Notes: generated by a model not told the origin, from the sequence alone. DNA of 64,000 nt from Chitinophagaceae bacterium (GCA_021299955.1 JAJTFQ010000013.1:11075-75074); one strand, 5' to 3'. Positions 1 through 64,000 are shown, counted from the first letter of the stretch. Numbers and translations are program-made.

Positions 1-1
1 C

Positions 2-724
2 ATCATCTTCCGGGAACTCACCGGCGGTATCTACTTTGGAGAAAAGGAAAAGGATGAAGCCCTGACCTTCGCCTCCGATAAATGCATCTATCACCGTCAC
101 GAGATCGAACGCATCGCAGAACTGGCATTCCAGTACGCCCGCATCAGACGAAAAAAACTGACGCTGGTCGACAAGGCCAATGTCCTGGAAACCTCGCGCC
201 TGTGGCGCAAGATCGTGCAGGAAGTCGCCGCGAAATATCCTGATGTGACGACCGAGTACATGTTCGTCGACAATGCGGCCATGCAGATCATCGTCAACCC
301 GAAGCAGTTCGATGTGATGCTCACCGAAAATATGTTCGGAGATATCCTGAGCGATGAAGCCTCCGTCCTCAGCGGATCGCTCGGTCTCCTGCCCTCCTCC
401 TCCATCGGTGGTGAAGCGGCCCTTTTCGAGCCCATCCACGGCTCCTATCCGCAGGCCGCCGGCATGGACATCGCCAATCCCATCGGTTCCATCCTCTCCG
501 TCGCCATGATGCTCGAACACTTCGGCATGCACGAAGAGGCCGCCAGCATTCGCAGGGCCGTGGAATGGACCCTCCAGCATGGTTTCGTGACCAAGGACAT
601 CGATCCCGTTAATTTTTATTTCACCAGCACCATCGGAGAACTCGTCTGCGACCACATCGCCCAGCGCATCCCCGGTGAAGTGAACAAGGCAAACATCGAA
701 ATCCGCAAATCAACCATCATCTGA
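2..724 (+). CDS. leuB: 3-isopropylmalate dehydrogenase (5'-truncated by window edge)
   Basis: Frame open from nt 2 (IIFRELTGGIYFG); VDKANVL, NMFGDILSDEAS and EPIHGSYPQAAG motifs; first gene of ilv/leu run. Confidence 0.95.
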   Translation: MIFRELTGGIYFGEKEKDEALTFASDKCIYHRHEIERIAELAFQYARIRRKKLTLVDKANVLETSRLWRKIVQEVAAKYPDVTTEYMFVDNAAMQIIVNPKQFDVMLTENMFGDILSDEASVLSGSLGLLPSSSIGGEAALFEPIHGSYPQAAGMDIANPIGSILSVAMMLEHFGMHEEAASIRRAVEWTLQHGFVTKDIDPVNFYFTSTIGELVCDHIAQRIPGEVNKANIEIRKSTII

Positions 725-727
725 CCT

Positions 728-2407
728 ATGAACCTTATCAATAAATACAGCCGGACACTCACTCAGGATCCCACACAACCCGCCGCCCAGGCCATGTACT
801 ATGCCCTCGGTATGACGGAAGAAGACCTGGCCAAAGCACAAGTAGGCATCGCCAGTATGGGCTACGATGGCAACCCCTGCAACATGCACCTGAACGATCT
901 GGCCGCCCTCGTCAAACAGGGCGTATGGGAACAGGGCCTCGTCGGCCTCACCTTCCACACCATTGGCGTGAGCGACGGCATGTCCAACGGAACCCCCGGC
1001 ATGCGCTACTCCCTCGTTAGCCGCGACATCATCGCTGACTCCATCGAAACCGTTTGTGGTGCGCAATATTACGATGGACTCATTACCGTGCCCGGCTGCG
1101 ATAAGAATATGCCCGGTTCCCTGATCGCCATGGGCCGGCTCGATCGGCCCTCCATCATGGTATATGGCGGCACCATCGCACCCGGACATTACAAGGGAGA
1201 GGACCTCAACATCATATCCGCCTTCGAAGCCCTGGGGAAAAAGATCGCAGGGAACCTTGATGAGGCCGATTTCAAGGGCATTGTCATGAACGCCTGCCCC
1301 GGCCCGGGCGCCTGCGGCGGCATGTACACCGCCAATACCATGGCCTCCGCCATCGAAGCCCTGGGTATGAGCCTTCCTTACTCCTCCTCTAACCCCGCCC
1401 TCAGCGAGGAGAAAAAACAGGAATGCAAAGATGCCGGTAAATACATCCAACAACTGCTGGAAAAGGATATCAAACCGTCAGACATCATGACGGCCAAGGC
1501 TTTTGACAACGCCCTGACGCTCATCATGGTACTCGGCGGATCCACCAACGCGGTCCTTCACTTCATCGCCATGGCCCGCGCCGTAGGCGTTCCACTCACA
1601 CAGGACGACTTCCAGCGGATCAGCGACAAGGTGCCCGTACTCGGAGACCTAAAGCCCAGCGGCAGATACCTGATGGAAGATCTCCACAATGTTGGCGGCG
1701 TTCCGGCTGTATTGAAATACCTGCTGGCAAAGGGATTGATCCATGGCGATTGCCTCACCGTCACCGGAAAGACGATGGCCGAAAACCTCGCTGACATTCC
1801 GGATCTCGACTTCAACAGCCAACGCATCATCCTGCCGGTGGAAACCCCGGTAAAGGCCACCGGCCACCTGCAGATACTCTACGGAAACCTGGCCTCCGGT
1901 GGCAGCGTAGCCAAGATCAGTGGTAAAGAAGGAGAACGCTTCAGCGGACCGGCCCGCGTCTTCGATGGCGAGGAACAACTGATCTCGGGCATACGAGAGG
2001 GCAGGGTAAAGGCAGGGGATGTAGTGGTCATCAGATATGTCGGCCCCCGCGGTGCACCCGGCATGCCGGAGATGCTCAAACCGACCTCCGCCATCATCGG
2101 CGCAGGCCTCGGTAAGTCCGTCGCGCTCATCACCGACGGACGTTTCAGCGGTGGAACGCATGGTTTCGTGGTGGGGCATATCACGCCTGAAGCCCACGAC
2201 GGCGGCCTGATCGCTCTCGTGCACGACAACGATATTATTGAGCTCGACGCCGTCAATAACCAGATGACCCTGCATGTCAGCGAAGCAGAGATCGAACAGA
2301 GGCGCAAGTCCTGGCAGCAGCCTCCGCTCACCGTCAGCAAGGGGATCCTCTACAAGTACGCCAAACAAGTACGCACCGCCGCCGAAGGCTGCGTCACAGA
2401 CGAATAA
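728..2407 (+). CDS. ilvD: dihydroxy-acid dehydratase
   Basis: 559 aa; [33 protein letters not shown] motifs. Confidence 0.97.
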
Positions 2408-2444
2408 CACCGAACCATCCGCCGAAAGCCCAAAACACATCCAC

Positions 2445-4181
2445 ATGGACACCGCACTCAGTACGGCACCCGCCACCGCCACGCAACAGACCCGAACCAT
2501 CTCCGGCTCACAGGCCGTCTGTGAAGCCATGGTACAGGAAGGCGTCAGCACGATCTTCGGATACCCCGGTGGAGCCATCATGCCCATCTACGACGCACTC
2601 TACGGGTATGAAGACCGGCTCGAACACATCCTCGTACGCCACGAACAGGGCGGCATACACGCTGCCCAGGGCTACGCCCGTACGTCGGGCCGCACCGGTG
2701 TGGTATTCGCCACCAGTGGCCCCGGCGCCACCAATCTCGTAACCGGTCTCGCCGATGCGATGATCGACTCCACCCCGCTGGTATGCATCACCGGACAAGT
2801 GTTTGCACATCTCCTCGGGACTGATGCGTTTCAGGAGACCGATGTGATCAATATCACCACGCCGGTCACCAAGTGGAACTACCAGATCACCGATGCCGCC
2901 GAGATCCCCGAAATCCTGGCGAAGGCCTTCTACATCGCTGGCAGCGGACGCCCCGGCCCTGTGCTGATCGATATCACCAAAAACGCCCAGCTGCAATTAT
3001 TCGAATATCAGGGCTATAAACCCTGCCACCACATCCGAAGCTACCGGCCGAAACCTGTGGTCAGGAAGGCGTACGTCGAAGAAGCTGCCCGGCTCATTAA
3101 CGAAGCCGAACGCCCCTTTGTGATCTTCGGACAAGGTGTGATCCTGGGCGGCGCAGAACAGGAATTCAAAGCCTTCATCGAAAAGGCCGGGATCCCGGCA
3201 GCGTGGACGATCCTGGGCCTCAGCGCGCTGCCGACAGATCACCCCCTCAATGTGGGGATGCTCGGCATGCATGGAAATTACGGACCGAATGTGCTGACCA
3301 ATGAATGCGACGTACTCATCGCCGTCGGCATGCGCTTCGACGACCGCGTGACCGGACGGCTCGACAAATATGCCAAACAGGCGAAGGTCATTCACCTGGA
3401 TATTGACCCGGCCGAGATCGATAAAAATATCAAGGCCACCGTACCCGTATGGGGCGACTGCAAGGAAACCCTGCCCATGCTGACGGCCCTGGTGCAGCAG
3501 AAAGCCTATCCCAAATGGCTTGAGAAATTCAAGGAATGCACCAAGAGCGAAGACGAAGCCGTGTTCCAGGGAGAACTCCACCCGACATCCGATATACTAA
3601 CGATGGGTGAAGTGATCGATACCCTGAATCAGATCACCCATGGAAATGCGGTCATCGTCACCGATGTAGGACAGCACCAGATGGTCGCCTGCCGTTATGC
3701 CAAATTCAACCAGTCCAGGAGCAATGTGACCTCCGGAGGGCTCGGAACGATGGGATTTGCCCTGCCGGCAGCCATCGGCGCCAAATTCGGTGCCCCGGAT
3801 CGCGAAGTCGTTGCCGTCATAGGCGACGGAGGTTTCCAGATGACCCTCCAGGAACTCGGCACCATCATGCAGAGCAACGTCAAGGTCAAGATCATCATCC
3901 TGAACAATAACTTCCTCGGAATGGTACGCCAGTGGCAGGAACTCTTCCACGAACGCCGATACTCCTCCGTGGATATCCAGAGTCCGGATTTCGTAGCCCT
4001 CGCGGCCGCCTATGGCATCTCCGGACAATCCGTCTCCGAACGCCCGAACCTAAAAACGGCATTGGAAACCATGATCGATCACGACGGCGCCTACCTCCTG
4101 GAAGTCATGGTTGGCAAGGAAAATAACGTGTTCCCCATGGTGCCGCAAGGCTGCGGTGTCGCCGAGATCAGACTTAAATGA
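2445..4181 (+). CDS. ilvB: acetolactate synthase large subunit
   Basis: FGYPGGA, RHEQ, TSGPGATN, GDGGFQM (TPP-binding); start moved to ATG 2445 because ORF-track start overlaps ilvD. Confidence 0.95.
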   Translation: MDTALSTAPATATQQTRTISGSQAVCEAMVQEGVSTIFGYPGGAIMPIYDALYGYEDRLEHILVRHEQGGIHAAQGYARTSGRTGVVFATSGPGATNLVTGLADAMIDSTPLVCITGQVFAHLLGTDAFQETDVINITTPVTKWNYQITDAAEIPEILAKAFYIAGSGRPGPVLIDITKNAQLQLFEYQGYKPCHHIRSYRPKPVVRKAYVEEAARLINEAERPFVIFGQGVILGGAEQEFKAFIEKAGIPAAWTILGLSALPTDHPLNVGMLGMHGNYGPNVLTNECDVLIAVGMRFDDRVTGRLDKYAKQAKVIHLDIDPAEIDKNIKATVPVWGDCKETLPMLTALVQQKAYPKWLEKFKECTKSEDEAVFQGELHPTSDILTMGEVIDTLNQITHGNAVIVTDVGQHQMVACRYAKFNQSRSNVTSGGLGTMGFALPAAIGAKFGAPDREVVAVIGDGGFQMTLQELGTIMQSNVKVKIIILNNNFLGMVRQWQELFHERRYSSVDIQSPDFVALAAAYGISGQSVSERPNLKTALETMIDHDGAYLLEVMVGKENNVFPMVPQGCGVAEIRLK

Positions 4182-4207
4182 CATCCGGGAGGAATAAAAT
4201 CAGCAAC

Positions 4208-4795
4208 ATGAAACAGGAATATACCATCACCGTCTATACCGAGAATCAGGTCGGCCTCCTCAACCGGATCGCCATCATGTTCTCGAGACGGAAGATCAAC
4301 ATCGAAAGCCTAAATACATCTCCCTCAGAAGTGGAAGGCATCCACCGGTTCACCATCGTCATCAACGAAACAGAAGACGTGGTGCGCAAACTCGTCCGGC
4401 AGATCGAAAAGCAGGTGGACGTGCTCAAAGCCTACTTCAATACCAACGAGGAGATCGTATGGCAGGAACTCGCCCTCTATAAAGTACCTACAGATGAGAT
4501 CGCCGAAAAGGTCAAGGTAGAGCGTTTGCTGCGCGAACACGGTGCCAGGGCCGTGGTCATCCGGAAAGACTACACCATCTTCGAAACCTCCGGGCACCGC
4601 GAGGAAACAGATAAGCTCATAAGCGTCCTCGAACCGGTTGGACTGATCGAATTCGTACGCAGCGCACGCGTAGCCATCATCAAGGAAAGCCGGGGCTTCC
4701 ACGAAAAACTGAAGGAGTTCGAAGAAACAGAACCCCACCCCTCCACCCGGGAAAATGAGTATCTCGACCAGGGCGGGAATGTGTTCGTCATGTAA
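4208..4795 (+). CDS. ilvN: acetolactate synthase small regulatory subunit
   Basis: ACT domain ENQVGLLNRIAIMFSRRKINIESL; follows ilvB. Confidence 0.93.
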   Translation: MKQEYTITVYTENQVGLLNRIAIMFSRRKINIESLNTSPSEVEGIHRFTIVINETEDVVRKLVRQIEKQVDVLKAYFNTNEEIVWQELALYKVPTDEIAEKVKVERLLREHGARAVVIRKDYTIFETSGHREETDKLISVLEPVGLIEFVRSARVAIIKESRGFHEKLKEFEETEPHPSTRENEYLDQGGNVFVM

Positions 4796-4855
4796 TACGA
4801 ACCAGACATTACAACATCGTGAATCGTTAACCATCCATACAAACAATCGATCAAC

Positions 4856-5905
4856 ATGGCAAAATTGAATTTTGGCGGGACGGAAGAAAATGTGGTGACC
4901 CGAGACGAGTTCCCGCTCGCGAAAGCACAGGAAATCCTGAAAGATGAAGTCGTCGCTGTCATCGGCTACGGCGTGCAGGGCCCCGGTCAGGCACTCAACC
5001 AAAAAGAGAACGGCATCAACGTGATCATCGGCCAGCGGAAGAACTCCAAGAGCTGGGATAAAGCGGTGAGCGATGGATTCGTCCCCGGAGAAACCCTCTT
5101 TGAGATCGAAGAAGCCCTGCAGCGCGGCACGATCATCTGCTACCTGCTCAGTGACGCTGCCCAGATCCAGATGTGGCCGACGGTCAAGAAGCATCTCACG
5201 CCCGGCAAGGCCCTCTACTTCTCGCATGGCTTCGGCATCACCTACAACGACCAGACAGGCATCATACCTCCCCCTGATGTGGATGTATTCCTCGTTGCCC
5301 CGAAAGGTTCAGGTACCTCCCTGCGCCGCATGTTCCTGCAGGGACGAGGCCTCAACAGCAGCTACGCCATCCATCAGGATGCCACCGGCCGCGCCTTCGA
5401 ACGCGTCATCGCCCTCGGCATCGCCATTGGCAGTGGCTACCTTTTCGAGACCAATTTCAAGAAGGAAGTATACAGCGATCTTACCGGTGAGCGCGGCACC
5501 CTGATGGGCGCCATCCAGGGCATCTTCGCCGCCCAGTACCAGGTGCTGCGGGAGCGCGGACACTCACCCTCCGAAGCCTTCAATGAAACGGTGGAAGAAC
5601 TGACCCAGTCGCTCATGCCACTGGTGGCTGAAAACGGCATGGACTGGATGTACGCCAACTGCTCCACCACCGCCCAGCGCGGTGCGCTCGACTGGTGGAA
5701 GAAATTCCGCGACGCCACCCTGCCTGTCTTCAACGAACTCTATACCAGCGTCGCTGAAGGAAAGGAAAGCCAGCGCAGCATCGACAGTAACAGCCAGCCC
5801 GACTATCGCGCTAAACTCGAGGAGGAACTGAAAGAACTCCGCGAAAGCGAAATGTGGCAGGCCGGCAAAACCGTCCGCAGCCTCCGCCCGGAGAACCAGG
5901 CATGA
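4856..5905 (+). CDS. ilvC: ketol-acid reductoisomerase
   Basis: IGYGVQG, APKGSG, SDLTGER motifs. Confidence 0.96.
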   Translation: MAKLNFGGTEENVVTRDEFPLAKAQEILKDEVVAVIGYGVQGPGQALNQKENGINVIIGQRKNSKSWDKAVSDGFVPGETLFEIEEALQRGTIICYLLSDAAQIQMWPTVKKHLTPGKALYFSHGFGITYNDQTGIIPPPDVDVFLVAPKGSGTSLRRMFLQGRGLNSSYAIHQDATGRAFERVIALGIAIGSGYLFETNFKKEVYSDLTGERGTLMGAIQGIFAAQYQVLRERGHSPSEAFNETVEELTQSLMPLVAENGMDWMYANCSTTAQRGALDWWKKFRDATLPVFNELYTSVAEGKESQRSIDSNSQPDYRAKLEEELKELRESEMWQAGKTVRSLRPENQA

Positions 5906-5987
5906 TCAAGTATCATCAGAACGGAGGACTTCGCCGGTTCGCAACCCTGCGAACCGGCGGGCTCCGGGATGATGTGAAACAAACACC

Positions 5988-7238
5988 ATGATACAGGGGA
6001 CACAGACCGCACTGGATTTTAAAAAAGCCGCCGAACGCCTGCACAAGGTGATCACGCGTACCCCCCTGCAATACAACCACCGGCTATCCAGAAAATATGA
6101 CTGCCAGGTATGGCTCAAACGGGAAGACCTGCAGGTCGTGCGATCCTACAAGATCCGGGGAGCTTATAACATGATGAGCACCCTGCCGCAGGAAGACCTC
6201 GAAAAGGGCGTCGTCTGCGCCAGCGCCGGAAATCACGCCCAGGGATTCGCCTACGGCTGCAGACAACTGCAGGTCAAGGGTATCGTGTTCATGCCCGTCA
6301 TCACACCCAAACAGAAGATCGCCCAGACCCGCATGTTCGGGGAGGAGTGGATCGAGATCAGACTCGCCGGCGACACATTCGACGACTGCGCCCAGGCAGC
6401 CATGGAATTCACCCGCAGAAACCACATGGTGTTCATCCCTCCTTTCGAAGACCTCAGGATCATCGAAGGCCAGGGGACCGTCGGCTGCGAGATCCTGGAG
6501 GAAACGCAGGGGATCGACTGGCTGTTCCTGCCCGTCGGAGGCGGCGGGCTGGCCGCAGGTGTCGGCACCTGCTTCCGGCAGCATTCGCCGAACACACGCA
6601 TCGTAGGCCTGGAACCTGAAGGCGCTCCCTCCATGAAGGAAGCACTTAAGGCCGGCCATCCGGTGATGCTCACCGAAATCGACAGGTTCGTGGACGGCGC
6701 AGCCGTCAAACGCGTGGGAGACATCACCTTCTCCATCTGCCGCGAAGTGCTCGACGAAATGCACCTCGTACCTGAAGGACGCATCTGCACCACCATCCTC
6801 AAACTCTATAATGAAGATGCCATCGTCGTTGAACCCGCCGGAGCCCTGTCCATCGCGGCACTCGACGACTATGCCGAAGCCATCCGGGGCAAAAAGATCG
6901 TCTGCATCGTCAGCGGCAGCAACAATGACATCGACCGGATGCCCGAGATCAGGGAAAGATCCCTCCAATACGAAGGCCTGAAGCATTACTTCCTGATCAG
7001 CTTCGCCCAGCGACCGGGTGCACTGAAGGAATTCGTGAACCAGGTCCTCGGACCAACCGACGACATCACCCGTTTCGAGTACATGCAAAAAACAAACAAG
7101 GAAGCCGGTCCAGCCCTCGTTGGCATCGAACTGCAGAGCCGGGCCGATTACGAAGGACTCATGGACCGAATGGATCAACATGGTATCAACGTAACAGAGA
7201 TCAACAAGAACGACAAACTCTACGGATACCTGATCTGA
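5988..7238 (+). CDS. ilvA: threonine ammonia-lyase (biosynthetic)
   Basis: REDLQVVRSYKIRGA PLP lysine, SAGNHAQG, VGGGGL, C-terminal ACT-like domain. Confidence 0.95.
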   Translation: MIQGTQTALDFKKAAERLHKVITRTPLQYNHRLSRKYDCQVWLKREDLQVVRSYKIRGAYNMMSTLPQEDLEKGVVCASAGNHAQGFAYGCRQLQVKGIVFMPVITPKQKIAQTRMFGEEWIEIRLAGDTFDDCAQAAMEFTRRNHMVFIPPFEDLRIIEGQGTVGCEILEETQGIDWLFLPVGGGGLAAGVGTCFRQHSPNTRIVGLEPEGAPSMKEALKAGHPVMLTEIDRFVDGAAVKRVGDITFSICREVLDEMHLVPEGRICTTILKLYNEDAIVVEPAGALSIAALDDYAEAIRGKKIVCIVSGSNNDIDRMPEIRERSLQYEGLKHYFLISFAQRPGALKEFVNQVLGPTDDITRFEYMQKTNKEAGPALVGIELQSRADYEGLMDRMDQHGINVTEINKNDKLYGYLI

Positions 7239-7403
7239 TCCCCCGAAAGTTCACCTAAGCCCGAAACGCTGTCGATTGCTTAAATTTTTTCAGGATTTAT
7301 CGCATTTTTTTCGTAATTTCCGCTGATCGCTTGCCAATATATTAGACGTTCCTGCGAAGAACACCCCGAATCATTCATTTTTTTTCAATAACCCACATTT
7401 GCT

Positions 7404-10400
7404 ATGGCAAGTAACCTGGGATTATACCGTCCCGAATTCGAGCATGACGCCTGCGGTATTGGCTTCGTAGCCAATCTGAAAGGAAACAAGAACCACCAGA
7501 TCGTTTCGGACGCACTCACCATCCTCGAGAACATGGAACACCGGGGCGCCTGCGGTTGTGAGGACAACACCGGCGACGGCGCAGGCATCCTGATCCAGAC
7601 ACCGCACGAATTCTTCTTCGAGGAATGCCTGAAACTGGGCGTACACCTGCCCCCGTTCGGGAAATACGGGGTAGGTACTGTTTTTTTTCCACGAGAGATC
7701 CGTCTGCGCGAAGAATGCAGGGACATCTTCCACCGCACAGCCGAAAAACTCGGCCTGGAGATCCTTACCTGGCGGAAGATCCCTGTCAACCCGGAAGGTA
7801 TCGGCCCCTCCGCCCTGTCCGTGGAACCGGAAATGGAACAGGTATTCATCGCCTGTCCTGACCATATCAACGACCCCATGGCCTTCGAGCGCAAACTATT
7901 CGTGCTCCGCAACCATAGCAGCCATATCATCAACAATACGGTCAGGAAAGATACCATCGGCTTCTACATCGCGTCCCTCTCCTATAAGATCGTCGTCTAC
8001 AAGGGACAGCTCACCAGCCACCAGGTACGTCACTATTTCGCTGACCTCCGCAACAAACGCGTTGTCAGCGCCTTCGGACTCGTGCACTCCCGCTTCGCTA
8101 CAAACACTTTCCCCTCCTGGAAACTGGCCCAGCCCTTCCGCTTCATCGCACACAACGGTGAGATCAATACCCTGCAGGGAAACCTCAACTGGCTCAAATC
8201 CAGTGAACGCGGTTTCACCTCCCCATACTTCACCCGCGAGGAGATGGACATGCTCCTGCCCATCGTGAGCGAAGGCCAGTCGGACAGTGCCAGCCTGGAC
8301 AATGTCATCGAACTGCTGAGCATGACCGGCAGGTCCCTGCCCCATGTGATGATGATGCTCATCCCCGAAGCCTGGGATGATAACGATATGATGGATCCCG
8401 TCCGCAAGGCATTCTATGAATATCACGCGTCGATGATGGAACCATGGGATGGCCCAGCCTCCATCTCCTTCACCGACGGGCGAATGATCGGCGCTACCCT
8501 CGACCGTAACGGACTGCGCCCATCCCGCTACTGCGTCACCACCGACGATCGCGTCATCATGGCCAGCGAAACGGGTGCCCTCCCCGTGGATCCGGCACTC
8601 ATCAAGGAGAAGGGACGGCTGCAACCCGGCCGCATGTTCGTGGTCGACCTCGAACAGGGACGCATCATCAGCGACGAAGAGATCAAGCAGGAAGTCTGCA
8701 ACCGGAAGCCCTACGCTGACTGGTTGAACAAATACAAGATCCGACTCAACGAGCTTCCGGAACCACGCGTCATGTTCACCCACCTCGAACATGACCAGGT
8801 GTTCAAATACCAGAAAGCATTTGGATACTCCCGAGAAGACCTCGAACAGATCATCACCCCCATGGCCCTCGATGGCAAGGAACCCATCGGTTCCATGGGT
8901 ACCGACACCCCCCTCGCCGTGCTGAGTGATCAGCCACAGCACCTCAGCAGCTACTTCAAACAACTGTTCGCACAGGTGACCAATCCGCCGATCGACCCGA
9001 TCCGCGAACGCCTGGTCATGTCGCTCGCCACCTTCGTGGGCAGCAATGGTAACATGCTGATCGAAGACCCGCAGAGCTGCCATACCGTCGCCCTCAAGCA
9101 TCCCGTGCTCAGCAACCACGATCTGGAAAAGATCCGCAGCATCGATACGGGGATCTTCCAGGCCAAGACCCTCCAATGCTATTTCCGCGCTGATGGGAAT
9201 CCGGGCAGGCTTAAATCCGCCCTCGACCGGATCTGCCGCTATGCAGTGGATGCCGTACAGGATGGTTTTGAGGTCCTCATCCTGCAAGACCGGGCCATCG
9301 ACTCCGATCACGCACCCATCCCATCCCTGCTCGCCACCTCCGCCATCCATCACCACCTCATCCGAAAGGGACTGAGAGGTAAGGTCGGCATCGTCGTCGA
9401 AGCAGGTGATGTATGGGAAGTGCATCACTTCGCTTGCCTCCTGGCATTCGGCGCCACCGCCATCAACCCCTACCTGGCCCTGTCCACCATCCGCGACCTG
9501 CGTCAGACCAGTCGGCTGAAAACGGACCTCGACCCCGACCAGCTTAAGAAGAACTACATCAAAGCCGTCAACGAGGGACTCCTCAAAGTGTTCTCAAAAA
9601 TGGGGATATCCACCCTGCAGTCATACCAGGGTGCCCAGATCATGGAGATCATCGGCCTGAACCGTGAAGTGGTGGACCACTACTTCACGGGTGCCGTCTC
9701 CCGCATCCAGGGTATGGGACTCGATGAGATCGCCCGCGAAGCACTCGCCAAACATGGCAATGCCTTCAGCAAGATGGAGATCCCCTACGACCAGTTGCCA
9801 GCCGGCGGATTCTACCAATGGAAACGGAAAGGCGAAGCCCATCTCTTCAACCCGCAGACCATACACCTGCTGCAGCATTCAACGCGCACCAACGATTACG
9901 GCACCTTCAAGAAATACTCGAAGCTCGTGAACGACCAGGGCGAAAAGGCCTGTACACTTCGAAGCCTCCTGGATTTCAAAAAGACACGCACCTCGATCCC
10001 GATCGACGAGGTCGAATCCGAAGAAAATATCTTCAAGAGATTCGCCACCGGGGCGATGTCTTTCGGCTCCATCTCCTGGGAAGCCCACACTACCCTCGCC
10101 ATCGCCATGAACCGCCTGGGTGCCAAAAGCAATACCGGCGAGGGTGGAGAAGACGAGTTGCGCTACGAACCGATGCAAAACGGAGACTCGATGCGCTCAT
10201 CCATCAAGCAAGTCGCCTCGGCGCGATTTGGCGTCACCAGCCTCTACCTCACCGAGGCGGATGAACTGCAGATAAAGATGGCGCAAGGCGCAAAACCCGG
10301 CGAGGGTGGTCAACTACCCGGCCACAAGGTGGATGACTGGATCGGACGCGTGCGCCATTCCACCCCGGGTGTAGGCCTGATCTCACCGCCGCCGCACCAC

Positions 10401-11918
10401 GATATCTACTCCATCGAAGACCTTGCCCAGCTGATCTTCGACCTTAAGAACGCCAACCGGCAGGCCCGCATCAGCGTAAAACTGGTATCCAAGGCGGGCG
10501 TCGGCACCATCGCCGCCGGCGTAACCAAGGCCAAGTCCGACGTCGTACTCATATCCGGCTACGATGGCGGAACCGGTGCCTCCCCGATCAGTTCCATCCG
10601 GCACGCAGGACTTCCCTGGGAACTCGGACTCGCCGAAACACATCAGACACTGGTACGTAACCGGCTCAGAAGCCGCGTCACGGTTCAGGCCGACGGACAG
10701 ATGAAAACCGGCCGGGACATCGCCATCGCCACACTGCTCGGAGCTGAAGAATGGGGCGTCGCCACCGCCGCCCTGGTCGTGGAAGGCTGCATCATGATGC
10801 GTAAATGCCACCTGAACACCTGCCCCGTCGGTGTAGCCACCCAGGACCCCGAACTCCGCAAGCGCTTTTCCGGCGCAGCCGACCACGTTGTCAATTTCAT
10901 CCGGTTCATGACCCGCGAACTCCGCGAGATCATGGCGGAACTGGGATTCCGAACCGTCAATGAGATGGTCGGACAAGTGCAGAACCTGGCGGTGAGAGAA
11001 AACATCTCCCATTGGAAATATTCCAAACTCGACTTGTCACCCATCCTCTACCAGGAGCCCGAAGCCAGATATACCGGCCTTTACAAGCAAGAGGAGCAGG
11101 ACCATGGCCTGCTCGGCGTACTCGACTGGAAACTGCTGCAGGCCGCAAAACCCGCGTTGGAAAACGGCGAACCCGTGCGGGGAGCATTCCCGATCCGGAA
11201 CATCGACCGCACGGCCGGTACCATCCTCTCCAATGAGATCACCAAGCGGTACCGGGCAGAAGGCCTGCCGGATGATACCATCCATTTCAAATTCACCGGA
11301 ACGGCCGGACAGAGCTTCGGCGCCTTCAATACCCGCGGCATCACACTCGAACTCGAAGGAGATGCCAACGACTATTTCGGTAAAGGCCTCAGCGGCGCCC
11401 GACTCATCGTATATCCCGACCGGAAATCGCCGATCGTAGCAGAAGACAATATCGTCATCGGAAACGTGGCCTTCTATGGGGCAACCTCCGGAACCGCCTT
11501 CATCCGTGGAAAAGCAGGCGAAAGATTCTGCGTGCGGAACTCCGGTGCCACCGCCATCGTAGAAGGTGTTGGCGATCATGGCTGCGAATACATGACCGGC
11601 GGAACCGTGGTGATCCTGGGTGAAACCGGACGCAACTTCGCTGCCGGCATGAGCGGAGGTATCGCCTACGTGTACGATGTAAAAGGCACCTTCAGAGAAC
11701 GCTGCAATCCGGAAATGATAGACCTCGACCCGCTGAACGAGGATGACCTGGAAGTGCTTCGTGCCCTGATCACAGAACATCACAGACTGACCGCCAGTAC
11801 CGTGGCAGGATTCCTCGCCTCCGACCTCGAAAACCAGGCAGCCAGCTTCGTCAAGGTGTTCCCGAAGGACTATAAGAAGGTCCTGCAGAAAAGATCCGCC
11901 GCCGCAAAAGTGAGCTGA
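7404..11918 (+). CDS. gltB: glutamate synthase large subunit
   Basis: 1504 aa; HDA/CGIG N-terminal Cys, HSRFATNT, QGAKPGEGG, CIMMRKCHLNTCPVG. Confidence 0.98.
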   Translation: MASNLGLYRPEFEHDACGIGFVANLKGNKNHQIVSDALTILENMEHRGACGCEDNTGDGAGILIQTPHEFFFEECLKLGVHLPPFGKYGVGTVFFPREIRLREECRDIFHRTAEKLGLEILTWRKIPVNPEGIGPSALSVEPEMEQVFIACPDHINDPMAFERKLFVLRNHSSHIINNTVRKDTIGFYIASLSYKIVVYKGQLTSHQVRHYFADLRNKRVVSAFGLVHSRFATNTFPSWKLAQPFRFIAHNGEINTLQGNLNWLKSSERGFTSPYFTREEMDMLLPIVSEGQSDSASLDNVIELLSMTGRSLPHVMMMLIPEAWDDNDMMDPVRKAFYEYHASMMEPWDGPASISFTDGRMIGATLDRNGLRPSRYCVTTDDRVIMASETGALPVDPALIKEKGRLQPGRMFVVDLEQGRIISDEEIKQEVCNRKPYADWLNKYKIRLNELPEPRVMFTHLEHDQVFKYQKAFGYSREDLEQIITPMALDGKEPIGSMGTDTPLAVLSDQPQHLSSYFKQLFAQVTNPPIDPIRERLVMSLATFVGSNGNMLIEDPQSCHTVALKHPVLSNHDLEKIRSIDTGIFQAKTLQCYFRADGNPGRLKSALDRICRYAVDAVQDGFEVLILQDRAIDSDHAPIPSLLATSAIHHHLIRKGLRGKVGIVVEAGDVWEVHHFACLLAFGATAINPYLALSTIRDLRQTSRLKTDLDPDQLKKNYIKAVNEGLLKVFSKMGISTLQSYQGAQIMEIIGLNREVVDHYFTGAVSRIQGMGLDEIAREALAKHGNAFSKMEIPYDQLPAGGFYQWKRKGEAHLFNPQTIHLLQHSTRTNDYGTFKKYSKLVNDQGEKACTLRSLLDFKKTRTSIPIDEVESEENIFKRFATGAMSFGSISWEAHTTLAIAMNRLGAKSNTGEGGEDELRYEPMQNGDSMRSSIKQVASARFGVTSLYLTEADELQIKMAQGAKPGEGGQLPGHKVDDWIGRVRHSTPGVGLISPPPHHDIYSIEDLAQLIFDLKNANRQARISVKLVSKAGVGTIAAGVTKAKSDVVLISGYDGGTGASPISSIRHAGLPWELGLAETHQTLVRNRLRSRVTVQADGQMKTGRDIAIATLLGAEEWGVATAALVVEGCIMMRKCHLNTCPVGVATQDPELRKRFSGAADHVVNFIRFMTRELREIMAELGFRTVNEMVGQVQNLAVRENISHWKYSKLDLSPILYQEPEARYTGLYKQEEQDHGLLGVLDWKLLQAAKPALENGEPVRGAFPIRNIDRTAGTILSNEITKRYRAEGLPDDTIHFKFTGTAGQSFGAFNTRGITLELEGDANDYFGKGLSGARLIVYPDRKSPIVAEDNIVIGNVAFYGATSGTAFIRGKAGERFCVRNSGATAIVEGVGDHGCEYMTGGTVVILGETGRNFAAGMSGGIAYVYDVKGTFRERCNPEMIDLDPLNEDDLEVLRALITEHHRLTASTVAGFLASDLENQAASFVKVFPKDYKKVLQKRSAAAKVS

Positions 11919-11993
11919 GGCGACCTACGGACACCGAACAGGTAAAACAAAGGACAGACATCAACATTGACTCAGCAAAAGACAACATAAGAC

Positions 11994-13493
11994 ATGGGAA
12001 AACCCACCGGATTCATGGAGTTCACCCGCGAACTGCCCGCGAAAAAGGCACCGGCAGAACGCATCTCTGATTACAGCGAATTCACCAAACCCTATGACCC
12101 GCAAAGCCTGAACCGCCAGGCAGCACGCTGTATGAACTGCGGCGTACCTTTCTGCCACAGCGGTTGCCCCCTCGGGAATGTCATCCCAGAATTCAACGAC
12201 GCCGTGTACAACGAACGCTGGCAGGAAGCCTATGAGATCCTCTGCGAAACCAACAACTTCCCGGAATTCACCGGCAGGATCTGCCCCGCACCCTGCGAAA
12301 GCGCCTGCGTACTTGGCATCAACCAGCCCCCCGTAGCCATCGAGGAGATCGAGAAACACATCATAGAGATCGCCTTCGAAAGGGGATATGTAAAACCCCG
12401 CAAACCGAACGTACGCTCGGGTAAAAAAGTGGCCGTCGTAGGCTCCGGACCGGCCGGCCTCGCCGCGGCCGCCCAGCTAAATTATGCCGGACACTCCGTC
12501 ACCGTCTTCGAACGCGACGATCGGCCCGGAGGACTGCTCAGATATGGTATCCCCGATTTCAAACTGGCCAAGGAAGTCGTCGACCGCCGCATCTCCCTTA
12601 TGGAAGAAGAAGGGGTGCAGTTCAAATGCCACGCCAACGTAGGCGTCAACGTGAACCTGAACGACCTGCTCCGCGAATTCCACGCGATCGTCCTCTCCGG
12701 AGGTTCCACCGTGCCAAGAGATCTCAACATCCCGGGCCGTGAACTCAATGGCGTGCACTTCGCCATGCCCTTTCTCAAGCAGCAGAACAAACGGGTGGCC
12801 GGTCGCTCTCCGATCGAGGGCCGGGAACTCGAAAGCAATGTGCTAGATAATGAAGTCACCGCCGCAGGAAAACATGTCGTGGTCATCGGAGGCGGAGATA
12901 CCGGGAGCGACTGCGTAGGCACCTCAAACCGACAAGGCGCAAAAAGCATCACCCAATTCGAACTGCTGCCGAAACCACCCGAGGGCCGCAGCCCGCTCAT
13001 GCCCTGGCCGACATACCCCATGGTACTCAAAACCTCCACCTCGCACGAAGAAGGATGCGAGAGACGATGGGCCGTCGCCACCAAGGAATTCATTGGAGAC
13101 GAAAATGGTAACCTCAAAGCCCTGCGTATCGTAGAACTCGACTGGAAGATCTCCGAAGACGGCAAACCTGCCCGCTTCGAAGAAAGACCCGGCTCGGAAT
13201 CCGTCATCCCCTGCGAACTCGCCCTGCTGGCCATGGGCTTCACCCAACCGCAACAGGAAGGGTTGATCCGCGAACTGGACATCTCACTTGACGAGCGCGG
13301 CAATGTCAAAGCCTCGGAAAAAGACTACCAGACCAATATTACCCGCATCTTCAGCTGCGGCGACATGCGCAGAGGTCAATCACTCGTCGTCTGGGCCATC
13401 AGCGAAGGACGCGAATGTGCCAGAAAAGTAGACGAATACCTCACCGGACAATCCATGCTCGAATCCAGAGACAAAAGCATACTCGTTCCCTGA
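11994..13493 (+). CDS. gltD: glutamate synthase small subunit
   Basis: CMNCGVPFC Fe-S motif, GSGPAG, GGGDTGSDC, GDMRRGQSLVVWAI. Confidence 0.97.
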   Translation: MGKPTGFMEFTRELPAKKAPAERISDYSEFTKPYDPQSLNRQAARCMNCGVPFCHSGCPLGNVIPEFNDAVYNERWQEAYEILCETNNFPEFTGRICPAPCESACVLGINQPPVAIEEIEKHIIEIAFERGYVKPRKPNVRSGKKVAVVGSGPAGLAAAAQLNYAGHSVTVFERDDRPGGLLRYGIPDFKLAKEVVDRRISLMEEEGVQFKCHANVGVNVNLNDLLREFHAIVLSGGSTVPRDLNIPGRELNGVHFAMPFLKQQNKRVAGRSPIEGRELESNVLDNEVTAAGKHVVVIGGGDTGSDCVGTSNRQGAKSITQFELLPKPPEGRSPLMPWPTYPMVLKTSTSHEEGCERRWAVATKEFIGDENGNLKALRIVELDWKISEDGKPARFEERPGSESVIPCELALLAMGFTQPQQEGLIRELDISLDERGNVKASEKDYQTNITRIFSCGDMRRGQSLVVWAISEGRECARKVDEYLTGQSMLESRDKSILVP

Positions 13494-13516
13494 TAAAACA
13501 ACCAACATCCCCCATG

Positions 13517-13547
13517 ACCATCCGCGACATCACGGATGGTTTTTTTT
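13517..13547 (+). terminator. intrinsic terminator after gltD
   Basis: ACCATCCG-N8-CGGATGGT stem followed by T7. Confidence 0.8.
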
Positions 13548-13724
13548 GCCCCAAAATACATATTATATTATTTTTTATATGTTTAATCTAGAAACAAAGC
13601 AAGATTGGATATCAATACCATATTTATCTTAAATAATTGTTTTACAATAATTTATTTAATTATTAAAGACTTTTACAATCATATTTTAATTATTTATATG
13701 TTTATAATTAGAGAACCAATCAGT

Positions 13725-13754
13725 TTTGTTTATGGTTTATTAATGTTAAAATTG
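13725..13754 (+). promoter_or_regulatory. candidate Bacteroidota sigma-A promoter for amt
   Basis: TTTG(13725)-N18-TAAAATTG(13747) inside a very AT-rich spacer. Confidence 0.45.
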
Positions 13755-13794
13755 CAAAAGTATCACAGCAATCACTCAACTAAACCTGACGAAC

Positions 13795-15180
13795 ATGAAA
13801 AAAATCGGATTTAAGGAAGCAGCACCTTTCGTCCTGCTGGTGGCACTGGCCATAGCCGCTATCTTCACACCCGTACTCCCCAACTTTGATGATGCCGGAA
13901 AATATAGTGCGGCAGACATCTCCTGGATACTGGTAGCGACTGCCCTTGTGTTTCTAATGACACCCGGACTCGCCTTCTTCTACGGAGGAATGGTCCACCG
14001 GAAGAACGTGATCTCCACCATGATCAAAAGTGTTGTTGCCGCCGGAGTCGTCAGCGTCCTCTGGATCGTATTCGGCTTCAGCCTGGCCTTTGGAGACTCC
14101 ATCGGCGGATTGATAGGCAATCCATCGACCTTTCTTTTCTTCAAAGATGTCAACTCCGGTGAGCCCTGGAGTCTGGCCCCCACCATCCCGAAATCCCTGT
14201 TTTCATTATTCCAGCTGATGTTCGCCATCATCACGCCCGGGCTTGTAGTCGGTGCCGTAGCAGAACGTATCCGCTTCAATGCATACATCCTCTTCACCGT
14301 CCTGTTCTGCATCCTGGTGTACGCCCCCCTCGCACACTGGAGCTGGCATCCTGACGGATTCCTGTTCAAGTGGGGCGCCCTCGACTTCGCCGGCGGTACG
14401 GTCGTGCATATTTCTGCCGGATGCGCTGCCCTTGCCGGAGCCCTGGTGCTCAAGCGCCGCCGCGTTCACCTCGAAGGCGAAGAAGTTCCCCCCGCTAACG
14501 TACCATACGTGCTCATCGGTACCGGCCTCCTGTGGTTCGGCTGGTTCGGTTTCAATGCAGGATCCGCACTCGCCGCCAACGCCCTCGCCGTATCCGCCTT
14601 CGCCACCACCAACACGGCCGCCGCCGCCGCGGGCCTTTCCTGGATGTTCTTCGATGTGCTGAAAGGTAAGAAACCGTCTGTCCTCGGATTCTGCATCGGT
14701 GCCGTCGTCGGACTGGTAGCCATCACACCTGGCGCCGGATTTGTCGGTATCCCGCAAAGCATATTCATCGGTGTGGTCGCCGCCATCATTTCCAACATTG
14801 CCGTATTCTACAAGTCCAAGTCAAAACTTGACGACACCCTCGATGTATTTCCCTGCCATGGTCTCGGCGGTATCGTAGGTATGTTGCTCACAGGCGTATT
14901 CGCCTCCAAAGCAGTGAACGTTGCAGGCAACGACGGACTATTCTACGGAAACATGGAATTTTTTGTGACCCAGCTCAAAGCGATGGCCATTGCGGTTACA
15001 TACAGCTTCGTGGTCTCCTTCCTGATCTTCAAGTTCATCAACTTCATCCTGCCCCTGAGGGTCTCCATGGAAGAAGAAGAAAAGGGCCTCGACGCCACAC
15101 AGCACAATGAAAACTACGTGCAGGGCACACTCCTTGTTAAGAACGAAGCAAGCGGCATCCTTGAGGAAACCGAAGCCTGA
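13795..15180 (+). CDS. amt: ammonium transporter
   Basis: MTPGLAFFYGG, DFAGGTVVH, WFGWFGFNAGS, DDTLDVFPCHG (twin-His). Confidence 0.96.
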   Translation: MKKIGFKEAAPFVLLVALAIAAIFTPVLPNFDDAGKYSAADISWILVATALVFLMTPGLAFFYGGMVHRKNVISTMIKSVVAAGVVSVLWIVFGFSLAFGDSIGGLIGNPSTFLFFKDVNSGEPWSLAPTIPKSLFSLFQLMFAIITPGLVVGAVAERIRFNAYILFTVLFCILVYAPLAHWSWHPDGFLFKWGALDFAGGTVVHISAGCAALAGALVLKRRRVHLEGEEVPPANVPYVLIGTGLLWFGWFGFNAGSALAANALAVSAFATTNTAAAAAGLSWMFFDVLKGKKPSVLGFCIGAVVGLVAITPGAGFVGIPQSIFIGVVAAIISNIAVFYKSKSKLDDTLDVFPCHGLGGIVGMLLTGVFASKAVNVAGNDGLFYGNMEFFVTQLKAMAIAVTYSFVVSFLIFKFINFILPLRVSMEEEEKGLDATQHNENYVQGTLLVKNEASGILEETEA

Positions 15181-15278
15181 TGAAAACGTATTAAGAAAAA
15201 GGGCACAGCAGACGAAGACCGGTCGTACCAGGACCGACTTCACCACTGCACCCCATTGCAAATAAAAAAACCATTACA

Positions 15279-16349
15279 ATGTTACGAAAACTCTGTTTGA
15301 TGGCAAGTGCCATCAGTATCTCCGCGCATGTCATAGGTCAGGAAACAGCCCCCAAGGAAGAAAAAGGAACCGCCACATTCAGCGGATTCGCCGACGCCTA
15401 CTTTCGATCAGACTTCATGAGCACCCCCGGGAATAACCGGACTAGCTTTACCAACTCACACAACTCCTTTGAATTGGGCATGGCCTCGATGAAAGTGGAC
15501 TATACCAAGGGTAAAGTGAGTATGACCGCTGATATCGGCATAGGAAAAAGAGCCCAGGAATTCTCATACAACGAAACCGGCCTGACCTCTGCGATCAAAC
15601 AACTGTACATTAGTTACCAGGCCAAGGATTGGCTAAAGTTCACTGCCGGAAGCTGGGCCACACACGTTGGATACGAACTCGTCGACGCACCTGCGAATCG
15701 TAACTATTCCATGTCATACATGTTCTCGTATGGCCCCTTCTTCCACACAGGCCTCAAAGCGGAGATCACCGCCGGCAAGAGTGGCTTCATGCTCGGGATC
15801 GCCAACCCGACCGATTTCAAAACAGCACCCATCAACAGCAGCAAATACGTGCTCGCACAGTATTCAGTCGCCCTGTCTGATGACGTAAAAGCATATGTCA
15901 ACTATGTAGGGGGCAAACGCTTTACAGACAGTGCCCGGACCGGTCAGTTCGATCTGGTACTGACCGCCAAAGCCAGCGATCTCTTCAGCCTCGGCTTCAA
16001 CGGTACGGTCGCCTCCAACCGATTCCAGCAAAACAGCAAATACGACGAAAAGTCCACGAAATGGTGGGGGTCTGCCCTCTATCTTAATCTGGACCCCACC
16101 CCGGGTTTCGGCATCACACTCCGCTCCGAATATTTCAGCGATAAGAATAGTCTTGCAGCCATGTCATTCGCCCCGGAAGGAGCCGCTGTATTCGCCAACA
16201 CCCTGTCGGGCAACATTCACATGGGTAGCCTCACCCTGATCCCCGAATTCAGGGTGGAATCCGCCACTGGAAAGATCTTCAGTAACAAATCCGGTGTAGC
16301 GAGAAATGGAGACGCAAGTTTTCTGCTGGCCGCCGTCTACAAGTTTTAG
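15279..16349 (+). CDS. outer-membrane beta-barrel protein (putative porin, OmpL/BBP2-like)
   Basis: Signal peptide, alternating beta-strand pattern, C-terminal YKF; GYELVDAPANRNYS..YGPFFHTG segment typical of this family. Confidence 0.8.
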   Translation: MLRKLCLMASAISISAHVIGQETAPKEEKGTATFSGFADAYFRSDFMSTPGNNRTSFTNSHNSFELGMASMKVDYTKGKVSMTADIGIGKRAQEFSYNETGLTSAIKQLYISYQAKDWLKFTAGSWATHVGYELVDAPANRNYSMSYMFSYGPFFHTGLKAEITAGKSGFMLGIANPTDFKTAPINSSKYVLAQYSVALSDDVKAYVNYVGGKRFTDSARTGQFDLVLTAKASDLFSLGFNGTVASNRFQQNSKYDEKSTKWWGSALYLNLDPTPGFGITLRSEYFSDKNSLAAMSFAPEGAAVFANTLSGNIHMGSLTLIPEFRVESATGKIFSNKSGVARNGDASFLLAAVYKF

Positions 16350-16378
16350 GCAGTCATACGTTGGGTCGATTTTGCCTC

Positions 16379-16410
16379 GGGGCGGCTTTCCAGCCGCCCC
16401 TCTTTTTTTT
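16379..16410 (+). terminator. intrinsic terminator closing amt-porin unit
   Basis: GGGGCGGCT-TTCC-AGCCGCCCC then TCTTTTTTTT. Confidence 0.88.
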
Positions 16411-16464
16411 CACAGGAAACCCTACCCCCTTGCATCTCAAAAAATTACGTGATAACTTGCGCCC

Positions 16465-16881
16465 ATGCCGTTCCCATGGTATAAAAAATCCAAACCTCCG
16501 GATCCGGATGAGGCCGAAAGTGCATTCATCGGGCAGGGTACCGTATTGAGCGGAAAAGTAGTCAGTACCAAACCGCTCATCGTGGATGGTACCATTCATG
16601 GAAATGTGGATTGCTCAACCACGATCATTGTGGGAGAAACAGGGGTAATCATTGGAGAACTCCGAAGCCCCGTGGCACGTATAAACGGCAGGGTCTTCGG
16701 AAACATACACGCCCCCAGAAACGTCGCCCTGCTGGGTCAGGCCAATATCCAGGGAGATATCTTCACGGGCAGCCTGCATGTAGAACCTTCCGTGATCTTC
16801 AACGGAAGATGCCATATCCCTCAGAATGTGTCCTCCATCACCAAGGAGGAAGTCGAAAAGGCAGCGACCGGAGCAGCCTGA
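16465..16881 (+). CDS. bactofilin (polymer-forming cytoskeletal protein)
   Basis: Repeating I/V-x-G beta-helix pattern (IGQGTVLSG, VDGTIHGNV, INGRVFGNI, FNGRC). Confidence 0.85.
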   Translation: MPFPWYKKSKPPDPDEAESAFIGQGTVLSGKVVSTKPLIVDGTIHGNVDCSTTIIVGETGVIIGELRSPVARINGRVFGNIHAPRNVALLGQANIQGDIFTGSLHVEPSVIFNGRCHIPQNVSSITKEEVEKAATGAA

Positions 16882-16892
16882 CAAGTTCCAGG

Positions 16893-19475
16893 CTACGCAG
16901 AATTCCTGCCCGCATTGATGATCCCAAAGGAACAACGCATCACCAGCTTTTCATATACCTCCTTGTCTGCTGACTGCATCATGCGCTCCTCCAGTTCCCG
17001 AACCTTTGTGATGGCATACTGCTGGATAGTTGTCAGCGGTAATACAATGCGCTCCCGCATCTGCACAGACAACTGCTCTACCGGATAGTCTGCCATCAGT
17101 TCTGTTTTGCCCGACAATTGAAAGATGTACCTCCGGGTAAGTTCATATTCGCCATGGATCATATGCCAGATCTCACCATACACTGGATGGTCACTTAAGA
17201 AACGCGTAAGCGGGAAATGACATTTCTGCATTGCCATTTCACAATTATCGATCAGCGTCTTGAAAAAAGCGGACCGCTGATAGAGTCCCTTGACATCAGA
17301 AAGCCTGCCCGCCTCGTCCATTCGGCGCAGCGCTGTTCCTACACCATAATACCCGGTCACGTTCTGCTTGAGCTGGCTCCAGGCGCCAACGAAAGGGATC
17401 GCCCGAAGATCCTTTAAACTCAGCCGACCGGATGCGCCACGCTTCGCCGGACGACTGCCGATATTGGTCTCTGCATAGAACCGAAGCGGACTGGCATGCC
17501 CCAGATAATCCAGGAAATGGGGATGCTCCCGCAGATGCACATACGCCTCATGACCGATCACACTCAACTCCTCCAGCAAACGCTGATCAGAAACCTCCAT
17601 CGTCACCGGATGCTCGGATAACAGATCGTTACTCAGGCCGGCGTGCAACAGCTGCTCAATATTGTACTGGGCCGCATCCACCGTACCGAAATTCGAACTC
17701 ACCGTCTGCCCCTGCACGGTCAGCTGGATCTCGCGATTGGCGATGTTCCGGCCCAGGGACGCATAAAACTTATGGGTCTTGCCCCCGCCACGGGCAGGAG
17801 GACCGCCACGGCCATCGAAGAACACCACTTCGATCCCATACTGCCTGGAAATGCGGGTCAACTCCTCCTTGGCGCGATAGATACTGAAATTCGCCATGAG
17901 ATAGCCACCATCCTTCGTGCCATCACTGAAACCAAGCATGATGGTCTGCCGGTTGCCCCGCTGCGCCAAATGCGCACGATAGCCCGGCAGATTGTACAAC
18001 TCCTCCATGATGCGCTCTGCCCGGAGCAGATCATCGATCGTCTCGAACAGCGGAACAATGTCCACCGAGATCGAATGGCGATCCCAGCCGGCCAGTACAA
18101 ATAACGCCAGCACCTCCATCAGATGACGCGCACTGTTGCATTGGCTGATGATGTAACGACCCGCGCCGGCCTCACCATTCATCGCCTGAATGCGGCGGAT
18201 CACACGGATAGACTCCAGTGTCTCTCCCGCCATACCATCGATAACGATGTCTTCGGGTATGGCAGAAGATAAATTCGTAAGGCATGCCTCCTGATCAGCG
18301 GATGACATTGCAGGGTATTCGGAAGGCAAACCCAACCCGGCTTCAGAGAGTTGTTCGAGAACTTTACCATGCACCGAGCTGTCCTGACGGATATCAAGAG
18401 AAGCGAAATACAAACCAAACAGCCTGACTTTGTTCATCAGACTATCCACCAACGTTATGAACAGACCATTATGCTGATATAACATGGTCTCCCGGATCTG
18501 TGTAAGCGTCGAAAGGATCTCTTCTTTCGTCAGTTCTGTCCTCAACCCGGGAATGAAAATGTTATCGTAAAGCTTACGCTCCAGATCCTGAAGCGGTGCT
18601 TCCACGCCCTCGAATGTCAACCGGCGCTTCAAACGACGCACCTCCATGTAATAGCACTTGATGATACTGCCGCGCAACGCCTCCGCAACCCGCAACGTAG
18701 TGTCGGCGGTGACAAACGGATTGCCGTCGCGGTCGCCACCGGGCCAGAATCCCATCTGGATCACCGGATGCCCCTCTTCGGGCATCGCATCCGGAAACTG
18801 AGCACGCATTTGCGTGATGATGCGTCCGCAGGCGGGATAAAAAACGTTCTCCAGATACCAGATCAGACTCACCGCCTCGTCATACGGCGTGGGCTTCTGC
18901 TTTTTGAAAAAGGGGGTTTTACCAAGCTGCTGAAGATAAGTGTTGATCTGCCCGACATTGTTATCCGATACGGCGCGGGACAGATCATTGATGATCCCCA
19001 GCACAGACCCCGGATAGAACTGGGTGGGATGCGCTGTGAGTACCAGCCTCACGGCAAAATCCTTCAACTTCTCCCCCAGCCTGTCTTCCAAATGCGCCCG
19101 ACGCACCTCCGACTCGAGTTGTTTGAGCGTGCCCACACCGGACATATCATTCACATCTCGGAAGGCCGCATCCTCCAGCGCATCGAAAAGCACCACCTGC
19201 CGCTCAACATACTGAACGAAACGAAACAACAGGTCAAGCCGCTCCTGGGTCGTGGCGTAGGTAGTATGCCGCTCAAAAAAATCCTCGATGATCTGAACAG
19301 GACTCAGGTTCCGGCGATATCCCTCCTCACAGTTGGAAGATAACAGGGATAACAGGATACCTGTCTTCTCGATCCGATGAAACGGAAGCGAGGTAAAAAG
19401 ACTGTTGTACAACTGATACTTGATGCCTACCTGCGTCTTGAACTGCTGCAGGGCGGCGTTCTGATGGACACTCAT
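16893..19475 (-). CDS. ppc: phosphoenolpyruvate carboxylase
   Basis: LTAHPT, GGDRDGNP, VPLFET, MLGFSDGTKDGG, GRGGPPARGG, LRAIPFV. Confidence 0.95.
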   Translation of the reverse strand: MSVHQNAALQQFKTQVGIKYQLYNSLFTSLPFHRIEKTGILLSLLSSNCEEGYRRNLSPVQIIEDFFERHTTYATTQERLDLLFRFVQYVERQVVLFDALEDAAFRDVNDMSGVGTLKQLESEVRRAHLEDRLGEKLKDFAVRLVLTAHPTQFYPGSVLGIINDLSRAVSDNNVGQINTYLQQLGKTPFFKKQKPTPYDEAVSLIWYLENVFYPACGRIITQMRAQFPDAMPEEGHPVIQMGFWPGGDRDGNPFVTADTTLRVAEALRGSIIKCYYMEVRRLKRRLTFEGVEAPLQDLERKLYDNIFIPGLRTELTKEEILSTLTQIRETMLYQHNGLFITLVDSLMNKVRLFGLYFASLDIRQDSSVHGKVLEQLSEAGLGLPSEYPAMSSADQEACLTNLSSAIPEDIVIDGMAGETLESIRVIRRIQAMNGEAGAGRYIISQCNSARHLMEVLALFVLAGWDRHSISVDIVPLFETIDDLLRAERIMEELYNLPGYRAHLAQRGNRQTIMLGFSDGTKDGGYLMANFSIYRAKEELTRISRQYGIEVVFFDGRGGPPARGGGKTHKFYASLGRNIANREIQLTVQGQTVSSNFGTVDAAQYNIEQLLHAGLSNDLLSEHPVTMEVSDQRLLEELSVIGHEAYVHLREHPHFLDYLGHASPLRFYAETNIGSRPAKRGASGRLSLKDLRAIPFVGAWSQLKQNVTGYYGVGTALRRMDEAGRLSDVKGLYQRSAFFKTLIDNCEMAMQKCHFPLTRFLSDHPVYGEIWHMIHGEYELTRRYIFQLSGKTELMADYPVEQLSVQMRERIVLPLTTIQQYAITKVRELEERMMQSADKEVYEKLVMRCSFGIINAGRNSA

Positions 19476-19553
19476 CGTCGTGGGAATTTGTAGAAGGAAT
19501 CGTCGCTTCTATGGCAGGCAGTATCCCGAAGATAATACAAAATCCGGAGTTGC

Positions 19554-19584
19554 TTTGAATTCTCGTCCTGAGATGTTAACTTGC
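19554..19584 (+). promoter_or_regulatory. candidate promoter of thr operon
   Basis: TTTG(19554)-N19-TAACTTGC(19577), Bacteroidota -33/-7 geometry. Confidence 0.5.
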
Positions 19585-19594
19585 ATCAATCTTA

Positions 19595-19678
19595 ATGAGG
19601 TCAGACGTTACATATCGATTTGCTGCCGCTATTCCGGTCATCAACATGACCACCATCACTATTATTACAACCCGTTAA
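19595..19678 (+). CDS. thrL: thr operon leader peptide (MRSDVTYRFAAAIPVINMTTITIITTR)
   Basis: 27-codon ORF ending in 8 consecutive Thr/Ile codons, 84 nt upstream of thrA; below ORF-track cutoff. Confidence 0.8.
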   Translation: MRSDVTYRFAAAIPVINMTTITIITTR

Positions 19679-19762
19679 GGGTTGCACATACACATATCAT
19701 CCATCGGGCATGGGCCCAACAGCGAATCGAAAGTTATTCCCTCTTACCCCTTCCAACAAAAC

Positions 19763-20872
19763 ATGAAACAGGTCTTGAAATTCGGCGGCAGTTCCGTCGC
19801 CAACGCGGACAATATCCGCAAGGTACTCGACATCGTCAGGGCACGCCTTGACCGCGGACAGGCCATCGTCGTTGTCTCTGCACTCGGAGGCATCACCGAC
19901 ACCCTCCTGCGCTGCGGCGACCAGGCCGCCTCCGGCTCCGAAGCATTCAGGGATACCCTCGCCATTGTGGAAGACCGACACATGCAAACGGTCAAGTCAC
20001 TCCTCCCCGTCAGTCAGCAGAGCGGTACCCTTAGTCTCGTCAAGAAACATTGCAACGATCTTGAAGACATCTGTAATGGAGTGTTCCTACTCGGTGAGCT
20101 CTCTGCCCGCACCCGCGACCGTATCGTAAGCTATGGAGAACTGCTCTCCTCCCGGATCATCGCCGCGGCCTTTCATGCCCATGGTCTCAATGCCACCTGG
20201 GCGGACGCACGGGAGCTGATCCGCACATCTGCAGACTTTGGCCATGCCACCGTACAGTTCGATACCACCGGCCAACAGATCCGGAACTGGGCCGGGGATA
20301 CCCGCGAAGATGTATCCGTACTGCCGGGCTTCATCGCCTCTGAGGGCAAAGGTGCCACCACCACCCTCGGACGCGGAGGATCCGACTATACCGCCGCCAT
20401 CTTCGCCGCAGCCCTCGACGTACAGATCCTCGAAATCTGGACGGACGTGTCCGGCATGATGACAGCAGACCCCCGCTGGGTCAGTAATGTCCGGATCATC
20501 CCCTCCATCTCCTATCAGGAGGCGATGGAACTATCCCACTTCGGCGCCAAAGTGATCTATCCGCCCACCATACAGCCCGTGATGTCCAGGAACATCCCCG
20601 TCTGGGTGAAGAACACCTTCGCCCCCGACGACCCCGGCACCGTGATAGAAAACCGAAACAACCCTCAGCATGAGATCGTGAGAGGCATCTCAAGCATCAA
20701 CAACATCGCCCTGCTGAGCCTCGAAGGCAGCGGCATGGTGGGTGTCCCCGGGTTTTCCAAGAGACTTTTCGAAGCCCTTGCGCAGGGGCAGATCAACGTC
20801 ATTCTCATCACTCAGGGTTCGTCCGGGCATCAGCGGCCGCATGTTCGGAACCCTCGGACGAAATGGTGTTAA
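19763..20872 (+). CDS. thrA: bifunctional aspartate kinase/homoserine dehydrogenase I, N-terminal part (frame broken at ~20823)
   Basis: KFGGSS, TLGRGGSDY, WTDVSG, ADPR, first ACT start; homology ends at ITQGSS. Confidence 0.88.
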   Translation: MKQVLKFGGSSVANADNIRKVLDIVRARLDRGQAIVVVSALGGITDTLLRCGDQAASGSEAFRDTLAIVEDRHMQTVKSLLPVSQQSGTLSLVKKHCNDLEDICNGVFLLGELSARTRDRIVSYGELLSSRIIAAAFHAHGLNATWADARELIRTSADFGHATVQFDTTGQQIRNWAGDTREDVSVLPGFIASEGKGATTTLGRGGSDYTAAIFAAALDVQILEIWTDVSGMMTADPRWVSNVRIIPSISYQEAMELSHFGAKVIYPPTIQPVMSRNIPVWVKNTFAPDDPGTVIENRNNPQHEIVRGISSINNIALLSLEGSGMVGVPGFSKRLFEALAQGQINVILITQGSSGHQRPHVRNPRTKWC

Positions 20873-22043
20873 CGTGCGTGCCATCGCCCAGGGATCCTCC
20901 GAACGAAACATCTCCGCCGTCATTTCCACCGCCGATGTCCGAAAAGCGCTGAACATCCTCCACGAAGAATTCTTCGAAACCACCTACAAGCAGGTAAACC
21001 TGTTCATCACCGGTACCGGTAATGTAGGCCGCCGACTGATCGATCAGCTGCGAAAACAACAGGCATACCTCGCAGAACAGCTCCGTCTGCAGGTGCGCGT
21101 CATGGGACTGTCGAACAGCAGACGCATGCTGCTCTCCGAAGAAGGCATCGACCTCGAAGGATGGCAGGGGCTCCTCGACGCCGGGGAACCCGCTGATCTC
21201 GGTAAATTCACCGACGTGATCATCGAACGGAACCTCCGCAACACCGTATTCGTCGACATCACCGCCAGCGACCAGGTTCCTCCGGTATATGAAAAGCTGC
21301 TCCGCAGATCGATGTCGGTCGTTGCCTGCAACAAGATCGCCGCATCCTCGGCATATGATAACTATCAACGCCTCAAAGACCTCACCCGCGATTTCAACTG
21401 CCGCTTCCTTTTCGAAACCAACGTGGGCGCAGGCCTGCCCGTCATAGGCACCCTGAACGACCTGCGCGGCAGCGGAGACGTCATCCACCGGATCGAGGCC
21501 GTCCTCAGCGGCACCCTTAACTTCGTATTCAACAACTACGACGGTACCCGCCCCTTCTCAGAAGTGGTCCGACAGGCACAGATCGAAGGTTATACAGAAC
21601 CAGATCCCCGGCTCGACCTCAGCGGTACCGACGTCATGCGAAAGATCATGATCCTCGCGCGCGAAGCCGGAGAATACATCGAAATGGACGACATCCGCTG
21701 CAACGCCTTTCTGCCGGAATCCTGCATGCAGGGATCCGTGGAGGATTTCTACACGGAGATGAGCAGACAGGAACCGCACTTCAGAGCGATCTACGAAGAG
21801 GCCTCAGCCGCCGGTTGTAAACTTAAATTCGTGGCCAGCCTGGATCATGGAAAAGCTGAAGTTGGACTCAAACACATCTCGCCTGAACATGACTTCTACC
21901 ACCTCTATGGAAAGGACAATATCGTGCTGTTCCAGACACAACGATATCCCGACCAACCCCTGGTAGTTAAGGGTGCAGGAGCCGGTGCAGAAGTGACGGC
22001 CAGCGGCGTGTTCGCCGATATCATCCGGGCAACCCTCCGATGA
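20742..22043 (+). CDS. thrA: ThrA C-terminal part (second ACT + homoserine dehydrogenase)
   Basis: Homology begins at PGISGRMF (~20823); AIAQGSSERNIS, GTGNVG, ETNVGAGLP, GYTEPDPR, GAGAEVTA. Confidence 0.88.
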   Translation: MSPGFPRDFSKPLRRGRSTSFSSLRVRPGISGRMFGTLGRNGVNVRAIAQGSSERNISAVISTADVRKALNILHEEFFETTYKQVNLFITGTGNVGRRLIDQLRKQQAYLAEQLRLQVRVMGLSNSRRMLLSEEGIDLEGWQGLLDAGEPADLGKFTDVIIERNLRNTVFVDITASDQVPPVYEKLLRRSMSVVACNKIAASSAYDNYQRLKDLTRDFNCRFLFETNVGAGLPVIGTLNDLRGSGDVIHRIEAVLSGTLNFVFNNYDGTRPFSEVVRQAQIEGYTEPDPRLDLSGTDVMRKIMILAREAGEYIEMDDIRCNAFLPESCMQGSVEDFYTEMSRQEPHFRAIYEEASAAGCKLKFVASLDHGKAEVGLKHISPEHDFYHLYGKDNIVLFQTQRYPDQPLVVKGAGAGAEVTASGVFADIIRATLR

Positions 22044-22073
22044 CATACTAACGCAGACGCATAAACGAAAAAG

Positions 22074-23003
22074 ATGCCCCGCAGAATCAAGATAGCGGCA
22101 CCTGCCACCGTAGCGAACCTCGTATGCGGATTTGACATCCTTGGACTTGCCCTGGAAGATCCGGTGGACATCATGGAACTGGAGATCGGCGGAGCACCGG
22201 GATTGAGGATCCGACATATCGATGACTATGGACTCCCGCTAGAACCGGAACGAAATGTGGCAGGCGCCGCATTGCTGGCCCTGATGGAAGAACTCCCGGA
22301 AATTCCAGGATTTACCCTTACGGTAGACAAGCGCATCAAACCCGGAAGCGGTCTGGGATCCAGCGCCGCCAGTTCCGCAGGCGCCGTCGTCGCAGCCAAT
22401 ATCCTGCTGGGTAAACCCTTTTCAGGCCCCGACCTGGTCCGCTTCGCCATGAACGGAGAAAAAGTAGCCAGCGGGGTAAAACACGCAGACAACATCACAC
22501 CCTGCATCTACGGCGGTGTGACCCTGATCCGCGCCATCCATCCGCTGGACATCGTTCAACTCGAAGCTCCCCCACTCCACGTCACCGTCGTGCACCCGCA
22601 GATCGAAGTGCGCACCTCCGACGCCAGACAGATCCTCCGCAAGGAGGTGCAACTCAAACAGGCCATCCGGCAATGGGGAAACATCGCAGGCCTCGTGGCA
22701 GGCTTCATGAAGGGCGACTATGACCTCATCGGCCGGTCACTCGAAGATGTCATCATCGAACCCGTCCGCAGCATCCTCATCCCCGGATTCAACGATGTCA
22801 AGCAACAATGCATGGAAGCCGGCGCCCTCGGTGGTGGCATCTCAGGCAGCGGCCCCTCTATCTTCATGCTGAACCGCGACGAAGAAAAGGCCCATCTAAT
22901 GGCCGATATCATGCGTGATGTTTATTCAAGGATCGGCATCGATCACCGGATTCATGTCACCCGCGTCAACACAGAAGGAGTACGCATACTTGAACAGGAC
23001 TAA
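22074..23003 (+). CDS. thrB: homoserine kinase
   Basis: PATVANL, PGSGLGSSAASS (GHMP), HADN, ISGSGPS. Confidence 0.95.
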   Translation: MPRRIKIAAPATVANLVCGFDILGLALEDPVDIMELEIGGAPGLRIRHIDDYGLPLEPERNVAGAALLALMEELPEIPGFTLTVDKRIKPGSGLGSSAASSAGAVVAANILLGKPFSGPDLVRFAMNGEKVASGVKHADNITPCIYGGVTLIRAIHPLDIVQLEAPPLHVTVVHPQIEVRTSDARQILRKEVQLKQAIRQWGNIAGLVAGFMKGDYDLIGRSLEDVIIEPVRSILIPGFNDVKQQCMEAGALGGGISGSGPSIFMLNRDEEKAHLMADIMRDVYSRIGIDHRIHVTRVNTEGVRILEQD

Positions 23004-23033
23004 CGGAAACGCCTAAACGAAAAAAACGGACAG

Positions 23034-24329
23034 ATGACGTATCGAAGCCTGGGGGGCGCCTCGCCCGATGTCGACTTCAGGACCGCCACCATTCAGGGAC
23101 AGGCCCCCGACAAGGGCCTTTACTTTCCTACGGAGATCCCACGATGGGACAAGCCGTTCCTGAATGCAATCAAGACCATGGACAGAGATGAAATGGCCTG
23201 GCAGGTCATGCACCCATATGTGGGCGACTGCATCTCCGAAGTCGATCTGCGACGCATCGTACATGAGACCCTGGATTTCAACATCCCCCTCGTTCCGATC
23301 ACACCCGAGATCGCCAGCCTCGAACTTTTCCACGGGCCGACCCTCGCCTTCAAGGATGTGGGTGCCCGATTCATGAGCAGATGCCTGGGGCATTTTTCAC
23401 AGGAACGGAGCGGCAGGATCGTGGTACTGGTGGCCACCAGCGGAGATACGGGTGGTGCCGTAGCCAATGGATTCTTTGATGTCGATGGCGTGGATGTCGT
23501 CATCCTCTATCCTTCGGGGAAAGTGAGTCCAGTGCAGGAGAAGCAACTCACCACCCTCGGTCGGAATATCCATGCGCTTGAAGTGGATGGAAATTTTGAC
23601 GACTGCCAGCGGATGGTCAAGCAGGCCTTCATGGATGCAGATCTCAAGTCCAAAGTATTCCTCACTTCCGCCAATTCCATCAACGTAGCCAGATGGTTGC
23701 CGCAACAATTGTACTACATTTTGGCCTGGCAACAATGGCAACAACATCAGCCACCGGTCGTATCCGTGCCCAGCGGAAATTTCGGAAATATCTGCGCCGG
23801 AATGATGGCCTGGTCCTCAGGGTTGCCCATCGCCCATTTCATTGCGGCCTGTAATGCCAATGACACCGTACCCCGATTTCTGAATGATGGCCACTATGCT
23901 CCGAATCCGGCCATAGCCACCATTTCCAATGCCATGGATGTGGCGGACCCGAGCAACTTTGTACGCATTCTGGAAATCTTCGGAAACAGACAATCGCTCA
24001 CCGGACAACTGCACAGTGAAAGCATCACCGATGCGGAAACTACGGATACCATCGCCCGTGTTCACCGGGAAACAGGATATCTGCTCGATCCCCACGGAGC
24101 CGTGGGTTATCTTGCCCTTGAACGGTGGATCCGGACACATCCCGGACAACAGGGTTACATTTTGGAGACCGCTCATCCGGTGAAATTCCCGGACAGTGTG
24201 GAGGCGGCTACAGGCCTGTCAGTACCCATACCCGAAAAGGTACGACCCATCATGGAAGCTGAAAAAAAGTCCACGGAAATACCCGCTAGGGATGAAGCCC
24301 TCAAAAGCTATCTGGAAGGATTCGCGTAA
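23034..24329 (+). CDS. thrC: threonine synthase
   Basis: LELFHGPTLAFKD, ATSGDTG, SANSIN, PSGNFGN, TAHPVKF. Confidence 0.96.
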   Translation: MTYRSLGGASPDVDFRTATIQGQAPDKGLYFPTEIPRWDKPFLNAIKTMDRDEMAWQVMHPYVGDCISEVDLRRIVHETLDFNIPLVPITPEIASLELFHGPTLAFKDVGARFMSRCLGHFSQERSGRIVVLVATSGDTGGAVANGFFDVDGVDVVILYPSGKVSPVQEKQLTTLGRNIHALEVDGNFDDCQRMVKQAFMDADLKSKVFLTSANSINVARWLPQQLYYILAWQQWQQHQPPVVSVPSGNFGNICAGMMAWSSGLPIAHFIAACNANDTVPRFLNDGHYAPNPAIATISNAMDVADPSNFVRILEIFGNRQSLTGQLHSESITDAETTDTIARVHRETGYLLDPHGAVGYLALERWIRTHPGQQGYILETAHPVKFPDSVEAATGLSVPIPEKVRPIMEAEKKSTEIPARDEALKSYLEGFA

Positions 24330-24385
24330 TTCCAATCACGAAGTGGAGCGGCACCGGACAGATGACAGGCATAGCGAGCGACACG

Positions 24386-25312
24386 TTATTTGCGACGAAG
24401 CGCACCATACATGTCATGCATGACTTCCATGTGCGGTCCCGTGAGCACAGCCAAAGACATAAATGCATACCATAACATGGCGTTGACCTCGGTAAACATG
24501 AAACCCGACGCGCCGATCAACATCGTACCCGCAATGGCCAGTCCGCTGTACAACAGCATCTGCTTCCAGACCCGGCCTGCCGCCACGCCGTTGATACTCA
24601 CCAGATAGCGCATAATGCTGCTCAGGGAGATAACAGAATGCCAGCCGATAAAATAAAAAGTGAAACCCAACAACAATGGCAAGCGCCATAACAGGAGCAG
24701 CATGACCGGAAAAAGAAAGGCCTCCGTTCGAAACCAGCTACGGAAAAAGGAAGGGTGGCGGCGATGAACCATCAACCCGGTGAAGGACAAAGCGGTGAAG
24801 AATAAGACCAGCGTTATCGAGCGCCAGCGCTCCAGCATCGACATCCAAACTGATATATCACTCCCCCGCTCCAGAAATGCAAGTAGAGGTTGAACCTCAT
24901 CGAGGTGCGTCAGCAACAGGATGCCCAGCAACATCATTCCATAAGTAACAATGAAGGCCTTTCCCCAGAAACCGGACAACTCGTGCCTGGAAAGATCGGT
25001 TTCCCCAAAATGAAAGGCGGATATCAACAGGAACAAGCCAAGTCCTACCCAGGGCAACAACCATAGTAACAATCCAAACAGCACAATACGGCCGAGATAC
25101 GCAAACAAGAATGTAAAGATCCTGAACTGCCCCCCATCCCGTCGAACCACATGGTCGGCCACCAGCAGATCGGCAGCACCATGCGGGACACCCAGCATGA
25201 GAAGGCCCGCCAGGAAAACACCCAACTGGACAGACATGGGCATCGTCCAACCCATGAACTCAAGCAACACGAACAGGAGTCCCGGAAGCAGTAACAGCAA
25301 TCTGATCCGCAT
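24386..25312 (-). CDS. blh: beta-carotene 15,15'-dioxygenase (Brp/Blh family)
   Basis: Membrane protein with GVPHGAAD, AFHFGE, GWHS and TGPH His ligands; directly downstream of rhodopsin. Confidence 0.9.
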   Translation of the reverse strand: MRIRLLLLLPGLLFVLLEFMGWTMPMSVQLGVFLAGLLMLGVPHGAADLLVADHVVRRDGGQFRIFTFLFAYLGRIVLFGLLLWLLPWVGLGLFLLISAFHFGETDLSRHELSGFWGKAFIVTYGMMLLGILLLTHLDEVQPLLAFLERGSDISVWMSMLERWRSITLVLFFTALSFTGLMVHRRHPSFFRSWFRTEAFLFPVMLLLLWRLPLLLGFTFYFIGWHSVISLSSIMRYLVSINGVAAGRVWKQMLLYSGLAIAGTMLIGASGFMFTEVNAMLWYAFMSLAVLTGPHMEVMHDMYGALRRK

Positions 25313-25404
25313 ACCGAAGAAAATTGAACAACTTGAGAAAAAAATCGCCCCCCGTCAGATGAATGACCAAACGGAGGGCGATATGGAATCAGGTACTACG
25401 GATA

Positions 25405-26139
25405 TCAAGCCTTGGCAGACTCGCTGGTGGCGATACCATAAACCACCAGACCAAAACCTATCTTGTTGACGGCATCCGCAAGGTTGTAGAACAGGTTGAC
25501 GTCTTCCGGATTGAAGACACCGCTCAACCAGCCACCGGGTGCACACATGTAACCGATCGGATAGATAGCCCATCCGACAAGTACAAACCATGCCAGGGCC
25601 TGAATGCCCTTCTGTACAGAAGCAGAACTGCTTGCAGCTGCCAGTTTCTTGGCTTCGCCAAACCAGGCAGAATGCAGGATGTAAACATAACCCAGCGTAG
25701 AGATCACACCCCACATAACGTTGTGAGAAGATGAACCATCCGCATTGAAGGCCTCACCGATGTAACCAGCCACCAGCATTACCACGGAGGCGGCAATCAG
25801 CTTCCACATGAAGGCAGCCTTGGCACCTGCAGGCTTCAGCAGCAGATAGAACTCAAGGCACATCAGGGGCACCGTCAGCGTCCAGTCAATGTAACGGAGC
25901 GCTACCGGAGTTTTGCCGGTGGCTGCGAAGAAATCGCGCATGTAATAGTAATGCACGGCAGCAATACCGGTGATCAGACCGGAAACCAGCAAAGAAGTCT
26001 TCCACTTGCCATCGACCTGGCCACGCTCGAAAAGAAAGAATACAGAGGCGGCGAACATGGCCATGTAGCCCGTGAAAAAGGTGAATGTGACGGGATCATT
26101 CGCGTTGATCGTCATGACGTCTAAGAAAATCGTGTTCAT
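25405..26139 (-). CDS. proteorhodopsin, DTE-motif proton pump, predicted green-absorbing
   Basis: Helix C RYIDWTLTVPLMCLE (D/T/E, Met at tuning site), helix B His (AVHY), helix G DAVNK retinal lysine. Confidence 0.95.
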   Translation of the reverse strand: MNTIFLDVMTINANDPVTFTFFTGYMAMFAASVFFLFERGQVDGKWKTSLLVSGLITGIAAVHYYYMRDFFAATGKTPVALRYIDWTLTVPLMCLEFYLLLKPAGAKAAFMWKLIAASVVMLVAGYIGEAFNADGSSSHNVMWGVISTLGYVYILHSAWFGEAKKLAAASSSASVQKGIQALAWFVLVGWAIYPIGYMCAPGGWLSGVFNPEDVNLFYNLADAVNKIGFGLVVYGIATSESAKA

Positions 26140-26433
26140 ATAACAAGGGGTTTTGTTGTATATAGTTAATGAAAATCTAACAGATTTGTTTAGTTTCTAT
26201 CACATATATCCTAAACATCAATTTGTTTAATCGTTTTAGCAACGGGCTAAATTACATAATTACATGCGCCCGTTGCATTTCAAATTAACAAAAGCTAAAG
26301 AAAAAGAATTTTTTTTGTTAAAATTGAAAATTGATGCAGCGAAATCACATTTTCATTAAATGTTTTATAATATTTGAAAAATCACCTTTCAGACACAATA
26401 AAAAGGGAGGATCCGATAGGGATCTGAGGACAT

Positions 26434-26856
26434 ATGTCGAATAAAAAACAGATTGAACAGCCCCCGTTGAACGGATGTATGGCTATGGACATCACGATCA
26501 TTCCCGAACAGATCGATGACCGGGGACATGTCAACAATACCGTCCACCTGTCATGGATACAACAGGCAGCCCTCAGTCATTGGAAACAGCTGGCGGGAGA
26601 TCGGGCGGATCAGTTTGCATGGGTCGTCCGACGTCATGAGATCGACTATCTCGCACCCATACTCCCCGGTACCGACATCATTGCACTTACCTGGGTAGGA
26701 GAAACTGATGCCATGTCAAGCATCCGAAGGGTGCGTATTCAAACGCGCGACGGCCGCATACTCGCAGAGGCCATGACCATATGGTGCCTCATCGATCCAA
26801 ACACAGGCCGATTCAGAAGGATTACCGACGATGTAAAAGAAATACTCGGTAAATGA
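26434..26856 (+). CDS. acyl-CoA thioesterase (hotdog fold, 4HBT-like)
   Basis: IDDRGHVNN, WVVRRHEIDYLAP; true start may be a downstream ATG. Confidence 0.85.
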   Translation: MSNKKQIEQPPLNGCMAMDITIIPEQIDDRGHVNNTVHLSWIQQAALSHWKQLAGDRADQFAWVVRRHEIDYLAPILPGTDIIALTWVGETDAMSSIRRVRIQTRDGRILAEAMTIWCLIDPNTGRFRRITDDVKEILGK

Positions 26857-26857
26857 A

Positions 26858-26887
26858 ACAGCCGTTCATGCAAACATGAACGGCTGT
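26858..26887. terminator. hairpin between convergent thioesterase and rpoB
   Basis: ACAGCCGTTCATG-CAAA-CATGAACGGCTGT perfect 13-bp stem; TTT follows on minus strand. Confidence 0.75.
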
Positions 26888-26908
26888 GAAATATCGGTTG
26901 GACAATGG

Positions 26909-30727
<3,819 letters not shown>

Positions 30728-30856
30728 AAAGCGCTTTTGGGGTTATATGACAACCAGGTCATCCGCAGTAGTACTGCCTTCAGACGATAGTGATTGCCAA
30801 TCATTTATATGTTTTCCGCTGCCCTAAATCGTGGAAATATCCTAATTTAAGGAACG

Positions 30857-30887
30857 CAAAGGTAAGAAAATTACCTATCATGGCAAA
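30857..30887 (-). promoter_or_regulatory. dedicated rpoB promoter
   Basis: Minus strand TTTG-N19-TACCTTTG, exact Bacteroidota consensus. Confidence 0.7.
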
Positions 30888-30915
30888 ATTCCCCCCGTTT
30901 TATATGACTATCCCG

Positions 30916-30948
30916 AAAAACGGAGAAGCCGCCCATGTGGGCGGCTTC
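30916..30948 (-). terminator. terminator after rplL
   Basis: GAAGCCGCCC-N4-GGGCGGCTTC stem followed by TCCGTTTTT on minus strand. Confidence 0.7.
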
Positions 30949-30972
30949 CTATACGTTGTGACGGGCAGGGAA

Positions 30973-31347
30973 TTACTTCACCTCCACATCGGCACCGGCT
31001 TCCTTCAGCTTGGCGGCGACGTCGTCGGCCTCTGCTTTGGAAACGCCTTCCTTTACGTTCTTCGGGGCGCCATCGACCAGGTCCTTGGCTTCCTTCAGAC
31101 CGAGGCCGGTCAGGTCTTTTACGATCTTTACAACAGCCAGCTTGTTGGCACCACCGCTCTTCAGGACCACATCGAAGGCGGTCTTCTCTTCAGCAACGGG
31201 AGCAGCAGCAGCAGGACCTGCAGCTACAGCAACAGCAGCAGCGGCGGGCTCAATTCCGTACTCGTCCTTCAGGATCTTGGCCAGTTCGTTAACTTCTTTC
31301 ACGGTGAGGTTCACCAGTTGTTCGGCGAATGCCTTTAAATCTGCCAT
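30973..31347 (-). CDS. rplL: 50S ribosomal protein L7/L12
   Basis: [25 protein letters not shown]. Confidence 0.98.
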
Positions 31348-31467
31348 GGTATTTGATTTTTTACCGTCTTCACGCCAGCTATATAGCCGATCCGACGGCG
31401 GGTTTAAAAAAAATGCATTTTAGGGTGGTCATACCTCTGGATTCCTTAGGGACCCAGAGAAGGGACC

Positions 31468-32001
31468 TTAGTTCTGACGATCCTCCAGGGCCTTCACCAG
31501 ACTGGCGAGTTTGCCACCGGCATTCAGGCCGCTGATGACATTCTTCGCAGGGGACTGAAGCAGACCGATGATCTCTCCGATGAGGTCCTGCTTGCTTTTC
31601 AGATCCCTCAGTACTTCCAGCTGCTTATCGCCAACAAATACGTCGCCGTCGATGAAGGCAGCCTTGAGAACGGGACGTTCTTTGGTTTTGGGATTATCCT
31701 TGCGGAAGCTGGTGAGGATCAGGGCCGGCTCTTTGGCGCTTTCAGCGAACATCAGTGCCGTAACACCGTGCAGAGAATCGAAGGCGCCCTTGAAGCGGTC
31801 GGAATCAAGTTGCTCCATCGCCTTGCGGATGAGCGTATTCTTCGCCACCTTAAGTTCGACATTCTTGTCGAAGCAGATGCGACGGAGTTTGCTTACCTGC
31901 GCCACGGTCAACGACTCGGTGTTGGTGATGTAGAAGTTGTTGTACTGGGAGAACTTCTCCTTCAGCGCTTCGATCGCCTGGTTCTTATCTTGCTTGTTCA
32001 T
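31468..32001 (-). CDS. rplJ: 50S ribosomal protein L10
   Basis: VAKNTL motif, position between rplA and rplL. Confidence 0.95.
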   Translation of the reverse strand: MNKQDKNQAIEALKEKFSQYNNFYITNTESLTVAQVSKLRRICFDKNVELKVAKNTLIRKAMEQLDSDRFKGAFDSLHGVTALMFAESAKEPALILTSFRKDNPKTKERPVLKAAFIDGDVFVGDKQLEVLRDLKSKQDLIGEIIGLLQSPAKNVISGLNAGGKLASLVKALEDRQN

Positions 32002-32038
32002 GATCTGTTTCGTTTAGCGTATTTCAAATACCCCCGGA

Positions 32039-32731
32039 TCAGTGGATCAGCGCCTTGGTGTCAACGGCGACGGAGGGACTCATCGTACTGGCCATGAAAA
32101 TGCTCTTCAGGTAGGTTCCTTTCGCCGTACTTGGCTTGGCCTTGATAATGGCGTTGAGGAACTCCTGGCTGTTTTCTGCCAATTTCTTCGGATTGAAGCT
32201 GACCCTTCCGATGGAAGCGTGTACGATGCCGGCTTTGTCGACCTTGAAGGCGACCTTGCCCGCTTTGACATCCTTCACGGCAGCCTGCACATCATTGGTG
32301 ACCGTTCCCGTCTTCGGGTTCGGCATCAGATTACGCGGGCCCAGGATCTTTCCAAGCTTACCGATCTTCGGCATCACGGAAGGAGTGGCTACGATAACGT
32401 CGATATCGGTCCATCCATCTTCGATCTTCTTGATGAACTCGTCGAGTCCGACATGATCAGCACCGGCTGCTTTCGCTTCTTCCTCTTTGTCAGGCGTGCA
32501 GAGCACGAGTACCTTTTTGGTCTTACCCGTACCATGTGGCAGGGTAACCGTACCCCGAACAGCCTGGTCGGCTTTCTTGGGATCAACACCCAGACGCACG
32601 TGGAGGTCCACGGAACTATCGAACTTGGTGCAGTTGAGATCCTTTACCAATGCGCATGCATCGTCCAGGGAATAGATCTTTTTATCGTCGACTTTTGCGT
32701 TGGCGGCTTTTCTTTTCTTTGTAAGTCCCAT
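32039..32731 (-). CDS. rplA: 50S ribosomal protein L1
   Basis: [21 protein letters not shown]. Confidence 0.98.
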
Positions 32732-32757
32732 CTTGACAGGCTTTTAGTTGTCAACAA

Positions 32758-33201
32758 TCAGTTTTCCCACGGTGCTTGACCATCGACCGTGATGCCCATG
32801 CTCCGGGCCGTACCAGCTACCATACGCATGGCACTGTCCAGCGTAAAGCAGTTCAGGTCTGCCATCTTGTCCTTGGCGATGGCCTCTACTTGTGCCCAGG
32901 TTACCTTGCCGACCTTGACGCGGTTAGGTTCCTTGGAACCACTCTGCAGCTTTACAGCTTCGAGTAATTGAACGGAAGCAGGAGGCGTCTTGATGACGAA
33001 CTCAAAGGACTTGTCAGTGAAAACCGTGATGAGTACCGGCAGTATCTTGCCGGGTTTGTCCTGCGTGCGAGCATTGAACTGCTTGCAGAACTCCATGATG
33101 TTTACACCCTTCGAACCGAGTGCGGGTCCAACAGGGGGGGCAGGATTGGCAGCAGCGCCCTTTACCTGCAACTTCACATAGCCTGAAATCTCTTTAGCCA
33201 T
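32758..33201 (-). CDS. rplK: 50S ribosomal protein L11
   Basis: [19 protein letters not shown]. Confidence 0.98.
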
Positions 33202-33215
33202 GATTGAACTTTTTT

Positions 33216-33250
33216 TGGTGTTAACGTCCCTCCATTGGAAGGACTCCCAA
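33216..33250 (-). promoter_or_regulatory. putative L1 autoregulatory leader hairpin of rplK-rplA
   Basis: Minus strand TGGGAG-TCCTTCC-AAT-GGAGGGA-CGTTAA-CACCA resembles the GGGAG/ACC L1-binding helix. Confidence 0.4.
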
Positions 33251-33283
33251 ATGCGGGAATTCTAAGATCTTTAGAACGGGGTG

Positions 33284-33315
33284 CAAAGATATACAGGCTG
33301 ATTGATATGAACAAA
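33284..33315 (-). promoter_or_regulatory. rplK promoter
   Basis: Minus strand TTTG-N20-TATCTTTG. Confidence 0.65.
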
Positions 33316-33447
33316 CACATTTTTTAGACCGAAATGACATCTCTGTGAAGATTTTTCATCCTACATAGGTGTGCGTTGAGGAGAATTGTTTAATTTTCCG
33401 CCCGTTGACTTACACCCCATTATTTTAAGCACAAATCCAGGAAATCC

Positions 33448-34032
33448 ATGGCCAAAGCAACAAAAAAGGCAGCTAAAAAGGCTGCACCGGCCCCGAAGAA
33501 AGCGGCGCCGAAGAAAGTAGTCGCCAAGAAGGCTGCTGTAAAGAAATCCGCACCCAAGAAAGCGGCGCCCAAGGCGGCTCCGAAGGCAGCAGCCAAAAAA
33601 GTAGCGGCTAAAAAAGTGGCCACCAAGAAAGCAGCGCCCAAAAAGGCAGCAGCAAAGAAGGTGGTCGCCAAGAAAGCAGCGCCCAAAAAGTCGGCGGCCA
33701 AGAAAGCCGTGAAAGCCGTCAAAAAAGTGGTAAAAAAGGCGGTCGCAAAGAAAGCCGTAAAAAAAGCCGCAGCCGGTAAGGCCGTGGTGAAGAAAGCGGC
33801 ACCAGCCAAGAAGGTGGCTGCAAAAAAGGTTGCCCCAAAGAAAGCAGCGCCTGCAAAGGCAGCGGCCAAGAAGGGCGCTCCGAAGGCCGCACCAGCAAAA
33901 AAGGCAGCCCCTGCAAAGAAAGTGGCGCCCAGGAAGAAGGCGGCATCAAAAACAGCCGCAGCAACCCCGCTCCCTGCAGCTCCCGCTGCACCGGCCACGA
34001 CCGACAACGGCGGAGAAGGATCCGCATCCTGA
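33448..34032 (+). CDS. histone H1-like Lys/Ala/Pro-rich repeat protein
   Basis: 194 aa, 62 Lys counted, degenerate xAxKK/AAPKK pentamers; varied synonymous codons; followed by a strong terminator. Confidence 0.85.
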   Translation: MAKATKKAAKKAAPAPKKAAPKKVVAKKAAVKKSAPKKAAPKAAPKAAAKKVAAKKVATKKAAPKKAAAKKVVAKKAAPKKSAAKKAVKAVKKVVKKAVAKKAVKKAAAGKAVVKKAAPAKKVAAKKVAPKKAAPAKAAAKKGAPKAAPAKKAAPAKKVAPRKKAASKTAAATPLPAAPAAPATTDNGGEGSAS

Positions 34033-34052
34033 TCCATTCACCCGAAACGATC

Positions 34053-34085
34053 AGGGCCTGCAGTGTGACTGCAGGCCCTTTTTTT
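34053..34085 (+). terminator. terminator after H1-like gene
   Basis: AGGGCCTGCAGT-GTG-ACTGCAGGCCCT + T6. Confidence 0.88.
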
Positions 34086-34086
34086 A

Positions 34087-35097
34087 TCAGGTAGACTCCC
34101 GCTCTACGATCACAGGAGCGAAAGTCTGCTTCACTACCTTATCCTGCTTTTTTTGGATCATATCGATGATCATTCGAACCGCCTGTCTCCCCATCTCCCG
34201 GATAGGCTGAACGATGGCCGTCACAGTTGGACTTCCGAGACGGAACAGGATACTGTCGTCGAAACAGATCACACCCAGATCTTCTTTGATTTTCCGGCCT
34301 GATCTGCGAATGGCGTCAAGCCCTGCAACTCCCAGATAATTGGTTGTAAAAAAGATGGCATCGATCTCTGGGTTTCTGGCCAGCCAGTCCATGATCGTCC
34401 CCACTGTCTGTTCGTCGCTTGTGTCAAATGGTACATGCAGGGTCATCTCCGGGGTAACCGGCCGGCCTTGTTCAGACATAGCCTCCAGATAGCCGAGTTC
34501 ACGCTCCTTCATCTGCGTCTGCGTCGAGTTGAGTGTAACAAGCCCGATCTTTTGGTATTTCTTTTCGATCAGGAGCTTGACCGCATCATGAGCCCCCATA
34601 TAATTATCTACCGTCACATGGCAGGTATCCACATCCGGAAAATACCTGTCCACCAGCACCAGTGGCTTCTGCTCTGCCACCAGTTCACACAAATCCTGAC
34701 GCATGCCCGGTGTAGGAATAATGATGAATCCGTCCATCTGCCGATGGCGAAGCATATACAATAGTCCAGCCGCCTTCTTATCGTCGTTCTCAGTACTGCA
34801 GAACATGACCGTGTAGCCATACTTGTCTGCTTCGTGTTCGACATGTCTGGCCAGATGTGCGAAAAAAGGGTTGGATATATCCTCAACGATGAGTCCCAGG
34901 GTGTGTGACTGGCCTGTCCTGAGCCCGCGGGCTACCTGGTTCGGACGATAATTCAGTCGCTGGGCTGCGGACAAAACCTTGTCCTTCAATTCCTCGCTGA
35001 TGCGTTTTTCCCTTGCCTTTCCATTGAGTACAAAGGAGACGGTGGTGGTGGAAACGCCTACCTCCCGGGCGATATCCTTGATTGATACAGTGGCCAT
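34087..35097 (-). CDS. LacI-family transcriptional regulator
   Basis: SIKDIAREVGVSTTTVSFVLNG HTH, YRPNQVARGL hinge, periplasmic-binding-like domain; start set at ATG 35097. Confidence 0.93.
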   Translation of the reverse strand: MATVSIKDIAREVGVSTTTVSFVLNGKAREKRISEELKDKVLSAAQRLNYRPNQVARGLRTGQSHTLGLIVEDISNPFFAHLARHVEHEADKYGYTVMFCSTENDDKKAAGLLYMLRHRQMDGFIIIPTPGMRQDLCELVAEQKPLVLVDRYFPDVDTCHVTVDNYMGAHDAVKLLIEKKYQKIGLVTLNSTQTQMKERELGYLEAMSEQGRPVTPEMTLHVPFDTSDEQTVGTIMDWLARNPEIDAIFFTTNYLGVAGLDAIRRSGRKIKEDLGVICFDDSILFRLGSPTVTAIVQPIREMGRQAVRMIIDMIQKKQDKVVKQTFAPVIVEREST

Positions 35098-35148
35098 CTT
35101 TGTTGAATATACGGCATTTTTTGGGTTATACACTGATTTTCAGCCATG

Positions 35149-35172
35149 AAAAAGCCCCGCGGTGCGGGGCTT
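35149..35172 (-). terminator. terminator after nusG
   Basis: AAGCCCCGC-N3-GCGGGGCTT followed by T run on minus strand. Confidence 0.7.
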
Positions 35173-35189
35173 GATATGTTTCAGGTAGA

Positions 35190-35753
35190 TCAGCGTATCT
35201 CCTCTACTTGCATGTAACTCAATTCCACAGGTGTTGACCTGCCGAATATCTTGACCGTCACTTTCAGTTTCTTCTTCTCCTCGTTTACTTCTTCGATCAC
35301 GCCTGTGAAATCATTGAACGGACCATCGATGATCTTGATCGTCTCTCCTTCCTTGAACGGAACGGCAGACTGATCGCCTCCAAGGCCGGCCAGTTCATCC
35401 ATGTCACCCAGCATCTTCTTGACTTCCGCTTTCCGGAGCGCAACCGGCTGGTCTTTACCCAGGAAGTGGATGACATCTGTGGTGTTGTTGATATGGGAGA
35501 TGATGTCGTCGTGCATCTTACCATCCACCTCGATCATTACATAACCGGGGTAAAAGTTGCGTTCACGGACCACCTTCTTGCCTTTCTGAATCTTGTACAC
35601 CTTTTCAACAGGAAGGAAGATCTGCTTGATGACCTTATCCCATCCATTGCGGAGAATATCCTTGTCAAGGTATTCCTTCACCTTCTTCTCCTTGCCGCTG
35701 ATCACACGGAGGACGTACCATTTGGTATCCTGCGGGGTCGGTGTTTCCATCAT
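35190..35753 (-). CDS. nusG: transcription termination/antitermination factor
   Basis: WYVLRVISGKE, YPGYV, KOW domain IIDGPFNDFTG, IFGRSTPVEL. Confidence 0.97.
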   Translation of the reverse strand: MMETPTPQDTKWYVLRVISGKEKKVKEYLDKDILRNGWDKVIKQIFLPVEKVYKIQKGKKVVRERNFYPGYVMIEVDGKMHDDIISHINNTTDVIHFLGKDQPVALRKAEVKKMLGDMDELAGLGGDQSAVPFKEGETIKIIDGPFNDFTGVIEEVNEEKKKLKVTVKIFGRSTPVELSYMQVEEIR

Positions 35754-35944
35754 TTGAAGAGTGAATACACGAATTTAAGAATGTTGCTGCTGCCAAGGTC
35801 CATCAGCCATACAACCCCCGTGATGACCAGCGTGGCCACCAGTACGATCGAGGTCGACTGCTGCAACTGAGCCCAGGTGGGCCAGCTGACCTTTTCTACG
35901 AGCTCCTCATAGGAATCCCGGAAATATGCCTGCAATTTGTTCAT
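35750..35944 (-). CDS. secE: preprotein translocase subunit SecE
   Basis: ELVEKVSWPT motif plus one TM helix; upstream of nusG. Confidence 0.93.
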   Translation of the reverse strand: MNKLQAYFRDSYEELVEKVSWPTWAQLQQSTSIVLVATLVITGVVWLMDLGSSNILKFVYSLFK

Positions 35945-36053
35945 ATATCTGGTTGCTAGATGATGCGCAGCAGCCGAATGTTCGGAGTTGATACCCCGGG
36001 AAAGTTTCCCGTCGGCACCTTTTTCCGAAATCTTCCGGACTACTGCAAAAACT

Positions 36054-36127
36054 TGGCACGGGCACTAGGATTCGAACCTAGATCGAAGGTTTTGGAGACC
36101 TCTATTCTGCCGTTGAACTATGCCCGT
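36054..36127 (-). tRNA. tRNA-Trp(CCA)
   Basis: ACGGGCATAGTTCAACGG...CTCCAAA...GGTTCGAATCC...CCCGTGCCA cloverleaf. Confidence 0.95.
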
Positions 36128-36193
36128 GTATCTCATGACCGTGTGCAAAATAGCATTTTCAACTATTGTGACAAAGCCCGTCGATTTATGGAC

Positions 36194-36221
36194 AAAGTAC
36201 CCGGGAGAACCCGGGTACTTT
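36194..36221 (-). terminator. hairpin/terminator downstream of tuf
   Basis: AAAGTACCCGGG-AGAA-CCCGGGTACTTT. Confidence 0.6.
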
Positions 36222-36265
36222 GTATGAATACTTCACCAGTCGCCGGAACAATTCCGACGGCCTGA

Positions 36266-37453
36266 TTATTTCAGGATTTCGGTCACCTGGCCAGCACCTA
36301 CGGTGCGACCACCTTCGCGGATGGCGAACTTCAGACCCTTTTCCATGGCGATCGGCTGGATCAGCGTCACCATCAGGTTGATGTTATCACCAGGCATGAC
36401 CATGTCCGTACCTTCAGGCAGTGTCACTTCTCCCGTTACGTCAGTCGTACGGAAGTAGAACTGAGGACGATACTTTTGGAAGAACGGTGTATGACGGCCA
36501 CCTTCCTCTTTGCTCAGTACGTACACCTCACCACGGAAATCAGTGTGCGGGGTGATGGAACCGGGCTTGCAGATAACCATACCACGACGGATATCCTTCT
36601 TTTCAATGCCACGGAGCAGCAGACCGGCGTTGTCACCAGCTTCACCCTCTTCGAGGAGCTTACGGAACATTTCTACGCCTGTGCAAGTGGAGGTGAGCGG
36701 GGTTTCCATCAGACCTACGATCTCGACGGGTTCGCCAACCTTGATGCGACCACGCTCGATACGACCAGTGGCAACCGTACCACGACCTGTGATCGTGAAT
36801 ACGTCTTCAACGGACATAAGGAACGGCTGGTCTACCGGACGGGGAGGCAGCGGAACGTAAGTATCAACGGCATCCATCAGCTCATCGATCTTCTTCAACC
36901 ACTGCTCTTCGCCAGCGAGCGCGCCGGTGGCAGAACCCTGGATGATCGGTGTGTTGTCGCCATCGAAGCCATAAGTAGAAAGGAGTTCGCGGATCTCCAT
37001 TTCTACCAGCTCGAGCAGTTCGGGATCATCAACAAGGTCAACCTTGTTCATGAACACTACGATACGGGGAACACCTACCTGACGGGCGAGCAGGATGTGC
37101 TCCTTCGTCTGGGGCATCGGACCATCTGTAGCAGCCACAACCAGGATAGCACCGTCCATCTGGGCGGCACCCGTGATCATGTTCTTTACGTAGTCAGCGT
37201 GACCCGGGCAGTCAACGTGCGCGTAGTGACGGTTGGCCGTCTGATATTCCACGTGCGCAGTGTTGATGGTGATACCGCGCTCTTTTTCTTCCGGAGCGGC
37301 ATCGATTTCATCATACTTTTTTTCCTGCGCCCAACCTTTTTTAGCAAGGCTGTTGGTGATGGCTGCAGTCAACGTGGTCTTTCCGTGGTCGACGTGTCCG
37401 ATCGTACCGACGTTCACGTGAGGTTTGTCCCTCTTGAAGGTCTCTTTAGACAT
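36266..37453 (-). CDS. tuf: elongation factor Tu
   Basis: [33 protein letters not shown]. Confidence 0.99.
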
Positions 37454-37622
37454 TGTTATCCGTTTTTAGGTTGTGTTTACAATGATGGTTTCTTATAGAA
37501 ACTGCGTTTACGGGTTTGTGGCCCGCATATCAATGTTTTTTCCCGAATGGTCTCAGACAGCATCCCGCGCTGGTCAACAGCGCATCCAACGATGTCTGAC
37601 CGGTCAGGGATTCACAATCACC

Positions 37623-37697
<75 letters not shown>

Positions 37698-37722
37698 AGC
37701 TGCCGCTGCTTGCGGCATGGAG

Positions 37723-37795
37723 AGCGGGAGACGAGGCTCGAACCCGCGACCTATAGCTTGGAAGGCTATCGCTCTACCAACTGAGCTACTCCCGC
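37723..37795 (-). tRNA. tRNA-Gly(TCC)
   Basis: GCGGGAGTAGCTCAGTTGG...CTTCCAA...GGTTCGAGCC...CCCGCT. Confidence 0.95.
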
Positions 37796-37876
37796 ATTTG
37801 ACGTAAAGCAATACAAAACCCCTGACGGTTTCCCGGCGGAGACAAAGATGCCGCGTCGAATATCTATTCAAATGAA

Positions 37877-37962
37877 TGGTGGGCAGGAGAGGATTCGAAC
37901 CTCTGAAGTCGAAAGACAGCGGATTTACAGTCCGCCCCATTTGGCCGCTCTGGAACCTGCCC
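37877..37962 (-). tRNA. tRNA-Tyr(GTA)
   Basis: GGGCAGG...CTGTAAA...long variable arm...GGTTCGAATCC...CCCACCA. Confidence 0.95.
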
Positions 37963-38031
37963 CCGTCATGTATCATCGCCTTGCGGCAACACATCATTCC
38001 CCGGATTCTGTCAAACTGAATCTCAGCCTTG

Positions 38032-38104
38032 AGCCAGAGAAGGGACTCGAACCCCCGACCAGCTGATTACAAATCAGCTGCTCTACCAGCTGAGCTACTC
38101 TGGC
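38032..38104 (-). tRNA. tRNA-Thr(TGT)
   Basis: GCCAGAGTAGCTCAGCTGG...TTTGTAA...GGTTCGAGTCC...CTGGCT. Confidence 0.95.
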
Positions 38105-38174
38105 TTATTTCGCGCGGAATGACGCCATGCTACACTTGAATATGAACAAAGACCTACCCCTGTTTTTGGGAAGG

Positions 38175-38203
38175 CAAAGGTAATGGAAATCTTTGAAAGC
38201 AAA
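38175..38203 (-). promoter_or_regulatory. promoter of tRNA-tuf operon
   Basis: Minus strand TTTG-N17-TACCTTTG. Confidence 0.55.
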
Positions 38204-38237
38204 AAATTCTACGCCTTTTTTTGGGGGTGGCAGACAT

Positions 38238-38261
38238 AAAAAAAAGGCCCGAAGGCCTTTT
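38238..38261 (-). terminator. terminator after hpf
   Basis: AAAAGGCC-N4-GGCCTTTT with long T run on minus strand. Confidence 0.7.
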
Positions 38262-38262
38262 A

Positions 38263-38562
38263 TCAAGCGGCTTCCTTCTCCTTCGTCCGTTTCAACTGGT
38301 TGATCAGGGCATCCAGCGATCCGTCGAATGACTCCTCGAAGGATTTGGATGTATGCTTTACGAATAGTTCGTGACGCGGGATCGTAAGCCTGATCTCCGC
38401 GATCTTGTCCTTGATCTGATGGACGACATTGTCGAGCTTCAGAAAAACATCCACCTTAATGATCCGGTCGTGATAGTTGGACAATTTGCCGATCTTCCGG
38501 TTCACATGCTCGATCAGCTTGGCATCGGCGTCAAAATGCACACATTGGATGTTGATGGTCAT
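38263..38562 (-). CDS. hpf: ribosome hibernation promoting factor (HPF/RaiA)
   Basis: 99 aa sigma54-modulation/S30EA fold pattern; conserved position between xerC and tRNAs. Confidence 0.88.
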   Translation of the reverse strand: MTINIQCVHFDADAKLIEHVNRKIGKLSNYHDRIIKVDVFLKLDNVVHQIKDKIAEIRLTIPRHELFVKHTSKSFEESFDGSLDALINQLKRTKEKEAA

Positions 38563-38731
38563 GGCTGGACATTTAGATTTCGTGAAATAAATGGAACTCC
38601 ATCCGCATACCGGACTGTCACCGGCAGCGACAAGTTCAATTTACGCCGAAAAGATCCTTTTCGCAAATGATCCAGGTCATAATTCTTTGCAAAAATGTCG
38701 GAATGCAGAATGCCGCCGGATGGGAAAGGAC

Positions 38732-39628
38732 TCATCCCCGGGGATGGGCTCTGCGGTGCGCCTCCTGCAGCCGCGCAATGCTGTTATGGGTGTATACCTG
38801 CGTCGATGCCAGGCTGGCATGCCCCAGGAGGTCCTTGATTGCGCTCAGGTCCGCCCCACGATTGGCCAGATGTGTCGCAAAGGTGTGCCGTAGCACATGA
38901 GGCCCGCGTCTGTCAGCAGTACTGACAAGCGATAGTTGTCGCCTGACCATCCCATAAGCCTGTCGAGGATGCAGGCGCCGACCGGATCCATTCTCAAAGA
39001 GAAATCCGGAACCCTCACCATCCCTCCCCTGGCCTCTGGCCCGGAGGAAATCACGAATGCGCACAGACAATCCCTCCGGAAGCGGAACGACGCGCTCCTT
39101 GTTTCCCTTGCCCAGGATCCGGAGATCCGAACGCCCCTCCGACACCTGCGACTCCCGGACAGACAAGAGCTCGCTGATGCGGAGACCCGTCAGATATAGC
39201 ATCATCACCATCAGCCGTTCCATGTCTTCCATTGATCCGGCCACGCAGGGCGCTTCTCCAAGCAAGACCTCAGTCTGCCCCTCCTCCAGATACACAGGTA
39301 ATCTGCGAGGCACCTTCATCGCACGCAAACCGGACACCGGATTCTCCAAAAACCTGCCGGTCCGGCGACCATGAAGATAGAAGGCCTTGACACTCGAGAT
39401 CTTCCGGTTAACCGACCGGGGTTTAAAGCCCCCACCCGTCAGGGATACCATCCAGCTTCTGATATGTATCGGGGCGACCGCCACGGGATCCGTTAATGCA
39501 TAGGTAGCCTCCAGCCAGTGGAAAAACTGAAGCAGATCGTCCGTGTATGCCCGAAGGGTATGGTCCGAATATCGCTTCTCGAACCGGAGATGGTCGGCAA
39601 ATGGCTGTATCCTGGTATCTGTGATCAC
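38732..39628 (-). CDS. xerC: tyrosine recombinase XerC-like
   Basis: TGLRISE, GKGNKER, HVLRH, LLGH..STQVY catalytic set. Confidence 0.85.
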   Translation of the reverse strand: MITDTRIQPFADHLRFEKRYSDHTLRAYTDDLLQFFHWLEATYALTDPVAVAPIHIRSWMVSLTGGGFKPRSVNRKISSVKAFYLHGRRTGRFLENPVSGLRAMKVPRRLPVYLEEGQTEVLLGEAPCVAGSMEDMERLMVMMLYLTGLRISELLSVRESQVSEGRSDLRILGKGNKERVVPLPEGLSVRIRDFLRARGQGRDGEGSGFLFENGSGRRLHPRQAYGMVRRQLSLVSTADRRGPHVLRHTFATHLANRGADLSAIKDLLGHASLASTQVYTHNSIARLQEAHRRAHPRG

Positions 39629-39698
39629 GTACGTACAAAAAAATGGTCATGAAGTTAAGAAACTCCATGACCATCGGTTATGTTGCAAAGGATCAGAA

Positions 39699-39896
39699 TC
39701 AGGGCTCGATGACGCCTGCCTGGATCTTCTGACGATATATCGCTTTGAGGATTTCGCCACGGCGACGTATGGAAGGCTTCTTGAAAGACTGACGCTCGCG
39801 CAATTGCAGGAGAGTCTTGGCCTTTTCAAATTTCTTCTTGTACTTTTTGAGCGCCTTGTCGATGTTTTCGCAATCCTTGGAATCGATGATGAGCAT
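39699..39896 (-). CDS. rpsU: 30S ribosomal protein S21
   Basis: ENIDKALKKYKKK...RQSFKKPSIRRR. Confidence 0.95.
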   Translation of the reverse strand: MLIIDSKDCENIDKALKKYKKKFEKAKTLLQLRERQSFKKPSIRRRGEILKAIYRQKIQAGVIEP

Positions 39897-39920
39897 GGTT
39901 GATCCTCTTTTTTAGGAGGG

Positions 39921-39952
39921 CAAAGATATGCATTCCCGATATTTTATCCAAA
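39921..39952 (-). promoter_or_regulatory. rpsU promoter
   Basis: Minus strand TTTG-N20-TATCTTTG. Confidence 0.65.
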
Positions 39953-40003
39953 CATTCAAAAAAAATGGCGCCACCATGCGAACTTGCAGTCAAAACAGGG
40001 CAT

Positions 40004-40609
40004 ATGTTCACCGGAATCATCGAGGCCACCGGGCTCATTCATACGGTCACCGCACATAGCGGGAACCTCACCTTCGAAGTATCCTCCCCCCTTTCTGCCG
40101 GTTTCAAGCCTGATCAGAGCGTCGCACACGACGGGGTATGCCTGACCGTGGAATCCGTATCCGGGGGCACCCATCGGGTGACCGCCATCCGCGAGACCCT
40201 TGAGAAAACAGCATTGGGAGCATGGACAGCAGGCAGGAACATCAATCTGGAAAGGGCCATGGTCATGGGCGCCCGCCTCGACGGACACCTGGTACAGGGC
40301 CACGTAGACGCGCGGGGAAGATGCCTCGCCGTGGAAGATGCCGATGGATCATGGCGCTATCGATTCAGCTTCCCGGAAGCATTTGCCCCACTGATGATCG
40401 AAAAGGGATCCATTTGCATGAACGGGATCAGCCTGACCGCCTTCGATGTCACGACAGATGCATTCTCCGTGGCCATCATCCCCTACACCTATGAACATAC
40501 GAATATAAACAGCCTGCAACCGGGTGATGACGTGAACCTCGAATTCGATATGATCGGGAAGTACGTGGCCCGCTTCAACACACTTTTCCCCGGCGGAAGA
40601 CCGGCCTGA
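40004..40609 (+). CDS. ribE: riboflavin synthase
   Basis: MFTGIIE start, GVCLT, NLERA, GHLVQGHVD, VNLEFD. Confidence 0.95.
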   Translation: MFTGIIEATGLIHTVTAHSGNLTFEVSSPLSAGFKPDQSVAHDGVCLTVESVSGGTHRVTAIRETLEKTALGAWTAGRNINLERAMVMGARLDGHLVQGHVDARGRCLAVEDADGSWRYRFSFPEAFAPLMIEKGSICMNGISLTAFDVTTDAFSVAIIPYTYEHTNINSLQPGDDVNLEFDMIGKYVARFNTLFPGGRPA

Positions 40610-40610
40610 A

Positions 40611-43600
40611 TCAGCGCATCAGGTACATTTTTCCGTAACCATTCCGGAAAAAATTGCCCGTAGGGTCCCCATCCGGCTTCCACCGCTCCATCTGCTGGCC
40701 GTCCTGCGTGGCGATCACCCGATAAAGGTAAACCCCGTTGGCCAGCGGCTGGCCGTACTGGTCGGTCCCGTCCCACCTGAACTCCGTAATGTTCCGACCG
40801 ATCCGAAGAGGACCCAGCTCCTCACGGCGGATCTCGCGGACGACCCGGCCCGTTACGGTCAATATCTGAATGCGCAGGTCCCGCGGTGGCTGACGGCCCG
40901 TGAGCGTGAACACGAAAGCAGTGGAGCTGGTGAAGGGATTCGGATAGTTGAGCAGATCCGAGATCGCCGACTGATTCATGACCGTGAAACGCATCCTCAG
41001 ATCCGATCGTGCGGCCATGTTCCCACTGCGATCCCGCCCGTTCACGATCAACTCATATTCTCCGTCCTGCCCGAAGGTCGCCTTCAGGTCGATCACGGCT
41101 GTGTTATCTGCATTCGGAGCTGCCGCCGCCGGACTGAACCGCATCGAATCTCCATCCACCCTGAATACACGCACCCCCCCGTCGGGATATCGGACCTGGA
41201 CCCGCATCAATGCCGTGTCGTCCAGCAACAGATAACGGCTGTCATCCTTCATGCGGATGCTGATGTGCGGACGGGATGATACGATGTCTCCATCCATGAT
41301 GTGTGCGCCGTCGAAAGTCACATCCAGCAGGGGATTCAACCCATCGGCCCCCACCCTCACCCGGCGATACAGAAAATTGTTGAACAGATGCTGCTCTGGT
41401 TGTTCGGGGCCTGGATTCACATGCAGGTACACCATGCAATTGCCCTTCAGACCACGGGTGTCAACCCGGCCGGATAGGTGCAGGGTATCCCCGGCCGGCA
41501 AGGGACGCGTCCGCGGCAGGGGCACTTCACGCACCACATTGTCGGATCCGGTAACGGTCATGTATAAACGAAGACTATCAAACGCGGCGGGACTTATATT
41601 CCGGAAGGCCAGGGAAAAATCAAACGGCTGTCCTGGCTCCAGGGAGTCGGGCATGCTGAACCGCAGATCGGGCGACAGGGCTCCCTCCGGCACAGGATCT
41701 GCGGCCAGCCGCCAGGATCGCAGCTGCGCCGGCGTAAAACCCAGACTGTCGACACAGCGCATCCGAAGCCTCAGATATGGAAAACGCGAGGCATCCACAA
41801 ATGATAGTGACGTATCTCCGCCGGAAAGCGTTGCCAGGTTCATCTCCAGCCCACTGGCCTCCCGACCGATCAGATCCACCGCTACCCTGTCCTGGATCCC
41901 GTCCGGCCGATCAGCCGTCCACCGAAGATGATGCCAGCGGCGCACCGGTCCGAACCAGGGCGACAGCACGGTGCCCCGGTCAAGCCCCTTACGCACATCG
42001 ATGCGGCGCTCGATGTACTCATCGCGGCTCACCGCCATATGCGAAATGATCGGCGTAACGGCATCCCCCACCCTCCTGAAGAAAAGGAACGGTACGTTGG
42101 CCGTGAACCGGTCGATATCCGACATACCGAGTCGCAACAGACTATGATACAGCGACCGACCGGCACCATGCAACACCGTGTCGGATTTCCAGGCATCCAC
42201 AAAACTTGTATTCCCAAGGGAGCCCATGTTCGTGACCGATACGTAACTGCGGGCTGGCAGGGAATCCAGGAAATCCATGGCAGCCTTGCGGTAAACAGGA
42301 TCATCGTATGGGAATTCGAACAGAAAGTCGTTGTACTGGCAGGGCGCCCAGCTGCCAAAACGGCCCTTACCTCCGGGCTGCAATGCATTGCGCAACGGCA
42401 TCAGACTGATACTGTCATAAACCACGATCTGCAGAGAACCCGGCCGGCACCCCCACAATACATGGTACTTCTCATCCACCTGCACATTGATCCGGTTCTT
42501 CGGATGGATCGGAAAAATGCCGGTCTTGATGACGATCTGCGCCGGCCGGTCATTGAAACGCCAAACCCTGTCGGCATCCAGCCGCATGTCTGCAGCAGTC
42601 GACTGCAGATGCTGGCCTGCATGCGCCTGCGCAAATCCCGAAGGAATATCCTTCAGATACAAAAAGGAGGCACGATTCCATCTGGCCGCCTCCCCGGCAG
42701 CAGGCTCCGGGGCAGTCCGCCAGTAATGAACCCGCCCGTCCGTGAGCGTCAAGCCCGGTAACTGGAATTTCAACAACCCGCCCGAAGACTCAATGGATAC
42801 GGACCTTCTGGCGGGTGACCGAAAGTCTGCCGCTGTATCCACCTCCATGATGTACCTCCGCAGAGGCTTCAGTGCATCTGCCGTCGAGGCCAGGAACACG
42901 GGCTGCGACTCGTTCATTATCGTCAGATCGCCGGGCCATACAGGGCGGAGTTCATCTTCAATGACCATGTACACCTTGGTCACGCTGTTGTTCGATTCAG
43001 ACAACTCCGCATACCGGTCGTCGGCATCGACCGTCACCACTACCCGGTTCTCCCCTTTATCGGTCAGCGGATTGATCGGGATCTTCAGGGAAAGGCTGTC
43101 CTCCCACCGGATCGCCGGGATCCTTCTGAACAGGATCTCCCGTGAAGACCCGTCCGGGCGCAGGTGGCGCACCCGGATCCCGATGGAATCTCCTACGGCC
43201 CGCCCGATGTTCTGCATCTTGATGTTCACATCCACCGCTCCGTCGGCGAGCGTGGCCAGTCCGGGCTCGATGCGCACGCCGGGGGCTTCCACCACATAAT
43301 CCGGTTGCGCGTGGGCGTATACCCTGACCATCGGATCGCCGTGCAGGGTGATCTGTTCGGCATGCATGCGGGCCAGGTAATCTGTTTGGCCCACCGACTG
43401 CAACATGCGTTGCAGGGCGACCAACTGCACCTCCCCCATCGGACGTCCGTAGCCTGAACCCGACATCGAGGTGTACAAGGCATTGACAAAGATGTTGAGG
43501 TAATTGACCACACCGTAATGGGTGCTCGCCACGAAGCCGATGCTACCCCGTCGCTTCGCCATCACATATTTTTCAGATAGTGTCAGATTGCTGGAAGAAA

Positions 43601-44420
43601 ATCGGGTAGTATCGTACAGAAAGAAATTGCCGGCGTTGCATCCATTGACCACGAACATGGGATACTTCCCCGCGTTGTCGTAAGCGTAAGGGTCCCCGAT
43701 ATTGAACTCCAGTGCCGAAGCGGATGAATGGCCCATGTAGTTCAGCAGACTGATCCCTTCTGCAAAGAGCGCCTTCAACTGTTGGTCGTTGAGCTGCTGG
43801 GTCGCGAAGGCTGGATTATTGCTGAAAGTCTTCACATTGGCCCCAAAGAGCGTATCAGCCAGGATCGATCGGGCCGCATTCATGTATCCGAACAGAAGTC
43901 CCTGCAGATAATTGTCGCTTCCTCCAACTGCATGCACCACATTCTTCATCCATCCGCGGTCCTGCAGGGTTTGCCCGCCGGTCCTGGCTGCCCCTTCATG
44001 CTCCCTGACCTTGTCGAGATAGTCCGTGATCTCGGAAGCATGCACGCCCGACAGCCGGCCCACCGGAAGCGCCGCCAGGGGATCGGGACCGTCCGCCATC
44101 AACCAATTGTCGGACCCCGGATTGCCGTAGGTGGGCACCAGGGCGATGGACGCCGTTGAGCTGCGGGCCTCATTCATCCGAAACTGGTCGTAGGTGAGTC
44201 CTCTGCCGATCAGGAATACGGCACGGGGTCTGACCCCGAACCGCGCACGCGCCAGTCGAACGAACTGTCGGATGGCCATCGGATGCTGTTTCACGCCGTA
44301 GGCGAACTGATCCGTAAGTTCTTCAATATCGTATACGCGGGCCTGAAAGCTGCCGCCCTCAGGCGAGGAGCGATAGCGCCGGTAGTCATCCACCGGTCCG
44401 CCTGCTCCACTCCCGACCAA
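40611..44420 (-). CDS. PorU-like C25 (gingipain-family) cysteine peptidase, C-terminal part with T9SS-type CTD
   Basis: NYMGHS (His) and NGCNAG (Cys) dyad, LHGDP, CARDB-like ELSESNN, YPNPF..WDG..LANGVYLY; frame actually extends to ~44530. Confidence 0.8.
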   Translation of the reverse strand: MVGSGAGGPVDDYRRYRSSPEGGSFQARVYDIEELTDQFAYGVKQHPMAIRQFVRLARARFGVRPRAVFLIGRGLTYDQFRMNEARSSTASIALVPTYGNPGSDNWLMADGPDPLAALPVGRLSGVHASEITDYLDKVREHEGAARTGGQTLQDRGWMKNVVHAVGGSDNYLQGLLFGYMNAARSILADTLFGANVKTFSNNPAFATQQLNDQQLKALFAEGISLLNYMGHSSASALEFNIGDPYAYDNAGKYPMFVVNGCNAGNFFLYDTTRFSSSNLTLSEKYVMAKRRGSIGFVASTHYGVVNYLNIFVNALYTSMSGSGYGRPMGEVQLVALQRMLQSVGQTDYLARMHAEQITLHGDPMVRVYAHAQPDYVVEAPGVRIEPGLATLADGAVDVNIKMQNIGRAVGDSIGIRVRHLRPDGSSREILFRRIPAIRWEDSLSLKIPINPLTDKGENRVVVTVDADDRYAELSESNNSVTKVYMVIEDELRPVWPGDLTIMNESQPVFLASTADALKPLRRYIMEVDTAADFRSPARRSVSIESSGGLLKFQLPGLTLTDGRVHYWRTAPEPAAGEAARWNRASFLYLKDIPSGFAQAHAGQHLQSTAADMRLDADRVWRFNDRPAQIVIKTGIFPIHPKNRINVQVDEKYHVLWGCRPGSLQIVVYDSISLMPLRNALQPGGKGRFGSWAPCQYNDFLFEFPYDDPVYRKAAMDFLDSLPARSYVSVTNMGSLGNTSFVDAWKSDTVLHGAGRSLYHSLLRLGMSDIDRFTANVPFLFFRRVGDAVTPIISHMAVSRDEYIERRIDVRKGLDRGTVLSPWFGPVRRWHHLRWTADRPDGIQDRVAVDLIGREASGLEMNLATLSGGDTSLSFVDASRFPYLRLRMRCVDSLGFTPAQLRSWRLAADPVPEGALSPDLRFSMPDSLEPGQPFDFSLAFRNISPAAFDSLRLYMTVTGSDNVVREVPLPRTRPLPAGDTLHLSGRVDTRGLKGNCMVYLHVNPGPEQPEQHLFNNFLYRRVRVGADGLNPLLDVTFDGAHIMDGDIVSSRPHISIRMKDDSRYLLLDDTALMRVQVRYPDGGVRVFRVDGDSMRFSPAAAAPNADNTAVIDLKATFGQDGEYELIVNGRDRSGNMAARSDLRMRFTVMNQSAISDLLNYPNPFTSSTAFVFTLTGRQPPRDLRIQILTVTGRVVREIRREELGPLRIGRNITEFRWDGTDQYGQPLANGVYLYRVIATQDGQQMERWKPDGDPTGNFFRNGYGKMYLMR

Positions 44421-44491
44421 CCGGGGATGCGTAATGATGAGATAGTCGCCCTGACGTTCCTGGCGTGTATAATCTATGAAATTCCGAACGG

Positions 44492-45562
44492 TCAGCCGAT
44501 CGATGGTCCGGACGGAGACACTGGCACGACGCGTTCCGTAAGGTCATAGAGTGCAGGTGCCACATCACCGCCCCGGAATCCTTCGATCTCCAGGTAATGA
44601 CCGGACGCTGAACCCGGCAGGCTGAAGGCGAACCGGTCCGCCCCGCCGAAATCAAACCGCCTCGGATAAGTGATGCTGACAGTATGCACCATCATCTGGT
44701 CGGCAGAAACCAAACTGCCATTAAGGATGGTCAGCACATCCTGCGACCTGCCCAGGGCTGCACGGGGCACGCTTCCCATGAACACCCGTCCCTCGCGACC
44801 CGAAAAGGCATGGCTGCCCGCCTCCACGCCGTTCACCTGCAGACGCAGTGTACGTGCATGGGCGGCATTACCGAAAACCGAGACACGATAGGTGGGATCG
44901 GGTCCGCCGGCGGCAGGATACAGATTTCCGAGATCATGTACAAGCGGAGATCCGGGCAGGATATCGAGGGATGCCCATCCCTCTCCGGTTTCAAAGGAGG
45001 ATGAATAGACCGTCAGGCCCAGATTTACACCAAAGCCCGGATGCAGGCGGTTTCTGAATACATGTTCCCGGGTATACAGAAAATATGGTTCAGGAGCCAG
45101 TGTATTGCCCGTGATGTCATTCGTACCGGGAGTCATCCGGAGGGATGACCCGGAGGGATCGGTTGTAAGAAAGTAGGCCGCCGTGTCCGTGAACAGGCTC
45201 ACCCGGTCAGAAGGCTGAAGCTGACCCGCATAGAGCCTCGTATCAAGCCCTCCGTCGTTGGGTTCTCCATAAAATTCGATATAGTCGCCCCCCCCGAGCA
45301 CACCCGAAGACCTGGAGAGAAACAGCGGTACCTGTCGGCCCATCCTCCATAACTGGAAATGCTCCGCCGGAATGGCACCCAGTCCGGCTGCCGCAAGCGT
45401 AGCCTGCGGAATGCGGTAAAGTCCGGCCCCCCCCACCCTGAACCGGTGATAGGTCCGGGCATGGTCGATCCATTCGTTATCATACTGTGCACGGACGGGT
45501 GCCCACACAAACAGCAGCATGCATATCAGCAGGAGTATGTGCAGAAAACCTCGCCTCATCAA
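44492..45562 (-). CDS. PorU-like C25 peptidase, N-terminal part (signal peptide + propeptide region)
   Basis: Signal peptide ..VRAQ, YDNEWID, GLYRI, DYIEFYG, DTAAYFLT; frame break near 44530. Confidence 0.75.
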   Translation of the reverse strand: MMRRGFLHILLLICMLLFVWAPVRAQYDNEWIDHARTYHRFRVGGAGLYRIPQATLAAAGLGAIPAEHFQLWRMGRQVPLFLSRSSGVLGGGDYIEFYGEPNDGGLDTRLYAGQLQPSDRVSLFTDTAAYFLTTDPSGSSLRMTPGTNDITGNTLAPEPYFLYTREHVFRNRLHPGFGVNLGLTVYSSSFETGEGWASLDILPGSPLVHDLGNLYPAAGGPDPTYRVSVFGNAAHARTLRLQVNGVEAGSHAFSGREGRVFMGSVPRAALGRSQDVLTILNGSLVSADQMMVHTVSITYPRRFDFGGADRFAFSLPGSASGHYLEIEGFRGGDVAPALYDLTERVVPVSPSGPSIG

Positions 45563-46689
45563 CGGATCGGATTACGGTTGGCCCTTCCGAGTGGCACCCG
45601 GAGTGAGAATACATGAGAATACAGCGGGTTGGACTGATTTGCCAGATTGCTGAAGGCATAATCAACACTGAAGCCTGACCAACGGAAACCCGCACCCAGC
45701 GAGGGTTGGAAGATCCATGCCTTCCGGACATTGAGCGTATCTCCATCTTTCAGTCCCTGCTGGAAATTTGATATGCCGGCCCGCAGCATGATGACATCCC
45801 GGTAGCCGGCTTCAATACCCAGCCGCGGATCAATGCTCACTGGCTGGCCGCTCAGCAGTACGTTGCGTTTCCCATCGAAGGTGAAGTCGAGATCCATCTC
45901 GGGCGTGATCCTGAAACGATCCCCTATCCTCAAATCGCGGGCGAAACCCAGGATCAGCCGGGGAGCGGTGAGCTCAGTCGATTTCACGGGTATGTCATTC
46001 TTCGTGAGGTACAACACTTCCTTCTCCCGCTCGGTGAAAGAAAACGACCACGCATTAAAGGTGGTGGTAACATCGCGGAGTGTAGCGCCCAGACGCCAGT
46101 TGTGCCACCTGATCCGCAGTCCCGCATCCAGCCCGAAACCCCATGCCCTGGCGAAACTGCCGACACTCCGGTGGATCACTTTGGCATTGACGCCGAAGGA
46201 GATGGAACGATGCTCCTCCTCGACGATCCGCTGTGCATAGGAAAGCAAAAATGCGTAGTCTGCAGAGGAGAAAGAGCGGATGTTATTGTAGTTGATCGTG
46301 CCGTCAGGCTCCACCAGGTAGAGGGTGTTGGGGATGTCATCGATCGCAAACCGCAGGAGGGTGACCCCCAGGGCGCGCCTGCCATCCGTCGCCGGGAGGG
46401 CTGCGGATGCATAGTCGTACTTACCGATGCCCGAAAAATAGCCCGCATGCATCAGGTGCAGGATCGGCCTGTCCTTCACTTCCATCAGGCCTGCAGGATT
46501 CCAGTATCCGGCCGTTCCGTCATCCGCAACCGCTACCTGGGCCCCGCCCATGGCCAGACCACGGGCACCTGCACCAATGTTGAGAAATTCGTTGGAATAT
46601 TTTCGGAACTGAGCCGCAGCATCTCCGGCACAGGATGCAGCCAGTGCCAGCAGGCAGACAAAGATCCGGATGGACATGGTCATATGCAT
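45559..46689 (-). CDS. PorV/PorQ-family outer-membrane beta-barrel
   Basis: Signal peptide then EFLNIGAGARGLAMG..YWNPAGL FadL/PorV-type N-terminus; overlaps C25 gene start. Confidence 0.82.
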   Translation of the reverse strand: MHMTMSIRIFVCLLALAASCAGDAAAQFRKYSNEFLNIGAGARGLAMGGAQVAVADDGTAGYWNPAGLMEVKDRPILHLMHAGYFSGIGKYDYASAALPATDGRRALGVTLLRFAIDDIPNTLYLVEPDGTINYNNIRSFSSADYAFLLSYAQRIVEEEHRSISFGVNAKVIHRSVGSFARAWGFGLDAGLRIRWHNWRLGATLRDVTTTFNAWSFSFTEREKEVLYLTKNDIPVKSTELTAPRLILGFARDLRIGDRFRITPEMDLDFTFDGKRNVLLSGQPVSIDPRLGIEAGYRDVIMLRAGISNFQQGLKDGDTLNVRKAWIFQPSLGAGFRWSGFSVDYAFSNLANQSNPLYSHVFSLRVPLGRANRNPIR

Positions 46690-46856
46690 AGGATATAGGT
46701 GGACCGGGCAGGAACGACCGGCGGATAAAATTAAATGTTTTCACCGGACGGGTACCCACTCGAATTCCCGACTTGTGAGAACGAGCCAGCCTCCGGCTTA
46801 TTGCGCATGGGGAAAACCTCACGCATGCTTACCTTCGCGCAAAATCCCTCACTCCG

Positions 46857-48173
46857 ATGAATCTCGTCGAAGAGCTCCAATGGCGGGGCATGCTGCAGGA
46901 CATCATGCCAGGCACCGAAGAACAACTGAACAAGGAAATGACCACCGGCTATGTGGGCTTCGATCCCACCGCCGAAAGCCTGCACATCGGCAGCCTGGTA
47001 CCCATCCTGCTGCTGCTGCACCTGCAGCGGGCGGGTCACAAACCCATCGCACTCGTCGGCGGGGCCACGGGCATGGTCGGAGACCCCTCAGGCAAAAGCG
47101 AGGAACGCAACCTGCTCGACGAGGAGTCGCTGCAGCGGAATATCCGGGGCATACGCGGACAACTGGAAAAATACCTGGATTTCACCCCGGGACGCACCAA
47201 TGCCGCAGAACTGGTCAATAACTACGATTGGTTCAAAGGCCTGGGGTTCATAGATTTCCTCCGGGATGTCGGCAAACATATCACCGTCAACTACATGATG
47301 TCCAAGGACAGTGTGCGGAAACGGATCGAAGGCGAGACCGGCATCAGCTACACTGAATTCGCCTACCAGCTCATGCAGGGTTATGACTACTACTGGCTGC
47401 ATGTCCACAAGGGCTGTAAGCTGCAGATGGGAGGAAGCGACCAGTGGGGCAATATCACGACCGGCACCGAACTCATCCGCCGGAAATCCGGCGGAGACGC
47501 TTTTGCCTTCACCTGCCCGCTGATCAAGAAGGCAGACGGCGGCAAGTTCGGGAAAACAGAGAAGGGAAATGTATGGCTGGATCCCGCCCGCACTTCTCCT
47601 TATCAATTCTACCAGTTTTGGCTGAATGCGGCCGATGAGGATGCGGTGAAATGGATCCGGATCTTCACGCTGATGCCGATAGAGGATATACAGACACTGA
47701 CGGATCGCCACCTGGCCGACCCGGGCGCCCGTCAGCTCCAGAAGCGACTGGCACAGGAAGTGACCACCTTCGTACATGGCGAGGAAGAATGCCGGGCGGC
47801 CATCCTCACAACAGAAAAACTTTTCTCCGGAGATGCGGCCGATAACATCCGGTCCATGAATGAAACGGAGATCCTGGCCTCCATGGAAGGGGTACCAACA
47901 TGCCCGGTCAGTATGACCGAGCTGGAGGCCGGCATCGACGTGGTGAGCTTCCTGGCAGGCACAGGCATCTTCCCCAGCAAAGGAGAGGCACGCAAGACCG
48001 TGCAGGGCGGTGGTGTATCGGTCAACCGGGACAAGGTCGCAGACATCGCCCGTAGCATCGGCACTCAAGACCTGCTACCTGCTGGCAGGCAAATATATAC
48101 TGGTCACCAAGGGAAAGAAGCACCACCATCTCGTGGTCGCATCCTGATCTTGAAAAAAATCCCCGGCTCGTGA
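46857..48173 (+). CDS. tyrS: tyrosine--tRNA ligase (C-terminus altered by 7-bp duplication)
   Basis: [13 protein letters not shown] (HIGH), [13 protein letters not shown] (KMSKS), S4 domain. Confidence 0.96.
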
Positions 48174-48229
48174 CGTCGGATTTTGGGAATTTTCAGAAAA
48201 ACACTACTTTTGCATCCCGCAAGGGAAGG

Positions 48230-48300
48230 TGCCCGATAGTATAATGGTAGTACGACAGATTTTGGTTCTGTTTGTCTTGGTTCGAATCCAGGTCGGGCAA
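48230..48300 (+). tRNA. tRNA-Gln(TTG)
   Basis: TGCCCGATAGTATAATGG...TTTTGGT...GGTTCGAATCC...TCGGGCAA; TACTTTTG -7 box upstream. Confidence 0.93.
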
Positions 48301-48321
48301 CACAGACGAAAACAACAAGTG

Positions 48322-48353
48322 AAAAAAAAGCCACTGATCTCAGTGGTTTTTTT
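48322..48353 (+). terminator. terminator after tRNA-Gln
   Basis: AAAAGCCACTG-ATCT-CAGTGGTTTTTTT. Confidence 0.8.
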
Positions 48354-48705
48354 GTGCCCCGCCATGTCGTTGTGTGGGGTGTTTACGGCACTTGCATGGT
48401 TCCTCAATCCTACAGACCACCCGCATCATTGCATCTTGCCCTGGCCGACCGATCCGGCATTGTCGATAAGAATACACGGAACAATGCAGCGTGGATAAAA
48501 GGTCAGTTTCACCAATCACTTGTCTGGACGATTGACCTTTAATGTCAATTGGTATATCTTGTCCCGCACAGGATGACCGGTCATGATGATTTGTTCAATG
48601 ACCCCGGGCGCCAGGCCTGAAAACATGGGCGTCACATAGGGCCTTTGCCTTGTCAATGGCGGGGTTCGCGGACTCATCCGACAGGTAAAACATCAATGCT
48701 TGGGC

Positions 48706-49509
48706 ATGAAAACAGAAAATCGTCCCCAAAAGGGCAACAGGGTCGCCATCGTCATACCATCGAACAAACCGGACATGTCCGTCTTCGAGCATGCTTCCTA
48801 CATGCAATGCCTGAACGTGCTTGGTAAATATGACACCTTCATCGCAGGCCCGGAAGGGTTGGATATCAGCGAATATACCAGGCTGGGGCCTGTCCGCCAC
48901 TACAAGCAGGATCCCCGCTTCTTCGGAACTTCGCTCAGGTATAACCGGTTGATGCTGACCCCTCAATTCTATGAAGGCCTGTCAGCCTACGACTATATCC
49001 TCATTTATCAACTCGACTGCTATGTTTTCAGGGATGAGCTCGAGGAATGGTGTGGCATGGGATATGACTAAATTGGCGGGCCATGGATCGGTCAGGACCT
49101 GAAACAATGGGTATTGAAAAAGAAAAGAAACTACCCGGTGGATATGAAGTGGCTTCACAGGTTGACCGGGTACAAGTTACTAGGTTATGTCGGAAACGGA
49201 GGGCTGTCGCTCAGGAAAACGGATTCCCTCATTCGAAACCTCAAATGGTTCTCTCTGAGATTAAAATACTACGGAGGAAACGAGGATGTCTTCATGGCAC
49301 ACTACCTCGCTTCCCTGAATCCGTTTTTCCGCATTCCGGATACGAGTACCGCGCTGAAGTTCGCTTTCGATGCAAACCCGGACATCGCTTACAAAATGAA
49401 CGAAGAACGATTACCTTTTGGGTGCCATGCCTGGTGGAGGACCGACAAGGGTACATATGATCACAATCTTGATTTCTGGAGCCGGCACATCAACCTGCCC
49501 GCAAGTTGA
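48706..49509 (+). pseudogene. DUF5672-like putative glycosyltransferase with in-frame TAA at 49069
   Basis: YDYILIYQLD, YD*IGGPW, VGNGGLSLRK, NEDVF, PFGCHAW all in one frame. Confidence 0.7.
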
Positions 49510-50269
49510 ACCAAAGGGTATTGAACGTCAGCGATCGATCGCTCTCCACCCTCCGGGAAGTCGTTTCGGATTTGTTGTGCGGTTCTTCACCTGCATGATG
49601 TCCCCAGAGAGCATCATACAAACAGTTCTCTCCGATGCGGTCCTCCACACCCGGACCATATCCGCCCGGACTGATGCAGTTGCAACGAATGCCGCGCGTT
49701 CCGTATTTGTTGGCGATCCATCGGGTGAAACCGACCATCGCCCATTTCTCGCAGGTATAATTGAGCGGACTGCTCATATCGGTTCCTTCATAGACGGGGA
49801 AACGCGGGCCCGTAGCCCCCTGGATGGATCCGATGTTGATGATGTTGCCGTGCCCGGCCGAGAGCATGTGCGGAACCACCGCCTGCGTGATCAGCATCAG
49901 TCCGGTGGAATTGATGCGCAGTGCTGACTCCCAACCATCTTTAGTGACCGTATCCAGATCGCCCATACCCTGCCGGGTCACCGCATTGTTGACCAGGATG
50001 TCGATCCGTCCGCAGACCGAGATGACCTCCGCGACACAGGTTTGGATCGAATGTTCATCGCCCTGATCAAGGCGGACCGCCATGGCCCGGTATCCTTCCT
50101 GACCTAACTCCACTGCCAGTCGACGACAGGCCTCAAGATCCCTTGAAGCGATCACCACCATTGCACCGGCCTCTGCCAATGCACGACAAATGGGCCGGCC
50201 ATAAAGTCCGGCACCTCCTGTGACCAACGCCACCTGACCTTCCAGTGAAAACAGATCTCGTGTATGCAT
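49490..50269 (-). CDS. SDR oxidoreductase (C-terminus apparently lost after ~49622)
   Basis: TGGAGLYG, LVNNA, YTCEK catalytic motif, NCISPGG; lacks P.GR and DGG end. Confidence 0.8.
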   Translation of the reverse strand: MHTRDLFSLEGQVALVTGGAGLYGRPICRALAEAGAMVVIASRDLEACRRLAVELGQEGYRAMAVRLDQGDEHSIQTCVAEVISVCGRIDILVNNAVTRQGMGDLDTVTKDGWESALRINSTGLMLITQAVVPHMLSAGHGNIINIGSIQGATGPRFPVYEGTDMSSPLNYTCEKWAMVGFTRWIANKYGTRGIRCNCISPGGYGPGVEDRIGENCLYDALWGHHAGEEPHNKSETTSRRVESDRSLTFNTLWFNLRAG

Positions 50270-50284
50270 GACCGTTAGTATTGT

Positions 50285-51169
50285 TCATTTAGTCTGCCAT
50301 CGGCCCGGGATGATGATCCGTTCCGGAATTTTCAAGGCGATGACTTCCATCTCTGCAGCCAGCTCATCCGGAATGCGCTGTACCGCCATCAACGCACAAT
50401 TCTCCCGCAGCTGCCGGGCGGTATCTGCCCCGATGACCAGGCTCCCTACTCCCTCCTGATGATGCACATAGGAAAACGCCGCCTCAGCTATGCTCATGTT
50501 CGCACGTGCCGCCAAGAACGACAGCCTTTTTAACGGACCAGCAGCGTCGCGCAGGTCTGCAGGCAGATGACCGGGATCGGTGAGCAGCAATCCTTTCAGA
50601 AAGACACTGCGAATGAATACAAATATTCCTGCCTGACGGAGGACTTGCAATCGTCCGTTTCGCAGCAGAGCCGGGTCCAGCAGATTGAAAGGCACCTGCA
50701 CGCACCGAAAAGCGGGATGTCCAACTACAGGCTCGACATCCTCAGGTCGATAGGCTGATAAGCCCCCTGCCCCGATCAGCCCATCCTCCGTCAACTCCTG
50801 CAGGATATCTCCCAGGAGCAGCACGGAGACCCTTGGCCGTCCCATGGCTTGCAGAGAGGCCTCCAGGGAAGACCTTACTTGCCGGCGCAAGGCTTCAAAT
50901 CCGGCAGCAGCATCATCCAGCGTGAACTTGGTGACGATGTGTTCAAAACATGCCCGTCCACGGATGCCCTCATGACCGGCAATCACTTCCTCCGCCGTTC
51001 CATAGGACCTGGCTGTGTCCAGCACATTGATCCCACACTCCACGGCCGCATCCAGGATGTCATGGGCGGTTGACTGGTCAGGGGCCTCCGGGCCGGCATG
51101 CAAGCCATAGGGCAATCCAAGCTGAACCGTTCCCAGGGTGATCCGGGAAAAATTGGATATGTCGGACAT
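50285..51169 (-). CDS. aldo/keto reductase
   Basis: LGTVQLG..YG, DTARSYGTAE, VTK, VQVPFNLLD, RSVFLKG; expected LLH His segment missing. Confidence 0.82.
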   Translation of the reverse strand: MSDISNFSRITLGTVQLGLPYGLHAGPEAPDQSTAHDILDAAVECGINVLDTARSYGTAEEVIAGHEGIRGRACFEHIVTKFTLDDAAAGFEALRRQVRSSLEASLQAMGRPRVSVLLLGDILQELTEDGLIGAGGLSAYRPEDVEPVVGHPAFRCVQVPFNLLDPALLRNGRLQVLRQAGIFVFIRSVFLKGLLLTDPGHLPADLRDAAGPLKRLSFLAARANMSIAEAAFSYVHHQEGVGSLVIGADTARQLRENCALMAVQRIPDELAAEMEVIALKIPERIIIPGRWQTK

Positions 51170-51178
51170 ATCAATGAG

Positions 51179-51956
51179 TTACATATGATCAAGCTCATGA
51201 TCCTTGCCCGTGAAAACGGCCGGATCCAGGATATTGAGCGCACTGAATAATGTCTTGGCCATCTGGTCGTGCCCACGTCCGTTGGGATGAAGTTCGTCAT
51301 TCAGCCATTTGTGCAACTCCAGGATGTTTTTCTGCCCCTGTGCCGTCCAGTGTTGCCAGTGATCGACCAGGATCGTACCTTCCGCGGCAGCCACGGCCCG
51401 GATGCCCTCCACATACTCCCCGATCCGTTCACGGCCCGTCGCTCTTTCGAGCAACACGGTATTGGGCGTCTGCAACACGGGGATCGCTCCCTCCGACCGA
51501 ATGCGCCGGACCAGCTCGATCAGCTGACTTTTATATTTATCTACAGAGATGATCGTTCGTACCCACCATGATGAATACCACCGCCGGTGCAAACTGTCGG
51601 ATCCGCCATTCGTAATCCCCCAGGATGTCCCCGGCCGTATTCCCGCTGATGGCCGTATTGATGATCACATCCCGCACCCGGCGCAGCTCCCAGCGGATCC
51701 GCTCTCCGAAGATCTCCGGGTAGGAACGCGCGCCGAAGGTATGCTTGGCTCCATGGGTGATGCTGTCGCCCACAAAGACCCATTTGACAGGGGATTTGGC
51801 GGCCAGGATATCCCGGATCCGGGCGAGGTCCGCCGCAGGATCCCCGGCTGAGCGGGCAACGGTTGACCGATCAAAAGCTGACCAGAGCCAGCCACCGCTC
51901 ATAAGCAGGAGCGACCGGGTCAGTGACGCGGAAAGAAATTGTCTGCGGTTTTTCAT
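51179..51956 (-). pseudogene. SGNH/GDSL esterase with Tat-like signal, frameshifted at ~51551
   Basis: RRQFL signal; GDSIT, ISG, GTND in ORF 51537-51956; DELHPN in ORF 51179-51592. Confidence 0.75.
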
Positions 51957-51964
51957 GGTACAGC

Positions 51965-53089
51965 TTATTTTTTATCATAGATCCAGTCGAGGTCAAGTCG
52001 AACAATATCGGTCACGTTCAGATGCGTCTTCTTCGACTGGCTGCCCGCACAATAGCTCAGCAACACGCCTTTGTCAACAAAGTGCATCGCGATGTAGCAA
52101 TACCAGCCGTCCGGGTCTGTTTCGAAGTTCTTCACATGCTGCCAGCTGCGGCCTTCGTCTTTGGACACCGCCACTGTCAAAGGCGTGCGCTTGCCCTTCA
52201 GTTGAGGATCCTCCCCACCATTGCGGTTCCATACCATGAGCAGGTCGCCGGTGGCGGGGATCCGCTGGATGGTCGCGGGAGACAGGGGGGATGGAATGTC
52301 TGCCGGTTCGGCAGGCGTCCAGTCACGGCCATTGTTGCGGGAATAGCATTTGTACTGGGTGCCCGGACTCGCCCGGATGATCATCATAACATCCCCATTT
52401 TTCAGTTCCACTACACCCGGTTCCTGCAGCACCACCCCGTTGGGATTGCTGACCATTGGACTGGAAGTCCAGGTTCTGCCGTTGTCATCGGAATAATAGC
52501 TGAACAGCCGGGCGCCGTTCGACCACTGTGCCTCATCGGGCGTCTGATGCAGGGCCACGGCCATCAGCAGCCTACCGTCGCGCAGCTGGATCACGCGGTC
52601 GTTGTTCAACACATAATATCCCTTCCGGTCGGTGATGCAGGATATCGGCTCACTCCAGGTCTGCCCCTCATCCTTTGAGATACGCATGTATGGAATGCAA
52701 TCCGTCCAGGCATTTTTCTTGAGATAGAACAGCGCGATCTCCCCGTTCTGCAATCGAAGCAGGGACACGGACATGACATTGAGCAATCCCTCCCGATCGA
52801 CGATCGTACGATCGATCGACCAGGTGCGCCCGCCATCTTTGGATATCCGGCCGGCCAGGTAGGCAGTGGCATTGTCGTGGTCAGACTCCCCGAAATACCG
52901 GGTATAGACAAACAGGATACTGCCATCCTTCAGGGTGATGAAATCCCCTTCGCTGTTCCGGGGGTTGTTGATGCCCGGCGGAATGCGCAGGAGTAATTCC
53001 TTCCCTGAATTCGACTGAGCCATGGCTGCCGGCATGATGCCCGCACCCAGCACAAGTGCCCACAGGCTTCTGAGCAGTGATCTTTTCAT
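51965..53089 (-). CDS. sialidase-fold (BNR/Asp-box) secreted protein
   Basis: Signal peptide; five Asp boxes (SKDGGRTW, SKDEGQTW, SDDNGRTW, SRNNGRDW, SKDEGRSW); start at ATG 53089. Confidence 0.85.
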   Translation of the reverse strand: MKRSLLRSLWALVLGAGIMPAAMAQSNSGKELLLRIPPGINNPRNSEGDFITLKDGSILFVYTRYFGESDHDNATAYLAGRISKDGGRTWSIDRTIVDREGLLNVMSVSLLRLQNGEIALFYLKKNAWTDCIPYMRISKDEGQTWSEPISCITDRKGYYVLNNDRVIQLRDGRLLMAVALHQTPDEAQWSNGARLFSYYSDDNGRTWTSSPMVSNPNGVVLQEPGVVELKNGDVMMIIRASPGTQYKCYSRNNGRDWTPAEPADIPSPLSPATIQRIPATGDLLMVWNRNGGEDPQLKGKRTPLTVAVSKDEGRSWQHVKNFETDPDGWYCYIAMHFVDKGVLLSYCAGSQSKKTHLNVTDIVRLDLDWIYDKK

Positions 53090-53124
53090 GATGATTCGTT
53101 TTGCGTGTTTGGTTATATTAACTA

Positions 53125-54276
53125 CTATGGCAAGGAATCTTTGCGGTCGGCACGAAGCCAGTCGCCCGGGATCCTGACAAAACGTATCCATTCGCGACGA
53201 TGCTTTTCGCCGCCTTCGAAAACAAGTCCCACGGCTCCATCGGGCAAACTTACCAAACCTGAATACGAGGACGGACCGGCATGGACCAGCCGCCTGACCG
53301 GCCAGCTTGCACCATCATCGGGACTCACCCTGAGCGTCATGCGCCGACGGTCTTCGGCATAAACGGCCCCTTCGATATCAGGATTGGCAAAGAGCAGGAT
53401 GCGGGAGGACGCATCACCGGGCGCGTATCGCAAGAGGCTTGCCTGACAGGGTCGCTCGTTCAGGGCTTTATCATAGAAAAGGCTGTCCCAATGCGCGCCC
53501 CCGTCGCGGCTCAGGGCCACCGCCCGGCAGGCCGCTCCCATTGCCTGACGCATGTTCAACATGAGCCGTCCGTCGCTCAGCTCCGCCACCTGACATTCAT
53601 TGGCATCGATCGACACAGCCGATCCCATGGACCAGGTCCGTCCTTCATCATCGCTGTAGATCACGCGCGAATGCATTCCCTTTTCCGTCTTGAAATCGGG
53701 CTGCTCCACGGACGTGTACCCTGGAATGACCAGTCTCCCGGAACGGGTGCGAATACCTATACCCGGCCCCGGCACAAAAGTGTCGTCATATCCCTTGATG
53801 GAAGCCCCCATTTCCCGGGGTTTCGACCAGGTCCGGCCCCCGTTGCGTCTGGAGATCAGGAAATGGGTGCGATGCTCTCCTCTTGCCTTTCGGTTGGTGA
53901 GGCAATACATCAGCCAGATCTTACCAGACGTGGGATCGGCCAGGGCAACGGGATTCATGATCGCATCGGTGCCGCGACCCCTCACCAGTATCTGCATCGG
54001 CAACCAGCTGCGCCCGCCATCGAGGCTGCGCTTCAGGACCATGTCGGTGGGACTGGCATCTCCGATGCCTTCTTTCCTTGCTTCAGCAAACACCAGGATA
54101 TCACCCCGGGGCGTCGCCACCATCGCCGGAATGCGAAAAGTATGAATGCCCCCCTCTCCCGCCGCAAACACGACGGCATGCGCAGTGTCTGAACCGCGCA
54201 TGACCAGCGGGACCGTCAGTCCGAAAAGACATGCCATCCAAACATGCAGGAGAGCCTTCGTGGCAAAGCGGTGCAT
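53125..54276 (-). CDS. GH33-like exo-alpha-sialidase
   Basis: FRIP motif, Asp boxes, NECQ Glu, LNMR and RRRM Arg, SSYS Tyr nucleophile; signal peptide. Confidence 0.88.
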   Translation of the reverse strand: MHRFATKALLHVWMACLFGLTVPLVMRGSDTAHAVVFAAGEGGIHTFRIPAMVATPRGDILVFAEARKEGIGDASPTDMVLKRSLDGGRSWLPMQILVRGRGTDAIMNPVALADPTSGKIWLMYCLTNRKARGEHRTHFLISRRNGGRTWSKPREMGASIKGYDDTFVPGPGIGIRTRSGRLVIPGYTSVEQPDFKTEKGMHSRVIYSDDEGRTWSMGSAVSIDANECQVAELSDGRLMLNMRQAMGAACRAVALSRDGGAHWDSLFYDKALNERPCQASLLRYAPGDASSRILLFANPDIEGAVYAEDRRRMTLRVSPDDGASWPVRRLVHAGPSSYSGLVSLPDGAVGLVFEGGEKHRREWIRFVRIPGDWLRADRKDSLP

Positions 54277-54334
54277 ATGACTTGATTTTCGTTTATGCCT
54301 GACCGTTAGTCATTCGTCGCTTGTGATAGATCTG

Positions 54335-55639
54335 TCAATCCATGGCGGCCAATACGTCCCGGGCCGTAGAGATGGCATGGTCTATTTCTGCATCGGTATG
54401 TACAGCGCTGATGTACCAAAGTCCGCGACCGATCACGCGCACGCCTGCATCATGCATGCCCGCCACAAAACGGCCAAGCCTGGCCCGGTCCGCCGTGAGG
54501 GTATCGCGGTAATCCCGGAACACATCCCGGTCGGTGAAAGCGGTCACGAACATGGGGCCGGGACCCTGCACAAGCATTTGGTGTCCCGCATCTGCGGCTG
54601 CCTGTCGCAGTCCGGACATCAGTCGTTGTCCCAGCGCGAACATCCTGGCATGCGGCGCATCCCGCTCCAGGATGCTGATCTTGGCCAGGGCGGCGGCCAC
54701 TGAGGGCTGACCGGCATTCATGGTACCGGCATGTATTACCTTCGACTCCGCGATCAGCGACATCCATTCCCGACGTCCGACCACCGCACTGATGGGATAT
54801 CCGCTGCCCATGGCTTTGGCAAACACGGACATATCCGGTGTCACATTGAAATAAGTTTGTGCTCCGCTCAGCGACAGCCTGAAACCGGTGATCACTTCGT
54901 CCATGATGAAGGCGATGCCGTACTGGTCGCACAGGGTGCGGATCTCCTGCAGGAAACCCGGTGCCGGCAGGTTACAGCCGTTGTTGCACATGACCGCTTC
55001 GGTGATGATCGCCGCGACATCCTCATGATGCTCCGCCAGCGTGCGCCGCAGGCCTTCGGGATCATTCCAGGGCAGGATGATGAACTCTTCGCGGGACATC
55101 GGGGATATCCCCTGGCTCCAGGGGAAAGCTGTCGGCTGTTCCAGCGGCCCCATTGCTTGCGGTGTCGGTGCCGACAATCCCCAGGCCACATTATCGAGCC
55201 ATCCGTGGTAATGGCCTTCAAAGCGGATGAATTTCCGGCGGCCGGTGCGGGCCCGGGCTACCCGGAAGGCCGTCTGCACCGCTTCCGATCCGTCCAGGCA
55301 GAAACGCAGGAGCTCCGCCGAAGGGATGAGCCGTTGCAGGAGTTCCGCCAGTTCCACCTCCCTCAGGTGCTGACCGGCGTACATCTGTCCGGTAGCGGAG
55401 TACTCCGTAACAGCCTGCAATACTTCGGGATGCGAATGCCCGAGGATCAGCGGCCCCTGGCTCAGCGTGAAATCCAGGTATTCATTCCCGTCGATGTCCC
55501 AGATCCGCGATCCCATGGCCCGATCGTAAAAGATGGCATGGGGATGATTGTATTTTCTGAATTCGGAGGATACGCCTCCGGCGATGACCTGTTTCGCCCG
55601 CTCCAGCATCCGGGCCGATGCTTCATATCTGTTTCCCAT
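54335..55639 (-). CDS. class III aminotransferase (GSA-aminomutase-like)
   Basis: DIDGNEYLD, GSEA, FEGHYHG, DEVITGFR, FAKAMG PLP lysine, HAGT. Confidence 0.88.
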   Translation of the reverse strand: MGNRYEASARMLERAKQVIAGGVSSEFRKYNHPHAIFYDRAMGSRIWDIDGNEYLDFTLSQGPLILGHSHPEVLQAVTEYSATGQMYAGQHLREVELAELLQRLIPSAELLRFCLDGSEAVQTAFRVARARTGRRKFIRFEGHYHGWLDNVAWGLSAPTPQAMGPLEQPTAFPWSQGISPMSREEFIILPWNDPEGLRRTLAEHHEDVAAIITEAVMCNNGCNLPAPGFLQEIRTLCDQYGIAFIMDEVITGFRLSLSGAQTYFNVTPDMSVFAKAMGSGYPISAVVGRREWMSLIAESKVIHAGTMNAGQPSVAAALAKISILERDAPHARMFALGQRLMSGLRQAAADAGHQMLVQGPGPMFVTAFTDRDVFRDYRDTLTADRARLGRFVAGMHDAGVRVIGRGLWYISAVHTDAEIDHAISTARDVLAAMD

Positions 55640-55642
55640 CCG

Positions 55643-56881
55643 TCATGATTTGGCGTCTGTAATCGGAATTCCCTTTCGAACGCCCAGCAGCAGCAGGGCG
55701 CAGACGACCATGACCACGGCCGCCGTCTGATATATGTATGACAAATCGATCCGGGCATCCCTCAGGACGCCTCCGGCATAGATGGCCACGCCCCCGATGA
55801 TCGTACTGAAAAAGTTGAAGATACCATAGGCCGTGGCCCTATAACGAGTATCCACGATCAGACAGAGAATGGGCATCATATTGGCATCCCCGAAGGCGCG
55901 GGTGAAGGCATAGACCCCAAAGAATACCACCACCAGCGATAATGGCCCTCCAAGGGTGGCCATGAAGATGAACGGGGCCCCGACCAGCAGTCCAAACGCA
56001 GGCAGGAGCACCCTGCCACTCGGATTCTTCCGGCTCCACCTGTCTGCCATCATACCACCGAAGATCACACCCAGGAAAGATAATGGGTACAGCCAGGCCG
56101 TGGCAAAAAGCCCCGCATCCGTCTGCGTCAGTGCAAAGCGATCTTTGTAATAGGTCGGCAGCCAGCCCATCACCAGCCAGCTGACAATACCCAATAAACT
56201 CCAGTACCCGAGTGCCTTGAGGAAAGAGGGATTTCGGAACATCTTTCCGATCCCTTCGCGCATGCTTACCCCCGAACGGTCGTCCACACCCTCGGCAGGT
56301 GGTGGCGGATTTCTGAGTAGGAAAACCAGGACCACTGCGTAGCCCATCCCGAAGATACCCATGAAGGAAAATGCCGTGGTCCAGGAATACTGTTCCGCCA
56401 CCATCCCGCCCACAAATCCCAGACTCTGTCCGGCCATGATGCCCGCCTGATGGATCCCCGTGGCCAAAGAGCGGGTAGAGGAACCATGAAAATCGGCGAT
56501 GGCGGCCAATGCCGCCGGAATATAGAAAGCCTCGCTGATGCCCATCAACGCGCGGGTCAGCAGCAGCTCCTGAAAACTCGTGGTATGGGCGGTCAGCCAG
56601 GTCACCCCCGACCAGACAAAGAGACTGATCAGGATCACCCGTTTGCGGTCGAACCGGTCGGCCACAAAACCCGCAAATGGACTCAGGAGTCCGTAGACCC
56701 ACAGGAATACGGATGTGAGCAGCCCGAACTGTGCATCGGTCATCGGGATGGCATCGACCACCGATGTACGCATCGTAGTGATCATCGTACGATCGAGATA
56801 GTTCAGCGCCGCCACCACAAACAGCAAACCCACTGTCAGCCAGGCACCCCGTATCATTTTCGATTTGTCGGACATATCCAT
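55643..56881 (-). CDS. MFS transporter (ACS/sugar-acid-like)
   Basis: LNYLDR, GFVADRFDRK motif A, about 12 TM helices. Confidence 0.9.
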   Translation of the reverse strand: MDMSDKSKMIRGAWLTVGLLFVVAALNYLDRTMITTMRTSVVDAIPMTDAQFGLLTSVFLWVYGLLSPFAGFVADRFDRKRVILISLFVWSGVTWLTAHTTSFQELLLTRALMGISEAFYIPAALAAIADFHGSSTRSLATGIHQAGIMAGQSLGFVGGMVAEQYSWTTAFSFMGIFGMGYAVVLVFLLRNPPPPAEGVDDRSGVSMREGIGKMFRNPSFLKALGYWSLLGIVSWLVMGWLPTYYKDRFALTQTDAGLFATAWLYPLSFLGVIFGGMMADRWSRKNPSGRVLLPAFGLLVGAPFIFMATLGGPLSLVVVFFGVYAFTRAFGDANMMPILCLIVDTRYRATAYGIFNFFSTIIGGVAIYAGGVLRDARIDLSYIYQTAAVVMVVCALLLLGVRKGIPITDAKS

Positions 56882-56903
56882 TATGTTTTTTGGGAAACGG
56901 ATC

Positions 56904-58004
56904 TTATCTCCGTCCGGATCCCGGTTTCATGGCCACGTTGGCAGGCGTTCTGACACCCGGGCGGACCTCTCCGCTGATGAAGATCCATTGTCCCTTCCAG
57001 TGCACCGAAGGCAGGGTCACCCTTGATCTGAGATCCGGAGGTGTCGCTAACTGCCGGATGCCGGATCCGCTGGCGGGATAGATGATCAGTTTCCGTTCGA
57101 TGCCCGGATGGGTGGCCGGATCCCGATGACGGGATATGTTTTCACTCACACCTCCCCAGCAATAGAATCTCCCTTTACGATCGACCGGCACGGGGTTGGC
57201 CGAGGCAGACACGGATCCCGGAAGATCCGGTAACCGCTCCCACTGACCCGTCCATGATCCTTCCACTTTTCGGGTGCGCAACCGATAGACATCCCGGTAG
57301 AGGGTCCTGAGTTTGATGCCTGCGGAATCCCTCGCGACACCCTCTCCGCTGAACAGAAAGAAATCTCCAGCATGGCTGCCAGCAACCGGTTGTGCCCGAG
57401 CGGGCCCAGGCCAGCCGGGCAATTCAATCCAACCCTTTTCGATGTTTTCTAGGTCGAGGGCAAGGCATTTGGACAGGGGTGGTCCGGTGAGGCTTTCGTT
57501 CCCCCCGGCAACGATCAGCAACTGTCCGGTCCGACAGCCCGCCATATTAGCAAGCGGAAAAGGAAGGGATGGCAGCTTTCGGAAAGACAGCTGCCCCTGA
57601 GTCCAGCGCATCGCCCAGACATCGGCGTGAAAGATGCGCTCATTGCTGCCCCCGACGAGGATCAGTTCGTCTCCATATGCGGCGCTGACACCATATGCCA
57701 TGCGGGCCGGCAAGGTCTGCGGCATGCGTTCCCAGGTGCCGTCTTCCCGCAGCCCGAAGATCACGTCGTACCAGACTTTCGTACCGCCCTCCCAGGGCTT
57801 TTTATCCGGGAAGTTCGCCCCTCCCATGCAGAAGAGACGGCCACCGCTCTCGCCGGCAAACATGCCGGCCATTCCTTCCGGATCGGGTAATCCCGGAAAA
57901 GCCGACCAGGACGGAGCATCCTGTGCCTGCAGCGTTATGGCGGGGATCATCCATCCTATGAAGGCACACATCATCCGGCTCAACAGAGATCTCAGTTTAT
58001 GCAT
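56904..58004 (-). CDS. kelch-repeat NanM-like (sialic acid mutarotase family) secreted protein
   Basis: Signal peptide; GMAGMFAG, GGANFP, repeated GG/W kelch blades, SGEVRPGVRTP end. Confidence 0.72.
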   Translation of the reverse strand: MHKLRSLLSRMMCAFIGWMIPAITLQAQDAPSWSAFPGLPDPEGMAGMFAGESGGRLFCMGGANFPDKKPWEGGTKVWYDVIFGLREDGTWERMPQTLPARMAYGVSAAYGDELILVGGSNERIFHADVWAMRWTQGQLSFRKLPSLPFPLANMAGCRTGQLLIVAGGNESLTGPPLSKCLALDLENIEKGWIELPGWPGPARAQPVAGSHAGDFFLFSGEGVARDSAGIKLRTLYRDVYRLRTRKVEGSWTGQWERLPDLPGSVSASANPVPVDRKGRFYCWGGVSENISRHRDPATHPGIERKLIIYPASGSGIRQLATPPDLRSRVTLPSVHWKGQWIFISGEVRPGVRTPANVAMKPGSGRR

Positions 58005-60312
58005 GTATGGTTATTTTTATGCGTTTAACCGCACCCGGACCGGGTTCGGCATATCCGCCGGTGACCAGGATCGTGTGTTCATCAATAAAAACCAAGTTGC
58101 TGACCAAGGGCATCCCCACATCCAGCGATGCGATCAGCACACCGTCTGACGTTAGCAACTGTACTTGTCCCATGCCGTAATGGGCGACCCCCAGCCAGCC
58201 CCGAGGATGCAGTGCGATGCCGTCGGGCAGGTTCCCCAAAGGTTCCCCGGAGGGATGACAGGGCAGGTCAGCGAACACCCTTCTCCCGTCTTCGGCCACC
58301 GTGCCGGGCCTCATCAGCGAAATGGCCAGGATGCGATTGGCATAACTTTCCGCCACATACAGGATGGATTCGTCGGCCGACAATACGATCCCGTTGGGAT
58401 AATCCAGATCTTCGGCGATCACGGAGGTGCTGCCATCCGGCGCCATACCGAAGACCCGCCCGCCTTGCCGCACCGAATCAGTAAAATACAAATATCCACT
58501 TCGATCCATGCAGAGATCATTGGGCACCTGCACTTCCCGGCCATCGATCACCGCCGGGGTTTGATGACCTGAAAAAGTTCCGGTTGCTGAAAAACGGTTC
58601 ACGCGACCTTCCCGGCTGTCACAGACCAGATGATCCCCGCCATGTATCCGGATCTGACCGTTGGGACAGGTCCCGGAAGCCCAATCAGTGGTCGTTCCGG
58701 TCGGATCGACCCGCATGATGCCACCCCCGGAAAGGGTCGTAAAGTACATGGAACCATCGTCGGCCACAGCGGGGCCCTCCGTGTACCAGGCCAGGTCAGC
58801 CAGGGTCTCCACTGATCGCAACCGTACAACGGGTAATTTTTCTGGGGCCGGATGTTCGAATGGAAACAATGGATGCCGGCGATGCCGGAACGGAAATCGG
58901 GTCATATCCGCGCCCGTGACCCCGGGGCTATCCACCTGAATATAGGTAGGACATACTTCCCGATAGGCCGCGATGGGGGCATTCACGCCCTTGGCAACGA
59001 TCCAGCCGAAAGCCTCCGGCTGCAGGCCGAAAGCGGTGAGCTGATGCAGGCTGAAGGGCGGGGTCCGGCGGGTGTTGAGCATGATGGTAAGACCCTCTGC
59101 AGATCGCAGGATGACCGTTTCCCCCATGTCGAACTGCAACTGCCCGCCATGTCTGGGCGCTGTTTCCTGAAAACTGCCGGGTCCTTTGTACAGGAGTGTC
59201 ACACTACGGTGCGGACGAATGCCGGTGACCGGATGACGTCCAAATGCCAGCACAAAAGATGATCCCGGATCCCGGGCGAAAGCCTCAGACACGGCTTCCG
59301 GATCGAAGATGCAGCAGAAACCGTCGTGGATGCCCGCGGCGCCGAGGGCTTCAATGATGTATGTACTATCACCGGGAGATCCTCCGCCGACATTGTCGCC
59401 CATGTCGAGCAACAGCAGCGGGCGGGGGGCCTCTTTGATATGTGTGACAAGTTCAGTGATCCCTTTCAGGTCACCCCGGAAATCATGCAATCGCGGCAGG
59501 ACATGATTCGTCAATTCCTGCAATGCCGCCACTGCAATGGCAGGATTTTGATCGGCCACCACGAGGAAACCAGTCCCCAACTCCGGCACATCCGCATAAG
59601 GGAAGCCCAGCAACAGGCTGGAGGACAGGATCCCGGGCAGTTGTTGAACAGCGCGGAATTGTTCCTGCAGACTTTTGCAGGGTTCCACTTCTGTCCGTTG
59701 TTGTTCGATGCTGATGGCGAGTGGGGGCTTGAACATCCGCTGTACCGGCCGGATTTCTCCTCGCAGGGTGGCCGCCATCAGTCTGCCCGCATCCAGTCCG
59801 ACCTGTCGCTGGTCGATATGGGGATTGGTGCGATAGGCAATGAGCGCATCCGTGGCCCCTACCATACGTTCGCTCAGGTTGGCATGGGGATCTAATGTTC
59901 CGATGACCGGCACATCCGGGCCTACCAGTTCACGGAGTCTGGACAGCCACTCCCCATCCATGTCGGAAAATTGTTCGGAGACACCTGCTCCATGGGGCAC
60001 GACCAGGCAACCGTCAATGGGAAGGCTGGGCACCAATCGCTGGAACATCTGTGCACAGAGGGTCTCAAATGCGGCAGCTGTTACGACTCCGCCGGGGGTG
60101 GCTTCGGCATACATGACGGGAACGATCTTGATATCGGCCTCGTCCATCGCCTGGATCATACCACCCACCTCATGATAGGCGTGCCGATAGTCGGTGATGA
60201 TGTCGTTCCCAAAACACCAATGACCTTCTTCAAAACGCCGGATATCCGTCTGCGTTTCGACGAAGGTGTTCGATTCGTGAACAATACCCATCAGTGCGAC
60301 CCTGCGCTTCAT
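57997..60312 (-). CDS. M81/MlrC-family metallo-amidohydrolase fused to SMP-30/gluconolactonase
   Basis: HESNTF, HGAG, DPHAN, TNPHID; then TEGP, PNG, PND, PNG, PDG lactonase motifs; start ATG 60312 overlaps ridA stop. Confidence 0.82.
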   Translation of the reverse strand: MKRRVALMGIVHESNTFVETQTDIRRFEEGHWCFGNDIITDYRHAYHEVGGMIQAMDEADIKIVPVMYAEATPGGVVTAAAFETLCAQMFQRLVPSLPIDGCLVVPHGAGVSEQFSDMDGEWLSRLRELVGPDVPVIGTLDPHANLSERMVGATDALIAYRTNPHIDQRQVGLDAGRLMAATLRGEIRPVQRMFKPPLAISIEQQRTEVEPCKSLQEQFRAVQQLPGILSSSLLLGFPYADVPELGTGFLVVADQNPAIAVAALQELTNHVLPRLHDFRGDLKGITELVTHIKEAPRPLLLLDMGDNVGGGSPGDSTYIIEALGAAGIHDGFCCIFDPEAVSEAFARDPGSSFVLAFGRHPVTGIRPHRSVTLLYKGPGSFQETAPRHGGQLQFDMGETVILRSAEGLTIMLNTRRTPPFSLHQLTAFGLQPEAFGWIVAKGVNAPIAAYREVCPTYIQVDSPGVTGADMTRFPFRHRRHPLFPFEHPAPEKLPVVRLRSVETLADLAWYTEGPAVADDGSMYFTTLSGGGIMRVDPTGTTTDWASGTCPNGQIRIHGGDHLVCDSREGRVNRFSATGTFSGHQTPAVIDGREVQVPNDLCMDRSGYLYFTDSVRQGGRVFGMAPDGSTSVIAEDLDYPNGIVLSADESILYVAESYANRILAISLMRPGTVAEDGRRVFADLPCHPSGEPLGNLPDGIALHPRGWLGVAHYGMGQVQLLTSDGVLIASLDVGMPLVSNLVFIDEHTILVTGGYAEPGPGAVKRIKITIHA

Positions 60313-60695
60313 GACCGGGGCTTGTAGGCAACGGCGTCCGCCTCGAACTTGAGCATGGTGCCCAGGCATCCGATGATGGTGGTGCGGGCAGGGAATGGTT
60401 CCTGGAAGAACTCCCGGTAGATCCGGTTGAAATCTGCCAGATCCTCCTGACGACCTACGTAGTTGCGTACCTGAACCACATCCCTGAAGCTCAGGCCGGC
60501 ACCTTCCAGGATCCGTCCGAGATTACGGAAAGAACGACGGCACTCTTCTTCAAACGTATCATTGATGATGCGGCCTTCGTCGTCAACGGAGGCCTGTCCG
60601 GAAATAAATACAAAATCTCCTGCATGGATGGCCGGAGAAAAAGGAAGATGACTTTGCGGGATGCCTTCTCCGCGTACGACTTCAAATGATGACAT
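60309..60695 (-). CDS. RidA/YjgF family enamine/imine deaminase
   Basis: PFSPA, FISGQ, FNRIY, PART, FEAD. Confidence 0.9.
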   Translation of the reverse strand: MSSFEVVRGEGIPQSHLPFSPAIHAGDFVFISGQASVDDEGRIINDTFEEECRRSFRNLGRILEGAGLSFRDVVQVRNYVGRQEDLADFNRIYREFFQEPFPARTTIIGCLGTMLKFEADAVAYKPRS

Positions 60696-60737
60696 GACTG
60701 GTATTTTACAGGTTGTGTTATTTTGTTAAGGGTTTTA

Positions 60738-61628
60738 TTAGGGAAGGTATGACTCTACCCGACGGATCCGTTCCATCAGGTACTCATCAGACCAAGCCAG
60801 TTCCGGGGTCATCAGCGGTGCCTTGGCCTTACCGATGTCGATGCCGTAGCGCAGTTGCATGCCCCGGCGGAAGAAGGTCCAGATGCAGGGCAGGATCTCC
60901 AGGATCAACTGCTGGAACTCCAGCATGAAGGCCATGGCCATGGCCGTCTCCCCGTTCAGAAAGGCCTGACGTACATGTTTGCAAACGGGGCCAAACAGGT
61001 TGTATGTGGATCCGATGGCACCGGCTGTACCGCAAAGCGCTGCATGACACATGAGTTCATCCGCACCACTGAAAAGGGTCCACCTTCCACCGGAACTGAT
61101 GCGGATGGAAGCGATGTCGAGCATATTGAGCGTCGTCAGCTTGAGCCCTTTCAGATTCGGGATCTCCAGCAGTTCCCGGATCATATCCTCCGTCATGGGT
61201 GCATTGCCGATCTGATAGGGAAAGAACGGAATGGAGATCGAAGCGGCAAGAGACCTGTAATGCGCCATGCCCATCGCGGGACTGGCAGCATAGTAGATGG
61301 GACCCACCGAAGAAACGGCATCAGCACCGTGCGCTTCGGCATGCCGAGCCAGGCGTACGGATTCATCCGTGCTAAGTGCCCCTACATGCACCATCACCGG
61401 AATTCTTTTTTGGGCGATCGACAGGGCCGCTTCCGCGATCCGCTTGCGTTCAGCCTCTGCGTACAGGAATCCCTGTCCCGTGGATCCCAGCAGATAGATG
61501 CCATCCAGTTCCTGCCTGATGATGAGTTCTATCAACTTCTCCATTTCCGTCAGGTTCACCGTTCCGTCATCATTCACCGGAGTGAACATGGCCGGCCATA
61601 ATCCTTTCAATTGCTTAGCGTCTTGCAT
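60738..61628 (-). CDS. NanA-like aldolase (DHDPS/N-acetylneuraminate lyase family)
   Basis: GSTGQ, GLKLT Schiff-base Lys, SGADE, GAIGSTYN. Confidence 0.85.
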   Translation of the reverse strand: MQDAKQLKGLWPAMFTPVNDDGTVNLTEMEKLIELIIRQELDGIYLLGSTGQGFLYAEAERKRIAEAALSIAQKRIPVMVHVGALSTDESVRLARHAEAHGADAVSSVGPIYYAASPAMGMAHYRSLAASISIPFFPYQIGNAPMTEDMIRELLEIPNLKGLKLTTLNMLDIASIRISSGGRWTLFSGADELMCHAALCGTAGAIGSTYNLFGPVCKHVRQAFLNGETAMAMAFMLEFQQLILEILPCIWTFFRRGMQLRYGIDIGKAKAPLMTPELAWSDEYLMERIRRVESYLP

Positions 61629-61646
61629 GGGATCCTTGTTAAGTTT

Positions 61647-62744
61647 TCAATGTTCGGTTGATCTAATATGATTGACCATCTGGTCAGGTGTAAGGGTTTG
61701 TATATCCGGCAGTCCGAACCTGCGCTCCACCGTAAGCATATCCTTGAAGCCGCTGCCGGTGACCAGGCACACGATCTTGTCATCCAGTCCGACTTCCTTA
61801 CGCCGTACGGCGCCCGCCAGTCCCGCCAGGGCGACCGCACCTGCGGGCTCGCAGAAGACCCCCTCGCGCTGCGCCATCAGCCGCTGCCAGTGAAAGACCT
61901 CTTCATCCTTCACCACATGACCGTTACCGCCGGAAGCCAGACATGCCTGAACGACCAGGTCGGCATCCAGGAGTCCGGGGACCTGCAGCCCGCTGACCTC
62001 TGTGGTGGAGGATGGTATCGCAATCCCTCCGGAGGCACCGGATCGGATCGCCGTGGCCATCGTATCGTTGCCTTCCGGCTGAACACAGTGTATAGAAGGC
62101 ATGATATCCGGTTTTATCGAACGGGCATGGATCTCTGCGCCATAGGCCATGGCCAGGGTGAGACCACCACCACCCGAAGGACTGAACACATGCCGGGGTT
62201 GTAATTCATCCAACAATTCGCACATGATGGTCTGCACGCCCTGCATGCCTTCCGGACAAAATGCATAAGCACTAACGGGCAGGGGTACCCTAAATTCAGC
62301 AGCCATTAAGCGTAGCTGACCAAATACCTCGTCGGTCACGGCTGTATCTTTTCCAAAGCCACTGACCATGATGGTTTCTGCGCCATAGAGCTGCATCTGG
62401 CGGATCTTGGCATGGGGCGCTCCATCGACGATGACGAGCACACAGCGGATCCCCGCCGCCGCACAATAGGCTGAGAGGGCTGCACCCGTATTTCCACTGG
62501 AGGTGGCGATGCAGAGCGTATGTCCCTGCGCCTTCATCAGACTCACAAATGCTGCGGCAAAACGATCTTTGTAGGAGCCCGTGGGATTGAGTTGCTCGAG
62601 TTTAAAATACAAGTTTGACAAACCCAGCGAAGGTCCAATGCTTTTTGAACGCAGCAAGGGCGTCCCTCCCTCCCCCAGGGAGATCCGGTGTACGGGCGAC
62701 ACATCAGGCATATGTCCGACATATTTCCAGATATCAGTATTCAT
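61647..62744 (-). CDS. threonine-synthase-like PLP-dependent enzyme (fold type II)
   Basis: NPTGSYKDR, SSGNTG, PSGGGG, EPAGA, TGSGFK. Confidence 0.85.
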   Translation of the reverse strand: MNTDIWKYVGHMPDVSPVHRISLGEGGTPLLRSKSIGPSLGLSNLYFKLEQLNPTGSYKDRFAAAFVSLMKAQGHTLCIATSSGNTGAALSAYCAAAGIRCVLVIVDGAPHAKIRQMQLYGAETIMVSGFGKDTAVTDEVFGQLRLMAAEFRVPLPVSAYAFCPEGMQGVQTIMCELLDELQPRHVFSPSGGGGLTLAMAYGAEIHARSIKPDIMPSIHCVQPEGNDTMATAIRSGASGGIAIPSSTTEVSGLQVPGLLDADLVVQACLASGGNGHVVKDEEVFHWQRLMAQREGVFCEPAGAVALAGLAGAVRRKEVGLDDKIVCLVTGSGFKDMLTVERRFGLPDIQTLTPDQMVNHIRSTEH

Positions 62745-63549
62745 CGGGAAACTGAAGTTTTTTTAGGGGATAGCTGTTCATGTTGACGGAGAAGCCGCCA
62801 TCGATGGTCAGGCAGGTACCGGTGATGAATGATGCCTCCGCTGAACAGAGCCATACTACGGCATTTGCCACTTCCTCAGGATTGCCGGCGCGGCCAAGGG
62901 GGGTGGCATCCGTGATGTATCCTTCCAGTTTCCGGGCCATGCCGCCGGCCGCTGCATCCTGCTCATAATCCAGGCTGAGGCCCGTTTCAATGTATCCCGG
63001 GCGGACACAAAGCACCCGGATCCCGCTTCGTCCATAGGTCACCGCTGCTTCCCGGGTCAGTCCCTCCAATCCTGCCTTGACGGCGATATATGCGGGACTG
63101 TTCCCGGCGGCGCGGTCGGACATCATGCTGGATACGTTGATCATAACGCCACCTGTGCCCTGTTTCTCCATTGCTTCTGCGGCATGTTTGATAAGAAATG
63201 CCGGAGCCGTCAGACAGACATCCAGTGTGCGCTGCCAGGTTGCCCGGTCGATGTTACGCAGCGACTGCAGGGTTCTCCAGGCAGCATTATTGATCAGGAT
63301 GTCGATCTGCCCAAAGGTGCTCATGGCATGAGCAATCAGTTGTTCGGGAAAATCCGGATCGGCCAGATCACCAGCACATATTGTGACTTCCACACCGGGT
63401 CGGTCTGCCAGAGATTGTTGTACCACCTCCAGAGCAGACTCATCGAGATCATTGATGACGAGGTTGCATGCATGGCGGGCAAACCCCTGTGCGATGGCCT
63501 GACCAATGCCCCCCGCTGCTCCTGTAATGATGATGGTAGGATTTTTCAT
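62734..63549 (-). CDS. SDR oxidoreductase
   Basis: TGAAGGIG, INNAA, YIAVK, PLGR, IDGG. Confidence 0.92.
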   Translation of the reverse strand: MKNPTIIITGAAGGIGQAIAQGFARHACNLVINDLDESALEVVQQSLADRPGVEVTICAGDLADPDFPEQLIAHAMSTFGQIDILINNAAWRTLQSLRNIDRATWQRTLDVCLTAPAFLIKHAAEAMEKQGTGGVMINVSSMMSDRAAGNSPAYIAVKAGLEGLTREAAVTYGRSGIRVLCVRPGYIETGLSLDYEQDAAAGGMARKLEGYITDATPLGRAGNPEEVANAVVWLCSAEASFITGTCLTIDGGFSVNMNSYPLKKLQFPDEY

Positions 63550-63998
63550 GCCATCAAGTGCTTTACACGTTCATCGATCACACAAATGCCCCCAAGTGAA
63601 TCACCGGCCCTGACAATGGCTTCTGCACGTAAAAATAGCACCAGTCCATCATCCTCTGCAAAGACTTCCCTCCTGTCCCCGCGAAAGGGATCAAAAACAT
63701 ACCCCCAGAGATCCCCCCTGACCACCTCCTGACCAAGAACGACGGCTGCAACGAATATGCCGTCGGCCGGAGATGGCATTTTAGATTGCAAATGCCCCTG
63801 GTTGGGTCTTGCGTCTTCGACCCAACATGTGACTGATGCAGCGGGTTTGGTTGTTTCCGGTGAGACGAGTCCCAGCAGGGCCAGGACGCGCAGGCATCCC
63901 TCAACATAGGCTTCCTCGATATGAGGCCGTACAACGGATCCGCCGCCATACTCTACATACATGGAAGGTATGCCGGCATCCCGGGCCACAGATAGTGT
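63546..63998 (-). CDS. succinylglutamate desuccinylase/aspartoacylase (M14) family deacylase, C-terminal part (runs off window)
   Basis: GIPSMYVEYGGG catalytic Glu region followed by lipoyl-like SPADGIF..GQEV..GD tail. Confidence 0.72.
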   Translation of the reverse strand, partial: TLSVARDAGIPSMYVEYGGGSVVRPHIEEAYVEGCLRVLALLGLVSPETTKPAASVTCWVEDARPNQGHLQSKMPSPADGIFVAAVVLGQEVVRGDLWGYVFDPFRGDRREVFAEDDGLVLFLRAEAIVRAGDSLGGICVIDERVKHLMA

Positions 63999-64000
63999 TC

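What the first reader, a model, noticed from the sequence alone, without database searches (positions are those of the whole stretch)
49490..64000. Candidate undescribed catabolic pathway for diamino nonulosonic acids (pseudaminic/legionaminic acid type)
Seen: 14 co-oriented, often overlapping genes in the order M14 deacylase, SDR, ThrC-like PLP enzyme, NanA-like aldolase, RidA, M81 deacylase::lactonase, NanM-like kelch, MFS, class III aminotransferase, GH33 sialidase, second Asp-box protein, SGNH esterase, AKR, SDR. Known: sialidase, NanM, O-acetylesterase, transporter and NanA form the front end of sialic acid use, but the usual back end (NanE/NanK/NagA/NagB) is absent from the window. Inference: two N-deacylases and two amine-removing PLP enzymes fit a substrate with two acylamino groups. 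Aldolase cleavage of Pse/Leg would give pyruvate plus a 2,4-diacetamido-6-deoxyhexose. SDR oxidation and the lactonase would give the aldonate, and the two deacylases would free the amines. The aminotransferase would remove the C4 amine, and the ThrC-like enzyme with RidA would beta-eliminate the C2 amine. I know of no characterised route like this.
Basis: partly seen in the sequence, partly recalled or inferred. Interest (0 to 1): 0.85.

Follow-up and report, generated by a model that had tools for sequence, protein, structure and literature searches.

The report
Pathway for eating bacterial sialic-acid mimics
A freshwater Bacteroidota genome carries a conserved gene cluster, sharing one predicted regulator, that likely strips legionaminic-type sugars (sialic-acid look-alikes with two nitrogen groups that bacteria wear on their surfaces) from glycans and burns them by an oxidative route that appears undescribed.

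Summary
All 14 genes are real; three apparent lesions are assembly gaps. The locus continues upstream into a NanU-type SusCD pair, a FadR regulator, more sialidase-like genes and a second aldolase. All four perfect copies of one operator-like palindrome in the genome lie in it. The core (aldolase, M14, SDR, ThrC-like, RidA, M81, lactonase) recurs in 22 of 23 long loci from four Bacteroidota families. New support for a diamino, 9-deoxy substrate: the AKR-SDR pair's nearest plasmid relatives sit in pseudaminic acid biosynthesis clusters and share the architecture of the EpaA/EpaB C8-epimerases. No PfkB kinase motif was found, and end enzymes are of the 6-deoxy-sugar-acid type. L-specific M14 and ThrC-like families point to the legionaminic series; a sister locus with D-specific enzymes fits pseudaminic acid. 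One correction: the aminotransferase is accessory, absent from a complete genome that holds the core. No enzyme has been assayed. I found no such pathway in ten literature searches.

The parts
63546..64000 (-). M14 (AstE/AspA, DoeB-like) N-deacylase, 3' part; gene starts 502 bases beyond the window. Predicted C2 N-acyl-aldonate deacylase
   Evidence: DoeB 91 bits, below cut-off 402.7; His/Glu zinc motifs align with 3CDX; DoeB 6TWL also hit
62734..63549 (-). SDR1, predicted aldose 1-dehydrogenase
   Evidence: Y154/K158 invariant; glucose 1-dehydrogenases among best profile hits; not specific
62710..62724 (.). Operator-like palindrome ATATGT-N3-ACATAT inside the first codons of the ThrC-like gene
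61647..62744 (-). ThrC-like fold-type II PLP enzyme lacking the NSxNPxR phosphohomoserine motif; predicted 2-amino-aldonate dehydratase/ammonia-lyase
   Evidence: (174.7 bits vs cut-off 303)
60738..61628 (-). NanA-like class I aldolase (GSTG, Y138, K163, G-A-D-E, G-S/T-x-Y-N)
   Evidence: (168 vs cut-off 281)
60309..60695 (-). RidA family imine deaminase
57997..60312 (-). M81 (MlrC-like) metallo-deacylase fused to SMP-30 lactonase; the two are separate genes in most relatives
56904..58004 (-). NanM-like kelch mutarotase (fused to an SSS transporter in Cyclobacteriaceae)
55643..56881 (-). MFS transporter, related to the MFS of the genome's ordinary nan row
54335..55639 (-). HemL/GntE-like class III aminotransferase; accessory, shared with a sister locus
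53125..54276 (-). GH33 sialidase with FRIP motif; accessory
   Evidence: M. viridifaciens sialidase E 5e-44
51965..53089 (-). Divergent Asp-box sialidase-like protein (NPRNSE type); near-core. A paralogue lies just beyond the window
   Evidence: invariant R43, D71, E222, R238, R300, Y331; sialidase fold, TM 0.73
51179..51956 (-). SGNH esterase, predicted O-deacylase; apparent frameshift at 51551 is an assembly gap
51157..51171 (.). Operator-like palindrome overlapping the AKR start codon
50285..51169 (-). Aldo-keto reductase of the kind found in Pse biosynthesis clusters and fused to CMP-nonulosonate synthetases (EpaA-like); 45 bases missing in this assembly
49490..50269 (-). SDR2, EpaB/AciE-like by context and family; 165 bases missing in this assembly

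Best explanation
This is a polysaccharide utilisation locus that likely breaks down 5,7-diacylamino-9-deoxy nonulosonic acids of the legionaminic series (Leg, 8-epi-Leg, acinetaminic acid) by a predicted oxidative, kinase-free route. Shown: gene content, conservation, a shared palindrome, and separation from the Neu5Ac genes. Inferred steps: (1) SusC/NanU-type SusD bind the glycan, Asp-box enzymes release the sugar, SGNH removes O-acyl groups, NanM mutarotates and the MFS imports. (2) The AKR and SDR2 unify C8 (perhaps also C7) stereochemistry through an 8-keto intermediate. (3) The NanA-like aldolase gives pyruvate and a 2,4-diacylamino-2,4,6-trideoxyhexose. (4) SDR1 and the lactonase give the aldonate. 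(5) M14 frees the C2 amine, which is L-configured in the D-manno series. (6) The ThrC-like enzyme beta-eliminates and RidA hydrolyses the imine, giving a 4-acylamino-2-keto-3-deoxy acid. (7) M81 frees the C4 amine, which the aminotransferase removes; in Cyclobacteriaceae a Gfo-type dehydrogenase would fill this step. (8) An end enzyme that varies by lineage (second DHDPS aldolase here; RraA, HpcH or FAH hydrolase elsewhere) yields a second pyruvate plus lactaldehyde or lactate. Steps 2, 7 and the order of 5-7 are the least certain.
For: Nonulosonate front end: intact SusD of close relative L004 passes the NanU cut-off (471 vs 425); sialidase fold and invariant residues; NanA motifs. Not the ordinary Neu5Ac route: nanA-MFS-GH33-AGE row on C132 and AGE on C87; NanA-type genes outside the cluster in 9 of 10 cluster genomes, and directly beside it in Niabella L028. 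Two deacylases are both core: M14 in 23 of 23, M81 in 22 of 23. AKR: 10 of 10 plasmid hits are in Bacillus/Priestia; the two regions opened hold pseC/pseG/pseH; 13 of 13 longer homologues are fused to PF02348, the EpaA architecture shown to epimerise Pse at C8 (PMC12053666, section 6 read). SDR2: its top 10 of 17 plasmid hits are in those same genera, and 20 of 29 Bacteroidota homologue loci have a NeuB-family gene within 1.5 kb. No PfkB motif in 47 loci. The FAH in two Cyclobacterium loci scores best as 2,4-didehydro-3-deoxy-L-rhamnonate hydrolase (293 bits on a partial ORF, cut-off 500). Precedent for deacylase + PLP deaminase + RidA on an N-acetyl aldonate: OngB/C/D (PMC9537276, passages and section 13 read). 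All 4 perfect palindromes in 3.0 Mb lie in this locus, 0.1 expected.
Against: No enzyme assay or growth data. The aminotransferase is in only 8 of 23 long loci and was not found in 2 of 5 genomes tested, one of them complete; its replacement by Gfo is confounded with taxonomy. The AKR was not found in 5 of 5 further cluster genomes. The aminotransferase is one clade with no fixed differences between this locus and the sister locus, although Leg and Pse differ at C7, so one of the stereochemical assignments is incomplete. It is no closer to the aminotransferases fused to CMP-synthetases (191 bits) than to HemL (267 bits). The AKR/SDR2 relatives point to Pse clusters, not Leg clusters. One relative (L004) has an AGE epimerase inside the cluster, and the same palindrome precedes the ordinary nanA locus of G214. 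L-specificity of M14 and ThrC families is recalled knowledge, and some fold-II enzymes act on D-amino acids. No family cut-off names any substrate. EpaA/EpaB sequences themselves could not be compared.
Confidence: 0.55

Rival explanations
1. Same pathway logic, but the substrate is pseudaminic acid or 8-epi-Pse (alone or with Leg), with the ThrC-like enzyme and M14 accepting a D-configured C2.
For: AKR and SDR2 relatives lie in Pse clusters; EpaA/EpaB act on Pse (PMC12053666); the aminotransferase is shared with the sister locus.
Against: M14 and ThrC families are L-specific where characterised (recalled). The aldolase keeps the NanA motifs for a D-manno aldose. A sister locus has a fold-III D-serine-dehydratase-like enzyme, an M19 peptidase and a divergent aldolase, and the characterised fold-III OngC acts on D-amino substrates (PMC9537276).
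Confidence: 0.15
2. An oxidative second route for ordinary or modified mono-amino sialic acids: Neu5Ac/Neu5Gc to ManNAc, N-acylmannosaminate, mannosaminate and KDG, with the two deacylases splitting acetyl and glycolyl substrates.
For: Explains aldolase, SDR1, lactonase, one deacylase, ThrC-like and RidA with the right L-configuration; NanU-type SusD; one cluster genome (G402) has no other NanA-type hit; AGE in L004.
Against: Redundant with nan genes in 9 of 10 genomes; leaves the aminotransferase, AKR and SDR2 unexplained; no PfkB motif in the loci; no N-acylmannosamine dehydrogenase among the listed PDB hits of SDR1 (only the best 60 of 125 shown).
Confidence: 0.13
3. The substrate is an amino-tailored ulosonic acid (for example 8-amino or other amino derivatives made by NeuB + class III aminotransferase + SDR clusters), and the aminotransferase/AKR/SDR2 trio reverses that tailoring before aldol cleavage.
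For: SDR2 homologues sit beside a class III aminotransferase in 20 of 29 Bacteroidota loci that mostly also hold a short NeuB; triple fusions AKR::CMP-synthetase::aminotransferase exist (2 of 13); aminotransferase, AKR and SDR2 travel together in several loci.
Against: The catabolic aminotransferase is only 27-35% identical to those biosynthetic ones; the two-deacylase core still needs a second N-acyl group.
Confidence: 0.1
4. The core degrades a diamino hexose that is not from a nonulosonate (such as a bacillosamine-type sugar), the NanA-like enzyme being the final 2-keto-3-deoxy aldolase.
For: Sphingobacterium and Niabella loci show no second aldolase within the flanks held.
Against: Constant company of sialidase-like, NanM-like and NanU-like genes; NanA-specific motifs; a second aldolase or hydrolase is present in many loci, including this genome.
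Confidence: 0.07

Closest known systems
Bacteroidota sialic acid utilisation (nanO/nanU, nanH, nanM, nanT, nanL, nanE/AGE, rokA; reviewed in PMC10017367, passages seen)
   Same: SusC/NanU-type SusD, GH33 sialidase, mutarotase, MFS transporter, O-esterase, NanA-type aldolase, FadR regulator.
   Different: No AGE/kinase/NagA/NagB back end in the core; the aldolase is 27-29% identical to the genome's own nan-row aldolase; seven or more oxidative and nitrogen-removing enzymes are added.
Oxidative chitin pathway OngB/OngC/OngD/KdgK of Pseudoalteromonas (PMC9537276; passages and section 13 read)
   Same: N-acyl aldonate deacylated, then deaminated by a PLP enzyme to a 2-keto-3-deoxy acid, with an essential RidA protein.
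   Different: Ong uses a D-aminoacylase, a fold-III D-specific deaminase and a kinase on one N-acetyl group. This locus uses M14 plus M81, a fold-II ThrC-like enzyme, an upstream aldolase and no kinase.
EpaA/EpaB (Pse to 8-epi-Pse; PMC12053666, section 6 and passages read) and AciE (PMC5595891, passages read)
   Same: AKR domain plus a 262-266 aa SDR as a pair tied to diamino nonulosonates.
   Different: Those are biosynthetic and carry or neighbour a cytidylyltransferase; here the AKR is free-standing in a catabolic locus. No direct sequence comparison with EpaA/EpaB was possible.
Non-phosphorylative L-rhamnose/L-fucose pathways (dehydrogenase, lactonase, dehydratase, then aldolase or diketo-hydrolase; recalled)
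   Same: SDR + lactonase entry; HpcH/DHDPS aldolase or FAH hydrolase exit to pyruvate and lactaldehyde/lactate.
   Different: Dehydration is replaced by PLP deamination, and two N-acyl groups must be removed.
Ectoine/hydroxyectoine degradation (DoeB/EutE, EutB, DoeD; recalled)
   Same: M14 deacetylase of an N-acetyl-2,4-diamino acid, a fold-II PLP enzyme and a class III aminotransferase.
   Different: All score far below their cut-offs; no DoeA/EutD hydrolase; sugar-uptake context.

Membership tests
Canonical nan (Neu5Ac) cluster | NanA/NanL aldolase with Schiff-base Lys, Tyr relay, GxDE and GSxYN motifs | tested here: met
   (K163, Y138, GADE, GSTYN); but below NCBIfam cut-off, 168 vs 281
Canonical nan (Neu5Ac) cluster | ManNAc back end (NanE/AGE, kinase, NagA, NagB) in the locus | tested here: not met
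   none among scanned ORFs of this locus; AGE genes lie on C132 and C87; AGE similarity in 1 of 34 related loci (L004)
Canonical nan (Neu5Ac) cluster | NanU-type SusD | tested here: met
   both halves hit NanU; intact orthologue L004 scores 471 vs cut-off 425; Cyclobacterium SusD scores 303, below cut-off
GH33 sialidase (53125-54276) | FRIP motif, Arg triad, Glu/Tyr pair, Asp boxes | tested here: met
   alignment to 1W8N/1EUR, (roles of the residues recalled)
GH33 sialidase (51965-53089) | Six-bladed sialidase fold with Arg triad and Glu/Tyr pair | tested here: met
GH33 sialidase (51965-53089) | (F/Y)RIP motif | tested here: not met
   replaced by invariant NPRNSE
Threonine synthase ThrC | NSxNPxR phosphohomoserine-binding motif and family cut-off | tested here: not met
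   query reads VSAYAFCPEG, Arg not conserved; 174.7 vs 303 bits; motif role recalled
Ong GlcNAc1A pathway | D-aminoacylase OngB, fold-III OngC, KdgK | tested here: not met
   M14/M81 and a fold-II PALP enzyme instead; no PfkB motif
EpaA/EpaB C8-epimerase | AKR homologous to CMP-synthetase-fused AKR domains plus adjacent adh_short_C2 SDR | tested here: met
   (25-34% to fused domains)
EpaA/EpaB C8-epimerase | Cytidylyltransferase domain | tested here: not met
   AKR is about 300 aa with PF00248 only
EpaA/EpaB C8-epimerase | C8 epimerisation activity | not testable with these tools
   needs assay
Ectoine degradation doe/eut | DoeB and EutB above cut-off, DoeA present | tested here: not met
   91 vs 402.7 and 66.5 vs 413 bits
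Nonulosonate biosynthesis cluster | NeuB-family synthase | tested here: not met
   no PF03102 match in the genome, which is 76% complete

The most novel reading that the evidence does not exclude
Aquatic and soil Bacteroidota carry two mirror-image, undescribed pathways that recycle the bacteria-only diamino nonulosonic acids. This one (M14, ThrC-like, M81) serves the legionaminic series. A sister one (M19, fold-III deaminase, ceramidase-like amidase, two 3HCDH-family enzymes) serves the pseudaminic series. They share one aminotransferase and use repurposed biosynthetic C8-epimerases as a funnel, and the NPRNSE Asp-box family would be dedicated legionaminidases.
Probability: 0.45. Interest if true: 0.88.

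Novelty: new variant of a known kind. Interest (0 to 1): 0.78.

Why it matters
Legionaminic, pseudaminic and related sugars coat flagella, capsules and LPS of many bacteria, yet I found no described route for their breakdown in the searched library. The locus turns an open question (who recycles these sugars, and how) into direct assays on cultured, non-pathogenic strains. It would give first sugar substrates for an M81 subfamily and a ThrC-like subfamily. It would also supply candidate Leg-selective glycosidases and an aldolase as tools for detecting and synthesising these sugars.

Tried and rejected
Pseudogene reading of SGNH/AKR/SDR2: rejected by public contigs. Expression: two metatranscriptome runs cover the locus, but also flanking genes and at 90-99% identity, as contigs only, so this is no evidence of induction. 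Biosynthetic role: no NeuB found. Aminotransferase as an orthologue of the biosynthetic class III enzymes: not supported. Aminotransferase split into locus-specific clades: neither shown nor rejected, p-AU 0.23. Gfo as an ElaA-like epimerase: 6 plasmid hits, none opened, no link shown. M81 plasmid hits (16, 30-34%) were uninformative. ThrC-like had no plasmid match; AKR had no phage match. A guessed operator pattern found nothing; the real one came from alignment. Planctomycetota: the aldolase orthologue was in 1 of 251 genomes, the seed genome itself, and the ThrC-like gene was not found in 3 of 3 planctomycete genomes tested. M19 + fold-III pairs also occur outside the sister locus, including C178 of this genome, so that pair alone does not mark Pse use. 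Literature: ten searches found no catabolic pathway for Leg/Pse; most subscription papers are not held, two wanted papers were unavailable, and no supplements were read. I recall a report that Vibrio NanA can act on free Leg, but could not check it. Earlier scan notes: no look-alike. No complex prediction was run.
Full report
OBSERVATION. The window is G000:C173:11075-75074, a 3.0 Mb assembly that is 76% complete; its closest relatives are Chitinophagaceae MAGs, and most runs that hold it are freshwater metagenomes. Three apparent lesions are assembly gaps: contigs of four public runs carry 17 more bases in the SGNH gene (4 of 4), 45 more in the AKR (4 of 4) and 165 more in the last SDR (3 of 4).

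THE LOCUS IS LARGER. Beyond the window come the start of the M14 gene, a second NPRNSE-type Asp-box protein, a split SusD and SusC. Contig C38 holds the SusC N-terminus, a divergent FadR, a second DHDPS-family aldolase, an SGNH and two more Asp-box genes; a close relative (L003) spans both contigs. The SusD is of the NanU family: the intact orthologue in L004 scores 471 against a cut-off of 425. Seven FadR-susC intergenic regions share the palindrome ATATGT-N3-ACATAT. The genome has four perfect copies, against 0.1 expected, and all four are in this locus: before susC, before the second aldolase, in the first codons of the ThrC-like gene and over the AKR start. The coding-region copy may be constrained by protein sequence. 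This suggests one regulon (inference).

CONSERVATION. A scan with the aldolase gave 34 loci. Among the 23 of at least 14 kb (11 shorter ones left out of this count), M14 is in 23; SDR1, ThrC-like, RidA, M81 and lactonase in 22; NanM in 20; the NPRNSE protein in 19. The carriers named include Chitinophagaceae, Sphingobacteriaceae, Cyclobacteriaceae and Saprospiraceae. The locus is rare: 2 of 400 sampled Bacteroidota genomes. Accessory genes vary: aminotransferase 8, AKR 11, SDR2 8, Gfo/Idh/MocA 11, RraA 9 of 23. No locus has both aminotransferase and Gfo, but the split follows taxonomy and flanks are cut at 10 kb.

NOT THE ORDINARY NEU5AC ROUTE. The genome has a separate nanA-MFS-GH33-AGE row on C132 and an AGE with a ROK regulator on C87. 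NanA-type genes 39-65% identical to the C132 enzyme occur outside the cluster in 9 of 10 cluster-bearing genomes tested, G402 being the exception. In Niabella L028 the two clusters are adjacent. That C132 serves Neu5Ac is itself an inference from gene content. The window's aldolase keeps the NanA catalytic and glycerol-tail motifs, but has an invariant Ala (GADE) where E. coli has Tyr, which could make room for a C7 acylamino group; the nan-row enzymes have Arg there, so this is weak.

INDEPENDENT LINK TO DIAMINO NONULOSONATES. In 72,556 plasmids the AKR has 10 hits, all in Bacillus or Priestia, and the top 10 of 17 SDR2 hits are the neighbouring genes in those records. The two regions I opened are pseudaminic acid clusters with pseC, pseG and pseH, one also with pseI. 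All 13 longer homologues of the AKR are fused to a CMP-nonulosonate synthetase domain. That is the architecture of EpaA, which with the 262-aa SDR EpaB converts Pse to 8-epi-Pse (PMC12053666; section 6 and passages read). An SpsF::AKR fusion followed by a dehydrogenase is also noted in a Vibrio Pse cluster (PMC7371886; passages). In Bacteroidota, 20 of the 29 best SDR2 homologue loci have a NeuB-family gene within 1.5 kb. I used intact orthologues (L008, L009) as queries because the window copies have gaps.

THE BACK END FITS A 6-DEOXY INTERMEDIATE. A simple PfkB motif search found none in 47 loci. End enzymes alternate: a second DHDPS aldolase (this genome, L006, L009, G214), RraA (Cyclobacteriaceae, Saprospiraceae, G330), HpcH (G214) and an FAH hydrolase with an SDR (two Cyclobacterium genomes), whose best family is 2,4-didehydro-3-deoxy-L-rhamnonate hydrolase, below cut-off. 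A 9-deoxy sugar yields a C6 acid with no C6 hydroxyl to phosphorylate, which fits (inference). Sphingobacterium and Niabella loci show no end enzyme within the flanks held.

MECHANISM AND STEREOCHEMISTRY. The characterised precedent is OngB/OngC/OngD: deacetylation of N-acetylglucosaminate, PLP deamination to KDG by a fold-III enzyme that also takes D-serine and D-threonine, and an essential RidA (PMC9537276; passages and section 13). Here the PLP enzyme is ThrC-like but lacks the phosphohomoserine motif, and the deacylase is DoeB/aspartoacylase-like; both families act on L-amino acids where known (recalled). From the configurations given in PMC7371886 and PMC5595891, Leg, 8-epi-Leg, Aci and 8-epi-Aci share the C5 configuration of Neu5Ac and give an L-2-amino aldonate, whereas Pse gives a D-2-amino aldonate (my derivation). 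A sister locus, reached through the shared aminotransferase (5 of 400 genomes), has a fold-III enzyme, an M19 peptidase, a ceramidase-like amidase, RidA, a divergent aldolase, NanU-like SusD and Asp-box genes. It is the natural candidate for Pse. The proposed route for this locus is set out under Best explanation.

WHAT DOES NOT FIT. The aminotransferase was not found in a complete Cyclobacterium genome or in a Saprospiraceae MAG that hold the core, and the AKR was not found in five further cluster genomes. The aminotransferases of both loci form one supported clade without fixed differences, although Leg and Pse differ at C7. One way out is that AKR and SDR2 also invert C7 through the 8-ketone; this is speculation. 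The aminotransferase is not specially close to the biosynthetic ones. One relative has AGE in the cluster, and the palindrome also precedes the ordinary nanA locus of G214. M19 + fold-III pairs occur outside the sister locus. RNA contigs show nothing about induction.

COMPARISON AND NOVELTY. It works like a Bacteroidota nan locus at the front, like the Ong pathway in the middle and like non-phosphorylative rhamnose/fucose routes at the end. It fails membership of the canonical nan cluster, Ong, ThrC and ectoine systems. Ten literature searches found no catabolic pathway for Leg or Pse. The library lacks most subscription papers, and I read no supplements. Of PMC10017367, PMC9558349 and PMC13317340 I saw only term passages. 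Two earlier scan notes (e1-4277830, e1-1364603) describe analogous deacylase-aminotransferase modules in other genomes; I did not test them and they are not support.

VERDICT. My estimates: diamino 9-deoxy nonulosonate as substrate about 0.7 in total (Leg series 0.55, Pse 0.15); mono-amino sialic acid 0.13; amino-tailored ulosonate 0.10; other 0.07. Interest 0.78.

Noticed in passing
L146/L160 (G062), L148/L161 (G226), L113 (G330), L056/L111/L112 (G214), L114 (G402), L147 (G286): Sister locus, found through the shared aminotransferase: RidA, two 3HCDH-family genes (one fused to the aminotransferase in G402), M19 peptidase, ceramidase-like amidase, fold-III D-serine-dehydratase-like enzyme, divergent DHDPS aldolase, NanU-like SusD and Asp-box genes; not every genome has every gene. 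G062 adds an Fe-ADH (best hit lactaldehyde reductase, below cut-off) and an ALDH. Candidate pseudaminic acid pathway.
   Followed up: partly
L166-L194, L197-L199: Bacteroidota biosynthetic rows with a short NeuB-family synthase (about 290 aa), KDN-9-phosphatase-like HAD enzyme, class III aminotransferase, SDR2-like dehydrogenase and, where wider regions were read, a CMP-synthetase and a fatty acid hydroxylase. Likely makes an undescribed amino-nonulosonate, perhaps on a lipid.
   Followed up: partly
L051 (G000:C38:1-5433): Upstream continuation of the locus: SusC N-terminus, divergent FadR, second DHDPS aldolase with GAMGE in place of GSTGE, SGNH and two Asp-box proteins; two perfect palindromes. 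Linked to C173 through close relative L003.
   Followed up: yes
L006:15936-17717 (also L005, L062, L063): 579-593 aa protein without Pfam hit inserted between MFS and aminotransferase; Atlas neighbours are GHL10-like clusters (14-46% of members). Possible endo-glycanase.
   Followed up: partly
L115 (G330:C33): Another SusCD locus with SDR, enolase-superfamily enzyme, a 37% aminotransferase paralogue, a 27% M81 paralogue and a sugar transporter.
   Followed up: no
L075, L078, L079, L083, L084, L098: Metagenome loci link the ThrC-like and M14 genes head to head with RraA and a more distant class III aminotransferase (35-38%), among sulfatase genes.
   Followed up: partly
window 46857-48173: Gene that reads like a tyrosyl-tRNA synthetase (from sequence, not scanned); 3 of 3 runs lack 7 bases at 48070, so its odd C-terminus is an assembly artefact.
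   Followed up: partly
window 48700-49509: DUF5672 gene in two ORFs on the + strand, converging on the locus end; the runs show single-base differences here but I did not resolve the break.
   Followed up: no
window 40611-46689: Large ORFs that look like type IX secretion components (PorU/PorV-like; recalled resemblance, not scanned).
   Followed up: no
L050 (G000:C99:2966-9775), partly duplicated on C10: Row of two DHDPS-family genes, an Fe-ADH, two further enzymes and an SSS transporter: another unexplained sugar-acid locus.
   Followed up: no
G000:C53:4985 and C51:227: Near-matches of the palindrome before a FadR-like/SusC-like divergent pair and before a 1084-aa ORF; possible wider regulon or paralogous regulators.
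   Followed up: partly
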